Source: Anthoceros angustus
Lineage: Eukaryota > Plantae > Anthocerotophyta
Direction of reading: 5' to 3'
Assembly: GCA_010909165.1 (NCBI GenBank)
Contig: MU008166.1
Span: 1,550,001 to 1,614,000 of the forward strand
Length of the DNA: 64,000 bases
Shown: positions 1 through 64,000 of the stretch, piece by piece
How the letters are laid out: each line of letters starts with the position of its first letter
Numbering within the stretch: the first letter of the stretch is position 1
Translations under genes and position numbers: made by a program
The notes under the pieces: model-generated
What the model was told of the DNA's origin: nothing
Seen by the model: only the letters and a program-made list of their open reading frames with translations
Database searches by the model: none

Positions 1-497
1 CATCGCCTTCCACACTAAGCAAGTGAGTGCTCTGCGCCAACAAGTGCGACTGTTACAACATTTCTACACGGCACTAAAAGAACGTGCTTGCTTAAAGAGG
101 AGATAACCTCAGGAGCGTACTTGCTCTGTGCCTGAAGATCCATAATATGCGGCCCGAATGTGCTCCACTCCATCCTGCGCGTTGTCAACATCGTGGAAGT
201 CCAATTGCATGGAAGCAGATGTTCCGTTACTGCAGCTCAGGTGTGAGGCCATCTGCCGAGGACTGTGACCATCCGTCAGCGCATTCCCCGAAGCCCTGTT
301 AGGTCATCGAGCACAACAGAGCAACGGCTCCCGGTGAGTCAGCTGCAGATCCTGCACGCTCGTCCTCCTGGCTTGCGTCCTCGTGCGAGAGACTGCTCCG
401 TGAAGATCTTCAAGAGTAACGGAGAATATCCCGCATCTGCTGAGAGGCCAACATCCTCTCTCATGCTTCCAGCGTCTCTTTCGAGACAGCAAAGCAG

Positions 498-1528
498 CTA
501 AGGGTGTATAGAAGGCTTGGTTGCCGGAGAGGCAGGAGGCCCTAGCGAGCTCGGCACAGGCATCGGCTCTCTGGCGGCGTACGGGCCCATGGGAACCGTA
601 GGCGACGGAAGCATAGGCGAGCCGATGGCCACCACCGGCTGCCCGATCACCGTCGACTGCCCTGTAATAGGCCCCTGCTGCTGCATCATGGCGTCTCCAT
701 TCGCCACGCTGGTGATGTCGTGAATACTGGTCCTCTTCCTCTCCTTGTTGATCGAGTTCAACCGAATGAAATACTTCTGCGCATGGCTCGCAACCTGCGT
801 CGGCGTCCGGGACAGCACAAAGTTCCTCGATATATTCCTCCAATCTCCCTTCCCATACTTGTTCAACCCTAGCAGGAACAACCTGCTCAAACAAACACGG
901 CAAGCAACACCAACACCAGCAGCTCATCAGACACATCCATCCATAGCACCAAAGTTGTCCCTCCCGCAGAGACCGGATCACACATATCAACTTCCACGCA
1001 CCGGTGCTCCTCCTCGCTCCAAGGAATGCCCTTGCGCCGCTCCTGCTCCGCGCTCTTCAAGCTCGGAGGCGGCTTGGGACTGCCTCCCACGATCCCCGCG
1101 GCCCCGGCCGGCTGCGAGGCCGCGAACCCGGGGCTCTTGTTGTTCTTGCTCCTCCCCTTGGGATCCACCGCGCCCGCCGCGGCCGCGGAATAGCTAGGGA
1201 TTGCAATCCTGCCCGCGGTGATGCTCTTCACATCCTCCACCAGCAAATCGTAGTGGCGCCGAATCTCCGCCGCGTCCTTCCCCGGCACCATCCCCGCCAC
1301 CTTCTCCCACCTCCCCTGCGTCCCCTCGCCATGCACGGTGAGCGCCTTCTCGAACAGCTTGTCCAGCTCCAGCGTCCACAGGCTGCTGCTCCTCTCCGCC
1401 TTCTCCACCCCGGCCGCCCCCGCCCCCGCGACGGCGGCAGGAGCAGGGGCCGCGCCGGAGGCAGGCGCCATACACATTGCGGTGGTGGCGCTGCTGGACA
1501 CAGCCGGCGCGGGAGAGCAGGCCGCCAT
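498..1528 (-). CDS. DIV: DIVARICATA-like (R-R type, SHAQKYF) MYB transcription factor; exons 1528-1002 and 882-498
   Basis: The N-terminal SANT/MYB reads [13 protein letters not shown]...[12 protein letters not shown]...HYDLLVEDV...AGRIAIPSY. The second MYB reads [14 protein letters not shown]|[22 protein letters not shown]...VASHAQKYF, followed by [14 protein letters not shown] intron at 1001-883 joins the two ORFs in frame. Confidence 0.93.
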
Positions 1529-1590
1529 CGCGTCGCAGGAAGCTCCGGAGCGAGGGGTGGTAAAAGGCACTTGCACAGTGTGCCACGCTC

Positions 1591-1598
1591 TTTTTATA
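1591..1598 (-). promoter_or_regulatory. TATA box of the MYB gene
   Basis: TATAAAAA on the minus strand ~65 bp upstream of the ATG at 1528. Confidence 0.6.
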
Positions 1599-2139
1599 CC
1601 CTCCCAAAATTCGAGACGTTACCAAAACCCATTGCACTATTTTCGCCTAATCCACATATCCATTCCCTATAACATCCCTTTTCACCCTCATACTGTGCAT
1701 AACATAAGACGTGGGCCCTTTTTGCGCGGCCTGTGTGTGGCCGTGGGGGTACTTTGCCGGAAATATCTACAAGCCGGGCCGTTTCCTCTAGCAACACCCG
1801 GATTGGCGAGTCCGGCTACGTCTTTCCAAGCGCTGCACTTTCTGACTTGTTAGTCAAAGGAGATGCCAATTGACAATTCTCTTTTATAATTAAATTTTAT
1901 CAATCAAATATTTTCTCATTCGCCAGGATTGCTGGCCGAGGTCCAGGAAGAAAGGAGGGGCACCCACCCATATATGCCCTCTTTAATCTATTGCTCGGAC
2001 ATATGCATAGGAACATGGGTAAAGGACGATGGGGGCGACCGACCATTCCAGAAAACCACCACCACACATTCAACGATTATTGTTTATAGTTAATCAAGAG
2101 CTATTTTCAAATTGCCGCATATCTTTATGTTACTTAGTA

Positions 2140-2247
2140 CTCTTGCTTGTTCCAATTTGTTTTTGTTTATCATGAAGGCTCCACACCCCTTCCCTCTTGC
2201 TTGTTCCAATTTGTTTTTGTTGATCTTAAAGGCTCCACACCCCTTCC
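2140..2247. repeat. 54-bp tandem duplication (2 copies)
   Basis: ctcttgcttgttccaatttgtttttgtt...aaggctccacaccccttcc starts at 2140 and again at 2194. Confidence 0.85.
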
Positions 2248-2959
2248 TCAAAGGGTCTCGTTGTGGGAAGCCCAATTATCTAAGGTTCTCTTCTCCTTTC
2301 TTGGAAAATACGATTATTTTTTTTCGAGAACACCAGCGACAAAGAAATTAAACAAGCATCTTCCCTAGCATAGAATGAAAATACGAAGGATGATAAGGTC
2401 CCCGGATCATCAATGATCGAATTGAGATCCGAGTTCAACATCACTTGAAAATGCCACACAATTGAAATGATATGATGAGAGGCTCGAATGGGTGACTGAT
2501 CAGCCAAATTTGAGAGACTCGTCCATGAAGGCTAATTGATCTCTATTATTACACTAATTGTCCTTGAGCGAAAACATGGGAGTGTCGAGCAGCGATGTTG
2601 TCGAGGGTGGTCAGTAAGATGTGGAAGATGCCTTGTGCCGTGATAGGCAGTGACATGTCACATAAGTACGTTAATTAATTAATTCATTGATTAATTAATC
2701 AATCAATTAGGACTCTCATTTCAAACTCTCATGAAATATACTCCACACAAACATGGAAAACAGATGTTGTTCATTCAGCTGTAGGCATACTCGCACATAG
2801 CATTCAGCATTCTTCAACACGTGTTGTGTAGCCTCGCTACTACACACATTGCCCAAGTTTGTCTGTGCTCAATCCACGCCACTCTTGTCGCAACCTACGA
2901 CTTATTGGGCAGATGCAGGTAAGCCTTCTCCTGCTCATATCTTACAACGAGCCAGCCGG

Positions 2960-3350
2960 CCCCACATTCGGCTTGATGCTTGACTGGATACAATCCATGA
3001 TTCTAAAACATCTCCTGGTTCCATACTCTTAGCTTACCTTTCGGTTCTTCATCCACAATGTAGACAGTCTCCATATCAATAAGAATCCATGTATCATTTA
3101 CATATATATAATGTTCCCCCACTTGTCATCGCGGCAGACCAAGCCTTTGCCATGCAAGGCCTTCAAAGCTAAAAGCACTCCCTTCACCGCTGCAGTCAAC
3201 TCTGTTCCTGTAGACCTTATATAAACTCCCTCATAACACACCGTCACTATGTACACACCGTCTTCAACTATCGGATTTCGTAGTTTGAGCCCTGCTACTT
3301 TACTAAGGTGGTCGTTTGAAATCTGGTATACTCGCTTCACATAATCAAAA
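2960..3350 (-). pseudogene. Decayed atypical protein kinase fragment (Crinkler/CR-kinase-like signature)
   Basis: GVLLALKALHGKGLVCRDDKWGNIIY continues, after a 2-nt slip in a (TA)n run, as VNDTWILIDME. This matches a degenerate HRDxxWxN catalytic loop plus an IDxE (DFG-equivalent) motif. An in-frame stop follows. Confidence 0.55.
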
Positions 3351-4869
3351 TGTCAAGTGACCCTTCTTCTTATGGGCAATAGAGCAGCAGCTTGCAAAGG
3401 GAGTTGAGCTTCCTTGAATGTGTGGTGAAATCCATAAGGTTCAGGATTGATTACATTCGCATACTCTATTTTTTTCTCGCGACTGTTGGGTCGACTCCGA
3501 AATATTCGCTTAACCTAGCCTATTTTCCACTTCCACTTATATATGTTGAAAGTGGTATTAATACCACTTATAATCTTTGTTAAAATTTCATCTATTTGGA
3601 ACAACCAACTATGCATACATTCATTCATGACCCCTATTTAACAGCCTTCCATATGTTCATTTCCAATTTTGCAGGTCTACTAGACACAGCTACAAATCCA
3701 CCTGGCGCTGTTATAGATCCATAGGAAAGGCCATTAAAATCTTTACACTTATGCGTGACGATACTGGAGGCATAATGGATCATATGGTACAAGCATAACT
3801 TAGATGTCCTATGTTTGTGGAGTATGTAATAAATAGATGTGGAGGCTCCCTATAAGACACCTTACATGTTTACATACATATCAAGACTAATAGCGACAAG
3901 CAATATGCTAAGGATTTGGCTATGGAAAGCTTACATTCAAAAAAAAAATCTTTCATTACAGTAGACCTATGATCAATTGAGCTCCAAGTGAAGAAGACCA
4001 ATTTCAAGAAAGAAATTTGTTTGGGTGGTACTCCAAGGCCTAATTCAAGATTTTTCTTCAAGCACGATGGATTATGGTTAGAAAGACAAGTGACCAGTTT
4101 TACCAGTTTTCATGGGTTTTAAAACGAAAGAGCGAAGGCCCACACAAAGGTCGGTGAGATTCTTGAAATTGAAAGTCCTCTTCACCATTGTGTTTGCTTT
4201 AAAAAAATGGGGTATAGTTACATAAATGTACACGATGGAGAACAAGGAAAGTATAAAAAAAAATTGGTGGAGGATATAACTCAAAATTTTATGATCTCCT
4301 TCCTCATATGAAACACGAGGTAATGTCTCACGTAAACTTAGGGGACATTCATATAGAATAGGTACATGTTAACCAAGGGCGTTTATTAAAGTTTACAAGG
4401 TACCATAACAGAGATGCGAAAGGACATTTGAGCACAAATTCAAAAATAGCGAATGAGAGGCAGATCATGCGGACTTTCTGCAAATAATAGGGAGCACAAA
4501 TTGTGAAACACAAAGTTGGTTAAGAGATTCTTTTAGGGGTGGATGATGCAGCCAAAGAGTTGCGAAAACTTTTTAATGTCGTGTTCAATGCACCGTCAAA
4601 AGAATATGATATAAGCCTGAGACAATTGACTCGGCTGACTAGAAATTTTGTGCCAAAAATCATGAATTGAGTCAGGTTTGGGTATTTGGAGGATTGTTTT
4701 CCTTACCTATTTTCAGTGTAATTATCAATATTATCCCAATTATAAATTATATAAAGAATTCAAAATTTTGTTTTCATCTACAAAGCCCTCTATGTATATG
4801 CCACTCCATTGACGACTCTATAGGTTTGTCACAAAATAATTACACTTGCAAAACTCTTTGCTCGTAAGT

Positions 4870-5118
4870 AAAGAAGGATCAAGATTCTCTGCTCATAAAC
4901 AAAGCCTCTCAGACAAATAAGTATGTTCCGAAGACAAAGAAGGATCAAGATCCTCTCTGAGGTTCATAGATTAAGCCTCTCAGACAAATAAGTATGTTCC
5001 GAAGACAAAGAAGGATCAAAATTCTCTCAGAGGTTCATAGATTAAGCCTCTTAGACAAAGAAGTATATTACAAAGACAAAGAAGGATTTAGATTCTCCGC
5101 TCATCGACAAAGCCTCCT
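4870..5118. repeat. ~70-bp minisatellite, ~3.5 degenerate copies
   Basis: Recurring aaagaaggatcaagat...aagcctctcagacaaataagtatgttccgaagac with no unique spacers. Confidence 0.85.
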
Positions 5119-6935
5119 TGGAAAGAAATATGTTACGATTTTCTTTTTTTTTTTGCTTGTGCAAGTCTGGATGGTTAGCCATAAGAGTTTATGACTCTTT
5201 GAATAAATGTTTTGGAGGTCACGAGGCTCTGGTTGGGAATGAGCATACTCCGCTTGGTTGCACCGCTCTGCCCCAATCCTAATTAGGATAAGATTTTTTA
5301 ACCCCATAAGGACAATGCCACTCAAAATGAGTTTTTGAGTGCGTTTTTGACACTTTTCGAACAAAAGTTATATGATACTAGTTCAGCACAATGCTGCCTT
5401 CTATGTGAAATTCTCTATTCTATCTCCAAGTAATTTTTATTAAAAACATTCTAACATTATGACCCAAAAACATCAATGAAACTTTGATCGAAATGCCTTA
5501 CCCATCGGTGTAGTTTAGAAGCGGGTGCTCATACCGAGTTCCATCGATCTTCAAGTTCTGCGTTCGAAGGCTCGTGTGCCGAACTTAAAGCGTCCACACA
5601 CAACGGTGTGGCGCGGGCCAGGCTGTAGTTAGATGTGTGGTTAGTTTGGTTCGGCTGGCTGGAAGTTGTCAAGGCAAGAAAATCATTTAGGCTTGATTTG
5701 GATAGGCTTGCAATCAAACTCAGGCATGGGGTTCTTCTTCCCCTTACCTCTACTGGAAGGTGTAGGAGGCACTGGCCTCCTACCCACCCCTTGGGTGGGT
5801 GTACCTTCACCATTGGTCCTCACAATCTTCACCACCTGCGTAGGTTGAACACAAACAAGGATAGCAGTTGGAGAGGGAGAAAAGCAAGCTATCAGACTAA
5901 GGAAGGGATTGAGCAAAAGATAGAGACGAGGACGGGCCAACAAGCAAGGAAATTTCCTTGTGCCCCACAGCGCCTACTGCTCTCGCACAACCACCAAGGG
6001 ATGGATGGCCCTTAGCCCCTCAAGCTCCACTTCAGCACCTTGTTTTTCCATGATGAACGGCCCCTTAGTTTTTTGTGTGGTCATTGGGCCGGGTGTGACT
6101 ATCTTGAAGATATGCTGGACAAATTTTTTTCAATCAGCTATTTTGGTAAACCATGGATTTTGATACCTTGACATGGAGGGGGATGGAAAGAATTGCATCC
6201 CACTATGTGCTCTATACTCAATCAAATGGGCAGTGGGAGGGTGCGTTAGAAAGGTCTTGTCCTGATCTACTAGCTCTAAGTTTTTTGGAAAAATAAAAAA
6301 TCTTTATAATAGTGGAAACTATAGAAAATTTGGTCTCTGCAAGAAAGCCATTTTCAACCTCGTCCTTCTGGGGTTAAGTGAAAATTTTTTTAATTGATTT
6401 TTTGTATTTTGTATTTTATTCAGAAGTAGCCCTAAAGGATATTTAGTTTTTGGGAACAAGGTCTATTTCAGTGAATTTTTGTGTCGTGCATTTCATTGAG
6501 AAGTAGCCCCGTAGGGCTCTTACAACTAGCGGGCCCTTGGGGCTAGGAAACAAGGGATGAATAACACCCCATCCTAGTAGTGATGCTTGACTATTGAGTT
6601 TTAATGGAGTCATATTTGCATGTCACTCCTTACCTAGGACAAATTGCTTGTCCATATGGGTCTTGGCTACGACAACTTCTTGCTGGTTCTACTATTGTCC
6701 AAGCGATATAAGGTTATCCAATGTACAAGGTTGTCCATCCCCTTGGCAATCACAATCAAAACCTCAAAGCACTTGTGTCAAATGTATTTTTCCCCTATCC
6801 TTGAAAGAAAGAAGAAAAGAAGAAGAAGAAAGGCTCAAGCATGTTGACTAGGGACCTTTTATGTACATAGTAATATAATAATATGAACTAACCTGCATGA
6901 TGAATGCGGTTATAAAGACAAGTATTAGGTCTCGA

Positions 6936-7034
6936 AACGGTGCAGCGCGACGAGGGCATCATCCTGGGGCCATAGGACCGTATTTTACCGTTGCCCGCCA
7001 AACGCATTCAAACGTGGCTCCAGCTGCATTCAAA
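6936..7034. promoter_or_regulatory. Putative G2/M promoter module: 2 MSA cores (AACGG) and 2 CHR-like TTTGAA
   Basis: AACGG at 6936-6940, CCGTT at 6988-6992, TTCAAA at 7007-7012 and 7029-7034, upstream of the gene at 7538. A probable 5'UTR intron donor lies at ~7207. Confidence 0.4.
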
Positions 7035-7431
7035 TTCCCAATGGCCTGGGGCCCCGGGTATATGATCATGCCCTTTGCCAGCCTTATCGTACCACACTGC
7101 TCTTTCCTGTGTGTGTGTGTCTGTCTGGGAGGAGGCGCGTTGTGGGTGGTAGAGTAGCGTCTTGTTGCTTGCTTGTGCCTGTTTTGAAGCACTGTGTTCC
7201 GTCAGGTAAGTTATCCTCCTCGCTGGGTCGCACTTGCCCGTTCCTTTGCATCTCTTTGTTGCCAGCATTCCCCTGTCCACTTCTCGTTGTCGGGCGCTAC
7301 CCCTGTCTCCCGCTTGCCTTAGATGAAACAGTCTTTGGTGTCCAGAATCCAGTCCCTGCTCTGCGGTTGTGGGTTCGAGGGGCTGCAGGAGGTTATGCTG
7401 TTGGAGGACGGCGCTCCCAAGAGCAACTCGC

Positions 7432-7481
7432 AGAGTAGGGTAGAGTAGGGTAGAGTAGAGTAGGGCAGAGTAGAGTAGAGA
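7432..7481 (+). repeat. (TAGAG/TAGGG)n pentanucleotide microsatellite
   Basis: agagtagggtagagtagggtagagtagagtagggcagagtagagtagaga. Confidence 0.85.
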
Positions 7482-7537
7482 GGAGAGATTGGGTGGTGCT
7501 GGTCCAGTGTCAGGGCGGCGCACGCAGGTTAGCCACC

Positions 7538-10500
7538 ATGGGCAGGAGCTCCATTGCGGCGGAGACCAACTTCCACGAGCTGCCGCGCCGCCGGCTGCAG
7601 CAGCTCGCGAAGAAGCATGGAATCCCTGCGAACAAGACCAATGCAGCGATGGCGGACGCGCTGGGGGAACTGTACAGAGTAAATGCTTGTTTTCTGGATT
7701 TTGGGTTCATCTTTGCTTTTGTGGGTGGATGGATGGATGGTTGCAACATTGTGGCGATTTAGGGTTGTGGGTGGAGGCGACTGATCGTTGATCGGTCTTT
7801 GCAGAGTGGGAATCTTCCGCCTCCCAGTCCGTACAGGACCCCACGCCCACGCCGCAATGCCAGAAAGCCTGAACCAGGAGTGCCTGAGTGCGATGAGACT
7901 GACCTGGATGCGGATCCCAGTGATTCCCAGCTGGGTTCCCAGCTTGCAACCCCTTCCACCTCGGTTTGCAATGTCAGCTCCCACGTGGGTTGGATGGGAC
8001 GTGGGCAGGATGTGATGTCGACTCCTTGCAGCAAGGCTGTGTTGAAGGAGGCTGTCAATGTGCAGGAAGGTGAGGAGGATTGTACAGCCTCTTCCGGAGT
8101 GAAGCCCCGACTGGAGCATGTGAAGGATGTTGAAGTTCATGGTAGTGCAGTAGAGGAATCCGGGTCTTTGAACCAGAATGCATCTGAGCAAGACTCCACA
8201 GGTGAGCAGACACTGCAACACGAAATTTTCAAGGCAGAGGGATGCAGGGAAGAGTTGTCAGCCTCCAGTGAGGATCGAATTGTGTCGGATGAAGTTCAAG
8301 TTGCACTACCCACTATCCCTGAGATTTCATCAGACCCAGAATTGGACGCTGCTAGTGTAGAGGAAAGTGTTCCCATGGATAATGTTGTTGACGATTGCCA
8401 CCCTTGTGACGCAGATAAGGTAAAGGCACCAACTCTTCCGTCTCGATGTCTGTTTCCAGCTGGATGTTGTTTCTAGGGTTCATGTTAATTCGCCAGTTTG
8501 TGCGTTTGGTTTGATGATTCAGGAGGATGTCCCTGGCTTTCCAGTGGACAGCGTTGAAGAATGCCAGACTGAGCTGTTGCACGCTGTGAGCTTGCACACT
8601 AGTGCCCTGGGAGATGTTTCTATGAGTTTGGATCTCATTTCTCCTACGGTACATGATCCAGCGGCAAAACCTCTGGAAGAACATGACATCAGCGTCAGAG
8701 AACAGGAGCCATCGGAGGAAATAGAGGGGCTCTTCGACAACGCGTCGATCGTCCAGGAATGCAGTATTGCTGAACATAAAAGGGTCGAGCAAGAGTCTCT
8801 CCCTGCCTTCAACCTTGTGCCCTGCGATTCTGATGCTCAGCCAAGAGGTTTCTCTGCCGAGATCTTGGCGGCATTAGCTCGTCTGCCAACGGTGAACAAC
8901 TCTAGTGAAGGTCAGTGTCTAGCATTGTCGCTCCAGCAATCATCAAATCAGTGTGCTTCAGACAACTCACTTTTCTCTTTTGTCAAATCAGGTCAGGAGT
9001 CCACAAGCACCTTGTTCAAAGTTTTCGTCAAGGATCAAGGTGAAGATGGTCATGCACAGGAGGGCCCGCAGCGTACGGTGGGAAGCATGGCTCCTGCAGA
9101 CTGCCCAGAGGCTAAGAATAACCAGACAGACGATGTAGAGCAGCCTTCTGATTCGAACAGAGGTTCTCAGTCTGTGGAGATCACTTCTGATGCGATTCTG
9201 GAGTCAGGTCTGGACAGATCAAAGAGAGAAGCTGTCGAAGGACCTCAGCTGTCAAATGGCATGATTCAAACTTCAGCTGACGGGTTGTCTGCGCGGGTTC
9301 TCTGCCCAGAGACTTTTGATCCGGCTTTGGAAGTCAGGATTTCTGAGCCTCCTGTTATGTTCACAGAAACTGCCCCTGAGGATTCGGATGAGGACGGCGC
9401 TATGGATGAGTCGACAGAGTTGACTGGAAGTCGAGGCGATGCACCAGTGGATCAGAAGAGCTCTCCTCCTCATAATGGTTCTAATGTAGAGATTATCGGC
9501 AATCAGACTGCAACTGATGAACTGATTTTGCGACGAGTCCCTGCAGAGGCTGTTGATGCAGCGTTGGATGTCATGATGGCGTCTCCGGATGTTGTCAGGA
9601 GGTCGGCTCTTGTCACAGACTGTGTTATGGAGGAAGCAATGGACCTCCATGCAAGTGGAAGTGCTCCCCAGGCGGATCAGAGTATTGAATTGCAGGAAGC
9701 TCCGGCCCTGGAAATCGGGGAATCTAATCAACTATTTAATCAGGACAGTGTAATGGAGGAGGAAGTAGACCTGCATGGAAGTGAAAGTGCTGCCCTGGCA
9801 GATAAAAGTTCTCAGTTGCAGAAAGCTCCTGTTATGGAAATTGGGGATCCTAATCAACTGTTTAATGATGCTTCTGATCACGAATCAGAGTTAGCCAGTC
9901 CACCAGATGAATGCAACTCAGATGAAGGTGCTTCATCGCCGGAAGCTGCTGCAGAGTCCCCAGATAGGCCTCAAAGTGTGGAAGACGACAACACTCCTTC
10001 GAGCCCCGCTCACGAAATGGTAATTGCCTTTGCGGTCTCCATTGCCGGGTATTGGAGTGATCGTGTTTAAGCCGATCTAATGTTCGTGGCATCATCGGGT
10101 GTTGTCATTTTCAGGAAATAGAACAGCCTCCTCTTCAGGTTGAAAGGTATTCTTCTGATCTTCAAGAACTCTCTCTGTGTGAGTTCTCACTCCTGCTGTT
10201 GTACTGACGTTTTTGTCTATACCGTGCAGCAATTCGGAACCAGCTAAAGACACCATGAGTTCTGCTCAGCCTTCTCAGACAGTGCCACAGCGCAAGAATG
10301 ACTACAAGAAAACGCCTTTCCAGCATGAGCAGCCACAGTCACTGCGTTCTCTACAGAAAGCGATCAAACAGAAGAAAGCTCTGAGAGAAGATCTTATAGC
10401 AAAGAAGAGAAGTGAACCTGCGAGGGAATTCGGGACGGCACTGCGTGTGAATGGAGAATCTGTGATTCCGTGCTCTGAGACTGGATCTGCTGGAGTTCAC

Positions 10501-11197
10501 AGGACTGGAGACGTCAAAGCCGTTCTGGCCAGCTCTCCTGTTCCACCTGTGGCCGTGTACAGAGAGCTTGTGGACGTCGCAACTACTGATGAGCCTCCAA
10601 GTGCTGAGGAACAACCGATGGAAGATGCGTTGCCTGCATCCGTCGCAGCTGTCTCCCGAGAGCCGGTGCGTATCGTGAGTAGTAAGCAGAAGGCTTCAAA
10701 GCATTTGATCAAGTTCTTTGGCAGAAGGCAATACTTGGAGAGAACAATGGAGGCTACTGCGAGGAAAAGACTAGAGGAGAAGGAGAAGCATTTGTCTATC
10801 GCCGCTCGAGATTTCGTTCCCATTACTGCGGATAAAGAGAACGTTGAAGGTCGCTCTGCTAGTGTCAAGATTACTGACAAGCTCAAGAAACACCAGGAGG
10901 GCTACAAAACTCCCATCACTGGTAAATCCAAGGAGAAGTCCAGGATTACTACCAAGAAACTCTCTCAGAGCATGCGTCGGCAGGTTCTCAATGAGAAGAG
11001 AGGAATGCCTGTGAACAATGCAGTTTCTCCCACGTCCTCGGAGGTAAGGTCACTAACTTCTTCCAGATTTTTCCTCACGCCTTCTCCAGGGGATATGATC
11101 TCTTTCCTTCCAATTTGTGTTCTAACGCCAGGCTCCTTGTTTTTGTGCTCAGGATGTACAGCCTCCGCCTTCAGCACACCTGGAAATCATGCAATGA
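7538..11197 (+). CDS. Large acidic, disordered protein with an N-terminal SAP-like motif (resembles the Arabidopsis AT5G17160/AT3G03130 family); exons 7538-7678, 7805-8419, 8523-10019, 10115-10146, 10230-11043, 11153-11197
   Basis: The N-terminus is NFHELPRRRLQQLAKKHGIPANKTNAAMADAL, with an internal SLRSLQKAIK motif. All five GT-AG introns keep the reading frame, including a 32-nt microexon. The family assignment is from recall of the N-terminal motif. Confidence 0.75.
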
Positions 11198-11863
11198 TAA
11201 AAATGCCTGTTCCACCATGTAGACCAGTGAATGGCCAACAAGTCTGGATAGCCATTAGTCCAGATTCTGTGTGGGGTACGATATGTGAACTGTTATCGTT
11301 TGCGAATATTAGGGGCAGAGAGATAAATTCTTTCACTGGTAATAATTATCCCGTAGCTCTTGCCTCAGGACGTGCTCCTGGATCATCTAGCATGGGATGT
11401 TGTCAGGATAGAAACTCACGATCCAACAAGAGGTGAATCATTCGACCTTGAATTGTCAACTTCCCGGAATCATGCATCTGCAAAATAAAATCAAGTGTTT
11501 CTATCCCGTTCAAGTGTTTCATTGTAAGGAAATTGTTGCAAAATGTGCGTTGCCAAATGCTCTAATATTTTATTAGCAGAAATATTGAGAATATGTAGTC
11601 ACCCCCTAAACAATGTGTTTCTGTGGATACTGGGAAAATAGTCGAAGAATGCAGTTACCACTAGCTAGATCTTTTGTCTTCGGGGCTCGAGAAGCCTGTT
11701 TGACAAGTGCCATACCCAGTGATTCGAAGACTCCGCCTAATACATAGCCTGAGTCAAGCTGTAATGCTTGACAGATGATCCGATCGAGCACATTCATGAT
11801 GTGTAACTTAACGAAAAGAGTCAACAATTACTATATGGTCCTGTTCGGTCCTTCGTCTTCTGG

Positions 11864-12060
11864 ACTCTAGAATCCTACCTGACTAACAGACAGAGCACAT
11901 CCGCTTGCTGGTGCAGCGGAAGCTCCTTCGGCCTTTCACAAAATAGAAAATGCTCCAAGCACTCTAGAATGCTACCTGACTGACCGAAAGAGAAAAATCC
12001 TCTTGCTGGTGAGGCGGAAGCGCCTCCGACCTTCTACATCATACAAAATTCTCCAGGACA
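11864..12060. repeat. ~97-bp diverged tandem duplication downstream of SmB
   Basis: actctagaat(c/g)ctacctgact...cttgctggtg...gcggaagc occurs twice, at ~11864 and ~11961. Confidence 0.75.
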
Positions 12061-12272
12061 CTTGTCAAATAAAACACTTCGTCGAAGAAACCTCTTGACA
12101 GTCTGAACGTCCTCCGGCTCTGCTATGTTGAGGTGAGAATTTGCGAGAACTCCTCTTGTACGTTCCAGTGTCATCGTTCCTTCGAATGAAATATGCTTCC
12201 CACACCCATCTCAAAGTTGAGATGATACCATCAACCAACCCCCCAATAGTGCGTGTTTGATATGCTGAAGAC

Positions 12273-13187
12273 CTAGTGCTGAGGAGGCTGTTGAGAAGGA
12301 GGCGGCATGCCGGGCCTAGGAGCATACATCTGAGGGGGTCCTGGAGGCATGCCAGGCCTGGGAGGGCCCCCAGGAGCACCGGGTGGAGGCATACCAGGTC
12401 GAGGGCCACCCATCGGAGGAGGGCCTGGACGCATCATTTGAGGAGGCATTGGTCTCTGTCCGTAAGGGGGCATACCTGGGCCACCCATCTGCATCGCACC
12501 TGGAGGAGGAGGACCTGGAGGCATTCCAGGCCTCGGAGGCGCATACCCAGGTGGCGGCCCGCCTTGCATCATCTGTCCCGGAGGCCCCGGTGGCCTCATG
12601 CCAGGTGGTGGAGGACCTGGTGGCATGCTTCTTGGAGGACCGCCCGGGTATCCCTGGGGCGGAGGACCGGGAGGCCGCACTCCGGGAATGGGAGGTCCGG
12701 GTGCAGGATAAGTGACAGGGGCGGCAGACACCTGCGGAACTGGAGGTCTGTTGAGCTGTGGCTGCATCATCCCAGGAGCTGGTCCTCCTACTCCTCTTAC
12801 CGGACCTGCAAGCCCAGGCTGCGCCTGCCCCAAAGGAGCCGTAGGAATACCTCGCCCAGCAGCCCGCCCTATGCCAGGGCCCGCCTGCGCCGCTGCTGTG
12901 GACTTCGACCTGGACTCTTCCTGCGGGGGTGGCCCCTCAACCGTCATGGAAACAACTTCCTCTCCCCGTAGAAGCAACAAACCCAAAGTCCTGCGCTCCT
13001 CTCGCTCCTCCTGAACCTTGCCCTTCTTGGGGGGGAGTCTCCTAAACTCCTCACAGTCCCCCAGAACCAAGTTCATATGTCTGTCGAAGGCCATGAACTT
13101 CCCAACCAGCTGCCTGCCATCCTGAATTGTCACCCTCATCCTGTAATTGATGTACTGCAAGAGCTTGGAACTCTTGGACATCGACAT
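12273..13187 (-). CDS. SmB: Small nuclear ribonucleoprotein Sm B/B'
   Basis: Sm fold [49 protein letters not shown]...[23 protein letters not shown], then GRAAGRG and a Pro/Gly/Met-rich tail. The CDS is intronless, with a probable 5'UTR intron (~13496-13225). Confidence 0.97.
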
Positions 13188-13985
13188 CTTGTACGGCCTT
13201 CCCGCAAACTCCTATAGCCCTTCCCTGCATACGAGAAACCAGGAACAAAGGATACGTATCAAGGCTTGCCGCAAAAATGGACACCCCAAAGCACCAGAGC
13301 AAAGAAGCCATGCAAAGTACACCACCCACAATACCTGAGCCAGTAGCCAAAATCTCTACACAACCCTAAAACCAACAACATTCAGCATACGAGAACACCA
13401 ATTGGCGAACACTCACTCGCACAACCGGACATACAAAGCAATGCAGAAGCGGTCGGGACAATTCCGGTGAGGGCAAGAGGCAGTCGGAGAACGTACCAGA
13501 TGAATTTCAAAATCGACAAGAGCGGCAGGAAGACGCTTGGAGCCGCGCCGGGTCACGCTCCAAGTGAGCAGAAATTAGGTTAGACCAACGCCGAGTTGCC
13601 TGGAGGACGAGTCTAGGTCTGGTACGAGGCTCGGAACCGATTCAACTGAGCCGTCCGTTACACTTCAGGCAGCGATACGACAGTTCGAAAGTGTAGTAGT
13701 AGACTAGACCTAGCATTGCATATGAACAAGTGCTGCGTACTTCCTGCAGAGTGCAACTGAGGATGTCACGATGTAGCAGGCCGAATCGGTACAGGAAGCG
13801 AGAGCTTCAGATGTGCGAACTGCAACCACAGTAGGTGCAAGAAATTCCTTCAAATGGCTCTCGGAAGACCGAATTACACTCCCTTATCAGAGCTACAGAC
13901 CTCCCATCACTTGCAATATACAAGTTGCTTTGCTTTGCTACAAAAAGACGCCTACACCTGACAAAAATGGTCTACGTTCTCCACC

Positions 13986-14601
13986 TCAGTCAAACAAACT
14001 GAAGCCCATGTCGTCATCGCTTTCTTCCTTAGGTTCCTCCTGCACCAGACCAGAAAAGGAGGACGTCAGGATGAAGGCAGCAGCAAAGGAAGCAAAAGGA
14101 TTACGTTCATTGACCTCGAGGAACCACTTCCGCACCTTTTTCTCTTCAACTACTTCTGCGGCGGGTGCGGCGCCGCCGGCAGCGGGGGCAGCTCCTCCGC
14201 TGACGGCAACGGCGCCTCCTCCTCCACCTGCACCATGAGAAAACCAGAATTTCGCCGCGGATTACAGTGTGCTTGACATCACATCATACCACAACGAAGG
14301 ACGAACACAGCGTAACGTACCAGATCCAACATTGGTGATCAAATCCTCCACACTTCTCTTCTCCAGAAGCTTGGCGAACAGCGCTGGCCAGAAGGGCTCG
14401 ATTTGCACCTTGGCTGCCTTCACTAGGGTTGCGATTTTATCAGCCTGCACGTCATCCACTGTTTTCGTGAGTCCTCCATCGAAGTCATGCTGAGGAAGCC
14501 ATGAGCAGACAGATTGAAGAAGTAGTGCTTACCGTGATGGCAATGCCGTCATCGTGCAGAATCAAAGCTGCGTATGTGCAGGCAAGCTCGCTGGACGACA
14601 T
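13986..14601 (-). CDS. RPP1: 60S acidic ribosomal protein P1; exons 14601-14533, 14444-14321, 14227-14136, 14039-13986
   Basis: The spliced product is [23 protein letters not shown]|[27 protein letters not shown]...[18 protein letters not shown]...EEKK|[17 protein letters not shown]. It ends in the conserved P-protein C-terminus and has three GT-AG introns. Confidence 0.96.
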
Positions 14602-14741
14602 GGTCGCTCCTCGTGCGAATTGAACAAATCCGGCAACAGAAATCGCGATGAGCTAGTCGCAAACCGCTGGACCTAGTACGCATATGGCATAACAGTGGAG
14701 CGACGCACGAGGATGTACCTAGTAGGTTTCTTTTAGGGTAG

Positions 14742-14775
14742 TATAAACCCTAAACCCACGTTACTCCTTCTTTCT
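14742..14775 (+). promoter_or_regulatory. TATA fused to a telo-box (AAACCCTA) and a TOP-like pyrimidine tract in the RPP1/RPL12 divergent promoter
   Basis: TATAAA 14742-14747, AAACCCTA 14745-14752, ctccttctttct 14764-14775. Confidence 0.6.
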
Positions 14776-14859
14776 GGTTTTTGTCCCTCTTCTCAGACAA
14801 GGTTTTCCTTTTCGCTCATCTCCGCTCTTGTCGGTAGGAAACTCGCCGGTTGAGCAGCC

Positions 14860-15436
14860 ATGCCGCCCAAGCTCGATCCTTCTCAGGTGGTGGAGGTCTA
14901 TGTCAGGGTTACAGGTAGAGTCTCGCAGGTGTAGTTGATGTTCTAACATGAAGCTGGAGTGTATGGATTACATACTGCGTGGATTTGTTGCAGGTGGTGA
15001 GGTTGGAGCTGCGTCCTCTTTGGCGCCGAAGATTGGTCCTCTGGGGTTGTCGCCCAAGAAGGTTGGAGAGGACATCGCCAAAGAGACTGCCAAGGATTGG
15101 AAGGGGCTGCGGGTCACCGTTAAGCTGACTGTGCAGAACAGGCAGGCTAAGGTTAGTGTGGTGCCTAGTGCGGCGGCTCTCGTGATTAAGGCGTTGAAGG
15201 AGCCGGAGAGGGATAGGAAGAAGGTTAAGAACATCAAGCACAGTGGCAACATCGGGCTCGATGACGTGATTGAGATTGCCAAGATTATGGCTCACAGGTC
15301 CATGGCCAAGGGCCTGGAGGGCACTGTAAAGGAGATATTGGGAACCTGTGTGTCGGTAGGGTGCACAGTGGACGGCAAGAGCCCTAAGGACCTGCAAAGT
15401 GAGATAGATGACGGAACTGTAGAAATTCCGGCTTAA
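14860..15436 (+). CDS. RPL12: 60S ribosomal protein L12 (uL11); exons 14860-14914 and 14994-15436
   Basis: [19 protein letters not shown]|[51 protein letters not shown]...[17 protein letters not shown]. Confidence 0.97.
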
Positions 15437-18400
15437 TTTTTGTAGGCACTCGCCATTGCTTAAAGCAAACAATTTTGGTCCAATTCTCGTGTTTGAAGGC
15501 AGTTCAGGCTTCGTTCAAGTCTTGGCTACTGGATGTGGTGCTGTGGGGAGCAGGCTCAATTCTTGCTTCTCTACGATCTCTCGTCAGCTTCTGCTTTTTC
15601 GTGTGCTTGCGATGCTTACCGTCATAGTGTCTCGGATATGCAGTATATGTATGTACTATGTCCTAGGTACCTGGAATTTGGATGTGATATTTTTCAGGCC
15701 AAGGACGTCCAGTGTGTTCTTCACCTAACGTGGTCCACCGCTCGTGTGTTGAATCAGATCTTATTATTGTTTTATGGTTTCTTCGCAGCTCCTCCTTCCT
15801 CTGGTGGTAGCACATGCGTGTCCAGCTTTGTCACGGCTGCCGTTATGCGGCTATTGCGTGGACAATGCATCACGGGTGGTGGGCATCGCAATATTTCCGA
15901 GGATTTAATATTACATGTAGTTTTACTTGCCTTGTCCTCCTGCTTTGTGGACCAAGGCTGCCTGAATCATCGTTGCCGAGCACGTCTTGTGTAGCAGGTA
16001 CTGATGGCTTGGTTGTGCAGCCTCCGAGCGGTAGCACGTCAGTGGCCTCCAGCGGACAGAGTCCAAGCTTAAAAGGATTCATCAGTCATGGGGACAGGGC
16101 CGACCGCCGTAATCCACACTCCAAGCGTTTATTAAGGGAGTACACTTGACTGGGGTCTGCCCCAGCCGACGGTACTTGCCTTTAGGTGTCCTTTTCTTTT
16201 AAGGGGGTTTCCATTGTAGTGTTTCCTGCTAGACTGCGCTGCACAGATACATACCTTAGCTTTCAGGGATGTGGGAGGCTGATACAGCTGCCCCCAGCTT
16301 TCCCTGGACACGGTCTTATCCAGCGGAAGGTCCTAACGAAAGTGGAGCAACTCCTTTCAGAATTGCTTACCCCCTTTGGTGCAAAGTACACGGAACGACA
16401 TGTTCAATTGTTAAGCAGATGATGCGTCTTGTTAAAGTTCCTACAGGGAATATGTTTCTTATCATATGCTTCCTCGCAGATGGTTCCCAAGGCGTCTTTC
16501 ACACCTGTCAGAGACTGAAACTTGGATTACATAACACTGCTCAGCCCAATGTACATAACCACGGAGAGACGAAGGTGTAGGAGAGTATTGCTCCAGCTGG
16601 CAGGAATAAAGTGCTGCTGCAAAGTCTGCAGGCACCAGTAATCCACAATCCAAAGTTCGACAAGGGCGTAACAGGGGACGTTGCCTACAGTTGCAGCCTG
16701 CTCCAGTGGCATCTGTTTGACTTTAGATGGCCAATCCCGAAATCCGTCCGAATTTCAGACACGGAATTGTACTTAGAGGTACTGTATTTTTTGCTGGGTT
16801 TCGTGTATGTATGTACTTGCAACATTGCAATGTCTGCAGAGCAGCGGCAGCACCGGCATCACTTTATCGAAGCGGGCACTATGGCCTCCCTTTTGGGCTC
16901 CCTCATCGAAACAGCTACCTCAATGTCAACTGGCAAACAGCTTTATCTCTTTATCTACAGTGTTCATACAGAAGCTACCTTCCTATCCGGAAGGGTATAT
17001 ATTTTGTGTAAAAAGCAGCGCAAGCCACTTAAAAGAGATGAGTTGTGTCATGGACAGGCTCACCTAGGCAGAGCCTCCTCCAACGGAAGATCCTAGGGAA
17101 AGTGCGAGTGCCAGCTGCCTGGCGTGCTATTACGTGCCTAGTTGACCCAGAACCACATCACTGAAGCAAGAGCTCCTCCACATCCACAGCAGCCCACCGG
17201 AGACATCCATGCAGCATGCAGCTGGGAAGCCACATTTGGGGCGTGAAACTTTGATTCGGGGTCCGCAAGGGCAACGTGGTGACGGCAAGGACAAACAGTG
17301 GCCGGAGATGGAGAATCATCAAGCAGCCATGAAGTGCAGGCCCGGGACACTACCTCGTCCTTGTCCTGATTCTCTAATACCAGTCCGTGCTCACCACCCC
17401 AGGTTGTAGCGACATAACACTGTAGCCCTAATGGTGGGTGCAACAGGAATCGGATTCCGGGAATCCGCCATGCCATGGTTTCGCCAGCGTCCAGACTCCC
17501 AAGCCCGGACAGTTGGCCCCGCTACATCTCTCTGGTGGACAGTTGGGGAACAGGAGCCACCAGTTCCGCGACAGAAACAAGCCACAGAAAGGGGTTTAAT
17601 ATCGGGGACAACGCGTGATGAGGGCACGGCAGGTGTGTCAGCGGCAGCAGCAGCAGCAGCAGCGGCTGCAGCTGAGAGCCGCAGCAAATCGGCGATGCAG
17701 GACATCCAGACTTCAGCGCGCCATTTGGAGAGACGCGATTCACCGTTTCCCGACTCCCACGTGAGACACTAGGAGAGGCAATCACTTTGGGCGTGGCCGG
17801 GCCCCAGTGGGACTGGACTGGCACATACTGGATCATCCTCAGCCTCGGTGCCTGGCCAGTGGCCGGCCACCGCTAGCTGGGCCTCTCCTGTGATAGAGGA
17901 CACTGTCAGAATTACGGCACAGGCACATCACTCACTACTCCTTTCCCGTCACAGGTCGCTCGCGCCTCCTTCTTCCCCTTCTTCCCTTCACCTTCCCTGT
18001 ACCCCTTTTTCTCACATTTTCTCGGTGACTGTGGTGCAGAGATTTTGCCAGAAACGCGAGATGGCTTGTGCCGGCCGCCTGTAGGCTCGTGGGCGTGGGC
18101 CCCGTCTCCCCTTCCCTCTCCCTTCCCCCTCCCCCAAGTGGGCTGTAGCCTGTTTGGTCGCTGTCTATGGAATGTTGCTTCTCAGTCGCTTTGTCTCTCT
18201 TTCTTTAGCCTCAGCTGCTATCCCGCCCTGCACTACCTTCAAATGGAATGTCCCTCCTCCACTCACCGGCCTAGCACCTGCCTCCTCTTCACCGGAAGAT
18301 CTCTTCAGGTGAACGCATCGATTCTCATTCTTCCTCCACATATGCATTTCATCCCACCTCTAACTTCCATATCACTCCCAATTCACTCACTCTCACTGCT

Positions 18401-20284
18401 GCCTTGTTTTTGTCTGTCTTTCTCGTAAAATATCACCTACACCAGCACTTTATTCCATACCAGTATTCAAACTTAGTGAAAAACTAGTTTTTGTTTAGCA
18501 ATGAATACAATATATGGATCACAACTTTGATGTTCTCTCTTTTCTACATTTTACTTTAATGTGTGAATGTGTATGTGTACTTAGAGATTGTGCCGGCGAA
18601 GAAGAAGATCAATATGACCTATCACCAAACATACAACAACCCAGGAGAAAGAAAATGGAACATGGGATGCAACTAAGCCCAAGGTGCGAGGGACTTCTTT
18701 TTCATGCAATCGTCCATATCAATACTATCTCTTGTAGGAGACATTCTTCCTCTTAGGCATTCTTGGATACGATTCCACATGAGAGATATTATCTAAAATA
18801 GAAGGTGCATTGGAGGAAACTAAAAGCTGCTCCCATAGGATTGCGGCTCCCATAGGATTGCCCTCTATATGGGCCTGATTTTGTCTTGGAAGTACAAGTG
18901 TCTTTGAATTGGCATTTCATTTTCATTCAGCTCCAACTCCAACTCCAACTAAGGAAGTGCATTCCAATTCCCCCATGCATGCCGATTGAAGCTGCTTGTA
19001 CTTGGGACTGGCTTCTGTAGCTCTGACTGCATATACTCCGTGCATGCATAATTCCCAAGATACGGGGAACAAGGCCCCAGAGGACCAAATCCGTTATAGA
19101 TGGGCTCCGCTCAAATACAACCTCCCCAAATTCATACACGACGTCCTGCACTAGTACTGCTGCTTGCCGCTTTCTGGTTGCTGGTTGCTGGTTGCTGCTT
19201 TCGAGCCTTAAACGGGCTGCTATGCGCAGCACACAACTTGGGGTAAACCAGTCCCGCCAAGTACAAAAGAGTGGGAGCCGGATTTCGCCACGACCTGGGT
19301 GCGCCACCGTGTGCCAGAATCATTTTTCATTTCACTAAATTCAGGTCAGGTCAAGCGGGGCCGAATTCCCATGTTCCCAAATTCTTGCTCCAGGTGCGTA
19401 CCATTTTGGAATTGCCTAGTAATATTTTAGGGTTTCGTTAAGCCTAAGGTAAGCCCAAATTCACCTAATGTGGGTCCGATTTTCGAAATTAGTGATTAAG
19501 GATTCCGCAAACGCAAAAGCAGTCCAGTACGTATGTTTTTTGAGATTTGTGATTCCGGATAATATTAGTTTCTAATGTTTTGTACTTCACAGTACAGCCA
19601 TAAATCTCCTATTTTATTTTGTGGTAAGTGTCCTGCTTTATTAAATTCTGTGTTGATATAGCATCTAGTTCATATTGCGAGGAAAGGACTCATTTCATAT
19701 ATTGATGATATAGGTTAATAATACAAGTCATAAATATCAGTCTTCCCGATGTTCACACGTGATATCAGGTTATCGAGTTAGACCGAGGTCAAGGATAGAT
19801 CTTTCATGTGAACTTTGAGTAGATAAGAGAGAAAATTCTTGTAAGTATGAACCAAGGTAACAAGTCCTAAACCGCAAGTTCCCACTCATGGATATCAAGT
19901 CTTTTGAACTCGATTTTTTGCTATTATTTTTTATTAAAATAAAATATGGAGTAAAAAAATAATATAAAATATAAAATATAAAATTCTTAGTTAAAATTTA
20001 TTATTAAAAATCTGTTAAATATATATAGATATGTAGTTAAGTATTAATTTGTAACTACCTACTGACTTATGTACATCTAAGATCTAAGTTAAATAATGGT
20101 AGCATGTGGATGGCACAGAATCTGTGACTGGGAAATTGACCGGGAAATTCGTGGACGGTTTCGCCACATGAGCAAGGGCGAAAGTGGAAGGGGCAAGGGA
20201 AGTGACAGTCTGACAGGCCGCCTTCGTAGACTCATCAGCGGGTGCTGCCAGTGTGCCACTGGCCGCCACCAGCAGCCGCAAGCG

Positions 20285-20300
20285 TATAAAATTCTGTCTC
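20285..20300 (+). promoter_or_regulatory. TATA box and adjacent AuxRE (TGTCTC) of the SAUR gene
   Basis: TATAAAA 20285-20291 and TGTCTC 20295-20300. A further TGTCGG lies at ~20633. Confidence 0.55.
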
Positions 20301-20440
20301 CTGCACTAGCAGCCGCGCCCATTGCCTACCAGCCGAGTCCAGCCCCCGGTCCAAACTCCTCCTCCAAGCTTCCAGCGCGCCTCGCCTGTCCCCCTCCCCT
20401 CCCTCCTGGCTCCGCACCCCCGAGTCACTCACCGCGTGTC

Positions 20441-20545
20441 ATGTTCGGTCCCGCCATCGCCTTCCTCTCGCACGAGCTCAAGGCGCGGCCGAGGCTGCTG
20501 CGCGTTCTTGAATTCATCTGCCGCCTTCGCAGCCGCCATGGCTGA
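20441..20545 (+). other. 34-aa upstream ORF in the SAUR 5' leader (candidate conserved-peptide uORF)
   Basis: ATG 20441 encodes MFGPAIAFLSHELKARPRLLRVLEFICRLRSRHG*. It lies between the TATA box and the SAUR ATG. A second short uORF (MAELGRAAML*, 20538-20570) overlaps its end. Confidence 0.65.
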
Positions 20546-20657
20546 GCTCGGGCGCGCAGCGATGCTGTAAAGCAACGCAAAGCCAAGGGGCAAAGCAACG
20601 GGAAGGGGTAACAATCTTGGAAGCTCTGCGGCTGTCGGCGTTGTGCTCCTTGCTGCA

Positions 20658-21170
20658 ATGGCAGTCCAGACCAGCGTCTCCAGAATGGACCGGATCTTGG
20701 AGGTGGTGAAGAAGTGGCGGAGGCTGGCGAAGCACAACCGCTCCTACTCCTCGCTCTCCTCGCTCCGGAGCTCCTCCAGGTCCATGTCCTTCTCCTCCGC
20801 CTGCTTCTCCGACGACGCCAGCCTGCGGAAGTCCCGCTCCTTCGACATGTCGGACTTGGACGGCGACTTCGATGACGAGGACGACGCGGGGCAGTGCCCC
20901 GAGGACGTGCCCGAGGGCTTCCTGGCGGTGTATGTCGGGGCGGAGCGCCGCCGCTTCGTCATCAGCACGGAGTGGCTCAGCCATCGCCTGTTCAAGGTTC
21001 TGCTGGACAAGTCGGAGCAGGAGTACGGCTTCGAGCACCAAGGCGGCCTCACCATTGCCTGTGACGTTGTGCTGTTTGAGCACCTGGTGTGGCTGCTCGG
21101 GAAACAGGACCCCGCGGCCTGGTGCCCCGAGCTGGACGCCCTTCTTACCTTCTACGACGGCTGCGACTGA
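20658..21170 (+). CDS. SAUR: SAUR (small auxin-up RNA) family protein, intronless
   Basis: VVKKWRRLAK...DVPEGFLAVYVGAERRRFVISTEWLSHRLFKVLLDKSEQEYGFEHQGGLTIACDVVLFEHLVWLL. Confidence 0.95.
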   Translation: MAVQTSVSRMDRILEVVKKWRRLAKHNRSYSSLSSLRSSSRSMSFSSACFSDDASLRKSRSFDMSDLDGDFDDEDDAGQCPEDVPEGFLAVYVGAERRRFVISTEWLSHRLFKVLLDKSEQEYGFEHQGGLTIACDVVLFEHLVWLLGKQDPAAWCPELDALLTFYDGCD

Positions 21171-21227
21171 TGCGCTCACCGAGGAGGACGGGGCGCAATG
21201 GATTGTCACAAATGGTTTCGCAACGGC

Positions 21228-21410
21228 GGAGGAGGAGGTGAAGGTGTAGTAGTAGGAGGAGAAGGTGAAGGGGCGCGGGAGGAGGAGGAGGAGGAGGTGG
21301 AGGAGGTGGAGGAGGTGGAGGAGGAGGAGGAGGAGGAGGAGGAGGAGGTGGAGGAGGAGGAGGAGGAGGAGGAGGAGGAGGAGGAGAAGGTGGAGGAGGG
21401 GAGGAGGAGA
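21228..21410 (+). repeat. (GAG)n / GGA-rich microsatellite in the SAUR 3' region
   Basis: Long imperfect gaggaggag run just after the SAUR stop codon. Confidence 0.9.
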
Positions 21411-22518
21411 AGGCCTGTATGTTTGTGTAACGGAGGCAAGTCATGGCGGACTGGGTGGACTGGGAGTAGGCACCATCGGATCGAACCAGAAATGCTCCCC
21501 TTCCTCTCAGGCTTGCTTCTGGCTGACGGATCCCGTGGTATCAGTCTTATAGACGTCCAATGTTAAGAATATGCAGCAGCTGGAGTGAAGCGTGGGGGTC
21601 ACAAGCGTCCATCACACAGCGGCGAATCAATCGTCACCGAGTGAACTCCAAGCAAGCGGCACCGGGTGTGAACTGTTTTTGTTGTCTGAAAATCGAGCAA
21701 GTTGAGACTCATTGTGCTGGAACTTCTTGGTGCGGGTTGGGTTGGTAGCTGCACTCTCGCATGTGAAAATCATAGCTAGGTAGATCAGGCAGATTGCAGG
21801 GAGAGAAAAACAGCAAAAAATACTGTCAGTCTGTCACAGAGGTTGGGGACTCTGCGGCCGTTTTGATCAGGCTGAGAGCAAGCACTTACTCAACTCACTT
21901 TCGTAGGAAGAGGATAGCGTCCTTGGGACACCATTGTAGCTTGTTTCGATCAAACCGTGTGCTCTGTTTGCGACGAGGTTTGGCCGCGACGTTTGCCGGC
22001 CGCCCGTTCGACTGTACACGTGTAATATATTAATTGTTTCAGTAAGCTCTTCGCTTCCACAAGCAGCATCCCTTGGTGTTCAAGCTATAAAGTCAAGCAA
22101 GACGTGAGAGGCGTGGCAGTCTGCTTAAGTCCAGAAAGCACTTCTTGTTGCAATGCGTTCGCCCTTGCATCGAAGCTTCTGCCGGTGCTGGTGCGAGAGA
22201 GAGGAGAGCGTCGCCCTTCCTGCACTGCCAGTTCCGTGCACAGATCCTTGATTCTCTGAAGTCTGGAGGTTTCTTGGCCTCTACAGGACACTGGTTCAAT
22301 TTTGGAGGAAGGAGTGATGTGAGAGGAACTCGGTACAGTGTTTGGACTCTTGCTGCTTTTAGGGCAAATGTGCGGGTCCTGTGACGTGTGTTTGCTGCGA
22401 CTCCGAGCTTAGGGTTTGGAAACTGTGGAAGTGGATTTGTGTCGGGCCCGTGCATGGAGAATTGTGCCGGCGTGCTTTGTGGTGAGCAGTGATCAGGGAA
22501 GGTGACACAAACCCGCTC

Positions 22519-23640
22519 ATGGAGCCCAGGACGAAGAAGCAGAAACGTGAAGGTGAGGCTGGTATTGAGAAGGAAGGGCTGTGGGGGAGGTTGCCAGGCG
22601 AGCTTATCGAGCGAGTGTTGGTATGTCTGCCCACTCCTAGCCGTATCCGCGCCGCCACTGTTTGCAAGGGGTGGAAGGAGCTGATCTTCTCTGACCGGTT
22701 CAAGGAGAGCTGCAGCCGGGCACCTGCGCAGCTTCCCTGGCTACTTGGGCGAGGCGATGGAAACACGATGCTGGCTTACTCTTCTGCTGAGAAGAAAACA
22801 TACAGGCTTATGGGGGCAATCGGGCTTCCCTCGCGGTCTGAGATTTGCTCAGGAGCATCGGGGCTGCTATGTGCGGTTCACGTGCTTACTGATCATGTCT
22901 CTGTCTACCTTATAGACCCCTTGTCCCAGTATGTGAAGCGATTGCCCGAGTTACAGGCTTACGATGGAGCGGTGATTTCTCTTCAGGTTGACGAGAATAC
23001 ATGTCCTCCGAGTTATCGTGTTCTGGCGTTCGTCTATGTAGTTCCCCGGGGGTTTACCACAGTGATATATCACTCGGCTGCTGGGCATTGGAGACCATCT
23101 GGAAGCAGATGGCCGTTACCGAGTGCTGAGGTTTTGGATGCGGTTGTCGTCGGTTCACATGTGTATTGTATATTTGCTAATTACTTTGGAGGCTTGTCGA
23201 TGGGAGCCTATGATTACCGACTGGATCTATGGACAGAAGTGTGCGCACCAATGTTGTCGTATATAAAGCTCCCTAGGCTTGCAGATAGCTCAGGCCAGCT
23301 TATGCTGGTAGGGCGTGCTGGGAAGATATCCAAGCATACTGAAGGGATTGAAGTGTTCTGCATGGACATCTCGACCGGCAAGTGGGAAGAATGGGAATGT
23401 ATGCCAGCAAAGAAGTGCAAGTATTTTGTAAAACGTCAAATATCGCAATGTGCGGGGGGAGCCAAGGGAGAGCTGTATCTTGGAACAGGGAAAAGACACC
23501 ATCGCATTGTTAGGTACGATCATTCGAAGAGGTCTTGGATCACACTGCCCTCATTTTCACAGGGCCCTGTGGTTCGCTATGAACCTAGATGGGGGGCTTA
23601 TATGCTTCTAAACTCAAGTGAATGTGTGCCACAATCTTGA
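22519..23640 (+). CDS. F-box protein with a C-terminal kelch-like/beta-propeller domain, intronless
   Basis: F-box LWGRLPGELIERVLVCLPTPSRIRAATVCKGWKELIFSDRF. Then SGLLC, DPLSQYVKRLP, IYHSAAGHW, AYDYRLDLW, PRLADSSGQLMLVG and YDHSKRSWITLP, all typical of plant F-box/kelch-like proteins. Confidence 0.88.
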   Translation: MEPRTKKQKREGEAGIEKEGLWGRLPGELIERVLVCLPTPSRIRAATVCKGWKELIFSDRFKESCSRAPAQLPWLLGRGDGNTMLAYSSAEKKTYRLMGAIGLPSRSEICSGASGLLCAVHVLTDHVSVYLIDPLSQYVKRLPELQAYDGAVISLQVDENTCPPSYRVLAFVYVVPRGFTTVIYHSAAGHWRPSGSRWPLPSAEVLDAVVVGSHVYCIFANYFGGLSMGAYDYRLDLWTEVCAPMLSYIKLPRLADSSGQLMLVGRAGKISKHTEGIEVFCMDISTGKWEEWECMPAKKCKYFVKRQISQCAGGAKGELYLGTGKRHHRIVRYDHSKRSWITLPSFSQGPVVRYEPRWGAYMLLNSSECVPQS

Positions 23641-24554
23641 GATATTCGATTCCTGTTGTCTTCTTGTCAGTGAACAGGTGCTTGTACCTGGACAATTTAA
23701 TGCAAGGTGCCCTTTGACTGTCGTCTCCATTACTACATACCTGTCACGGGCCTCATGTGGGTTGGCATTTACCTCACTGTTTCCTTTGGAGTGTCAGTCA
23801 GGCTCTTCTTGTGTTCTGCCTCCAGGCCCTTGTATGCCGCCTCGGTAGAAGACGGAGCAATTGTCAATAGTCTGTTCTTACTATTTGCAGAGCCACCTAC
23901 CTCCATGGGTGATGTTTTTGAGGGAACTTTGTCTCACTTCCATGGATGGTGATGCGGGTAGTTGATGCTCTTGCTGGCAAACTGGACTACAATGTGCTCC
24001 ACGTGAAGTGGGTGCCCAGCTGTGCGCCGTCATGATTCAAGTGGAGGCTAACTGAGGCCACATCAATTTCTAGCCGACGGTAAATCGAGAAGGGAAAGCC
24101 CGTGTTCGTGGGCGGAGGAACGAGCACATCGTTGCTTTCCATCAGTAGTCAGGCCGTAACGCTTGGCGAGGGCTTGTTCCAGTATGCTCGATACTACAAA
24201 ATCACGCATGCGGGCTTCCCCTTTCTTGCCCGATGCGGGTCCGCTCCTCAGGCCTGCTTTTCCATGTTAGGTGTCCCTGCGTGATTTCTGTATTCCATGT
24301 AGCAGCTGGGCCCACTTGCCCACTCGCAAACGGAGGATGGCAGCCGTGGGAAGCTGTGGGATGGGGTTAGGGTCATTAACAGGTTCCCCCACATCTGCAC
24401 TGTTAGGGAATGATGTATATGGAAGGGAAAACTTGTCAATGACTCTGACCTCCTTGAAGATGCTCGTTGTTGATGGTACTGACGTTGTGTTATGTAGATA
24501 GTTACTACAATTTGTTGAAACCTGGGTTGGAACTGGTGATGGTGATGGTGCTGG

Positions 24555-25090
24555 TGCTGGATATAATGTAGCATTGATGATTCTGAGCCTCCCAGGCCTG
24601 CAGGAAGGAAATGGCGCAACAGCTGATACTGTGAACAGGACTATCCGACAAGGGGAGCTCACCCAGGCTGTAGAAGGTCTAGGAATTGTAGAAGCATTCT
24701 GTTACATAGTAGGTGGAAAGGATGTAGCACTGGGTCGCCGTGTTCATGCTTGGCAGGTTGTAAGAAGCACTGTATGTGTTTACCGTGGTTGCTGAACCTG
24801 ATGCCTTTGTTCGGCCTTCCATTTTTTCTGCTTTTGTATAGCAAGGACAAGGTAAAGCAGACGTCCCTGCAATTGCATATATCTGATGTGCCTCCCAAGT
24901 GTGAAGCCATATGGCCATGTTTGTATAGCAGCAAACTTGGCCAGGCATGATTATGCAAGGGGAGCCCACTTGAAAACTGGGTAGCAGATACCGGCGGATG
25001 TGTTGGCTACGGGGTTGAGCCTAACCTCTCTTTTTGTCTGTCGTGGGTAGATGGACTACGTGCGAAGCTTAGCAGCTTTAGACTCTGAAA
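24555..25090 (+). pseudogene. Decayed 5' fragment of a PLS-PPR gene paralogous to the two downstream genes
   Basis: QGELTQAVEGLG...KDVALGRRVH, PDAF, GQGKADV.AI, LKTG*Q...DVLATGLS align with the N-terminus of the PPRs at 25597 and 29215, but with frameshifts and stops. Confidence 0.75.
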
Positions 25091-25596
25091 GATTGTTTGA
25101 CATATTTCATCAAAAACACGTTTTTCATAGTCATCTTCTACAAAATCATCTCCATGCCATGACAGATTGCGGAGCAAACATTTCTCACTCTGACGGGTGC
25201 ATAAGCGTTTATCAGGTGTCCAGATGCGGGCCCTTTAACATGAGCGTGCACTACGGCGTTGCTGATCACTCGCTTAACTGATCGTCCCTCCCTACAGAGG
25301 TTGTATCGCCGTGTTCCATTTGAAAAAAGCATTTAGGTGAGCGACTCCTCACAGTCCATCCTGCCATCAGCCGAGCCAGTGTCCGCAGCATACAAGGCTT
25401 TTGTGCACCGAGATACACTTTGCCCTAGCTGCAGCATGCGCTCCATCGGGTCATGGCAGTGTGGACAGTCACTTGTAATTCACGCAAAGGACAACTTGGT
25501 GGTTGAGTGCAGGGATGTAGTCGATTTACTGTGGTGTCAACAGTTAGCAGACCGAGGTGCAGCAGCTGTGCAACAAACCCAGGCTGTGGGCACAGA

Positions 25597-28500
25597 ATGT
25601 CTGGCTGGGGGAACCTCGTCCACAGAGGGTCATTGCCCAGAGCTCTGGTGGATACAGTGTTTTCTGGATCATACACTTGGGTGCATGCGCAGCTGGCTGC
25701 TCTTGATATGCAGATGGGTCGTCGTGCCCTCACTTCCTACTTGACCTTGCCGGATGATCCTGGGCCACGGAGGCCTGCATTGTGCCAATGGAGAGTATCA
25801 GCTGAAGTCATTCTTGAACTATGTCAACAGGGGGAGCTGACTGGGGCCGTCGAGGCTCTGGGAGTCCTGGTGCAGACAGACTTTCCCATTTCCAGTTCCC
25901 TCTTTTATAGTGTGATAAAAGGAGCTAAGAAGGATCTGGTTTTGGGTCGGCGTGTACATGCTCTCACCGTGAAGCAGGGGAACGAGTCGGACACGTTCTT
26001 GTGCAACCACATTCTGCGGATGTATGCTTCTCATGCCAGGTTGCAAGAAGCGATGGATGTGTTCACCATGGTGGCCAAACCAGATGCATTTATGTGGTCT
26101 TCTATAATTTCTGTGCATGTCAAACACGGACAAGCCAAGCAGGCCATACAACTGTATCATCAAATGCGCGGGTCAAGTGTGAAGCCAGATGGCCGTGTGT
26201 TTATAGCAGCCCTGCAGGCTTGTTCAAGGGCAGCAGACTTAAAAACTGGGCAGCAGGTACACGCTGATGTGTTGGCTAGTGGGGTTGAGCCCGATATGTT
26301 TGTGTCTTGTTGCTTGGTCGACATGTATGCAAGGTCTGGTGACTTGGAAGGCGCTCGAAGAGTGTTTGATGGACTTCCTCAGAAGGATGTCGTGACATGG
26401 AATGCCATGATATCGGGGTACTCTCAGAAGGGCTTGGGTCAGGAGGCTCTTCATCTTCACGGTGCAATGGTGGAAGAAGGCATTGCTGCACCAGATGGTG
26501 TGACATTTGCATGCCTGCTGCAGGCATGTGCAAGTGTGGGTACCGCAGCTATGGAGAAGGGAAGGCAGCTTCATAAGCAAGTTGCAGATAAAGGACTTGA
26601 GCTTAATGCTGTTGTAGGCTGCAGCCTGGTAAATATGTATGCAAAGTGTGGTAGCCTACAGGATGCTCAGAGCGTGTTTGACAGGCTTCCTCAAAAGACT
26701 GTGGTGACATGGACCGCAATGATAATAGGCTATTCTCAGAACGGCATGAGTGAGGAAGCCCTTCATCTTCACAGTGCGATGGAACAAGAAGGCATCTCAT
26801 TACCAGATGCTTTGACATTTGTGTGCCTCCTGCAGGCGTGTGCAACAGTAGGTACCAAGGCATTGGAAAAGGGAAAGCAGTTACATTCACAGATCAAGGA
26901 ACAGGGGCTTCAAACATCATTGTTTGTATCCAATGCCTTGATAAACATGTACGGAAAGTGTGGCAGCCTGGAGGATGCGCAAACCCTGTTTGATGGACTT
27001 GGTCAAAAAGATGTTACGACTTGGACAAGTCTGATATCTGGCTATGCCCAACGTGACATGGGTCAGGAAGCACTTCATGTCTACAGTGCTATGCAAGAAG
27101 AAGGCACAACGGTCCCCTCCCCTATGACTTTTGTGTGGCTCCTGCAGGCATGTGCATGTGTGGGTACCCTGGCTTTAGAGAAGGGGAAGCAGCTGCATTC
27201 ACAGATTAAAGAACAACGGCTTGAAGCTGATATGCTTGTCGTTAACAATCTGTTAAACATGTATGCAAAGTGTGGCAGCCTGGAGGATGCCCAGAGCATA
27301 TTTGATGGAATTGCTCAAAGGGATGTAGTGACATGGACAACAATGATAGCATGCTATACCCGGCAGGGCAGGGGTCAGGAAGCTCTTGATCTCTACAGTT
27401 CCATGCAACAAGAAAACATTGCTCCGCCTGACTCTCTCACGTTTGTGTGCCTCCTGCAAGCATGTGCAAGTGTGGGTAAGCCAGCTCTGGAGAAGGGGAG
27501 GCAACTTCATGCACAGCTTCAAGGAGTCAAGGTTGAACGGGCTGTAGGTTGCAGCCTGGTACACATGTACGCAAAGTGTGGTAGCCTAGAGGATGCTCAG
27601 GGTGTGTTTGACGGTCTCAATCAGAAAGATGTAGTCACATGGACCGCTCTGATAGCTGGATATTCTCAGCAGGGCATGGGTCAGGAAGCACTTCAAGTGT
27701 ACACGGCTATGCAAAAAGAAGACTGTGCTGCACCTGACTCTGTGACATTTGTGTGCCTTCTGCAGGCATGTGCAAGTGTGGGTGCCCCAGCCCTTGAGAC
27801 GGGGAAGCAACTGCACGTGCAGATTGAAGAACATGGGTTTCTGGCTGATATGTTTGTTGCCAACAGTTTGGTTAACATGTATGCAAAGTGTGGCAGCCCA
27901 CATGATGCCCAGAACGTGTTTGAACGACTTGTTGCAAAAGATGTTGTAACGTGGAATGCTTTGATAGGAGGATATTCCGAGCAGGGGATGGCTCAGGACG
28001 CCTTTTGTCTTTACAGTGCGATGCAACGAGAAAGCAAGGTCCGACCTAATTCTGTCACATTTGTATGCTTGCTGCAAGCATGTGCAGTTGTGGGAGCTTT
28101 GCATGCCGGAAGGTTGCTTCATTCACAGATAAAAGCACAAGGGTTGCAGGATGATTCAACTGTTAGCAAATCTTTGATAAACATGTATGCAAAAGCTGGA
28201 AGCATGGTTGATGCACAGCAGGTGTTTGACACCTTGCCCGAACGAGATATCATCGCCTGGAATGCGCTAATTGCAGGATACACCCGTCAAGGGGACAGTG
28301 AACTGGTCTTTGACTTGATTCACAGAATGAGAGAAGATGGCATACAGCCAGACGGCGTCACATTCTTAAGTGTAATGGCCGTATGCAGTCATGCGGGTCT
28401 AGTAGACACGGGACAAAAGTACTTCGAGGATATGAGCAGACAGTATGGCATCACTCCCACTCCTAAGCACTACTCATGCATGGTAGATCTGCTGGGTCGT

Positions 28501-28944
28501 GCAGGGCACCTTGACAAGGCGCTAGCGATGGCAAGGACAATGCCTGTGCAGCCTCATGACGCGGTTTGGCACGCTTTATTGGGTGCTTGTCAGAAGTGGA
28601 GCAACGTGGATGTGGGACGCCATGCCTTCCATGAAGCAGTGAAGGTGGACGAAAAGGATCCAGCAGCTTATGTATTGATGGCGAACATATATACTAGTGC
28701 CCAAATGTGGGAGGAGGCAGAGGAGATGCACTTGAGGAGAAATGGGATCGGGGCTTGGAAGCAACCAGGCCAGAGCTGGTGGACAGACATGGAGGGACTG
28801 GTGCATACTTTTGCGGTAGGCGATAGCAAGCATCCCGAGACCGACGGCATATATGCAAGGCTGAAACAGCTGGTTCCTAAGATAATGAAAGAAGGGTATG
28901 CGCCACATCTATCGTGGGACATACAGCATGAGGTCGTATTATGA
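25597..28944 (+). CDS. PLS-class PPR organellar RNA-editing factor: 26 PPR motifs, E1-E2, WW-type PG box, truncated DYW (E+)
   Basis: Architecture L-S-(P-L-S)x7-P2-L2-S2. E1 is VWHALLGACQKWSNV and E2 is AAYVLMANIY, followed by KQPGQSWWTDMEGLVHTFAVGD...EGYAP and a stop. There is no HxE/CxxC. The start ATG was chosen by homology to the neighbour's N-terminus. Confidence 0.93.
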   Translation: MSGWGNLVHRGSLPRALVDTVFSGSYTWVHAQLAALDMQMGRRALTSYLTLPDDPGPRRPALCQWRVSAEVILELCQQGELTGAVEALGVLVQTDFPISSSLFYSVIKGAKKDLVLGRRVHALTVKQGNESDTFLCNHILRMYASHARLQEAMDVFTMVAKPDAFMWSSIISVHVKHGQAKQAIQLYHQMRGSSVKPDGRVFIAALQACSRAADLKTGQQVHADVLASGVEPDMFVSCCLVDMYARSGDLEGARRVFDGLPQKDVVTWNAMISGYSQKGLGQEALHLHGAMVEEGIAAPDGVTFACLLQACASVGTAAMEKGRQLHKQVADKGLELNAVVGCSLVNMYAKCGSLQDAQSVFDRLPQKTVVTWTAMIIGYSQNGMSEEALHLHSAMEQEGISLPDALTFVCLLQACATVGTKALEKGKQLHSQIKEQGLQTSLFVSNALINMYGKCGSLEDAQTLFDGLGQKDVTTWTSLISGYAQRDMGQEALHVYSAMQEEGTTVPSPMTFVWLLQACACVGTLALEKGKQLHSQIKEQRLEADMLVVNNLLNMYAKCGSLEDAQSIFDGIAQRDVVTWTTMIACYTRQGRGQEALDLYSSMQQENIAPPDSLTFVCLLQACASVGKPALEKGRQLHAQLQGVKVERAVGCSLVHMYAKCGSLEDAQGVFDGLNQKDVVTWTALIAGYSQQGMGQEALQVYTAMQKEDCAAPDSVTFVCLLQACASVGAPALETGKQLHVQIEEHGFLADMFVANSLVNMYAKCGSPHDAQNVFERLVAKDVVTWNALIGGYSEQGMAQDAFCLYSAMQRESKVRPNSVTFVCLLQACAVVGALHAGRLLHSQIKAQGLQDDSTVSKSLINMYAKAGSMVDAQQVFDTLPERDIIAWNALIAGYTRQGDSELVFDLIHRMREDGIQPDGVTFLSVMAVCSHAGLVDTGQKYFEDMSRQYGITPTPKHYSCMVDLLGRAGHLDKALAMARTMPVQPHDAVWHALLGACQKWSNVDVGRHAFHEAVKVDEKDPAAYVLMANIYTSAQMWEEAEEMHLRRNGIGAWKQPGQSWWTDMEGLVHTFAVGDSKHPETDGIYARLKQLVPKIMKEGYAPHLSWDIQHEVVL

Positions 28945-29214
28945 GGTAGACAAGTCATGGGTTCACTGTCGTTCATAGGATCCATACTCTTATCAATCTC
29001 AATTCGCACGGAAGGTCGTCTCCTACCTCGCAGCTTGTTTTTCAGTGCACAGAAATCTAGCACTGATTCAGGAAAGTTTAACCTCAATTCCCAAAGCATA
29101 TCATCTCCTCCGTTGCAGCTTGTGTTTCAATTCTCAACGATGTAGGCAGTAGCAAAGACCCATCACGATTATGAGCGAGGCCCACATGAAGAACTGCTCA
29201 GGCTGTCGCACAGC

Positions 29215-32200
29215 ATGTCTGGCAGAGGGAAAAGCGTCGACAAAGGGTTGTCGCCCAGAGCTCTGGTGTCCACACTGTTTTCGGGATCACACACCTGGCT
29301 GGCTGTTGATATCCAGATGGGTCGTCGTGCTCCTGCATCGTACTGGAGCCTGCGGGATGATACTGACTCTGTCGGGACTGCAGCATACGGAAGGGCCGTG
29401 ACGGCTGAAACCGTCATGGAACTTTGTCAGGAGGGGCAGCTGAATGAGGCCGTTGAGGCTTTGGGCGTTCTGGTGCAGACACAATGTCCTATTTCCCAGT
29501 CTCTCCTTTACACTGTTTTGAGAAAATGTGTGGTCAAGAGGGATCTGGTTCTGGGTCGCCGTGTTCATGCTCTCAACTTGAAGCAGGGGTATGAGTCGGA
29601 CACGTTCTTGTGCAATCACATTCTTCGTATGTATGCTTCACATGCCAGGTTGAAAGAAGCGATGGATGTGTTCACCGTAGTTTCCACGCCAGATGCCTTC
29701 ATGTGGTCTTCCATAATCTCCAGTTATGTTAAACACGGACAGGCTAAGAAGGCCATACAACTGTATCATGAGATGCGCAGGTCAAGGGTGAAACCAGATG
29801 GTCATGTGTTTGTCGCATCCCTACAGGCTTGTGCAAGGGCAGCAGACTTGAAAACTGGACAGCAGGTGCATGCTGATGTGTTGGCCGGTGGGCTTGAGAC
29901 TGATTTGTTTGTTGGGAGCTGTTTAGTTGACATGTATGCTAAGTGTGGTAGCTTGGAAGGCGCACATAGAGTCTTTGACGGACTTGGTCAGAAGGATGTA
30001 GTGACATGGAATGCCATAATCTCAGGCTATTCCCAGCAGGGCATGGGTCAGAAAGCCCTTGACCTTTACCGTGCTATGCAACAAGAAGGATTTGCTGCAC
30101 CTGATTCTGTGACGTTTGCTTGCCTCCTGCAGGCATGTGCAAGTGTGGGTATTCCGGCTATGGAGACAGGAAAGCAGCTTCATCGACAGATCAAAGAAAA
30201 AGGCATCAAAGTTGACGCGGTTGTTGGTTGCAGCCTTGTGAACATGTATGCAAAGTGTGGCAGCCTACAGGATGCTCAGATCGTGTTTGATGGACTTGGT
30301 GAAAAGGATGTGGTTACATGGAATGCCATGTTAGCAGGATATTCCCAGCAGGGCATGGGTCGGGAAGCCTTTCGTGTTTACAATGCCATGCAAGAAGAAG
30401 GCATCACTGCACCTGATTCTGTGACATTTGGTTGCCTCCTTCAGGCATGTGCAAGCATTGGGCATTCAGCATTGGAAACGGGGAAGCAGCTGCATGAACA
30501 GATTGGAGAACAAGGACTTCAAGCTGATGTGAGCTTAAGCAACAATCTGATAAATATGTATGCAAAGTGTGGCAGCTTAGAGGATGCTCAGAGCGTATTT
30601 GATGCGCTAAGTCAAAAAGATGTTGTGACTTGGACTGCTCTGATAGGAGGATATACTCAGCAGGGCATGGGTCAGGAAGCCCTTCATCTTTACAGTATTA
30701 TGCAAGAGGAAGGCATTGCAGCATCTGACTCTGTTACACTTATGTGCCTCCTACAGGCGTGTGCAATTGTGGGTACTACAGCTTTGGAGACGGGGAAGCA
30801 GCTTCATGCTGAGATTAAAGAACGTGGACTTCAGGTCGATGCGGCTGTGGGTGACAGGCTGGTAAACATGTACGCAAAGTGTGGCAGCATGCAGGATGCC
30901 CAGAGTGTGTTTGATGAACTTGATAAGAAGGATCTCGTGACATGGAATTCCATGATAGCAGGTTATGCCCAGCAATGCATGGGTCAGGAAGCCCTTAGTG
31001 TTTACAGTGTCATGAAAGAAGGAGGCACCTCTGCACCCGATGCTGTGACATTTGTTCGTCTCCTCCAGGCATGTACAAGTATGGGTGCCCCGTCTTTGGA
31101 GATGGGGAAGCAGGTTCATGCCGAGATTGAAGAACAGGGGCTTCAGGCCGATGTGTTTATAGGTTGCAGCCTGATCAACATGTATGTGAAGTGTGGCAAC
31201 CTACTAGGTGCCCAGAGCGTGTTTGATGGACTTGTTCACAAAGATGTGGTGATATGGAATGTTATGCTGTTAGGCTATTCCCAGCAGGGCATGGGCCAGG
31301 AAGCTCTCCATCTCTACAGTGCTATGCAAGAAGAAGGCTCCACTGTGCCAGATTCAGTGACATTTGTGTGCCTCTTGCAGGCGTGTGCAAGTGTGGGTTC
31401 CCAGGCTCTGGAGATGGGTAAGCAGATTCATGATCAGATTAGAGAACAAGGGCTCCAAGTGGATGAGTTCGTGACCAACAGTTTGATAAACATGTATGCA
31501 AAATGTGGCAGCCTTGAGGATGCTCAGAGCTTGTTTGACGGACTCACAAAGAAAGATGTGGTGACATGGAATGCCATGATATCAGGATACTCCCAGCAGG
31601 GCAAGGGTCAGGAAGCTCTTGATCTCTACGATGCTATGCAAGAACAAGGCATCTCCTCACCTAATTCTGTAACATTTGTGTGCCTTCTTCAGGCCTGTGC
31701 AGGTGTGGCAGCTCTGCGTGCTGGAAGGCAGCTTCATGCAGTGATTGAACAACACGGGCTGCAAACGGATTTGACTGTAGCCAACAGTTTGATGAATATG
31801 TATGCAAAAGCCGGCAGCATGGTGGATGCACAGAAGGTGTTTAATGCATTGCCCGAACGAGATGATGTTGCCTGGAATGCACTGATTGCAGGATACACTC
31901 GTCAGGGAGAAACAGAAGTGGTCTTTAACTTGGTCAACAGAATGAAAGAGGATGGCATACAGCCAAATGGCGTCACCTTTCTTAGTGTGCTAACAGTGTG
32001 CAGTCATGGTGGTCTAGTGAGCAAGGGGCAAGAGTACTTTGAGATTATGTGCAGAGACTCTAACATAACTCCTACTGCGGAACACTATGCATGCATGGTG
32101 GATTTGCTGGGTCGTGCGGGCCAACTGGACGAGGCACTAGTTTTGGCAAGCACAATGCCTGTGGAGCCTATTGACGCAGTTTGGCACACTCTACTGGGTG

Positions 32201-32532
32201 CTTGCCGGAAGTGGAGAAACGTGGAGGTGGGACGCTATGCATTCAATGAAGCAATGAAGATAGACCAAAAGGATGCTGCAGCATATGTGTCAATGTCCAA
32301 CATATATACTGGTGCCCAGATGTGGGAAGAGGCACATGAGATGCAGGAGAGGAGAAAAAGCATCGGGGCGTGGAAGCAGCCAGGCCGGAGCTGGTGGACA
32401 GACATGGACGGATTGGTCCATAATTTTGTGGTTGGGGATAGAAAGCATTCTGAGAGTGACGAAATATATGCGGGTCTGAAGCAGCTGCTTCCCAAGATGA
32501 TGAAAGAAGGATATCTCCCACAATCGGAGTAG
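29215..32532 (+). CDS. PLS-class PPR organellar RNA-editing factor: 26 PPR motifs, E1-E2, WW-type PG box, truncated DYW (E+)
   Basis: Same architecture as the upstream paralog. It contains GACRKWRNV and KQPGRSWWTDMDGLVHNFVVGD...EGYLPQSE*. Confidence 0.94.
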   Translation: MSGRGKSVDKGLSPRALVSTLFSGSHTWLAVDIQMGRRAPASYWSLRDDTDSVGTAAYGRAVTAETVMELCQEGQLNEAVEALGVLVQTQCPISQSLLYTVLRKCVVKRDLVLGRRVHALNLKQGYESDTFLCNHILRMYASHARLKEAMDVFTVVSTPDAFMWSSIISSYVKHGQAKKAIQLYHEMRRSRVKPDGHVFVASLQACARAADLKTGQQVHADVLAGGLETDLFVGSCLVDMYAKCGSLEGAHRVFDGLGQKDVVTWNAIISGYSQQGMGQKALDLYRAMQQEGFAAPDSVTFACLLQACASVGIPAMETGKQLHRQIKEKGIKVDAVVGCSLVNMYAKCGSLQDAQIVFDGLGEKDVVTWNAMLAGYSQQGMGREAFRVYNAMQEEGITAPDSVTFGCLLQACASIGHSALETGKQLHEQIGEQGLQADVSLSNNLINMYAKCGSLEDAQSVFDALSQKDVVTWTALIGGYTQQGMGQEALHLYSIMQEEGIAASDSVTLMCLLQACAIVGTTALETGKQLHAEIKERGLQVDAAVGDRLVNMYAKCGSMQDAQSVFDELDKKDLVTWNSMIAGYAQQCMGQEALSVYSVMKEGGTSAPDAVTFVRLLQACTSMGAPSLEMGKQVHAEIEEQGLQADVFIGCSLINMYVKCGNLLGAQSVFDGLVHKDVVIWNVMLLGYSQQGMGQEALHLYSAMQEEGSTVPDSVTFVCLLQACASVGSQALEMGKQIHDQIREQGLQVDEFVTNSLINMYAKCGSLEDAQSLFDGLTKKDVVTWNAMISGYSQQGKGQEALDLYDAMQEQGISSPNSVTFVCLLQACAGVAALRAGRQLHAVIEQHGLQTDLTVANSLMNMYAKAGSMVDAQKVFNALPERDDVAWNALIAGYTRQGETEVVFNLVNRMKEDGIQPNGVTFLSVLTVCSHGGLVSKGQEYFEIMCRDSNITPTAEHYACMVDLLGRAGQLDEALVLASTMPVEPIDAVWHTLLGACRKWRNVEVGRYAFNEAMKIDQKDAAAYVSMSNIYTGAQMWEEAHEMQERRKSIGAWKQPGRSWWTDMDGLVHNFVVGDRKHSESDEIYAGLKQLLPKMMKEGYLPQSE

Positions 32533-32959
32533 ACGGCAGCACCTACTAGTTGACTAAGCGACACTGCACGCTTTGTGACAAAATCTCTCGAAAGCGGGAG
32601 CTGCCTTGAAATCGCTGGTTCCATACAGTACGGGGTCTAAGACCAAGGTGTAAGACACGGTTCTGGGGCGCCTGCTCATCCTGTCATGATGTGAAACGCG
32701 GGTGCAAGGGTCGGAGATGGGCAAGCAAGGAAGCGAACGTCATGCCTTGTGCAATTGAAATTTGGACATGCTATGGATCGCTAAGATGAAGGATTTAGCC
32801 CTTCCTGTGTTAAGGCCGATGTCCTTGAAATGCAGTTCGTCATGAATTGGAATTAGGAGAAAAGGAAATGTCTGGCCGGAGAAAGATTTTCCATAGAAGG
32901 TCGTCGGCAGCAGCGTAACAGGGCATATAGCATTTGCTGGTCCGTATGAAAGGGTTGTT

Positions 32960-34520
32960 ACAATAGTAGCATATTCCCAGCAAGCCATGGGTGAGGAAGC
33001 CCTGCATGTATACAGGGTGATGCAAGAAGAAGGCATTGCTGCGCCCAACTGTGTGAGATTTGTGTGCCTCCTGCAGGCATGTGCTACTGTGGGTATTCCT
33101 GGCTTTGGAGAAGGGGGAGCAGATTCATGCACATATTCGAGGACAAGGACTTCAAGTTGATGTAGCTGTAAGCAACAATATTATACATATGTATACGAAG
33201 TGTGGCAGCCTAGATGATGCCCAGAGTGTGTTCGATGGACTTTGTTCAAGAAGATGCAGTGACATGGACTGCTCTTATAGCGGGATATTCCCAGCAGGAC
33301 ATGGGTCAGAAAGCGCTTGATCTGTACAGTGCTATGGAAGAGGAAGGTATCACTACACCGGATTCCATTACATTTGTCTGTCTCCTGCAGGCATGCGCAA
33401 GTTTGGGTAACCCAGCTTTGGAGAAAGGTAAGCAGCTCCATGCACGAATTGGAAAACAGGGACTTCAGATTGATACAGTTGTAGGTTGCAGCCTGGTGAT
33501 TTGGTTGTAGGTTGTAGCCTGGTAAACATGTATGCAAAATGTGGCAGCCTACAGGATGCTCAGAGTGTGTTTGATGGACTTGGTGAGAAAGATGTGGTGA
33601 CATGGAATGCCATGATCGCAGGATACTCCCATCAGGGCATGGGTCAGGAATCCCTTCATCTACATATCAGTATGCACGAAGGCGGCATTGTTGACCCAAA
33701 TGCTGGGACATTCGTGTGTCTCCTACAGGCATGTGCAAGCATGGGGATTCCAGCGTTGTAGAAGGGGAAGCAACTTCATGCCCGGATCGAAGAAAAAGGG
33801 CTGCAAGCTGATGGGATTGTGGCCAACAGCTTGATGAACATGTATACAAGCTGTGACAGCCTAGAGGATGCGTAGAGGTTGTTTGACGGACTTGGTGAAA
33901 AAGATGTGGTGACGTGGAATACACTGATAGCAGGAGACTCCCGGCATGGCATGGGTCAGGAAGCTCTGCGTCTTTTTAGTGCCATTCTGCAATACGACAT
34001 TGTTGCACTTGATTCTGTGACAATTGTGTGTCTATTGCAAGCGTGTGCAAGTGTAGGTAACCTAGCTTTGGAAAAGGGGAAGCAGCTTCGTGCACAGATA
34101 GAAGAACAAGGGCTTCACGCTGACATGTTTGTAGCCAACAGTTTGATGAACGTGTATGCGACGTGTGGCAGCCTACAACATGCTCAGAGCTTGTTTGATG
34201 CACAGCAGGTGTTTAGTGGACTTTATCAAAACGATGTGGTGATCTGGAATGCCATGATAGCCAGATGTTCCCAGCAGGGCAGAGGTCAGGAAGCCCTTCA
34301 TCTTTACAGTGCTATGGAAAAAGAAGGCACCGTGGTACCTGATTCTGTGACATTTGTGTGCCTCTTGCAAGCATGTGCAAGTATAGGCACCGCGGCTTTA
34401 GAGAAGGGGAAGCACCTTCATGCTCACATCCGAGAACAAAACGGAAGGCGGATGTGGTTCTGGGTTGCAGCCTGGTGAACATGTATGCAAAGTGTGGCAG
34501 CCTACAACATGCTCAGATGG
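32960..34520 (+). pseudogene. PLS-PPR pseudogene (about five internal PLS triplets, no N- or C-terminus)
   Basis: Repeated MYAKCGSL.DAQ.VFDGL..KDVVTWNA and FVCLLQACAS motifs are split across several frames, with stops (e.g. tag at ~33759 and ~33873). Confidence 0.88.
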
Positions 34521-34876
34521 TCTACCATAGGTGAAAGGAGTGGAAAGCGCTCGTTGGAGGAAAGCTCTTGCACTTTCTCCTTCATTTCCTCCTTGAACAT
34601 AACCTGTTGGTGCACACTCCCAGTGGTAATGCGTATATTGTCATAAAACTTTTTGGTTACCCGGTGTTTCGTCGCTCTGAACCTTCTAGTTCAATTTTTG
34701 TAGCTGTGCAAATCATCAAGTATTAATGTCGCTTAAACCATGCATCAACCCAAGATCCGGCTTGGTCTACCATTGTTGAAAGGAGTGGAAAGTGCTCGTT
34801 GGAGGAAAGCTCTTGCACTTTCTCCTTCATTTCCTCTTTGAACATAATTTGTTGGCACACACTCTTAGTGGTAATG
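34519..34876. repeat. ~113-bp direct repeat pair that truncates the PPR pseudogene
   Basis: ggtctaccat...gaaaggagtggaaag...agtggtaatg at 34519-34632 and 34764-34876. Confidence 0.8.
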
Positions 34877-37800
34877 GCTTCTTCAGCCAAGACACAACCT
34901 TCCTTCTTCTTCTTATTGTTATATCCTGAATAGTAGACTATTGGTGCCGACTATAAAGCGCGCAATCTACTTTCAGTTCAGCTTAGTGCAATGTAGAGGT
35001 GGGGTATCAAAGTGCCTAAAAGATTGTTTTATGTTCTACTATATGGCTAAATAGAGCGAAACCTAGTAATGATTGTAATTAAAACCTCCATGATCCAAGA
35101 TGGATCTGAAGATGTTTGGTATATAGATTTCCTCAACTTTGTCACAAGAAACTCCTTTATTGATTGTCTGTTGAGCTTCATATATTGTACATAATGACCA
35201 ATTCTCGTATGCATGTTTTTGAAGTGCCATACTTAGCTTCTTGCACCGCCATGATGGAAGGCTGCCTTTAGAGCCCACCATGTTGCCTTTAAAGCCCATC
35301 ATGGTACCTTTAGAGCCATAGAGCGTTGATCATGACTCCAATTCTTTTACGGATATATTGGTCCATGCCATAGTGTCTGCACCCCATTTTGTGGTGTAGC
35401 TCAAAGGCACACAAAACTCAGCTTGTCTCCAAGCTCGAGCTTGTGTGCTTGAGCTTGCCGTTTGTTCTTATAAGTAGGCTTCTCAAGGTGCATCGCATCG
35501 TTTAGAAAATTGTCTTGCTTAAGCATCCTTTTGTTTCTCTACAATTCCTCATCGTTTTATGTGCTAGCTAGCTTCGAGCTCTTTATGTGTTATGTACTAG
35601 CTCGAGTGAACGAGGGAGATGCTAGAACTTACATCAGTTTGTTTTAATATACAAATGGAAGTAAGTTTTGGTACTGCACATGCCTCAAGATGCATACCAT
35701 TTATGTTACTCACCTTGAACTTTTGCTTTTAATGTTTTTGGATTGGGTACTAGGTATAATGTTCCTAATTAAGATTGCCTCAGAGGCTAAGATTATCTCA
35801 ACCTCTATCTAAAATAAGTACTTGTTTCCTTGATAGCTCGCCATCACCCAAGGTTGAAACATCGTGAATGGGTTGAGATACAATGCTGCACAACACCTCT
35901 TCAACATCTTGAGTTCATGAAATCCATAAAATACACAAAAATCATTTTAGTACCAGAAACGCGGGGTGGACTCATTTCAAAAATTGCAAGAAACATTTTG
36001 ATGCAATGTTCTCCTTTCGCGGAGGCACTCCTCTTAAATCCCGCAATATGCCACAAAGCCCTGCTTGAGAACTTCTCGCGCTGAAAATTCTATGTATGTA
36101 CAAAGCTCTGCTTGTGAACTTTCCGCGCTGAAAATGCTGTGCTCAAAGCTCTTAAGAAATTTCTGCGCTACAAATACTTTGCACAAGTTTTTCTTGCGAA
36201 ACTAAAGTGAATGGAGGTGCTCAAATTATCGATATATATAAAAATACCCGGGTATTGGTTGTCAAGTGTATTTAATGACTGGTCATATAGATATATGTTG
36301 GTCATGGTATGAGTACGGCCATGTTTGGCCTTAAACATGTGAATATCCAGGCCGTCTTTATGCTGGGCTATCCGTAGCCAGCTCGAGCTACATGAAAATT
36401 GCCTCTGAAGGTGTCCAAAAAAGAGGCTATCCTTAGGCTGCATATCTCCACTCTAGCTGTATCTTTATGAGACTGGCTGCAGGTGGATGCAGATTGAGCA
36501 AAGAATAAAACTGTCGAACTGATCACACTCCTTGATTTACTAAAATCTGCAAACATAGTTAGGAAATCTCAAATTTAGGTTCTCAATCCTTATGGGGTTA
36601 ACTATAGATGAAATCTAAATTGAAGTGCAAACTCGCCCAAGCACAGGTATGTTCTATTCACGATAAGAATAGGATCCGATACCGCAGCAACTCTTGAATC
36701 ATTGACGTAAATCAAATATAAGAAATAAAAAGAAATACGTTTAGTACTTTGTATACCTATACAAGTACTAAATGTACCATTGCGGGCATGTTTCCTTTTG
36801 CAACCTTGAACATGACTAGTGTATCCTAATTGGAAGTGAAACTCTCATGCCAGTCCTCTTCTGATCACGGACAGCATGCATCGTCGGTCAAGCAAAACCT
36901 CGATGTGGGGTATCTACGTCTGATCAGAGTGGAAATCTCAAGCAGCAAGCTGAGCGGCGAGCGCCCAAACTGTTTAGGAATAGGTGGAGGGATTTAAGGT
37001 TTTTACATCTCGCGGGGTTTGCCGCGCGACTGCTTGCCTTCCTGCCAGATGTGTATGGAGGAACGAGCGATGCTTGGCTGTGGAAGTACGAAAGTGGGTT
37101 TCTTCCAGCTTGGATGCTCGGGCACACAGCAAATTACATCAGGTTCTCATGATCAACGACGGCTTGTGACCTTGTTGGCCTTTGACAGTGAGGAACTTGT
37201 CATCTCGTGATGCAGGCATTCCCAGCGGCACTAGGGTTTTAAGCTGGTTTCAAAGGTGAGGGTCTGCGGTCTTGCTTGCTTGCCAGGTCTGCCTTGGCTT
37301 CTGTGAAGTCTGAGGTCTGGTGCTCGGGCAGTGTGTTTGAGTTGGGATCTCTGGGGTTGGCAATGTGACGTGCTAAGCTTGAGGGGAAGGGGAATGTTAG
37401 GGGTTCTGGTCGTGCATAGCTTTGCGGACCTTTGTACGTTGTTGTGCAAATGCAAGTCAGGGAGGGTTTGTGAAGAACGTAAGAGAAGATTTTGACCATG
37501 CTGAATCGTCAACCCTGCAAGAACAAGCCGATGTGATTGGGCCGTAGAGCGGCTCCCAAAGGCTGGACTCGTGTAGAATGACTTCATGTGTACCATTGCT
37601 GCAGATTGGAATGGCAGGGGGAGTTGGACAGGTTGGATACACAAGGTTGCCATATCTGGACAAAGGATGTACATTGTAAGTGTTTTGTATTCTGCCTCTT
37701 ATACATATGGGCTGAGCCGCCTGTTCTGGAAGAGAGTTTTGAATTGCAAGAGAGTCAGTCCCAAGCCGTTGCAGGATTTCCAAAGTGGCCCACGCTTGGC

Positions 37801-40800
37801 TCTACACGGTACCCCAAGGTGAAGCTGGGCCAGCGTTGAGGAGCTCTTTTATCTAGCACACTGCATTGGGTGGCAGTGACAGTGCTCTAAAGTAGGTCCC
37901 CGGGAACGAGGATCCGAGAAATTGTGGGCAAAGTGGACTGCAGGTACTATCCCTTTAGCATGCCTACAGCTGTGCTGCCCTTGCCTTGGAGCATGCTGAC
38001 GGACATATGTACGGGCCTTCCCAATGAAGCATCATCCACAAGCCATGGACCAATGTGTGTGATGGAGTGCTACATTGGCGAGGGGCTGGCAAAACCGCCC
38101 ACAAACCGTGCCGTCTCAGACACGCCAGGTTGTCATATCACGCGACAGTCGCAGCAGACGACTCCAACCTGTACAGTACCTCCCCGGGCATACGTAGCCC
38201 AGTGTGTGTCCAGGACGTCCCTAGTCATCCATTCCTCAGTGAATGGAATTTGGTGGGTGGAAGGCGTACTTTACGATGGATGTACGTACATTGTGGAATG
38301 TCTTGCCATGACAGGTATCGCAGAGCTGAATCCACTGTTGGTAGTGACGGGGCAGCATCTTCATCTGGAGGGACGAAGTCCCATACAAAGTGGCATGTGA
38401 CGAGGATTGAGCATTGTTCCGAGCATCGCAGGTTAGCCCAACACGTCCTCCTGCTCCTATTGAGCCATGCGCAGGTATCTCTCAATTATCTAACAAGCAC
38501 GTGGCAGATTGTCCCTGTCCGGGCTGGGTGGAGAAGCAAAACGGGATGTGTGCACACAGCTCTCTCACAACCATGCGAGTGAGACCGAAAGCATGAATCC
38601 ATAAATCTATCTATCCGCTGCTGAGTGCGCACGTCACACCTCGTGAAGTCTTCAACAGGTGGGCCCTGTTATCGGGTTGCCTTGTTTCACAGCCGGCTCA
38701 CCAGTCACGCGACTTGACTCCCAAGAGTCATCACCAGCTTCCCCGGCTGCTCCAGTATCACACAATCAGGTCTGTAACTCTGTAATTTAATCTCCCTGTA
38801 TACCGCTTGCCTGCGGCTTTCTCATGGTGCTCCCTGGACAGCTCGCGCACGTGTTCTAATATTTTACAAGTGGCAACACTTCCTTGAGTTCTCAACACAT
38901 GAGATTGATACCAGTGAAGCATTGAACAACAACAGGAATGGACAAAAACCCACTCACGATTCCCGATTCCTGCTGCCAAGCCCCTTGAGAAAATCATGTG
39001 GTGACGACTGCTGGAGGAGCCTGCTGAGAACCTGTCCCTTTTTGCACCTTCCACATCCCAACTTTGGAAGTGCCGGAAGTTCCATATGGTAGGTTGGAAG
39101 CAGCAAGCTGCATCCGTCCACTTTCATTCCAGCTGGAGAGGGAGTACAGCTGGTGCAGGACAAGCAGGACCAGAAACAGCAACAGCCCACCTCCGCACTT
39201 CTTCGTCCACTTGCTTGCAAGAGTACCCCACCACCCAGCCCAGCGGCGTTTTGGAATGTACAAGTGGTCAGCAGTTCCATTGCCATCGTTGTCCAAGGAT
39301 CACGACTGCTCCAGGCCAAGCTCACGACTCAGGAGCGTAGAATTCTTCTGTCCTTTCCTCCCCGGCGGAGACTCGCGCGTCTGCCACATCAATTGTTGCC
39401 GTGGCTGGAGCACGGGTAAACAGATTAAGGCATTACAAGTGGTGGAGGGCGAGGGAGAAAAGGGAAAGGGAAAGGGAAAGGGAAAGAGAGTGCACGTTTT
39501 ACCGGGTGGCCTTGCCCCGTTGGATCTGCATCAGCCAAGGCGGCCGCATCTTTTTTGCATGCTCGTGAGGTCAAAAGAGACATCACAATATTATTTTGCT
39601 CCTTGAGGCGTGCACATCGTCATAGCCGTTGGCTTCCACCAATCCACCAAAACATGGGTGACACCAGCCGGGGTGGCTGGAGAGCAGAAGCCTTTCCTGC
39701 TGTCCTTTCACGGATGCAAACAGGGTGTCACAAAGATTGCCAATATCTTGGGGGCCACTGGATGGTTTTGGGGAAAGGAGCTGCCTTGCAACGGCGCTTC
39801 TCGGAAACGGGGCCTTCTCCTTCTCCTGCTCCTGCGCCTGCTCCTGCATGGGCAGCGACACACAGCAGGCCTATGGGGCACCAAAATGCATGTCTTCCAT
39901 GTGTAGAGAGATGCGGAAAAGCAAGGACTGCGAGAGTTGGATGGAAACCGGTGCAGCAAGCAGCCCTTTTGGCACCCACCGCCAGCGCTTGATAGGAGAC
40001 CCGTTGTCATCCCCGAGACCGGCTATGGTGACGTTTGCAAGCAAAGGTCTGAGACACAGACTCTCTCACGAGTCCCAGGGCCTGGACTCCTGACACTAAA
40101 ACTCTCATCTGGTGCCACTTGTGTTGCCTTGAATGTCAGCCACCTGGGGATTTCTGCAAAGTGTGTGTGTACCTGCTGCCTGCCAGACGCCGTTATTTGG
40201 TGCAGATTGGAGCATCATCTCTCAGAGCTGCACGGGTGGTGCCGGTCCAGTTGTCCGGTTTACACCAGTCTGACAAGGTGAGAGTTTTGGTGTCCTTGTA
40301 CGGGGCAGACCTAAGAGCTGCCACGATGGGCTGCTTCTTCTGGAGGACGAACCTGCTCCATTGCGTGGACAGAGATCGAGCCCACACCTACCAGCTCAGC
40401 TGTGGATCATGCCGTTGCTGTGGTTCCTAAAGGTGATCAGCCAGCATGACTCTAATTCATCCGCATTCACCCTGTCCTGGAGCCCTGACAAACACAAAAT
40501 CATTAGTCTAGAGCAGCAGACGCTCGACGACGTGTGCAGATCTGGAAGCGGTCCCTCAGACCCTTCCCTCCTTGCTGTGCTGCACGCATGCATACTAAGG
40601 GAATGAACTAGTCTCTTGTGGGATTGGATTTCCTTCCTTGGATCCCTCCGTATCCCAATTTCACCATCTTAGCTAATCGGTTGCTACCTCTGCAGGAAAG
40701 CAAACTTTAAGGTAGACAGGCCTGCAAAATTCCAGCGACTGTTGACCCCATTGGCTGTCAAGGCACACTTCCCAGAGACAGACAAGACATGATAGCGCCG

Positions 40801-41384
40801 CTGGATGGGTTGGGCCGAGATTTCACCTGGCCCACCTGCACATGAATTGCTATAAGCTACTCTCGTGCTCTCTCTCTCTATTGAATGTTCCGATCCGATT
40901 AGGAAGCAGGCCATGCTCACTTAGGTGGCGACACCTGGGGCTGGGAGCCTTGAGATGGTGAGCCAATGCGCACCTATGCGCACTTGAGTTGCAGGCACTC
41001 AGAGACTGGCGTAATTGCTGGTTTGCAGATTCTCTTTTTTTTGTATACATGATGCTCACGGCATCCATTGCTCGCTAGCTATCACTTGTGCGTGCCTCAT
41101 TTGAATGTAACAGCACAGGACTCCGTCTTCCTGCACCTTTAAATACAGCCTGTCTCCCACCTGCATTCTCGACCTTCACACCATATTCATCTCCGTTCCC
41201 AATAGCCAAGCTGAGAGGACAGGACTCAGGAGTCCAGGACAGAGCGGACTCCTCCCTTCTCAGGGACACTGGTTTCCTTCGGGATTCCAATCCTCTGTCC
41301 ACGGCAATTGAGAATGTGTTGCAACTTGCGACATACCTGAGCGAGGAGCTCGTACGCAGAACAAGTGGGCAGTCGGACGCTTCA

Positions 41385-42958
41385 ATGGCTTCTCGTATGT
41401 CGATGCTGGCGTGGGTGCTCATCATAGCAGTGGTGCTGACCGACCCAACCTTCGCCGAGGGATCCAGCAAGCATCACAAGCATCACAAGCACCACAAGCA
41501 CCACAAGACGCATCCAGACCCCTTCACTCCCGGGGATTTAGAGAGCGTCCGCTCGGAGTACCTTGCCTGGGTTGGAAGAGTGGGAAACAAGACAGCATCC
41601 GTCTCAGGTTTCGAAACCTTGGATGGCGTCTCCTTGGCTAAGGGCGTGGACACCATCATCACCGTCAACCAGAAGGGAGGTGCCAACTACAAGAAGGTCC
41701 AGGACGCTGTGGATGCCGTCCCCAAACACAGCACTGTCCGGATAACCATTCAAATCGCTGCCGGCACTTACAAGTGAGCTTGGCACCAGCTTCTCCTCTT
41801 CTTTTCTCTGTTCTTCCCTTAAAATTCTTCGCCCCTCTTGTTTTCTCTCCTCCACCAGCTCTGCTCAACAGCCCAATTGTGGCTCACGCTGTGCTCATTC
41901 TTGAAATTCTGCAGAGAGAAGGTGACCATTCCTTCAAACAAACCTTACATCACATTCCAAGGAGCCGGCGCAGACGTCACCAAGATCACCTGGAACGACA
42001 TTGCCGGGGAATCCAGCACCTACAAGAGTGCCTCCGTGGCAGTAAACTCGGACAACTTCATAGCCCAAGGCATCAGCTTCGAGGTACCCACCACCCGTCT
42101 TTCCCACCTCAATTCGCAGCAATTCCTGCTCCAAATCTGCTCTCCAACCCAACACGCTTGAATGTGGCAGAACTCAGCACCCGCGCCGCCTCCAGGGGCA
42201 GTGGGAAAGCAGGCCGTGGCGCTGCGAATCTCAGGGGACAAAGCCCAGTTCGATTCCTGCAATTTCTACGGTGCTCAGGACACTCTCTATGATCATAAAG
42301 GCCGCCACTACTTCAAGAACTGCAAAATTGTCGGCTCCATCGACTTCATCTTCGGCGACGGCCAGTCCCTGTACACGGTACAAATCAAATTGAATTTCGC
42401 AGAGTCCCTTGTTGCAAAGTTCCCAAAATGCAAGCAGCATTTGATGAAGAATGGGCCCCGTCTTTTCTTTCCAGGGATGCGAGCTTCACGCAATTGCCAA
42501 GACTTTTGGCTCCCTCACAGCACAGAAGAGAGCCAGCAAGTCCGAGGACACAGGATTTTCCTTCGTGAATTGCAAGGTGACGGGGACCGGAATGCTCTAC
42601 CTTGGGCGAGCATGGGGGCCGGCGTCCCGAGTCGTTTTTGCCTACACTTACATTGCAGACATCATCGTGCCTCAGGGCTGGTACGACTGGGGAGATTCTA
42701 GCAGGCAGAAGTAAGCTATCGCAAACTTTGAAACAAACACAAGGCATGTAGCGGTTGGACAAAAGGCATTTGAGAGCTCACTCACTCACTCATTGTGGAC
42801 ATTGATGCAGAACGGTGTTTTATGGGCTTTACAAATGCTCTGGCCCTGGATCTGTGGACAACGGATTTGTGAGCTGGGCGCATAAACTTACAGCTTCTCA
42901 GGCTGCACCTTTCCTGACTACTAATTTTATTGATGGAAAGAGCTGGGTCAGCATTTAA
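41385..42958 (+). CDS. PME: Pectin methylesterase without a PRO/PMEI domain; exons 41385-41773, 41915-42083, 42171-42377, 42475-42710, 42811-42958
   Basis: Signal peptide, then [14 protein letters not shown]|[30 protein letters not shown] and GWYDW, ending FIDGKSW. Four in-frame GT-AG introns. Confidence 0.95.
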
Positions 42959-43704
42959 ATCCAAACTTCGAACTGGATTTACATACTTACCACAACTGAA
43001 GCTAAGTATGTGTATTCACTTTCAGTGCTCACTCTAAGTATGTACAGATTTCACTTGCTTCCTCATCCTAGAGAATCACAGATTCCATGGTACATATGAA
43101 AGCCTAGACACCGAGCTGTTGTCAGGACTTGCGCCTGTCAGAGTTGAGAATAAGATTTTGATTTGTGGAAGTGGAATAAAGTATTTGGATGGGAAGCCTC
43201 ATACCTCGCTGAGCTCCCATGCTTTGAAACTCCAACTTGACGTAGACTGGACTTGTGAGTGTGACGCAACATTGGGCTCAACAACAACCCCCTTGTTCCT
43301 AGGAGTTGAGGCGAGTCTCCCTACCTCCACTACCTGCGCGTACTACATACATACGCCTTGTACAGACCTTGTAACCAATAATCAATGAATGCCTAACTGT
43401 TCCAATAATCTACCATGGTGAACGTTGCCTCGTTGTGTACCGAGTCTCATGGTGTACTACCACCCTTAGTGCCTTAATGGGTTTTAGTAAAATTCTCCTC
43501 CTTCCACCCTTTATTTGGCATATGCCCTCTTGCCCTGTCGCCAGTGGCCACCATCCAATCAAGTTATTGACCTGTTCAATGCGAGGAAGACCAGCTTCAG
43601 CTAGCTTGGCTTAGCCGTCGAACACCATACTATGTGATCACCTTGGGTGCTAATCTACTTAGCTCATAGGCAGGAGCAACGAAACTACGCAGTGCCCTTC
43701 TCTT

Positions 43705-45268
43705 TCAGGTTGAACTAAGCCACTGCTGGCCATCGATGAAGCTGATCTGCTTGAGAGGTCCAGCTTCTTCGCCAGAGAGCTCATGAGACCAGCGCACGCG
43801 CCGAGCCAAATTAGACCCTGGCCCAGAGCACTGGTACTGCCCATAGTAAACAGTCCTGCGGAGAAGAGCAGCATGTAAGCGTAGCCTACAGAATGAATGC
43901 ATCCTTTCTCAGAAGCGACATTTCAGATTGTGTGTTCAAAACATACCTCTGTCTGCTTGGCTGAGACCAGTCGTACCAGCCTTCAGGGATCACAATGTCA
44001 TCCATGTAAGTGTACATAAATACTACCCTGGAATAATCTCCCCATGCTCGTCCCAGGTATACAGGTCCTGAGCCCGTGATTTTGCAATTGATGAAAATGA
44101 AACCAGTCCTCTCCTTAGGGCTTGATCTTTTCTGGGCTGTCAATGATCCTGTGAGCTGTGCGATTGAGTGGAGCTGACAACCCTGCACAACTCTTTCAGA
44201 ATCAGATTGCTGCATGATGACGTGGAGGACTTGCCATCTGGTAGCACCAGTTGACAAAACTCAGGAAACAAGCATGGGAAATATGCCAACTGAACTTACA
44301 ACAAACATGGACTGTCCGTTGCCAAAGATGAAATCAATGGAGCCTTCTATAAAGCACTCCTTGAAGTAGTGGCGGCCTATGTAGTCGAACAACGTGTCTT
44401 GGGCACCGTATATCCCACACTGGTAGAAGGCATGCTTATCACCGTTGAGAAGCAATGCCACAGCTTGCTGGTCCTGCGCACCAGGATCAGGCAATGGCGC
44501 TGCATTCTACAGTACAACACGTTCCTTTGTCAGTATATCTTCCGTGGTCAGAACCCAACCTCTAACTCCCGTCTCCCGAGACATACCCGGAATCCAACGC
44601 CCACAGCTACGAAGTTGTCTGCATTAACGTACACCGTTGCACTGTTGGCTGTGCCCCCTTCGCTCCTTGCCGTGCCACTGGACTGTATGACTGACAGGTC
44701 CCTTCCCGCACCTTGGAACTTGATGTAAGGTTTGTTATACGGAATGAAAACCTTCTCCCTGTTCAAAGCAGCGACCGCAGGTTGATTGATTCACCCACTT
44801 CGCTACCTCTTTCTGAAAATGCCGAGTGCAAAATTAACATGGTCAGAATTAGCACAAAACTTACTTGTATAATCCTGCGTTGATTTGTATGACAACTTGC
44901 ACTCTGTTGTTTTCTGGGACAGCATCCACTGCCGCTTGAACAGTACGGAAGTTCCCTCTCCCACGTTGATCAACCACAAGCCAACGGGCGCCTGCGAACT
45001 CGTTCTCAAACGGGTCACTTTGCGAGCTGCCCGTTGTGCGGTCTAGCATCTCCCTTTCCAGCTGTTCGCGCTCCGTCTGTGCGCCTGGTCCATTTTCCTC
45101 AGTCCATTGCTTGAAATCGTGAATTGTATCCTCCTCCCAGGTGCCATGCGGTCGCCAGCTCTTGCCAATCTTGGTAATTGTGTGCCTTTCCGATTGCACA
45201 AACTCGGAGCACAGAAGTGGAAAAAGAAGCCCGGCGAGTGACAGAATGTACGCTAATCTGGTATGCAT
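43705..45268 (-). CDS. PME: Pectin methylesterase without a PRO/PMEI domain; exons 45268-44865, 44758-44587, 44506-44300, 44182-43947, 43855-43705
   Basis: Signal peptide [21 protein letters not shown], then [16 protein letters not shown]|[35 protein letters not shown] and FIDGQQW. Intron positions are identical to the plus-strand PME. Confidence 0.95.
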
Positions 45269-47012
45269 AGTGAAACAATTCAACAAAGCAGGTCTACGAT
45301 ACCAGCACATTCATAAGGATTGCCTAAGCTACGCTCAGGGCCGCGGATTGAGCAAGAGATACGCCTTCCTCTAATCTGTCTCCACATCTATACCAAAGGA
45401 AACGAAGAAAACTTTGCCGGCGCCTGCCAAAGCATGAAAAGAAGGAACGTAAATGCTGGATAGCTATCAATGCAGATGCCAACAGGTATGCGATTGAAAT
45501 CCAAGAAGCAAAAGATTGAACTTTCCCACGAAAACAGAATCAAGTGGACAGCAAAGCTTCTTATTGCACTGCTCATCAGCGCCAGCCAAATCGGCGGCAC
45601 ATCCAGGAGAAATGGCCCGGGCGTCAGAAATCTCAGCCTGCAAGAACGCACATGAGGCACTGTCTACAGCTGCATCAAATTTCCTTCTACTTTCATAGCA
45701 TACAGGGATGAGATGCAACGCACCGTCGAATTGAATCCACCTAACCACCCGTGACCACTGACATTTGAACATCAGTATTCAAACGATGCGCGACAGGCAA
45801 CAGAGCTGCCGAGAGAGCCGAAGAGGGAGGAGTCGGATGACATGAAGGGCGGCAGGAGGAGGAAATGAAGAAGTAGGAAGCAAGCGCACCGAAATGGTGA
45901 CCAGACATTGAATGCAGAAAAAGAGCGGCTCTCCGACAGACAAAGACAGACAAACACAAGCATGTTCGCTCCATTGCCTTCCACGGTCACATCCACATGT
46001 CCTGCACCTAACAAATGTCACCCGGCCGTAATGCACACACAAGCTCATCTTACCAGCCCCAGCAACTGCCAACGCCACAGCACAAACACATAGTTTAAGT
46101 CCAGCCAGCAAAGGTATCGAAAGCTGCGCGCCACGTTGAAGACGGAACTTCCCACAAGCAGCGCCAGCACCACGTTCTGTGACGTTGTAGGCATTGCCCC
46201 GGCATGGCCGCGGTCGCGCCACTTCCGGCTCACAGGTGCTTTGTGCGTGGGATGTCTGTCAGTAGCACAGAAGAGCCAAAAGCCGAAAGTGGCCTCCTCG
46301 TTTCTCCACGCTGCGCACTGTCTGACACAAATCCGTAGCAAGTCAGGATGCATGTTGTACATCGTCTTCTTCATCTGTCAGTCAGTTTGACGGATTCCGC
46401 CTTGCCTGGAGCTGCTAATCGAAGGACTGTACATCCTCTACATGTGTGTACCCTCCGCTATTACCCCATATTGCCTGGACATCCTTCGCCCACACCTGGT
46501 TGATCTTGGCAACCGTGGTCTCCGGTGACGTACACCACGGTTAGGCTTTCCGGTGGCTGCGGTTGGAATCTGGAACATGTTCTCGTTGCCCGAAAATGGC
46601 TCCGGGCATCGAATTAAAGTATTTTAATTCCGGAGGCCCTGGAAGAGTGGCTCCTAAAACTCGTCACGTTATTAAATGCGCTCGTCTGCGCAGGGTGGGA
46701 CCGTTAAAGGTTGCTCCGATCTTTGGAGAAGGTGCATACATCTGCATTGATGTATCTACAGGGTCAACATCTATTTACAGGACGGTCGGTATGTATGGCA
46801 TGTCAATTTATACTCAAGATTGGTGAAAACAGACGGGAGCAAACACTCGCAGACATACATGCTTGATATGTATGTAGCATGCAGGCAACAATGCAGATGG
46901 ATGAGCATAGGCATCTACACACAGGACATAGCACTCGTGCATAGGGTGCAAGGACACTGCTGTAACAGTGCCCATATGACGAGAAGCAAACTGAGCTTGC
47001 CCCTCCAACGAG

Positions 47013-47057
47013 CCATGTCTATTGCATCCCTCCATAGGCCGGATGCAATAGACATGG
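47013..47057. repeat. Perfect 17-bp inverted repeat (hairpin); second copy at ~49516-49560
   Basis: ccatgtctattgcatcc - 11-nt loop - ggatgcaatagacatgg. Confidence 0.85.
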
Positions 47058-47241
47058 ATTTATAAAAGAATAAATAGTAGGGTGTTAGATAATTAGGATA
47101 TACATATTAGATTAGGGCACGGTCAGGATAATGAGCAAACGCAAATGCGCATAGCATGGACGCGGATGTGTCCACATGACATGGCCAGTTGAGTGGCTAG
47201 AATGGATTGGAGATAACCGCGTCTTAACATTGGCTTTCAGT

Positions 47242-47253
47242 TGGTATTAGAGC
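47242..47253 (+). mobile_element. tRNA-iMet primer-binding-site-like motif of a plus-strand LTR retroelement remnant
   Basis: tttca-gt-TGGTATTAGAGC has one mismatch to the canonical TGGTATCAGAGC. It is duplicated at ~49750. Confidence 0.5.
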
Positions 47254-47359
47254 CACTCAAACCGCACGGGTTTGAATGGCAACAAGGCACTGCAGATCCC
47301 AAGTAGTTACAATTGTGTCTTGCATGAAAAATAGCCTAGCCCCACATGAGAAGTGGCAT

Positions 47360-47708
47360 TGTTGACCGACGGAGTGCTAAGAGGCCTGGCTGCATGCATG
47401 TTGTCCTGGTATTGGCTTTTAGTAGTCGATGAGTTGAGGAAGGTAGTATCTTGGCTGATCAGACTAGCCTACGAGTACGCTGCATACAAGATCGAAAAGG
47501 TATGTAGGACAATCATGGTGATCGAGGCCGTCAACTGGCATGGATTCATAATTCGCATCACCTCAGAACTGAAAGGGAAAACATTGGATTGATAATAAAC
47601 AATGTACAGAGGAAGAATGTGACCAGGCACATGAGAGCTTGTCCATGAAACGACGTGTCTGTTCAGGCTAGGACAGCGTAGCAAGCTAACGGATTGTAAT
47701 TCCTAACA
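47360..47708 (-). mobile_element. 3' LTR of the minus-strand Ty1/copia element
   Basis: On the minus strand a PPT (ttaagggggcg) is followed directly by TGTTAG at 47708. A TCAACA end lies at 47360, so the left boundary is tentative. Confidence 0.6.
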
Positions 47709-47736
47709 CGCCCCCTTAAGCTAGACTAGAGATGAA

Positions 47737-48550
47737 CTATGAACCATCAGGTAATGTCATCCCCAATCCGCTACAGCAAATTTCGTGCTCGGGCTTCGAC
47801 AAGGCTTTGGTAAGAACATCAGCCCACTGATCACTCGTAGGAGTGTAGGCAAGAGCCAATTCTCCATTTTCCACCTTCTCACGAAGAAAGTGAAACCGCA
47901 GCTCGATGTGCTTGGAACGATCATGGAATCTGGAGTTCTGAGAAAGAGCAGTCGAGGACTGGTTGTCGCACAGCAGGCGAACAGGACCAGCATGAGGAAA
48001 TCTATTTCATGAATTAAGCGAGAGAGCCAGACGGCTTCTTTGGATGCGGCAGCAACAACAATGTATTCATATTCGGTCGAGAGAGCAAGCTTGCTTGCGG
48101 ATTGCCAACAAAAGCGCCTAACTTAGTGAAAGTATAGCCTATATGACTTTCGAGAATCGAGATCACCAGCCCGATCGCATCAATCTAGCCACAAAGATTA
48201 GAAGTAGAATGTTTGTCATGATAATAGATGCCTCGTTGTCGAGTAGACTAAAGATATAATAGAATCTTTGATCGAGGACCAATGAGGAGGACCCGGGATT
48301 AGACATAAACCGTGAAGTGTGAGGCCGAGAAAGCAATATCGAGGTGAGAATTTTGCACAAGGTCGAATAGAGCTGTAAAGACGACAGTTGAGCTTTCATT
48401 TCAGCCCTAACAACATCATCTTGAGGTGATATGGCCTTAGTCAACTTCACACCAGCTTGTAAAGGAGTATCAATCGGCTTGGAATTCTCCATGTGGAACT
48501 TGGTGAGGACATCATCGACATACTTGGCTTGATGGATGGTAATAGTTTAA
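47737..48550 (-). mobile_element. Ty1/copia RT C-terminus and RNase H remnant (duplicate of 50790-51613)
   Basis: MENSKPIDTPL, FMSNPG, AASKEAVWL, SKHIE.RFHFLREKV and WADVLTKAL, all frameshifted. Confidence 0.85.
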
Positions 48551-49787
48551 GTCCAGCCAGCAAAGGTATCGAAAGCTGCGCGCCACGTTGAAGACGGAAC
48601 TTCCCACAAGCAGCGCCAGCACCACGTTCTGTGACGTTGTAGGCATTGCCCGGCATGGCCGCGGTCGCGCCACTTCCGGCTCACAGGTGCTTTGTGCGTG
48701 GGATGTCTGTCAGTAGCACAGAAGAGCCAAAGCCGAAAGTGGCCTCCTCGTTTCTCCACGCTGCGCACTGTCTGACACAAATCCGTAGCAAATGTTGTCA
48801 TCTGTCAGTCAGTTTGACGGATTCCGCCTTGCCTGGAGCTGCTAATCGAAGGACTGTACATCCTCTACATGTGTGTACCCTCCGCTATTACCCCATATTG
48901 CCTGGACATCCTTCGCCCACACCTGGTTGATCTTGGCAACCGTGGTCTCCGGTGACGTACACCACGGTTAGGCTTTCCGGTGGCTGCGGTTGGAATCTGG
49001 AACATGTTCTCGTTGCCCGAAAATGGCTCCGGGCATCGAATTAAAGTATTTTAATTCCGGAGGCCCTGGAAGAGTGGCTCCTAAAACTCGTCACGTTATT
49101 AAATGCGCTCGTCTGCGCAGGGTGGGACCGTTAAAGGTTGCTCCGATCTTTGGAGAAGGTGCATACATCTGCATTGATGTATCTACAGGGTCAACATCTA
49201 TTTACAGGACGGTCGGTATGTATGGCATGTTGACACAAATTTTACAACGGGATTTGTTGACACAAATTTTACAACGGGATTTGTTGACATGGCATGTTGA
49301 CACAAATTTTACAAGGGTTCCTAACTAATATGATGTGGCATGGATTTTACAAGGGTTCCTAACTAATATGATGTGGCATGGATTTTACAACGGGATTTGT
49401 TGACATGGCATGTTGACACAAATTTTACAAGGGTGATGGCCTAGCTACACGGCGTAGGACCATAGGCGGAACTCAAGGTACCGACCTACCCTTCCGACGA
49501 ATCTCCTCCAACGAGCCATGTCTATTGCATCCCTCCATAGGCCGGATGCAATAGACATGGATTATAAAAGAATAAATAGTAGGGTGTTAGATAATTAGGA
49601 TATACATATTAGATTAGGCACGGTCAGGATAATGAGCAAACGCAAATGCGCATAGCATGGACGCGGATGTGTCCACATGACATGGCCGTTGAGTGGCTAG
49701 AATGGATGTCTTATTGGAGATAACCCGCGTCTTAACATTGGCTTTCGGTTGGTATTAGAGCCACTCAAACCGCACGGGTTTGAATGG

Positions 49788-50471
49788 CAACAAGGCTAAA
49801 GGCACCCTCTTCAAAATAGCCTATATCCTGCGTTGAGTAAAGCCCCAAGCTACAAGTCTAGCCTTGTAGTGGGCAAGAGTACCATGCACGGTACTTTTCT
49901 TCCACACCCATTTGCGGTGATAAGATTCTTACTTGGAGGAAAATCTATGAGAATGGATGTCTTATTGGAGATGAGAGAAGCATACTCGATAGTGGCTATT
50001 TTCCATCGAGGCTATCATTCCTTTGGGGTTCGATCCCAAGGGAATGATCCGCTGTTGCTTACTATTCGCCTACTCCGGATTCCTAATTATCCCAACTACC
50101 CCGTGTCTAAAACTCTTCCGGTTCTCCTTGATTACGAAGGTGACGACGGGCTCACCTCGATCACGGACCACGGTCCGACCACGTACAAACATCAAGACCG
50201 AATCTCCTCCAACGGAGGGAAAGCGAGGTACCGCACCATGGGACCTTCGACCGCAATACAAGGGTGATGGCCTAGCTACACGTAGGACCATAGGCGGAAC
50301 TCAAGGTACCGACCTACCCTTCCGACACTGGGTTCGTACCACTCTTCGGATCGTTAGCGCCTAAGGTTCTGACCTCGAGTCCAACCGTATCGTCAACCGC
50401 TTACTTCCCTCTGCTCACCTTCCTTCATGTTCCATAAACCGCACTCAGACATGCGCGATATGGCTAAAAAC
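49788..50471 (-). mobile_element. Ty1/copia RT N-terminus/linker fragment (duplicate of 52083-52811)
   Basis: KWVWKKK...HYKARLVAWGFTQ. It ends at a second copy of the CACTA terminus at 50472. Confidence 0.75.
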
Positions 50472-50604
50472 CACTACAAGGAGGGGCTACCTTTTACAAA
50501 TGGGTCTAAGTTTAGTTAGAGGAAACTACAACACTCTTACTACTCAAAGCCACCTGTTGTAAGTTTTTGAACATTTACAACAAGGGTTCCTAACTAATAT
50601 GATG

Positions 50605-52811
50605 TGGCATGGATTCATAATTCGCATCACCTCAGGCGAAAGGGAAAACATTGGATTGATAATAAACAATGTACGGAGGAAGAATGTGACCAGCACATGA
50701 GAGCTTGTCCATGAAACGGCGTGCGTGACTAGGGCAGTTAGCAAGCTAGATTGTAATTCTAACACGCCCCCAGCTAGACTAGAGATGAACTATGAACCAT
50801 CAGGTAATGTCATCCCCAATCCGCTACAGCAAATTTCGTGCTCGGGCTTCGACAAGGCTTTGGTAAGAACATCAGCCCACTGATCACTCGTAGGAGTGTA
50901 GGCAAGAGCCAATTCTCCATTTTCCACCTTCTCACGAAGAAAGTGAAACCGCTCGATGTGCTTGGAGCGATCATGGAATGGAGTTCGAGAAAGAGCGGAG
51001 AGGTTGTGCATAAGAGCAAGGACCAGCATGAGGAAATCTATTTCATGAATTAAGCGAGAGAGCCAGACGGCTTCTTTGGATGCGGCAGCAACAACAATGT
51101 ATTCATATTCGGTCGAACTGAGAGCAACTGTGGGCTTGCTTGCGAGATTGCCAACAAACAGCTCCGCCAACTTAAGTGAAAGTATAGCCTATATACGACT
51201 TTCGAGAATCGAGATCACCAGCCCAGTCTGCATCAATCTAGCCACAAAGATTAGAAGTAGAATGTTTGTCATGATAATAGATGCCTCGTTGTCGAGTAGA
51301 CTAAAGATATAATAGAATCTGTTTGACTGAGGACCAATGAGGAGGACCAGGATTAGACATAAACTGTGAAGTGTGTGAGGCCGAGAAAGCAATATCGAGG
51401 TGAGAATTTTGCACAAGGTGCTGAATAGAGCCTGTAACTTGACAGCACGGTTGAGCTTTCATTTCAGCCCTAACAACATCATCTTGAGGTGATATGGCCT
51501 TAGTCAACTTCACACCAGCTTGTAAAGGAGTATCAATCGGCTTGGAATTCTCCATGTGGAACTTGGTGAGGACATCATCGACATACTTGGCTTGATGGAT
51601 GGTAATAGTTTAATTTTCAGCATCATGCTTGACTTGAACACCAAGAAGTACTCTAAAATGCAATTGTTAATCATATGAAATTCTGAGCTCAATTCTGACT
51701 TGGCATGCTTGAGAACCTCAAGATTGTTAGTAAAGATGGCTAGATCATCATCATAAAGAGCTATGATCACAAGACCTTAAGGTGAGCGTGAGACATAGAT
51801 CTTGGTGTCAGCCGAAGTCTTATGATAGCCAACCTGAAGCATGTATTTATCAAACCGGTCATACCACACTCAAGGCGATTGTTTAAGCCCATGGATTGTG
51901 CGTTGCAATCTAGAAACCTTCTTTTCTTGACCAGGAGTGGTATAACCTTCAGGCTGTGACATTTATAAAGGCTTCTTCCTTAAGGAAACCATTAAGGAAG
52001 GCTGTTTGGATGTCCATCTGGTAGACATACCATCGATGGATAGCTTCCAAAGCCAGCAACACATGCAAAGAAGTAAGCTTGACAACAAGGCTAAAGGCAC
52101 CCTCTTCAAAATAGCCTATATCCTGGCGTTGAGTAAAGCCCCAAGCTACAAGTCTAGCCTTGTAGTGGGCAAGAGTACCATGTGCACGGTACTTTTTCTT
52201 CCACACCCATTTGCAGCTGATAAGATTCTTACTTGGAGGAAAATCTATGAGAATGGATGTCTTATTGGAGATGAGAGAAGCATACTCCTGATAGTGGCTA
52301 TTTTCCACTGAGCAGCTATCATTCCTTTGGGGTTCGATCCCAAGGGAATGATCCGTTCTGTTTGCTTACTATTCGCCTACTCCGGATTCCTAATTATCCC
52401 AACTACCCCCGTGTCTAAAAACTCTTCCGCCGGTTCTCCTTGATTACGAAGGTGACGACGGGCTCACCTCTGATGCGGACCACGGGTCCGACCACTGCCG
52501 TTGCCAAACATCAGCACCGAATCTCCTCCAACGGAGAGGGGAAAGCGAGGTACCGCACCATGGGACCTTCGACCGGCAATACAAGGGTGATGGCCTAGCT
52601 ACACGAGCGTAGGACCATAGGCGGAACTCAAGGTACCGACCTACCCTTCCGACGAACTGGACCGGGGTTCGTACCACTCTTCGGATCGTTAGCGCCTAAG
52701 GTTACAGCCTCGAGTCCAACCGTATCACCGTCTGAACCGCTTACTTCCCTCTGCTCACCTTCCTTCATGTTCCATAAACCGCACTACTGTACATGCGCGA
52801 TATGGCTAAAC
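50605..52811 (-). mobile_element. Decayed Ty1/copia retrotransposon: linker, RT, RNase H, PPT and partial LTR
   Basis: KARLVAWGFTQ, QMDIQTAFLNG, GLKQSP, IIALYDDDL (YVDD motif), VALSSTEYEY, RSKHIE and ADVLTKAL, with many stops and frameshifts. Confidence 0.92.
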
Positions 52812-53248
52812 CACTACAAGGAGGGGCTACCTTTTACAAATGGGTCTAAGTTTAGTTAGAGGAAACTACAACACTCTTACAAAGCAAAGCCTGTAAGTTT
52901 TTGAACATTTACAACAAGGGTTCCTAACTAATATGATGTGGCATGGATTTTACAGGGGTTTGTTGACATGGCATGTTGACAAATTTTACAACGGGATTTG
53001 TTGACATGGCATGTTGACACAAATTTTACAACGGGGTTTTTGACATGGCTTGCTCGTTGTACATGACGTTGTTAATTGTGCATAAACTCTTTTGATTTAG
53101 AAAACTATGGGGGTTATTTGTTAATAAAACTACATTTTGTTGAATTTATAATGACGTGGCATAAAGGATGATGTAAACGGTACTTGTAAAAGACGTTGTA
53201 AACCATGTTTGTTGTAGATGTGGTTGTAAATTGTGCAAGACTTGATTT

Positions 53249-56200
53249 TTGGAATAATACCATTTATTGGAATATCTATGAATAGATTTATTATTTGCTG
53301 ATGTGGCAAGTTCGTTGCAAATGATGTTGTAAATATGTTTCTCTGGATTTATGTTAGTTATGGGATTATCTTTTTTTTGTATTTATCGACGTGTCACATG
53401 CATTGTAGCTATGGTTGTAAAACGCATGAAAACCATTTTATATAAATATCTATAAATAAATTTATTATTTGCTGACATGGCAAGCTCATTGCAAATATCA
53501 TTGTAAAATGGTTTCTCCAATTTATGTTATATTATTGGATTATTCATTTTATTGTATATTTCTGACGTGGCACATGCGTCGTAACTATGGTTGTAAAATG
53601 CACAAGCCAGCCAATATCCATGAATAAATATATTATTTGCTGATGTGGCATGTTTGTAAATCTAAAAATTTTGGAAGAGACCTTTTCCTTATTTATGTAA
53701 TTTATGAGGTTATATATTAGTAAGAGCATGCCTTTTCCTTATTTATGTAATTTATGAGGTTATATATTAGTAAGATTGCGATGTGGCATGCCTTTTCCTT
53801 ATTTATGTAATTTATGAGGTTATATATTAGTAAGATTGCGATGTGGCATGCTTGTAAAATGCCGTAAATATGTGGAAGAGACCTTTTCTGATTTATGTCA
53901 TTTATGAGGCTATATATTAGTGAAATTGTTGATGTCATGTTCATTGCAAATACATTGTAAAATGTTATACAAATTTATCGATTTATAAATAGTGCCGCAT
54001 TGTAAATGTCGGTGTAAGAATTTTCCTAGCCAAGTCAAAACGAGGCATGCATCTTGGCATCCAGTCCACCGAAGCGCCCACACGTTATCCAAATGTCCTC
54101 TTTGCACAAGTGTGAGTGCCACCGCCTTCCAGAAGGCACCAATGCTTGCACATGCCTTCAAAAGGCAAGCAAAAGTAACCTCATCGGCCAAGGGCCCTCT
54201 GTGCATTCGTCCATACAAAAATAGCGCCTCTTGACCAAGCCCTTTCTGTCCATACCCAAAGAATCGTGGCATTCCAAGTCACCACATCCTTTGGGCTCAA
54301 GCATTGAAAAACTTGATGCGCATCTTCTACTTCGCCACACTTTGCCTACATGTCCACTGCAAGTGCCCACAAGTGTGTTATCTAGTCCTCTCTCCACAAC
54401 TGGAGTACCGCCTCCTTCAGGCACTTGCGTTGCACAGCCTTGGAAGGCAAGCAAAGGTAACATGGTTGCCCACAATCGCCCTCCTTCTCCATTTGTCCAT
54501 GAACAAGCGCCTCTTGGCCAAGCCCATGATTTGCATACCCAACTATCGTGGCGCCCATGTCACGACATCCTTTCTCGCAACCTATCGAAAACCGTGTTTG
54601 CCTCTTCCACCACCATTATGCGTACATGTCCACCGATAGCTTGGCAATACAAGTTCGGTGGAATGTCACTGCAACATATCATGCGCACTTTTCGCTAGAT
54701 TCCAGTCCACGAAATGCACAAGCTTGAAGGGCTGCTACAAAGATGTGGGCATCCGCCACACCGAGCGACACATCGCATAGTAAAGTTATATCGCCTCATT
54801 AGGCTCCCCATGTGTAGCATGTGCGGAGATTATTGGAATAATACCATTTATTGGAATATCTATGAATAGATTTATTATTTGCTGATGTGGCAAGTTCGTT
54901 GCAAATGATGTTGTAAATATGTTTCTCTGGATTTATGTTAGTTATGGGATTATCTTTTTTTTTTTGACGTGTCACATGCATTGTAGCTATGGTTGTAAAA
55001 CGCATGAAAACCATTTTATATAAATATCTATAAATAAATTTATTATTTGCTGACATGGCAAGCTCATTGCAAATATCATTGTAAAATGGTTTCTCCAATT
55101 TATGTTATATTATTGGATTATTCATTTTATTGTATATTTTGACGTGGCACATGCGTCGTAACTATGGTTGTAAAATGCACAAGCCAGCCAATATCCATGA
55201 ATAAATATATTATTTGCTGATGTGGCATGTTTGTATAAATGCCGTTGTAAAATTTTGGAAGAGACCTTTTCCTTATTTATGTAATTTATGAGGTTATATA
55301 TTAGTAAGATTGATGTGGCATGCCTTTTCCTTATTTATGTAATTTATGAGGTTATATATTATGTGGCATGCCTTTTCCTTATTTATGTAATTTATGAGGT
55401 TATATATTAGTAAGATTCGATGTGGCATGCTTGTCGCAAATGCCGTTGTAAATATGTGGAAGAGACCTTTTCTGATTTATGTCATTTATGAGGCTATATA
55501 TTAGTGAAATTGCGATGTGGCATGTTCATTGCAAATACATTGTAAAATGTTATACAAATTTATCGATTTATAAATAGTGCCAGCATTGTAAAATGTCGGT
55601 GTAAGAATTTTCCTAGCCTCACAAAACGAGGCATGCATCTTGGCATCCAGTCCACCGAAGCGCCCACAAGTACGTTATCCAAATGTCCTCTTTGCACAAG
55701 GAGTGCTACACCTTATCATGGCACCAATGCTTGCACATGCCTTCAAAAGCCAAGCAAAAGTAACCTCATCACCACAAGGCCCTCCTGTTGCATTCGTCCA
55801 TACAAAAATAGCGCCTCTTGACCAAGCCCTTTACCCCATACCCGGAATCGTGGCATTCCAAGTCACCACATCCTTTGGGCTCAAGCATTGAAAAACTTGA
55901 TGCGCATCTTCTACTTCGCCACACTTTGCCTACATGTCCACCGCAAGTGCCCACAAGTGTGTTATCTAGTCCTCTCTCCACAATCAGGAGTGCACCGCCT
56001 TCAGAAGGCACTTGCGTTGCACAGCCTCTAAGGCAAGCAAAGGTAACATGGTTGCCCACAATCGCCCTCCTTCTCCATTTGTCCATACAAAAATAGCGCC
56101 TCTTGGCCAAGCCCATGATTTGCATACCCAACTATCGTGGCCGTCCATGTCACGACATCCTTTCTCGCTAACCTATCGAAAACCGTGTTTGCCTCTTCCA

Positions 56201-56420
56201 CCACCACGCTATGCGTACATGTCCACCGATTGGCAATAAACAAGTTCGGTGGAATGTCACTGCAACATATCATCGCACTTTTCGCTAGATTCGTGTCCAC
56301 AAATGCACAAGCTTGAAGGGTGCTACAAAGATGTGGGCATCCGCTTCACACGAGCGACACATCGCATAGTAAAGTTGTATCGCCTCATTAGGCTCCCCAT
56401 GTAGCATGTGCGGAGATTAT
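53249..56420. repeat. ~1.58-kb tandem duplication (53249-54832 and 54833-56420)
   Basis: Both copies start ttggaataataccatttattgg and differ mostly by 1-3 nt indels. Confidence 0.9.
54040..54832 (-). pseudogene. Captured PLS-PPR fragment, copy 1
   Basis: GYGQKGLGQEALFLYGRM...DEVTFACLLKACASIG and related motifs, frameshifted. Confidence 0.8.
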
Positions 56421-56640
56421 TGAAAACCACATGAAGGGATTTGGTTTGCCCACCCTCCGTAGCCTACCTCCGGATACATACATCCGCAAGATATGGTTCC
56501 CCAAGTATGTGATTGACTCGTACCCAAGTTTGATGAGATCATGAACGCGTCATCCCACAACCATGTCCTTCTTATCTCGCACAAAGTTTTAGCACGACAT
56601 ATAAGATGGATGAGGAATAGAATAGTCTATCTCGCGATTT
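55625..56640 (-). pseudogene. Captured PLS-PPR 5' fragment, copy 2
   Basis: KKDMVVG*RVHDLIKLGYE...LGNHILRMY...GKPNPFMWFSIISAH...AIQLYYAM...VFDRLARKDVVTWTATIVGYANHGLGQEALFLYGQM. Confidence 0.85.
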
Positions 56641-57027
56641 TCTGAGCTCCAACGGCCTCGAGCTTTCCCTACTCACATAACGTCGATGGTTACAGTGTCA
56701 CGACTCCCATATCCAATCCGCACACCTCCTGTGCTCGCTTTGGGAGCTCGACTTGGAAGGAGAAGCACAATGACCCACTGCATATTCAAAGAAACAAGCT
56801 TCTCATCCAACAAGTGGCTTGAACATGTTGTTTAACCCGAGGACCTCACGGACTCCTTGCACGAATGTCGGTGAGCGAGCTCCTCTTACCTCGCCTAGTT
56901 TCCCACGCACAAGAGGGGAGTCCTAGGAAGTGGTGATGGGAGGACGGTTACTTGGTGTGGTCACGAGAAGCGGTGGCCGCTCAAGTCCGCTACACGAGTC
57001 CGTAGTCCTATCTATTCAAATAGGTAG

Positions 57028-57285
57028 GACTCAAGTCCTTGGTCTTTGGGGGAAGAAAGCAGACTCAAGTCCTTGGTCTTGGGTTTGAATGATGTTCCTT
57101 GGTCCTTGGGAAAAGTAGCAAGTAGATAGAAGCCTATTTCGAGTCCTTGGTCTTGGTTTGAATGATGTTCCTTGGTCCTTGGGAAAATGGTATGTAGATA
57201 GAAACCTAGTCCTTGGTCTTGGGTTTCGGAAGGATGTTCCTTGGTCCTTGGGAAAAGTAGCATGTAGATAGAAACCTATTTCGAG
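57028..57285. repeat. Tandem array built on ccttggt sub-repeats (second copy ~61397-61660)
   Basis: gtccttggtcttg...tgttccttggtccttgggaaaa...gtagataga repeats about 3 times. Confidence 0.8.
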
Positions 57286-57839
57286 GAAGGCAACTTCCTT
57301 GAACCATGGGAATTCCGTTTTCTAGATATTGCATGTAGGGCTATATATGCATGTTAGGTAGATGCAGGGGTAAAATTGGCCGACTCATCAAGGGCCCGGT
57401 CAGACATGTATACAATCTCGCTACTCCATGGCCGGAGTAGTGAGTTCAACCTAGGCGTATACCGGTTGAAAATTTTATAGCAACTGCGAATCTAGGTAGG
57501 AATCCTAGTGTACTTCCTTTGGATTGCGCCTTCGCAATTCCAATGGAGATACACTAGGACAAGCTGATTAGCGAGCTACATATAAAGATTTGTAATACAA
57601 TGATATGCGAGTTCTTGCATATTAGCAGACAAAGTCGGGCCTAATGAAATGGCCAATCCAGGCGCCCGGCTGGCGCCTGCCGAGCTAATTTCTAATAGAC
57701 GCAATAGGTATAGAGTTTCGATAGGCCTTCACTTGCGATAATCTACATAGTATGCCGAATGCTGAAAAACCAATCTGAGGGATTTCACGAAGCATGGTTA
57801 GTCGTAACATCCGAAATGTAGAGGCATGTTGAAATGTTG

Positions 57840-58221
57840 AAATGTCACCGCAGATCTGGAAGAGGTTGAAGGACACATGTGAAATGTCATTAGTGTAATG
57901 GCGCATTGAGGTGATTCCACCGAAAAACACATAGGAGTATTTAGATCCTTAGTGCTAAGGTTGAAGGATCCTCGTGACCTTCCGAGTGAAGAGGAGCTCA
58001 CACTTTGACTCCTCATCTCACTTCCAATCTTGATCTCACTTCCGAGCTCAAACACGATCCCAAACGCAAGCGGAAGGTTAGTGAAGCAAGCGGAGTATGT
58101 GCCTACACAAGAAAACCCTGCAGATATATTAACGAAAGCTCTTTCAAAAGAGCCGCACGAGAAGCATGTTCGAGGTCCGGGGTTAGGAGAGTCCGGAACT
58201 TTCCTATCTAACCCCAACTAG
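57840..58221 (+). mobile_element. Ty1/copia RNase H C-terminal remnant nested in the CACTA element (second copy ~62215-62597)
   Basis: EYVPTQENPADILTKALSKEPHEKHVRG.GL. Confidence 0.75.
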
Positions 58222-60253
58222 CCTACATGCCCTGCTACCTAATCCCATTTCAGTCGCTGGGTCTGGAGGACTCTTCCTTTGGATTCTCGAGTCGGAGGGA
58301 CTGGAGGCCTTCGTAGCATCGAGTCCTCACCGCACATGTAATCTTGGGAGGAACAAGATCCTCCTCAATCCTCAAGATGATCCTGCAGTCAAGACACAAA
58401 GCAATTAGATAGCTTTAGAGCGAGTGGGAGTAGGAGCAGATGAAGCAAAACCCGTGTCACTTCATGGCGACTTACAACATGACCAGGAACAAGCTTCGCT
58501 CGATCCGTTTCATGACCCAGACCGATGCTTGCATCGATACAGATAGGAGAGCCTTGCACGGTGCCTAGGCTCACAATCTTCACATCCTTATCGGGGTTAC
58601 CTCGAGGGAAATTCGAGGCCGTGAGGGCCTCACCTCCCTCCGTCAGACATAGCCTCAGCCCACAGGTCAGAGGCCCCGAGCTCCCTCTTGCGCAGTGGCG
58701 AGGGGCACGCGTGGGAGAAATTGTGGAAGCTAAGCGCGCAATGGAGGACCTCCCATGTCCTCCGCGATTATGGCCTCGCCTAGTCCTCGCCGGCCACAGC
58801 AGCGTTGTGCGCTCCGTTTCTTGGTCGGCTCGAGCTTCCCGCAGCGGGTCGGCGGGTCCCTTGCAGCAGAGGAGGCGTTGTCCTAGCCGCCTTGCTTGCC
58901 GCAGCGCCTAGGGAGTCTCTTGGTGGCGGGGTTCGCATCCTTAGAGGAGGACGACATCTCGACGTTACGCTCCACAACCCCTTCTCCAATTGCAGGCGTG
59001 AAGATGAAGAAGAGGAATATAACGCACTGGTGAGGACTGGTTTCTCACCGCACGCTCGAATATATACCGGCGAGGAGGGCGTACGCAATGCAGCTTTCAC
59101 CCGACTCCATCCTACAAGGACGGAGATGATCCGGTTGTTGGAGCATCACTTTCCAAAATGATCAACAAGTGGGAGTGAAGAGGTATACCCAAACACACCT
59201 CTGTCCGATCCACCTCCTCCCGCTTCTCTCCGACGGTCACCTCCTCCCGCAAGACAAAGCATTCAATTGGGCTTTACGCGGACCGTGTTTTACAACACGG
59301 TCCGCTGTAAAGCCCAATTGTACGTAAAATGTTTGAGACGGCCGATCGGGCCTCTCTCATGTTTTACAACATACGCATAACCTAATCTAATTTACAACAC
59401 GATCCATTGCAAACCTCACTGTACATTGTAAAAGCGTTTAAGAGAGGCCAAGATAGGCCTCCCACAATTTTACAACATAGTCTAATTTACAACACTTTGC
59501 AAAGCGCACTTGTATGTTGTAAAATGTATGACAAGGCCGGATCAGCCTCGCACGCTTTACACCAAATTCACAACGTAGTCTCATATACAAGGTCCATTGC
59601 AAAGCGATCTTGCACGTTGTATACGCCTCGATCGGGCTTCGTGCCATTGACAAATTCACATTGTAAGCGTAGTGCCATTGACAAATTCACGGAGCCACCG
59701 GCGTCGAGAGACACAAGCCACGGTTCCCCAAGTCGTACCACTTGCTTTCGTGCTCTCACATAAATCATAGCAAGAGTTAGGAACGGCACGAGGCGGAGCG
59801 GCCGCAACCAAGACTCCACAACACCCTCGGGCAAGAGAGATGCACCACCTTCAAGCAAGAGACATGCACCACCTTGTGCAAGAGACATGCAGTCCTCTTC
59901 ATGTGTCATTTAGTCAAACAACTTCCACCAAAAATTGGACACAATCGAGCGTGATTTCTTGATGCGAGAAGCCATATGAACTAGCATCCATGAATACACT
60001 AAGGAGTACCGGAGCCATTAAACTTGGGTATTCTACCGATCTCGCTTCCATCGGCCCTCTTCTCCTCGCTCTTTTGGTTCGCTATCCGGGACGCCCTGTT
60101 GATGTTCTAGCTTTCCTGCGGTATTGCATCCATGTGAAATGTGAAAGAGATGTAGTGTGGCAATTATGCAGATTTGGATGTTGAAGCCATGAGAAAATGC
60201 GAGTGGACAACAAAGTTGCAATCGACATCGCACGCTTTGCAAGACGAGAATGC

Positions 60254-61010
60254 TCAAGCATTGAAAAACTTGATGCATCTTCTACTTCGCCACACTTTGC
60301 CTACATGTCCACCGCAAGTGCCCACAAGTGTGTTATCTAGTCCTCTCTCCACAATCAGGAGTGCACCGCCTTAAGGCACTTGCGTTTGCACAGCCTTGGA
60401 AGGCAAGCAAAGGTAACATGGTTGCCCACAATCGCCCTCCTTCTCCATTTGTCCATACACAAGCGCCTCTTGGCCAAGCCCATGATTTGCATACCCAACT
60501 ATCGGGCCGTCCATGTCACGACATCCTTTCGCCTAACCTATCGAAACCGTGTTTGCCTCTTCCGATTCACCACGGTTTGCGTACATGTCCACCGATTGGC
60601 AATAAACAAGTTCGGTGGAATGTCACATGCAACATATCATGCCGCACTTTTCGCTAGATTCGTGTCCACAAATGCACAAGCTTGAAGGGTGCTACAAAGA
60701 TGTGGGCATCCGCCTTCACACCAGGCGACACATCGCATAGTAAAGTTGTATCGCCTCATTAGGCTCCCCATGTGTAGCATGTGCGGAGATTATTGAAAAC
60801 CACATGAAGGGATTTGGTTTGCCCACCCTCCGTAGCCTACCTCCGGATACATACATGCAAGATATGGTTCCCCAAGTATGTGATTGACTCGTACCCAAGT
60901 TTGATGAGATCATGAACGCGTCATCCCACAACCATGTCCTTCTTATCGCACAAAGTTTTAGCGACATATAAGATGGGTGAGGAATAGAATAGTCTATCTC
61001 GCGATTTTCT
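60254..61010 (-). pseudogene. Captured PLS-PPR 5' fragment, copy 3
   Basis: VGKPNPFMWFSIISAHATHGEPNEAIQLYYAM. It shares in-frame stops with copy 2. Confidence 0.8.
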
Positions 61011-64000
61011 GAGCTCCAACGGCCTCGAGCTTTCCCTACTCACATAACGTCGATGGTTACAGTGTCACGACTCCCATATCCAATCCGGCACACCTCCTGT
61101 GCTCGGGCTTTCTTGGGAGCTCGACTTGGAAGGAGAAGCACAATGACCCACTGCATATTCAAAGAAACAAGCTTCTCATCCAACAAGTGGCTTGAACATG
61201 TTGTTTAACCCGAGGACCTCACGGACTCCTTGCAGAATGTCGGTGAGCGAGCTCCTCTTACCTCGCCTAGTTTCCCACGCACAAGAGGGGAGTCCTAGGA
61301 AGTGGTGATGGGAGGAGTTACTTGGTGTGGTCACCGAGAAGCGGTGGCCGCTCAAGTCCGCTACGAGTCCGGTAGTCCTATCTATTCAAATAGGTAGGAC
61401 TCAAGTCCTTGGTCTTTGGGGTTTGGGAAAGCAGACTCAAGTCCTTGGTCTTGAGGTTTGAATGATGTTCCTTGGTCCTTGGGAAAAGTAGCAAGTAGAT
61501 AGAAGCCTATTTCGAGTCCTTGGTCTTGAGGTTGGAAGGATGTTCCTTGGTCCTTGGGAAAATGGTATGTAGATAGAAACCTAGTCCTTGGTCTTGGGGT
61601 TTGGAAGGATGTTCCTTGGTCCTTGGGAAAAGTAGCATGTAGATAGAAACCTATTTCGAGGAAGGCAACTTCCTTGAACCATGGGAATTCGCTTTTCTAG
61701 ATATTGCATGTAGGGCTATATATGCATGTTAGGTAGACTGCAGGGGTAAAATTGGCCGACTCATCAAGGGCCTGGTCGGGACATGTATACAATCTCGCTA
61801 CTCCATGGCTGGAGTAGTGAGTTCAACCTAGGCCGTGGAGTATACGGTTGAAAATTTTATAGCAACCTGCGAATCTAGGTAGGAATCCTAGTGTACTTCC
61901 TTTGGATTGCTTGCAATTCAATGGAGATACACTAGGACAATCACTGATTAGCGACATATAAAGATTTGTAATACAATGATATGCGAGTTCTTGCATATTA
62001 GCGGCACAAAGTCGAGCCTAATGAAATGGCCAATCCAGCGCCGATGGCGGCCTCGCCTGAGCTAATAATTTCTAATAGGCATAGGTATAGAGTTTCGATA
62101 GGCCTTCACTTGCGATAATCTACATAGTATGCGATTGCTGAAAAACCAATCTACGGAGGGATTTCACGAAGCATGGTTGATATCCGAAATGTAGAGGCAT
62201 GTTGAAATGTTGAAATGTCACCGCAGATCCGGAAGAGGTTGAAGGACTGTATGCGGGGCGAAATGTCATTAGTGTAATGGCGATTGAGGTGATTCCACCG
62301 AAAAACACATAGGAGTATTTAGATCCTTAGTGCTAAGGTTGAAGGATCCTCTGGTGACCTTCGAGTGAAGAGGAGCTCACACTTTGACTCCTCACCTCAC
62401 TTCCAATCTTGATCTCACTTCCGAGCTCAAACACGATCCCAAACGCAAGCGGAAGGTTAGTAAGCAAGCTGGAGTATGTGCCTACACAAGAAAACCCTGC
62501 AGATATATTAACGAAAGCTCTTTCAAAAGAGCACGAGAAGCATGTTCGAGGTCCGGGGTTAGGAGAGTCCGGAACTTTCCTATCTAACCCCAACTAGCCT
62601 ACATGCCCTGCTACCTAATCCCATCGGATTGGGCGGTCTGAGGACTCTTCCTTTGGATTCTCCGAGTCGGAGGGACTGGAGGCCTTCGTAGCATCGAGTC
62701 CTCACCGCACATGTAATCTTGGAGGAACAGATCCTCCTCAATCCTCAAGAGATCCTGCGGTCAAGACACAAAGCAATTAGATAGCTTTAGAGCGAGTGGG
62801 AGTAGGAGCGAGATGAAGCAAAACCCAGTCACTTGCATGGCGACTTACAACATGACCGAGGGCAGTGTAACTTCACTCGATCCGTTTCATGACCGGACCG
62901 GTATGCTTGCATCGATACGAGATAGGAGAGCTGGTACATTGCTAGGCTCACAATCTTCACATCCTTATCGGGGTTACCTCGAGGGAAATTCGAGGCCGTG
63001 AGGGCCTCACCTCCCTCCGTCAGACATAGCCTCAGCCCACAGGTCAGAGGCCCCGAGCTCCCTCTTCTGCGGGTGGCGTAGGGGCACGCGTGGGAGAAAT
63101 TGTGGAAGCTAAGCGCGCAATGGAGGACCTCCCATGTCCTCCGATTATGGCCTCGCGCCTAGTCCTCGGCCAGCGTTGAGGCGCTCCGTTTCTTGGTCGG
63201 CTCGAGCTTCCGCGGTGTGTCTGGTCCCTTGCGCGGCAGAGGAGGGTTGTCCCGCCTTGCTTGCCGCTAGGGAGTCTCTTGGTGGCGGGGTTCGCATCCT
63301 TAGAGGCGACATCTCGACGAGTTCGCTCCACAACCCTTCTCCAATTGCACAGGCGTGAAGATGAAGAAGAGGAATATAACGCACTGGTGAGGATGGTTTC
63401 TCACCGCACGCTCGAATATATACCGGCGAGGAGGGCGTACGCAATGCATCTGCAGCTTTCACCCGACTCCATCCTACAAGGACCGGAGATGATCCGTTGT
63501 TGGAGCATCACTTTCCAAAATGATCAACAAGTGGGAGTGAAGAGGTATACCCAAACACACCTCTGTCCGATCGGTCACCTCCTCCCGCTTCTCTCCGACG
63601 GTCACCTCCTCCCGGCAAGACAAAGCATTCAATTGGGCTTTGCAGCGGACCGTGTTTTACAACACGATCCATTGCAAAGCGCACTTGTATGTTGTAAAAT
63701 GTTTGAGACGGCCGATCGGGCCTCTCTCATGTTTTACAACATACGCAACCTAATCTAATTTACAACACGATCCATTGCAAACCTCACTGTACATTGTAAA
63801 AGCGTTTAAGAGAGGCCAAGATAGGCCTCCACAATTTTACAACATAGTCTAATTTACAACACGATCCATTGCAAAGCGCACTTGTATGTTGTAAAATGTA
63901 TGACAAGGCCGGATCAGCCTCTGCGTTTACACCAAATTCACAACGTAGTCTCATATACAAGGTCCATTGCAAAGCGATCTTGCACGTTGTATACGCCTCG

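What the first reader, a model, noticed from the sequence alone, without database searches (positions are those of the whole stretch)
52812..64000. Pack-CACTA-like element carrying a captured PPR RNA-editing-factor gene of the local family
Seen: a CACTACAAG terminus sits at the point where a copia is interrupted, followed by CACTA-style subterminal repeat arrays. Between those arrays lies the 5' part of a PLS-PPR gene. Its first motifs (KKDMVVG*RVH...GYE...NHILRMY...KPNPFMWFSIIS...AIQLY) match the distinctive N-terminus of the intact PPRs at 25597 and 29215 (KKDLVLGRRVH...GNESDTFLCNHILRMY...KPDAFMWSSIIS...AIQLY). Stops shared by the copies (G*RVH, VDM*AK) show the cargo is really dead, not just mis-sequenced. 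Known: CACTA elements capture host fragments, and PPR families are hugely expanded in hornworts, ferns and lycophytes. Inference: DNA-transposon capture may be an under-described route for spreading or shuffling PPR arrays. It could also be a source of siRNAs that target a whole clade of editing factors.
Basis: partly seen in the sequence, partly recalled or inferred. Interest (0 to 1): 0.78.

Follow-up and report, generated by a model that had tools for sequence, protein, structure and literature searches.

The report
CACTA transposon with dead PPR fragment
The end of a repeated cut-and-paste jumping gene lies directly against a broken 0.9-kb piece of an organelle-RNA-binding (PPR) gene that it likely picked up as cargo, a kind of capture already described in grapevine; the extra copies in this window are likely assembly echoes, and the element's far end is not in view.

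Summary
The left end is real. CACTACAAG at 52812 begins a 1.2-kb arm rich in TTTACAA/TTGTAAA motifs. Short-read contigs on it are about 16 times deeper than single-copy DNA, and one spliced-run contig joins the same terminus to a different flank. The arm interrupts a low-copy copia. Its inner side abuts a 5' PPR fragment of about three PLS units, with no E/DYW domain, two shared stops and a 21-nt deletion.

Three claims do not hold up. The window's 'copies' differ no more than echoes of single-copy DNA. No partner TIR or TSD is present, and depth stays multi-copy past the second array. The neighbouring PPRs are not the donors: 47-48% identity against 73% to each other, and no perfect 21-mer match.

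Whether other copies carry the PPR could not be measured. I put Pack-CACTA cargo at 0.6. A CACTA carrying a PPR fragment, with the same antisense idea, is published for grapevine (PMC2528002). The scan noted a PPR piece in another transposon of this genome, but nothing resembling this arm.

The parts
47370..52811 (-). Low-copy copia remnant interrupted by the element; 48542-50605 is a patchwork of echoes of nearby sequence
   Evidence: RVT_2 51949-52365; contig depth 19.4 and 14.4 against single-copy 21.2; echo segments joined at short shared words
52809..52811 (+). Candidate 3-bp target site (aac); no partner found
   Evidence: sequence; no TAGTG followed by aac to the right
52812..52820 (+). 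CACTA 5' terminus (CACTACAAG)
52812..54040 (+). A+T-rich 5' arm with TTT(A/G)CAA motifs near the end and TTG(C/T)AAA motifs further in
   Evidence: GC 0.31; 15 motifs against 0.87 expected; 18 with the wider motif; single contigs at depth 344 and 359
54055..54838 (-). PPR fragment, rendering A (shorter)
54828..56425 (+). Second rendering of 53244-54838, likely an assembly echo
   Evidence: 49 indel events, 18 substitutions; 7 of 1176 clean substitutions
55640..56616 (-). PPR fragment, best rendering B: 5' part of a PLS-type gene, about three 104-residue units, TGA and TAG stops, 21-nt deletion, cut off at the arm
   Evidence: aligned 55723-56616 to residues 117-439 of the 29146 PPR; PPR-like residues continue by eye to about 55640; innermost arm motif at 55586
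56696..57809 (.). Multi-copy LTR-like segment (TG...CA ends with an 8-of-9 inverted match, 73-bp tandem repeats at 57068-57285); identity inferred
   Evidence: sequence; repeats; contig at depth 180 on its echo 61062-61222; no Pfam match
58100..58145 (+). Short copia RNase H-like motif (ENPADILTKAL; recalled motif, no library hit)
   Evidence: translation; Pfam blank
59260..59674 (+). Second array of the same motifs, ending near a degenerate GTAGTG (59669-59674) that is followed by cca, not aac; not terminal by depth
   Evidence: 7 motifs against 0.2 expected; 11 with the wider motif; contig depth 252 at 59556-59622, total 76 at 59631
59675..60250 (.). Multi-copy continuation beyond the second array; possibly a second captured piece
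   Evidence: contig at depth 114 on 59755-59875; an X2 contig matches two short pieces at 60023-60043 and 60191-60221
60252..64000 (+). Second rendering of 55879-59630 (holds PPR rendering C), likely an assembly echo
   Evidence: 117 indel events, 48 substitutions; 20 of 2694 clean substitutions
25507..28944 (+). Intact PLS-E+ PPR reading frame (p1), relative but not donor
   Evidence: Pfam PPR, E and E+; 47% to the fragment
29146..32532 (+). Intact PLS-E+ PPR reading frame (p2), relative but not donor
   Evidence: Pfam PPR, E and E+; 48% to the fragment

Best explanation
This is the 5' end of a multi-copy CACTA transposon that interrupts a low-copy copia, and the dead PPR fragment against the inner side of its arm is likely captured cargo of a transposase-less, Pack-type element whose right end lies beyond the reliable sequence. 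Shown: the terminus, the motif arrays, the multi-copy depth, a second flank, the PPR fragment and its truncation. Inferred: a transposase from an autonomous CACTA elsewhere binds the arrays and moves the element. Also inferred: the cargo was gained when two same-orientation neighbours lost their facing ends, as in the Arabidopsis model (PMC6379663), which would leave the second array as an older 3' arm now internal. The fragment would travel as a pseudogene, not as a working editing factor, and the repeated copies in the window are likely long-read assembly echoes.
For: Terminus and arrays. Arm contigs at depth 344 and 359, and 269 about 850 nt inside, against 21 for a 4.7-kb single-copy contig and 14-19 for the copia flank (the tool warns that depth is no exact copy number). 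X2 record 10 leaves the window's sequence within 2 nt of the terminus. The PPR meets the inner side of the arm, not its tip: aligned end 55723, innermost motif 55586. That junction is written twice with different errors. Most measurable interior pieces are multi-copy: 180, 235, 252, 114. No transposase among 66 short frames of the interior. A 157-nt contig at depth 344 with one difference from the window suggests young, near-identical copies.
Against: No partner TIR or TSD in the window. Depth on the PPR fragment itself is swamped by paralogs, so PPR-bearing copies are not counted. Interior depths differ (about 5 to 17 times single copy), and part of the interior looks like LTR-retroelement sequence that could be multi-copy on its own. 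The rest of the copia does not resume to the right. The locus lies 20-30 kb from a PPR cluster, so a resident pseudogene is plausible. No close donor was found. The assembly has chimeric jumps next door.
Confidence: 0.6

Rival explanations
1. The PPR piece is a resident pseudogene of the local cluster that never moved. A CACTA landed beside it, lost its right part by aberrant excision or deletion together with the 3' part of the PPR gene, and a second CACTA arm lies nearby. This is the not-yet-mobilised intermediate of the Pack-CACTA model.
For: No TIR/TSD pair. The copia does not resume on the right. Four other PPR genes or pieces lie at 24576-34500. An AU test does not reject grouping the fragment with p1 and p2 (p 0.117). 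Terminal deletions of Pack-CACTA1a were seen in about 1% of loci (PMC6379663 passages).
Against: The sequence on both sides of the PPR is multi-copy, and the junction right of the second array has total depth 76, more than three times single copy. The fragment is far from p1 and p2 (branch 0.6 against 0.17-0.19), and its CpG ratio differs (0.74 against 0.42-0.44).
Confidence: 0.3
2. The arm-PPR-array order is an assembly chimera that glues a CACTA arm to unrelated repeats.
For: 46090-52949 holds proven echoes: 46090-46803 lies in one unbranched single-copy contig yet is written again at 48542-49230. Jumps occur at short shared words. Window indels are errors against short-read contigs (for example at 55234 and 59120).
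Against: The arm-PPR junction and the PPR-to-array order each appear in two renderings with different errors. The known jumps land on sequence present elsewhere in the window, which these junctions do not. Among the 8 of 17 loose ends shown for 58250-60240, none lies between 59432 and 59874.
Confidence: 0.1

Closest known systems
Grapevine Cactavine-5 with a transduplicated PPR fragment (Benjak et al. 2008, PMC2528002; passages read)
   Same: CACTA element holding part of a PPR gene; the authors also propose an antisense transcript with possible regulatory effect on PPR genes.
   Different: There two copies, the 3' coding part plus UTR, downstream of a transposase ORF. Here a 5' PLS piece, no transposase seen, a non-flowering plant (likely a hornwort), and the second end unseen.
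Arabidopsis Pack-CACTA1 (Catoni et al. 2019, PMC6379663; passages) and Pack-TYPE survey (Gisby and Catoni 2022, PMC8903248; passages)
   Same: CACTACAA terminus, no transposase, host-gene fragments inside, patchwork interior; capture through closely spaced copies with terminal deletions fits the internal second array.
   Different: Those have both TIRs, a 3-bp TSD, identified donors and observed mobility; none of these is shown here. The survey's main text has no hit for PPR, moss or Marchantia.
PLS-class E+/DYW PPR editing factors of hornworts (PMC7027989, PMC13386178; passages)
   Same: The fragment comes from this gene class by similarity to p1, p2 and unnamed assembly proteins.
   Different: It lacks E, E+ and DYW and has stops. 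The 2026 survey attributes the expansion mainly to dispersed duplication linked to retroposition, not to DNA-transposon capture.

Membership tests
CACTA (En/Spm) superfamily | Terminus starting CACTA that marks a boundary between repeat and unique flank | tested here: met
   CACTACAAG at 52812; depth step and a second flank within 2 nt; Arabidopsis TIR CACTACAA quoted in PMC8903248
CACTA (En/Spm) superfamily | Subterminal short motifs repeated in both orientations (feature recalled from En/Spm) | tested here: met
   15 against 0.87 expected, and 7 against 0.2; both orientations
CACTA (En/Spm) superfamily | Matching terminal inverted repeat at the other end | tested here: inconclusive
   None in 52812-64000; best candidate at 59669-59674 shares only 6 bases; multi-copy sequence runs on to the echo at 60252, so the end may lie outside
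CACTA (En/Spm) superfamily | 3-bp target-site duplication | tested here: inconclusive
   Left aac; the only candidate right end is followed by cca; no genome is held to look further
Pack-CACTA | No transposase of its own | tested here: met
   0 of 66 interior frames hit a transposase family; frames are noisy and the unseen right part is untested
Pack-CACTA | Host-gene fragment enclosed by the two termini | tested here: inconclusive
   Fragment abuts the inner side of the 5' arm; closing end not seen
Pack-CACTA | Several copies sharing ends and cargo | tested here: inconclusive
   Arm multi-copy; cargo depth masked by paralogs; in-window copies are likely echoes
Pack-CACTA | Donor gene at another locus | tested here: inconclusive
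   p1 and p2 only 47-48%; a 51-residue query found nothing; no long contig on the fragment among the 17 pieces shown of 2745
PLS-class PPR editing factor | P-L-S repeat array | tested here: met
   52% over 302 aligned residues to p2 117-439; 312-nt period in the local genes
PLS-class PPR editing factor | C-terminal E/E+/DYW domain and intact frame | tested here: not met
   Fragment stops at p2 residue 439 of 1128; E motif of p2 is at 1024-1083; TGA and TAG stops

The most novel reading that the evidence does not exclude
In a hornwort-like genome a young CACTA family of ten or more copies carries the 5' repeats of a PLS-PPR gene around the genome, supplying raw repeats for new editing factors by recombination or gene conversion, or small RNAs that dampen one clade of them: a DNA-transposon route beside the retroposition route proposed for these plants.
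Probability: 0.08. Interest if true: 0.6.

Novelty: new member of a known kind. Interest (0 to 1): 0.24.

Why it matters
As shown, it is one more likely Pack-type CACTA with a pseudogene fragment. Its modest value is that it lies outside flowering plants, where my searches found no such report, and in a lineage with over a thousand PPR genes, where PPR pieces are the commonest thing a transposon could pick up. It would matter more if many copies carried the fragment and either fed new PPR genes or produced small RNAs against them. It is also a warning for this assembly: repeats are written two or three times with indel noise and look like gene copies.

Tried and rejected
No whole genome is held for this window, so the contig could not be extended or searched for copies. 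The 20-nt terminus had 0 exact matches in the metagenome collection. Earlier-finding look-ups by sequence for the arm and for the PPR piece found 0 look-alikes; a word look-up found 0. The inverted-repeat scan of 52700-60300 showed no terminal pair among the 25 longest of 504.

The GTAGTG at 59669-59674 was considered as the right end and rejected as the partner: 6 shared bases, cca instead of aac, depth still multi-copy beyond it. The two minus-strand CACTACAA matches (49864, 52160) lie inside copia RT coding sequence. 59900-60100 looked gag-like by eye but has no Pfam hit and is not used.

58250-59053 has no contig laid in either run; the tool says a hole proves nothing, so it is not used. 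No RNA holder was listed by the run search; X2 came as a same-sample addition. Summed depth over the PPR fragment was not used because paralogs dominate it.

The donor search with a 51-residue stretch found 2 candidates, none significant. The Atlas gave only weak unnamed hits (0.80-0.81) for 58392-58907. Rfam gave 0 matches in 46000-64000. The 32-row tree did not finish its careful search (quick tree shown); an 18-row subset (the fragment's clade plus one outgroup, 14 rows dropped) was run in full.

Literature searches without a hornwort, fern or lycophyte case: pentatricopeptide+CACTA+hornwort (2 unrelated papers), Pack-CACTA+pentatricopeptide (0), PPR+gene fragments+captured+CACTA+siRNA (1, listing only), transduplicat+CACTA+PPR (2). 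Supplements of PMC8903248: no PPR word in 12 of 14 files, 2 not searched; lists by gene id would not show it.
Full report
What was checked. No genome is held for the window, so the tests rest on the window, on contigs of two public runs (X1, DNA-like, holding 0.34 of the sampled words; X2, from the same sample), on protein searches and on papers. X1 may be the sample the window came from, which suits a check of the assembly but is not independent support. X2 behaves like RNA: one contig skips two introns with CT..AC ends on the plus strand.

The terminus is real. CACTACAAG stands at 52812-52820 after aac. The motif alone is not above chance: 50 matches at up to one mismatch against 50.9 expected. 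Three other things mark it. First, 52812-54040 holds 15 TTTACAA/TTGTAAA motifs against a shuffle mean of 0.87 (maximum 5 in 200). Second, single contigs on the arm have depth 344 and 359, and 269 about 850 nt inside, while a 4.7-kb unbranched contig on the genes to the left has 21.2 and the copia flank 19.4 and 14.4. The tool warns that depth is no exact copy number; I use single-contig values as a rough index, about 16 copies. Third, X2 record 10 (486 nt) matches 52810-53113 and its other 163 nt lie on nothing in 44500-64000; the X2 bin depth at 52312-52962 (6.26) is what that record alone gives. So the same end sits at another flank elsewhere. The left flank is copia: RVT_2 at 51949-52365 on the minus strand (E 3.8e-22), and the bases next to the terminus read like the end of an integrase (ISR..V.F.E, a recalled motif).

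The PPR fragment is real and dead. A frameshift-aware alignment places 55723-56616 (minus strand) on residues 117-439 of the intact 1128-residue PPR at 29146, with 156 of 302 residues identical. That is about three 104-residue units; the E motif of the intact gene is at 1024-1083, far beyond the cut. The TGA is in both renderings that reach it, the TAG in all three, and a 21-nt deletion in both that reach it; paralog contigs carry the missing piece (loose ends at 56456 in both runs). The ten frameshifts in the best rendering cannot be trusted, because window indels are errors against short-read contigs elsewhere (55234, 59120). The fragment meets the inner side of the arm: the aligned part ends 130 nt from the innermost motif at 55586, and PPR-like residues run on by eye to about 45 nt from it. 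A plain insertion into a PPR gene would put the CACTA tip, not the inner side, against the gene.

The copies are likely echoes. From 46 kb on, the window repeats itself: 53244-54838 again at 54828-56425, 55879-59630 again at 60252-64000, and several pieces of 46090-52949. The pairs differ mostly by 1-3-nt indels (49 events against 18 substitutions; 117 against 48). Substitutions at least 6 nt from a gap are 7 of 1176 and 20 of 2694 columns, the same as for the twice-written copia flank (6 of 581, 5 of 716), which has single-copy depth. 46090-46803 lies inside one unbranched single-copy contig yet is written again at 48542-49230. For the element's own repeats a very recent tandem duplication is not excluded, but the copies carry no independent history either way.

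The right end is missing. No CTTGTAGTG and no TAGTG followed by aac occurs right of 52812. A second array of the same motifs lies at 59260-59670 (7 against 0.2 expected). It ends near GTAGTG at 59669-59674, which shares six bases with the terminus and is followed by cca. Depth does not fall to single copy there: 252 on 59556-59622, 76 in total at 59631, 114 on 59755-59875. One bin, 60059-60125, is at 25, next to a loose end at 60124 that shows the window's letters differ there. Of 17 loose ends 8 are shown, none between 59432 and 59874. So a subset of roughly 4-5 copies continues the same way, and reliable sequence stops at the echo at 60252. Between the PPR and this array lie an LTR-like segment (56696-57809, depth 180 on one contig of its echo) and a copia RNase H-like motif; none of 66 short frames hits a relevant Pfam family, transposases included. 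Depth on the PPR fragment is swamped by paralogs (summed depths in the thousands in both runs), so the key number, how many copies carry the PPR, was not obtained.

The donor is not next door. The fragment is 48% and 47% identical to p2 and p1, which are 73% identical to each other, and 46-47% to three unnamed assembly proteins (the translation was guided by p2, which favours p2). In an 18-row tree the fragment sits in a clade with p1, p2 and two unnamed proteins (82/88), nearer the unnamed two (94/93, not starred), on a branch of 0.6; an AU test does not reject grouping it with p1 and p2 (p 0.117). So it belongs to the same subfamily but is no recent copy of these genes. For silencing, none of the 965 21-mers of the best rendering matches p1 or p2 perfectly, 0 and 2 match at up to one mismatch, and 14 and 25 at up to two; the same part of p2 against p1 gives 17 perfect and 130 at up to one, of 950. 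Window errors lower these counts somewhat, and unseen paralogs may be closer. Named homologs reach at most 47% and unnamed ones 57%; with earlier notes on this genome this points to a hornwort, an inference.

How it likely works. Shown: terminus, arrays, multi-copy arm, second flank, interrupted copia, truncated PPR. That would explain an older 3' array lying inside a longer multi-copy unit. I give this 0.6, a never-mobilised resident pseudogene fused to the arm by deletion 0.3, and an assembly chimera 0.1.

Comparison with what is known. It works like a Pack-CACTA; membership is not established, since TIR pair, TSD, shared cargo and donor are all inconclusive. In grapevine two Cactavine-5 copies carry part of a PPR gene, and the authors propose an antisense transcript with possible regulatory function (PMC2528002, passages). 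Small RNAs from captured fragments acting on donor genes are reviewed for maize (PMC13317346, passages). PPR expansion in hornworts and lycophytes is attributed mainly to dispersed duplication linked to retroposition (PMC13386178, passages); PPR genes are about 7.9% of genes in one hornwort (PMC7027989, passages), which makes them likely chance cargo. Mobile behaviour of PPR genes was noted in 2007 (PMC1892557, passages). PMC8075897 and PMC2869330 were read in passages and add nothing decisive. Four searches found no report of CACTA capture of PPR sequence outside flowering plants; most subscription papers are not in the library, and two supplementary files of PMC8903248 were not searched.

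Verdict. A real CACTA end with a likely captured PPR pseudogene fragment, in a stretch of assembly that stutters. New member of a known kind; interest 0.24. The bold reading, a CACTA family that feeds or silences PPR editing factors, is not excluded but has no direct support (0.08).

Noticed in passing
window 46090-52949: Patchwork of echoes: 46090-46803, 47002-47288, 47536-48550 and 49785-50615 are each written twice, joined at short shared words; a second copy of the CACTA terminus at 50472 is one of these echoes. Short-read depth is single-copy.
   Followed up: yes
window 59675-60250: A 2234-nt contig of the RNA-like run matches two short pieces here that are 774 nt apart in the contig and 147 nt apart in the window; this may be a deleted piece of another transcribed gene, a second cargo.
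   Followed up: partly
window 56696-57809: LTR-like segment with TG...CA ends, three 73-bp tandem repeats and no matching target duplication; multi-copy by depth. The right end differs between the two renderings.
   Followed up: partly
window 24576-34500: Cluster of PLS-PPR sequences: two intact E+ genes without a DYW domain, both with a PG box reading PG.SWW, a broken third gene at about 32700-34500 and a fragment at 24576-25122.
   Followed up: partly
window 41400-46020: Two convergent pectinesterase-like genes (named by eye from recalled motifs, no library call); the minus-strand one is spliced in run X2, and that 3863-nt contig also holds a 47-nt piece in the opposite orientation.
   Followed up: no
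window 55636-56620: The PPR fragment has a CpG observed/expected ratio of 0.74 against 0.42-0.44 in the intact local PPRs, unexpected for long-methylated transposon cargo.
   Followed up: no
window 887-1618 (-), 12273-13211 (-), 22486-23640 (+): Myb-domain, LSM-domain and F-box/KIB1-4 beta-propeller frames.
   Followed up: no
window 58250-59053: G+C-rich stretch (0.57) inside the element with no contig laid in either run and no family match; unexplained.
   Followed up: partly
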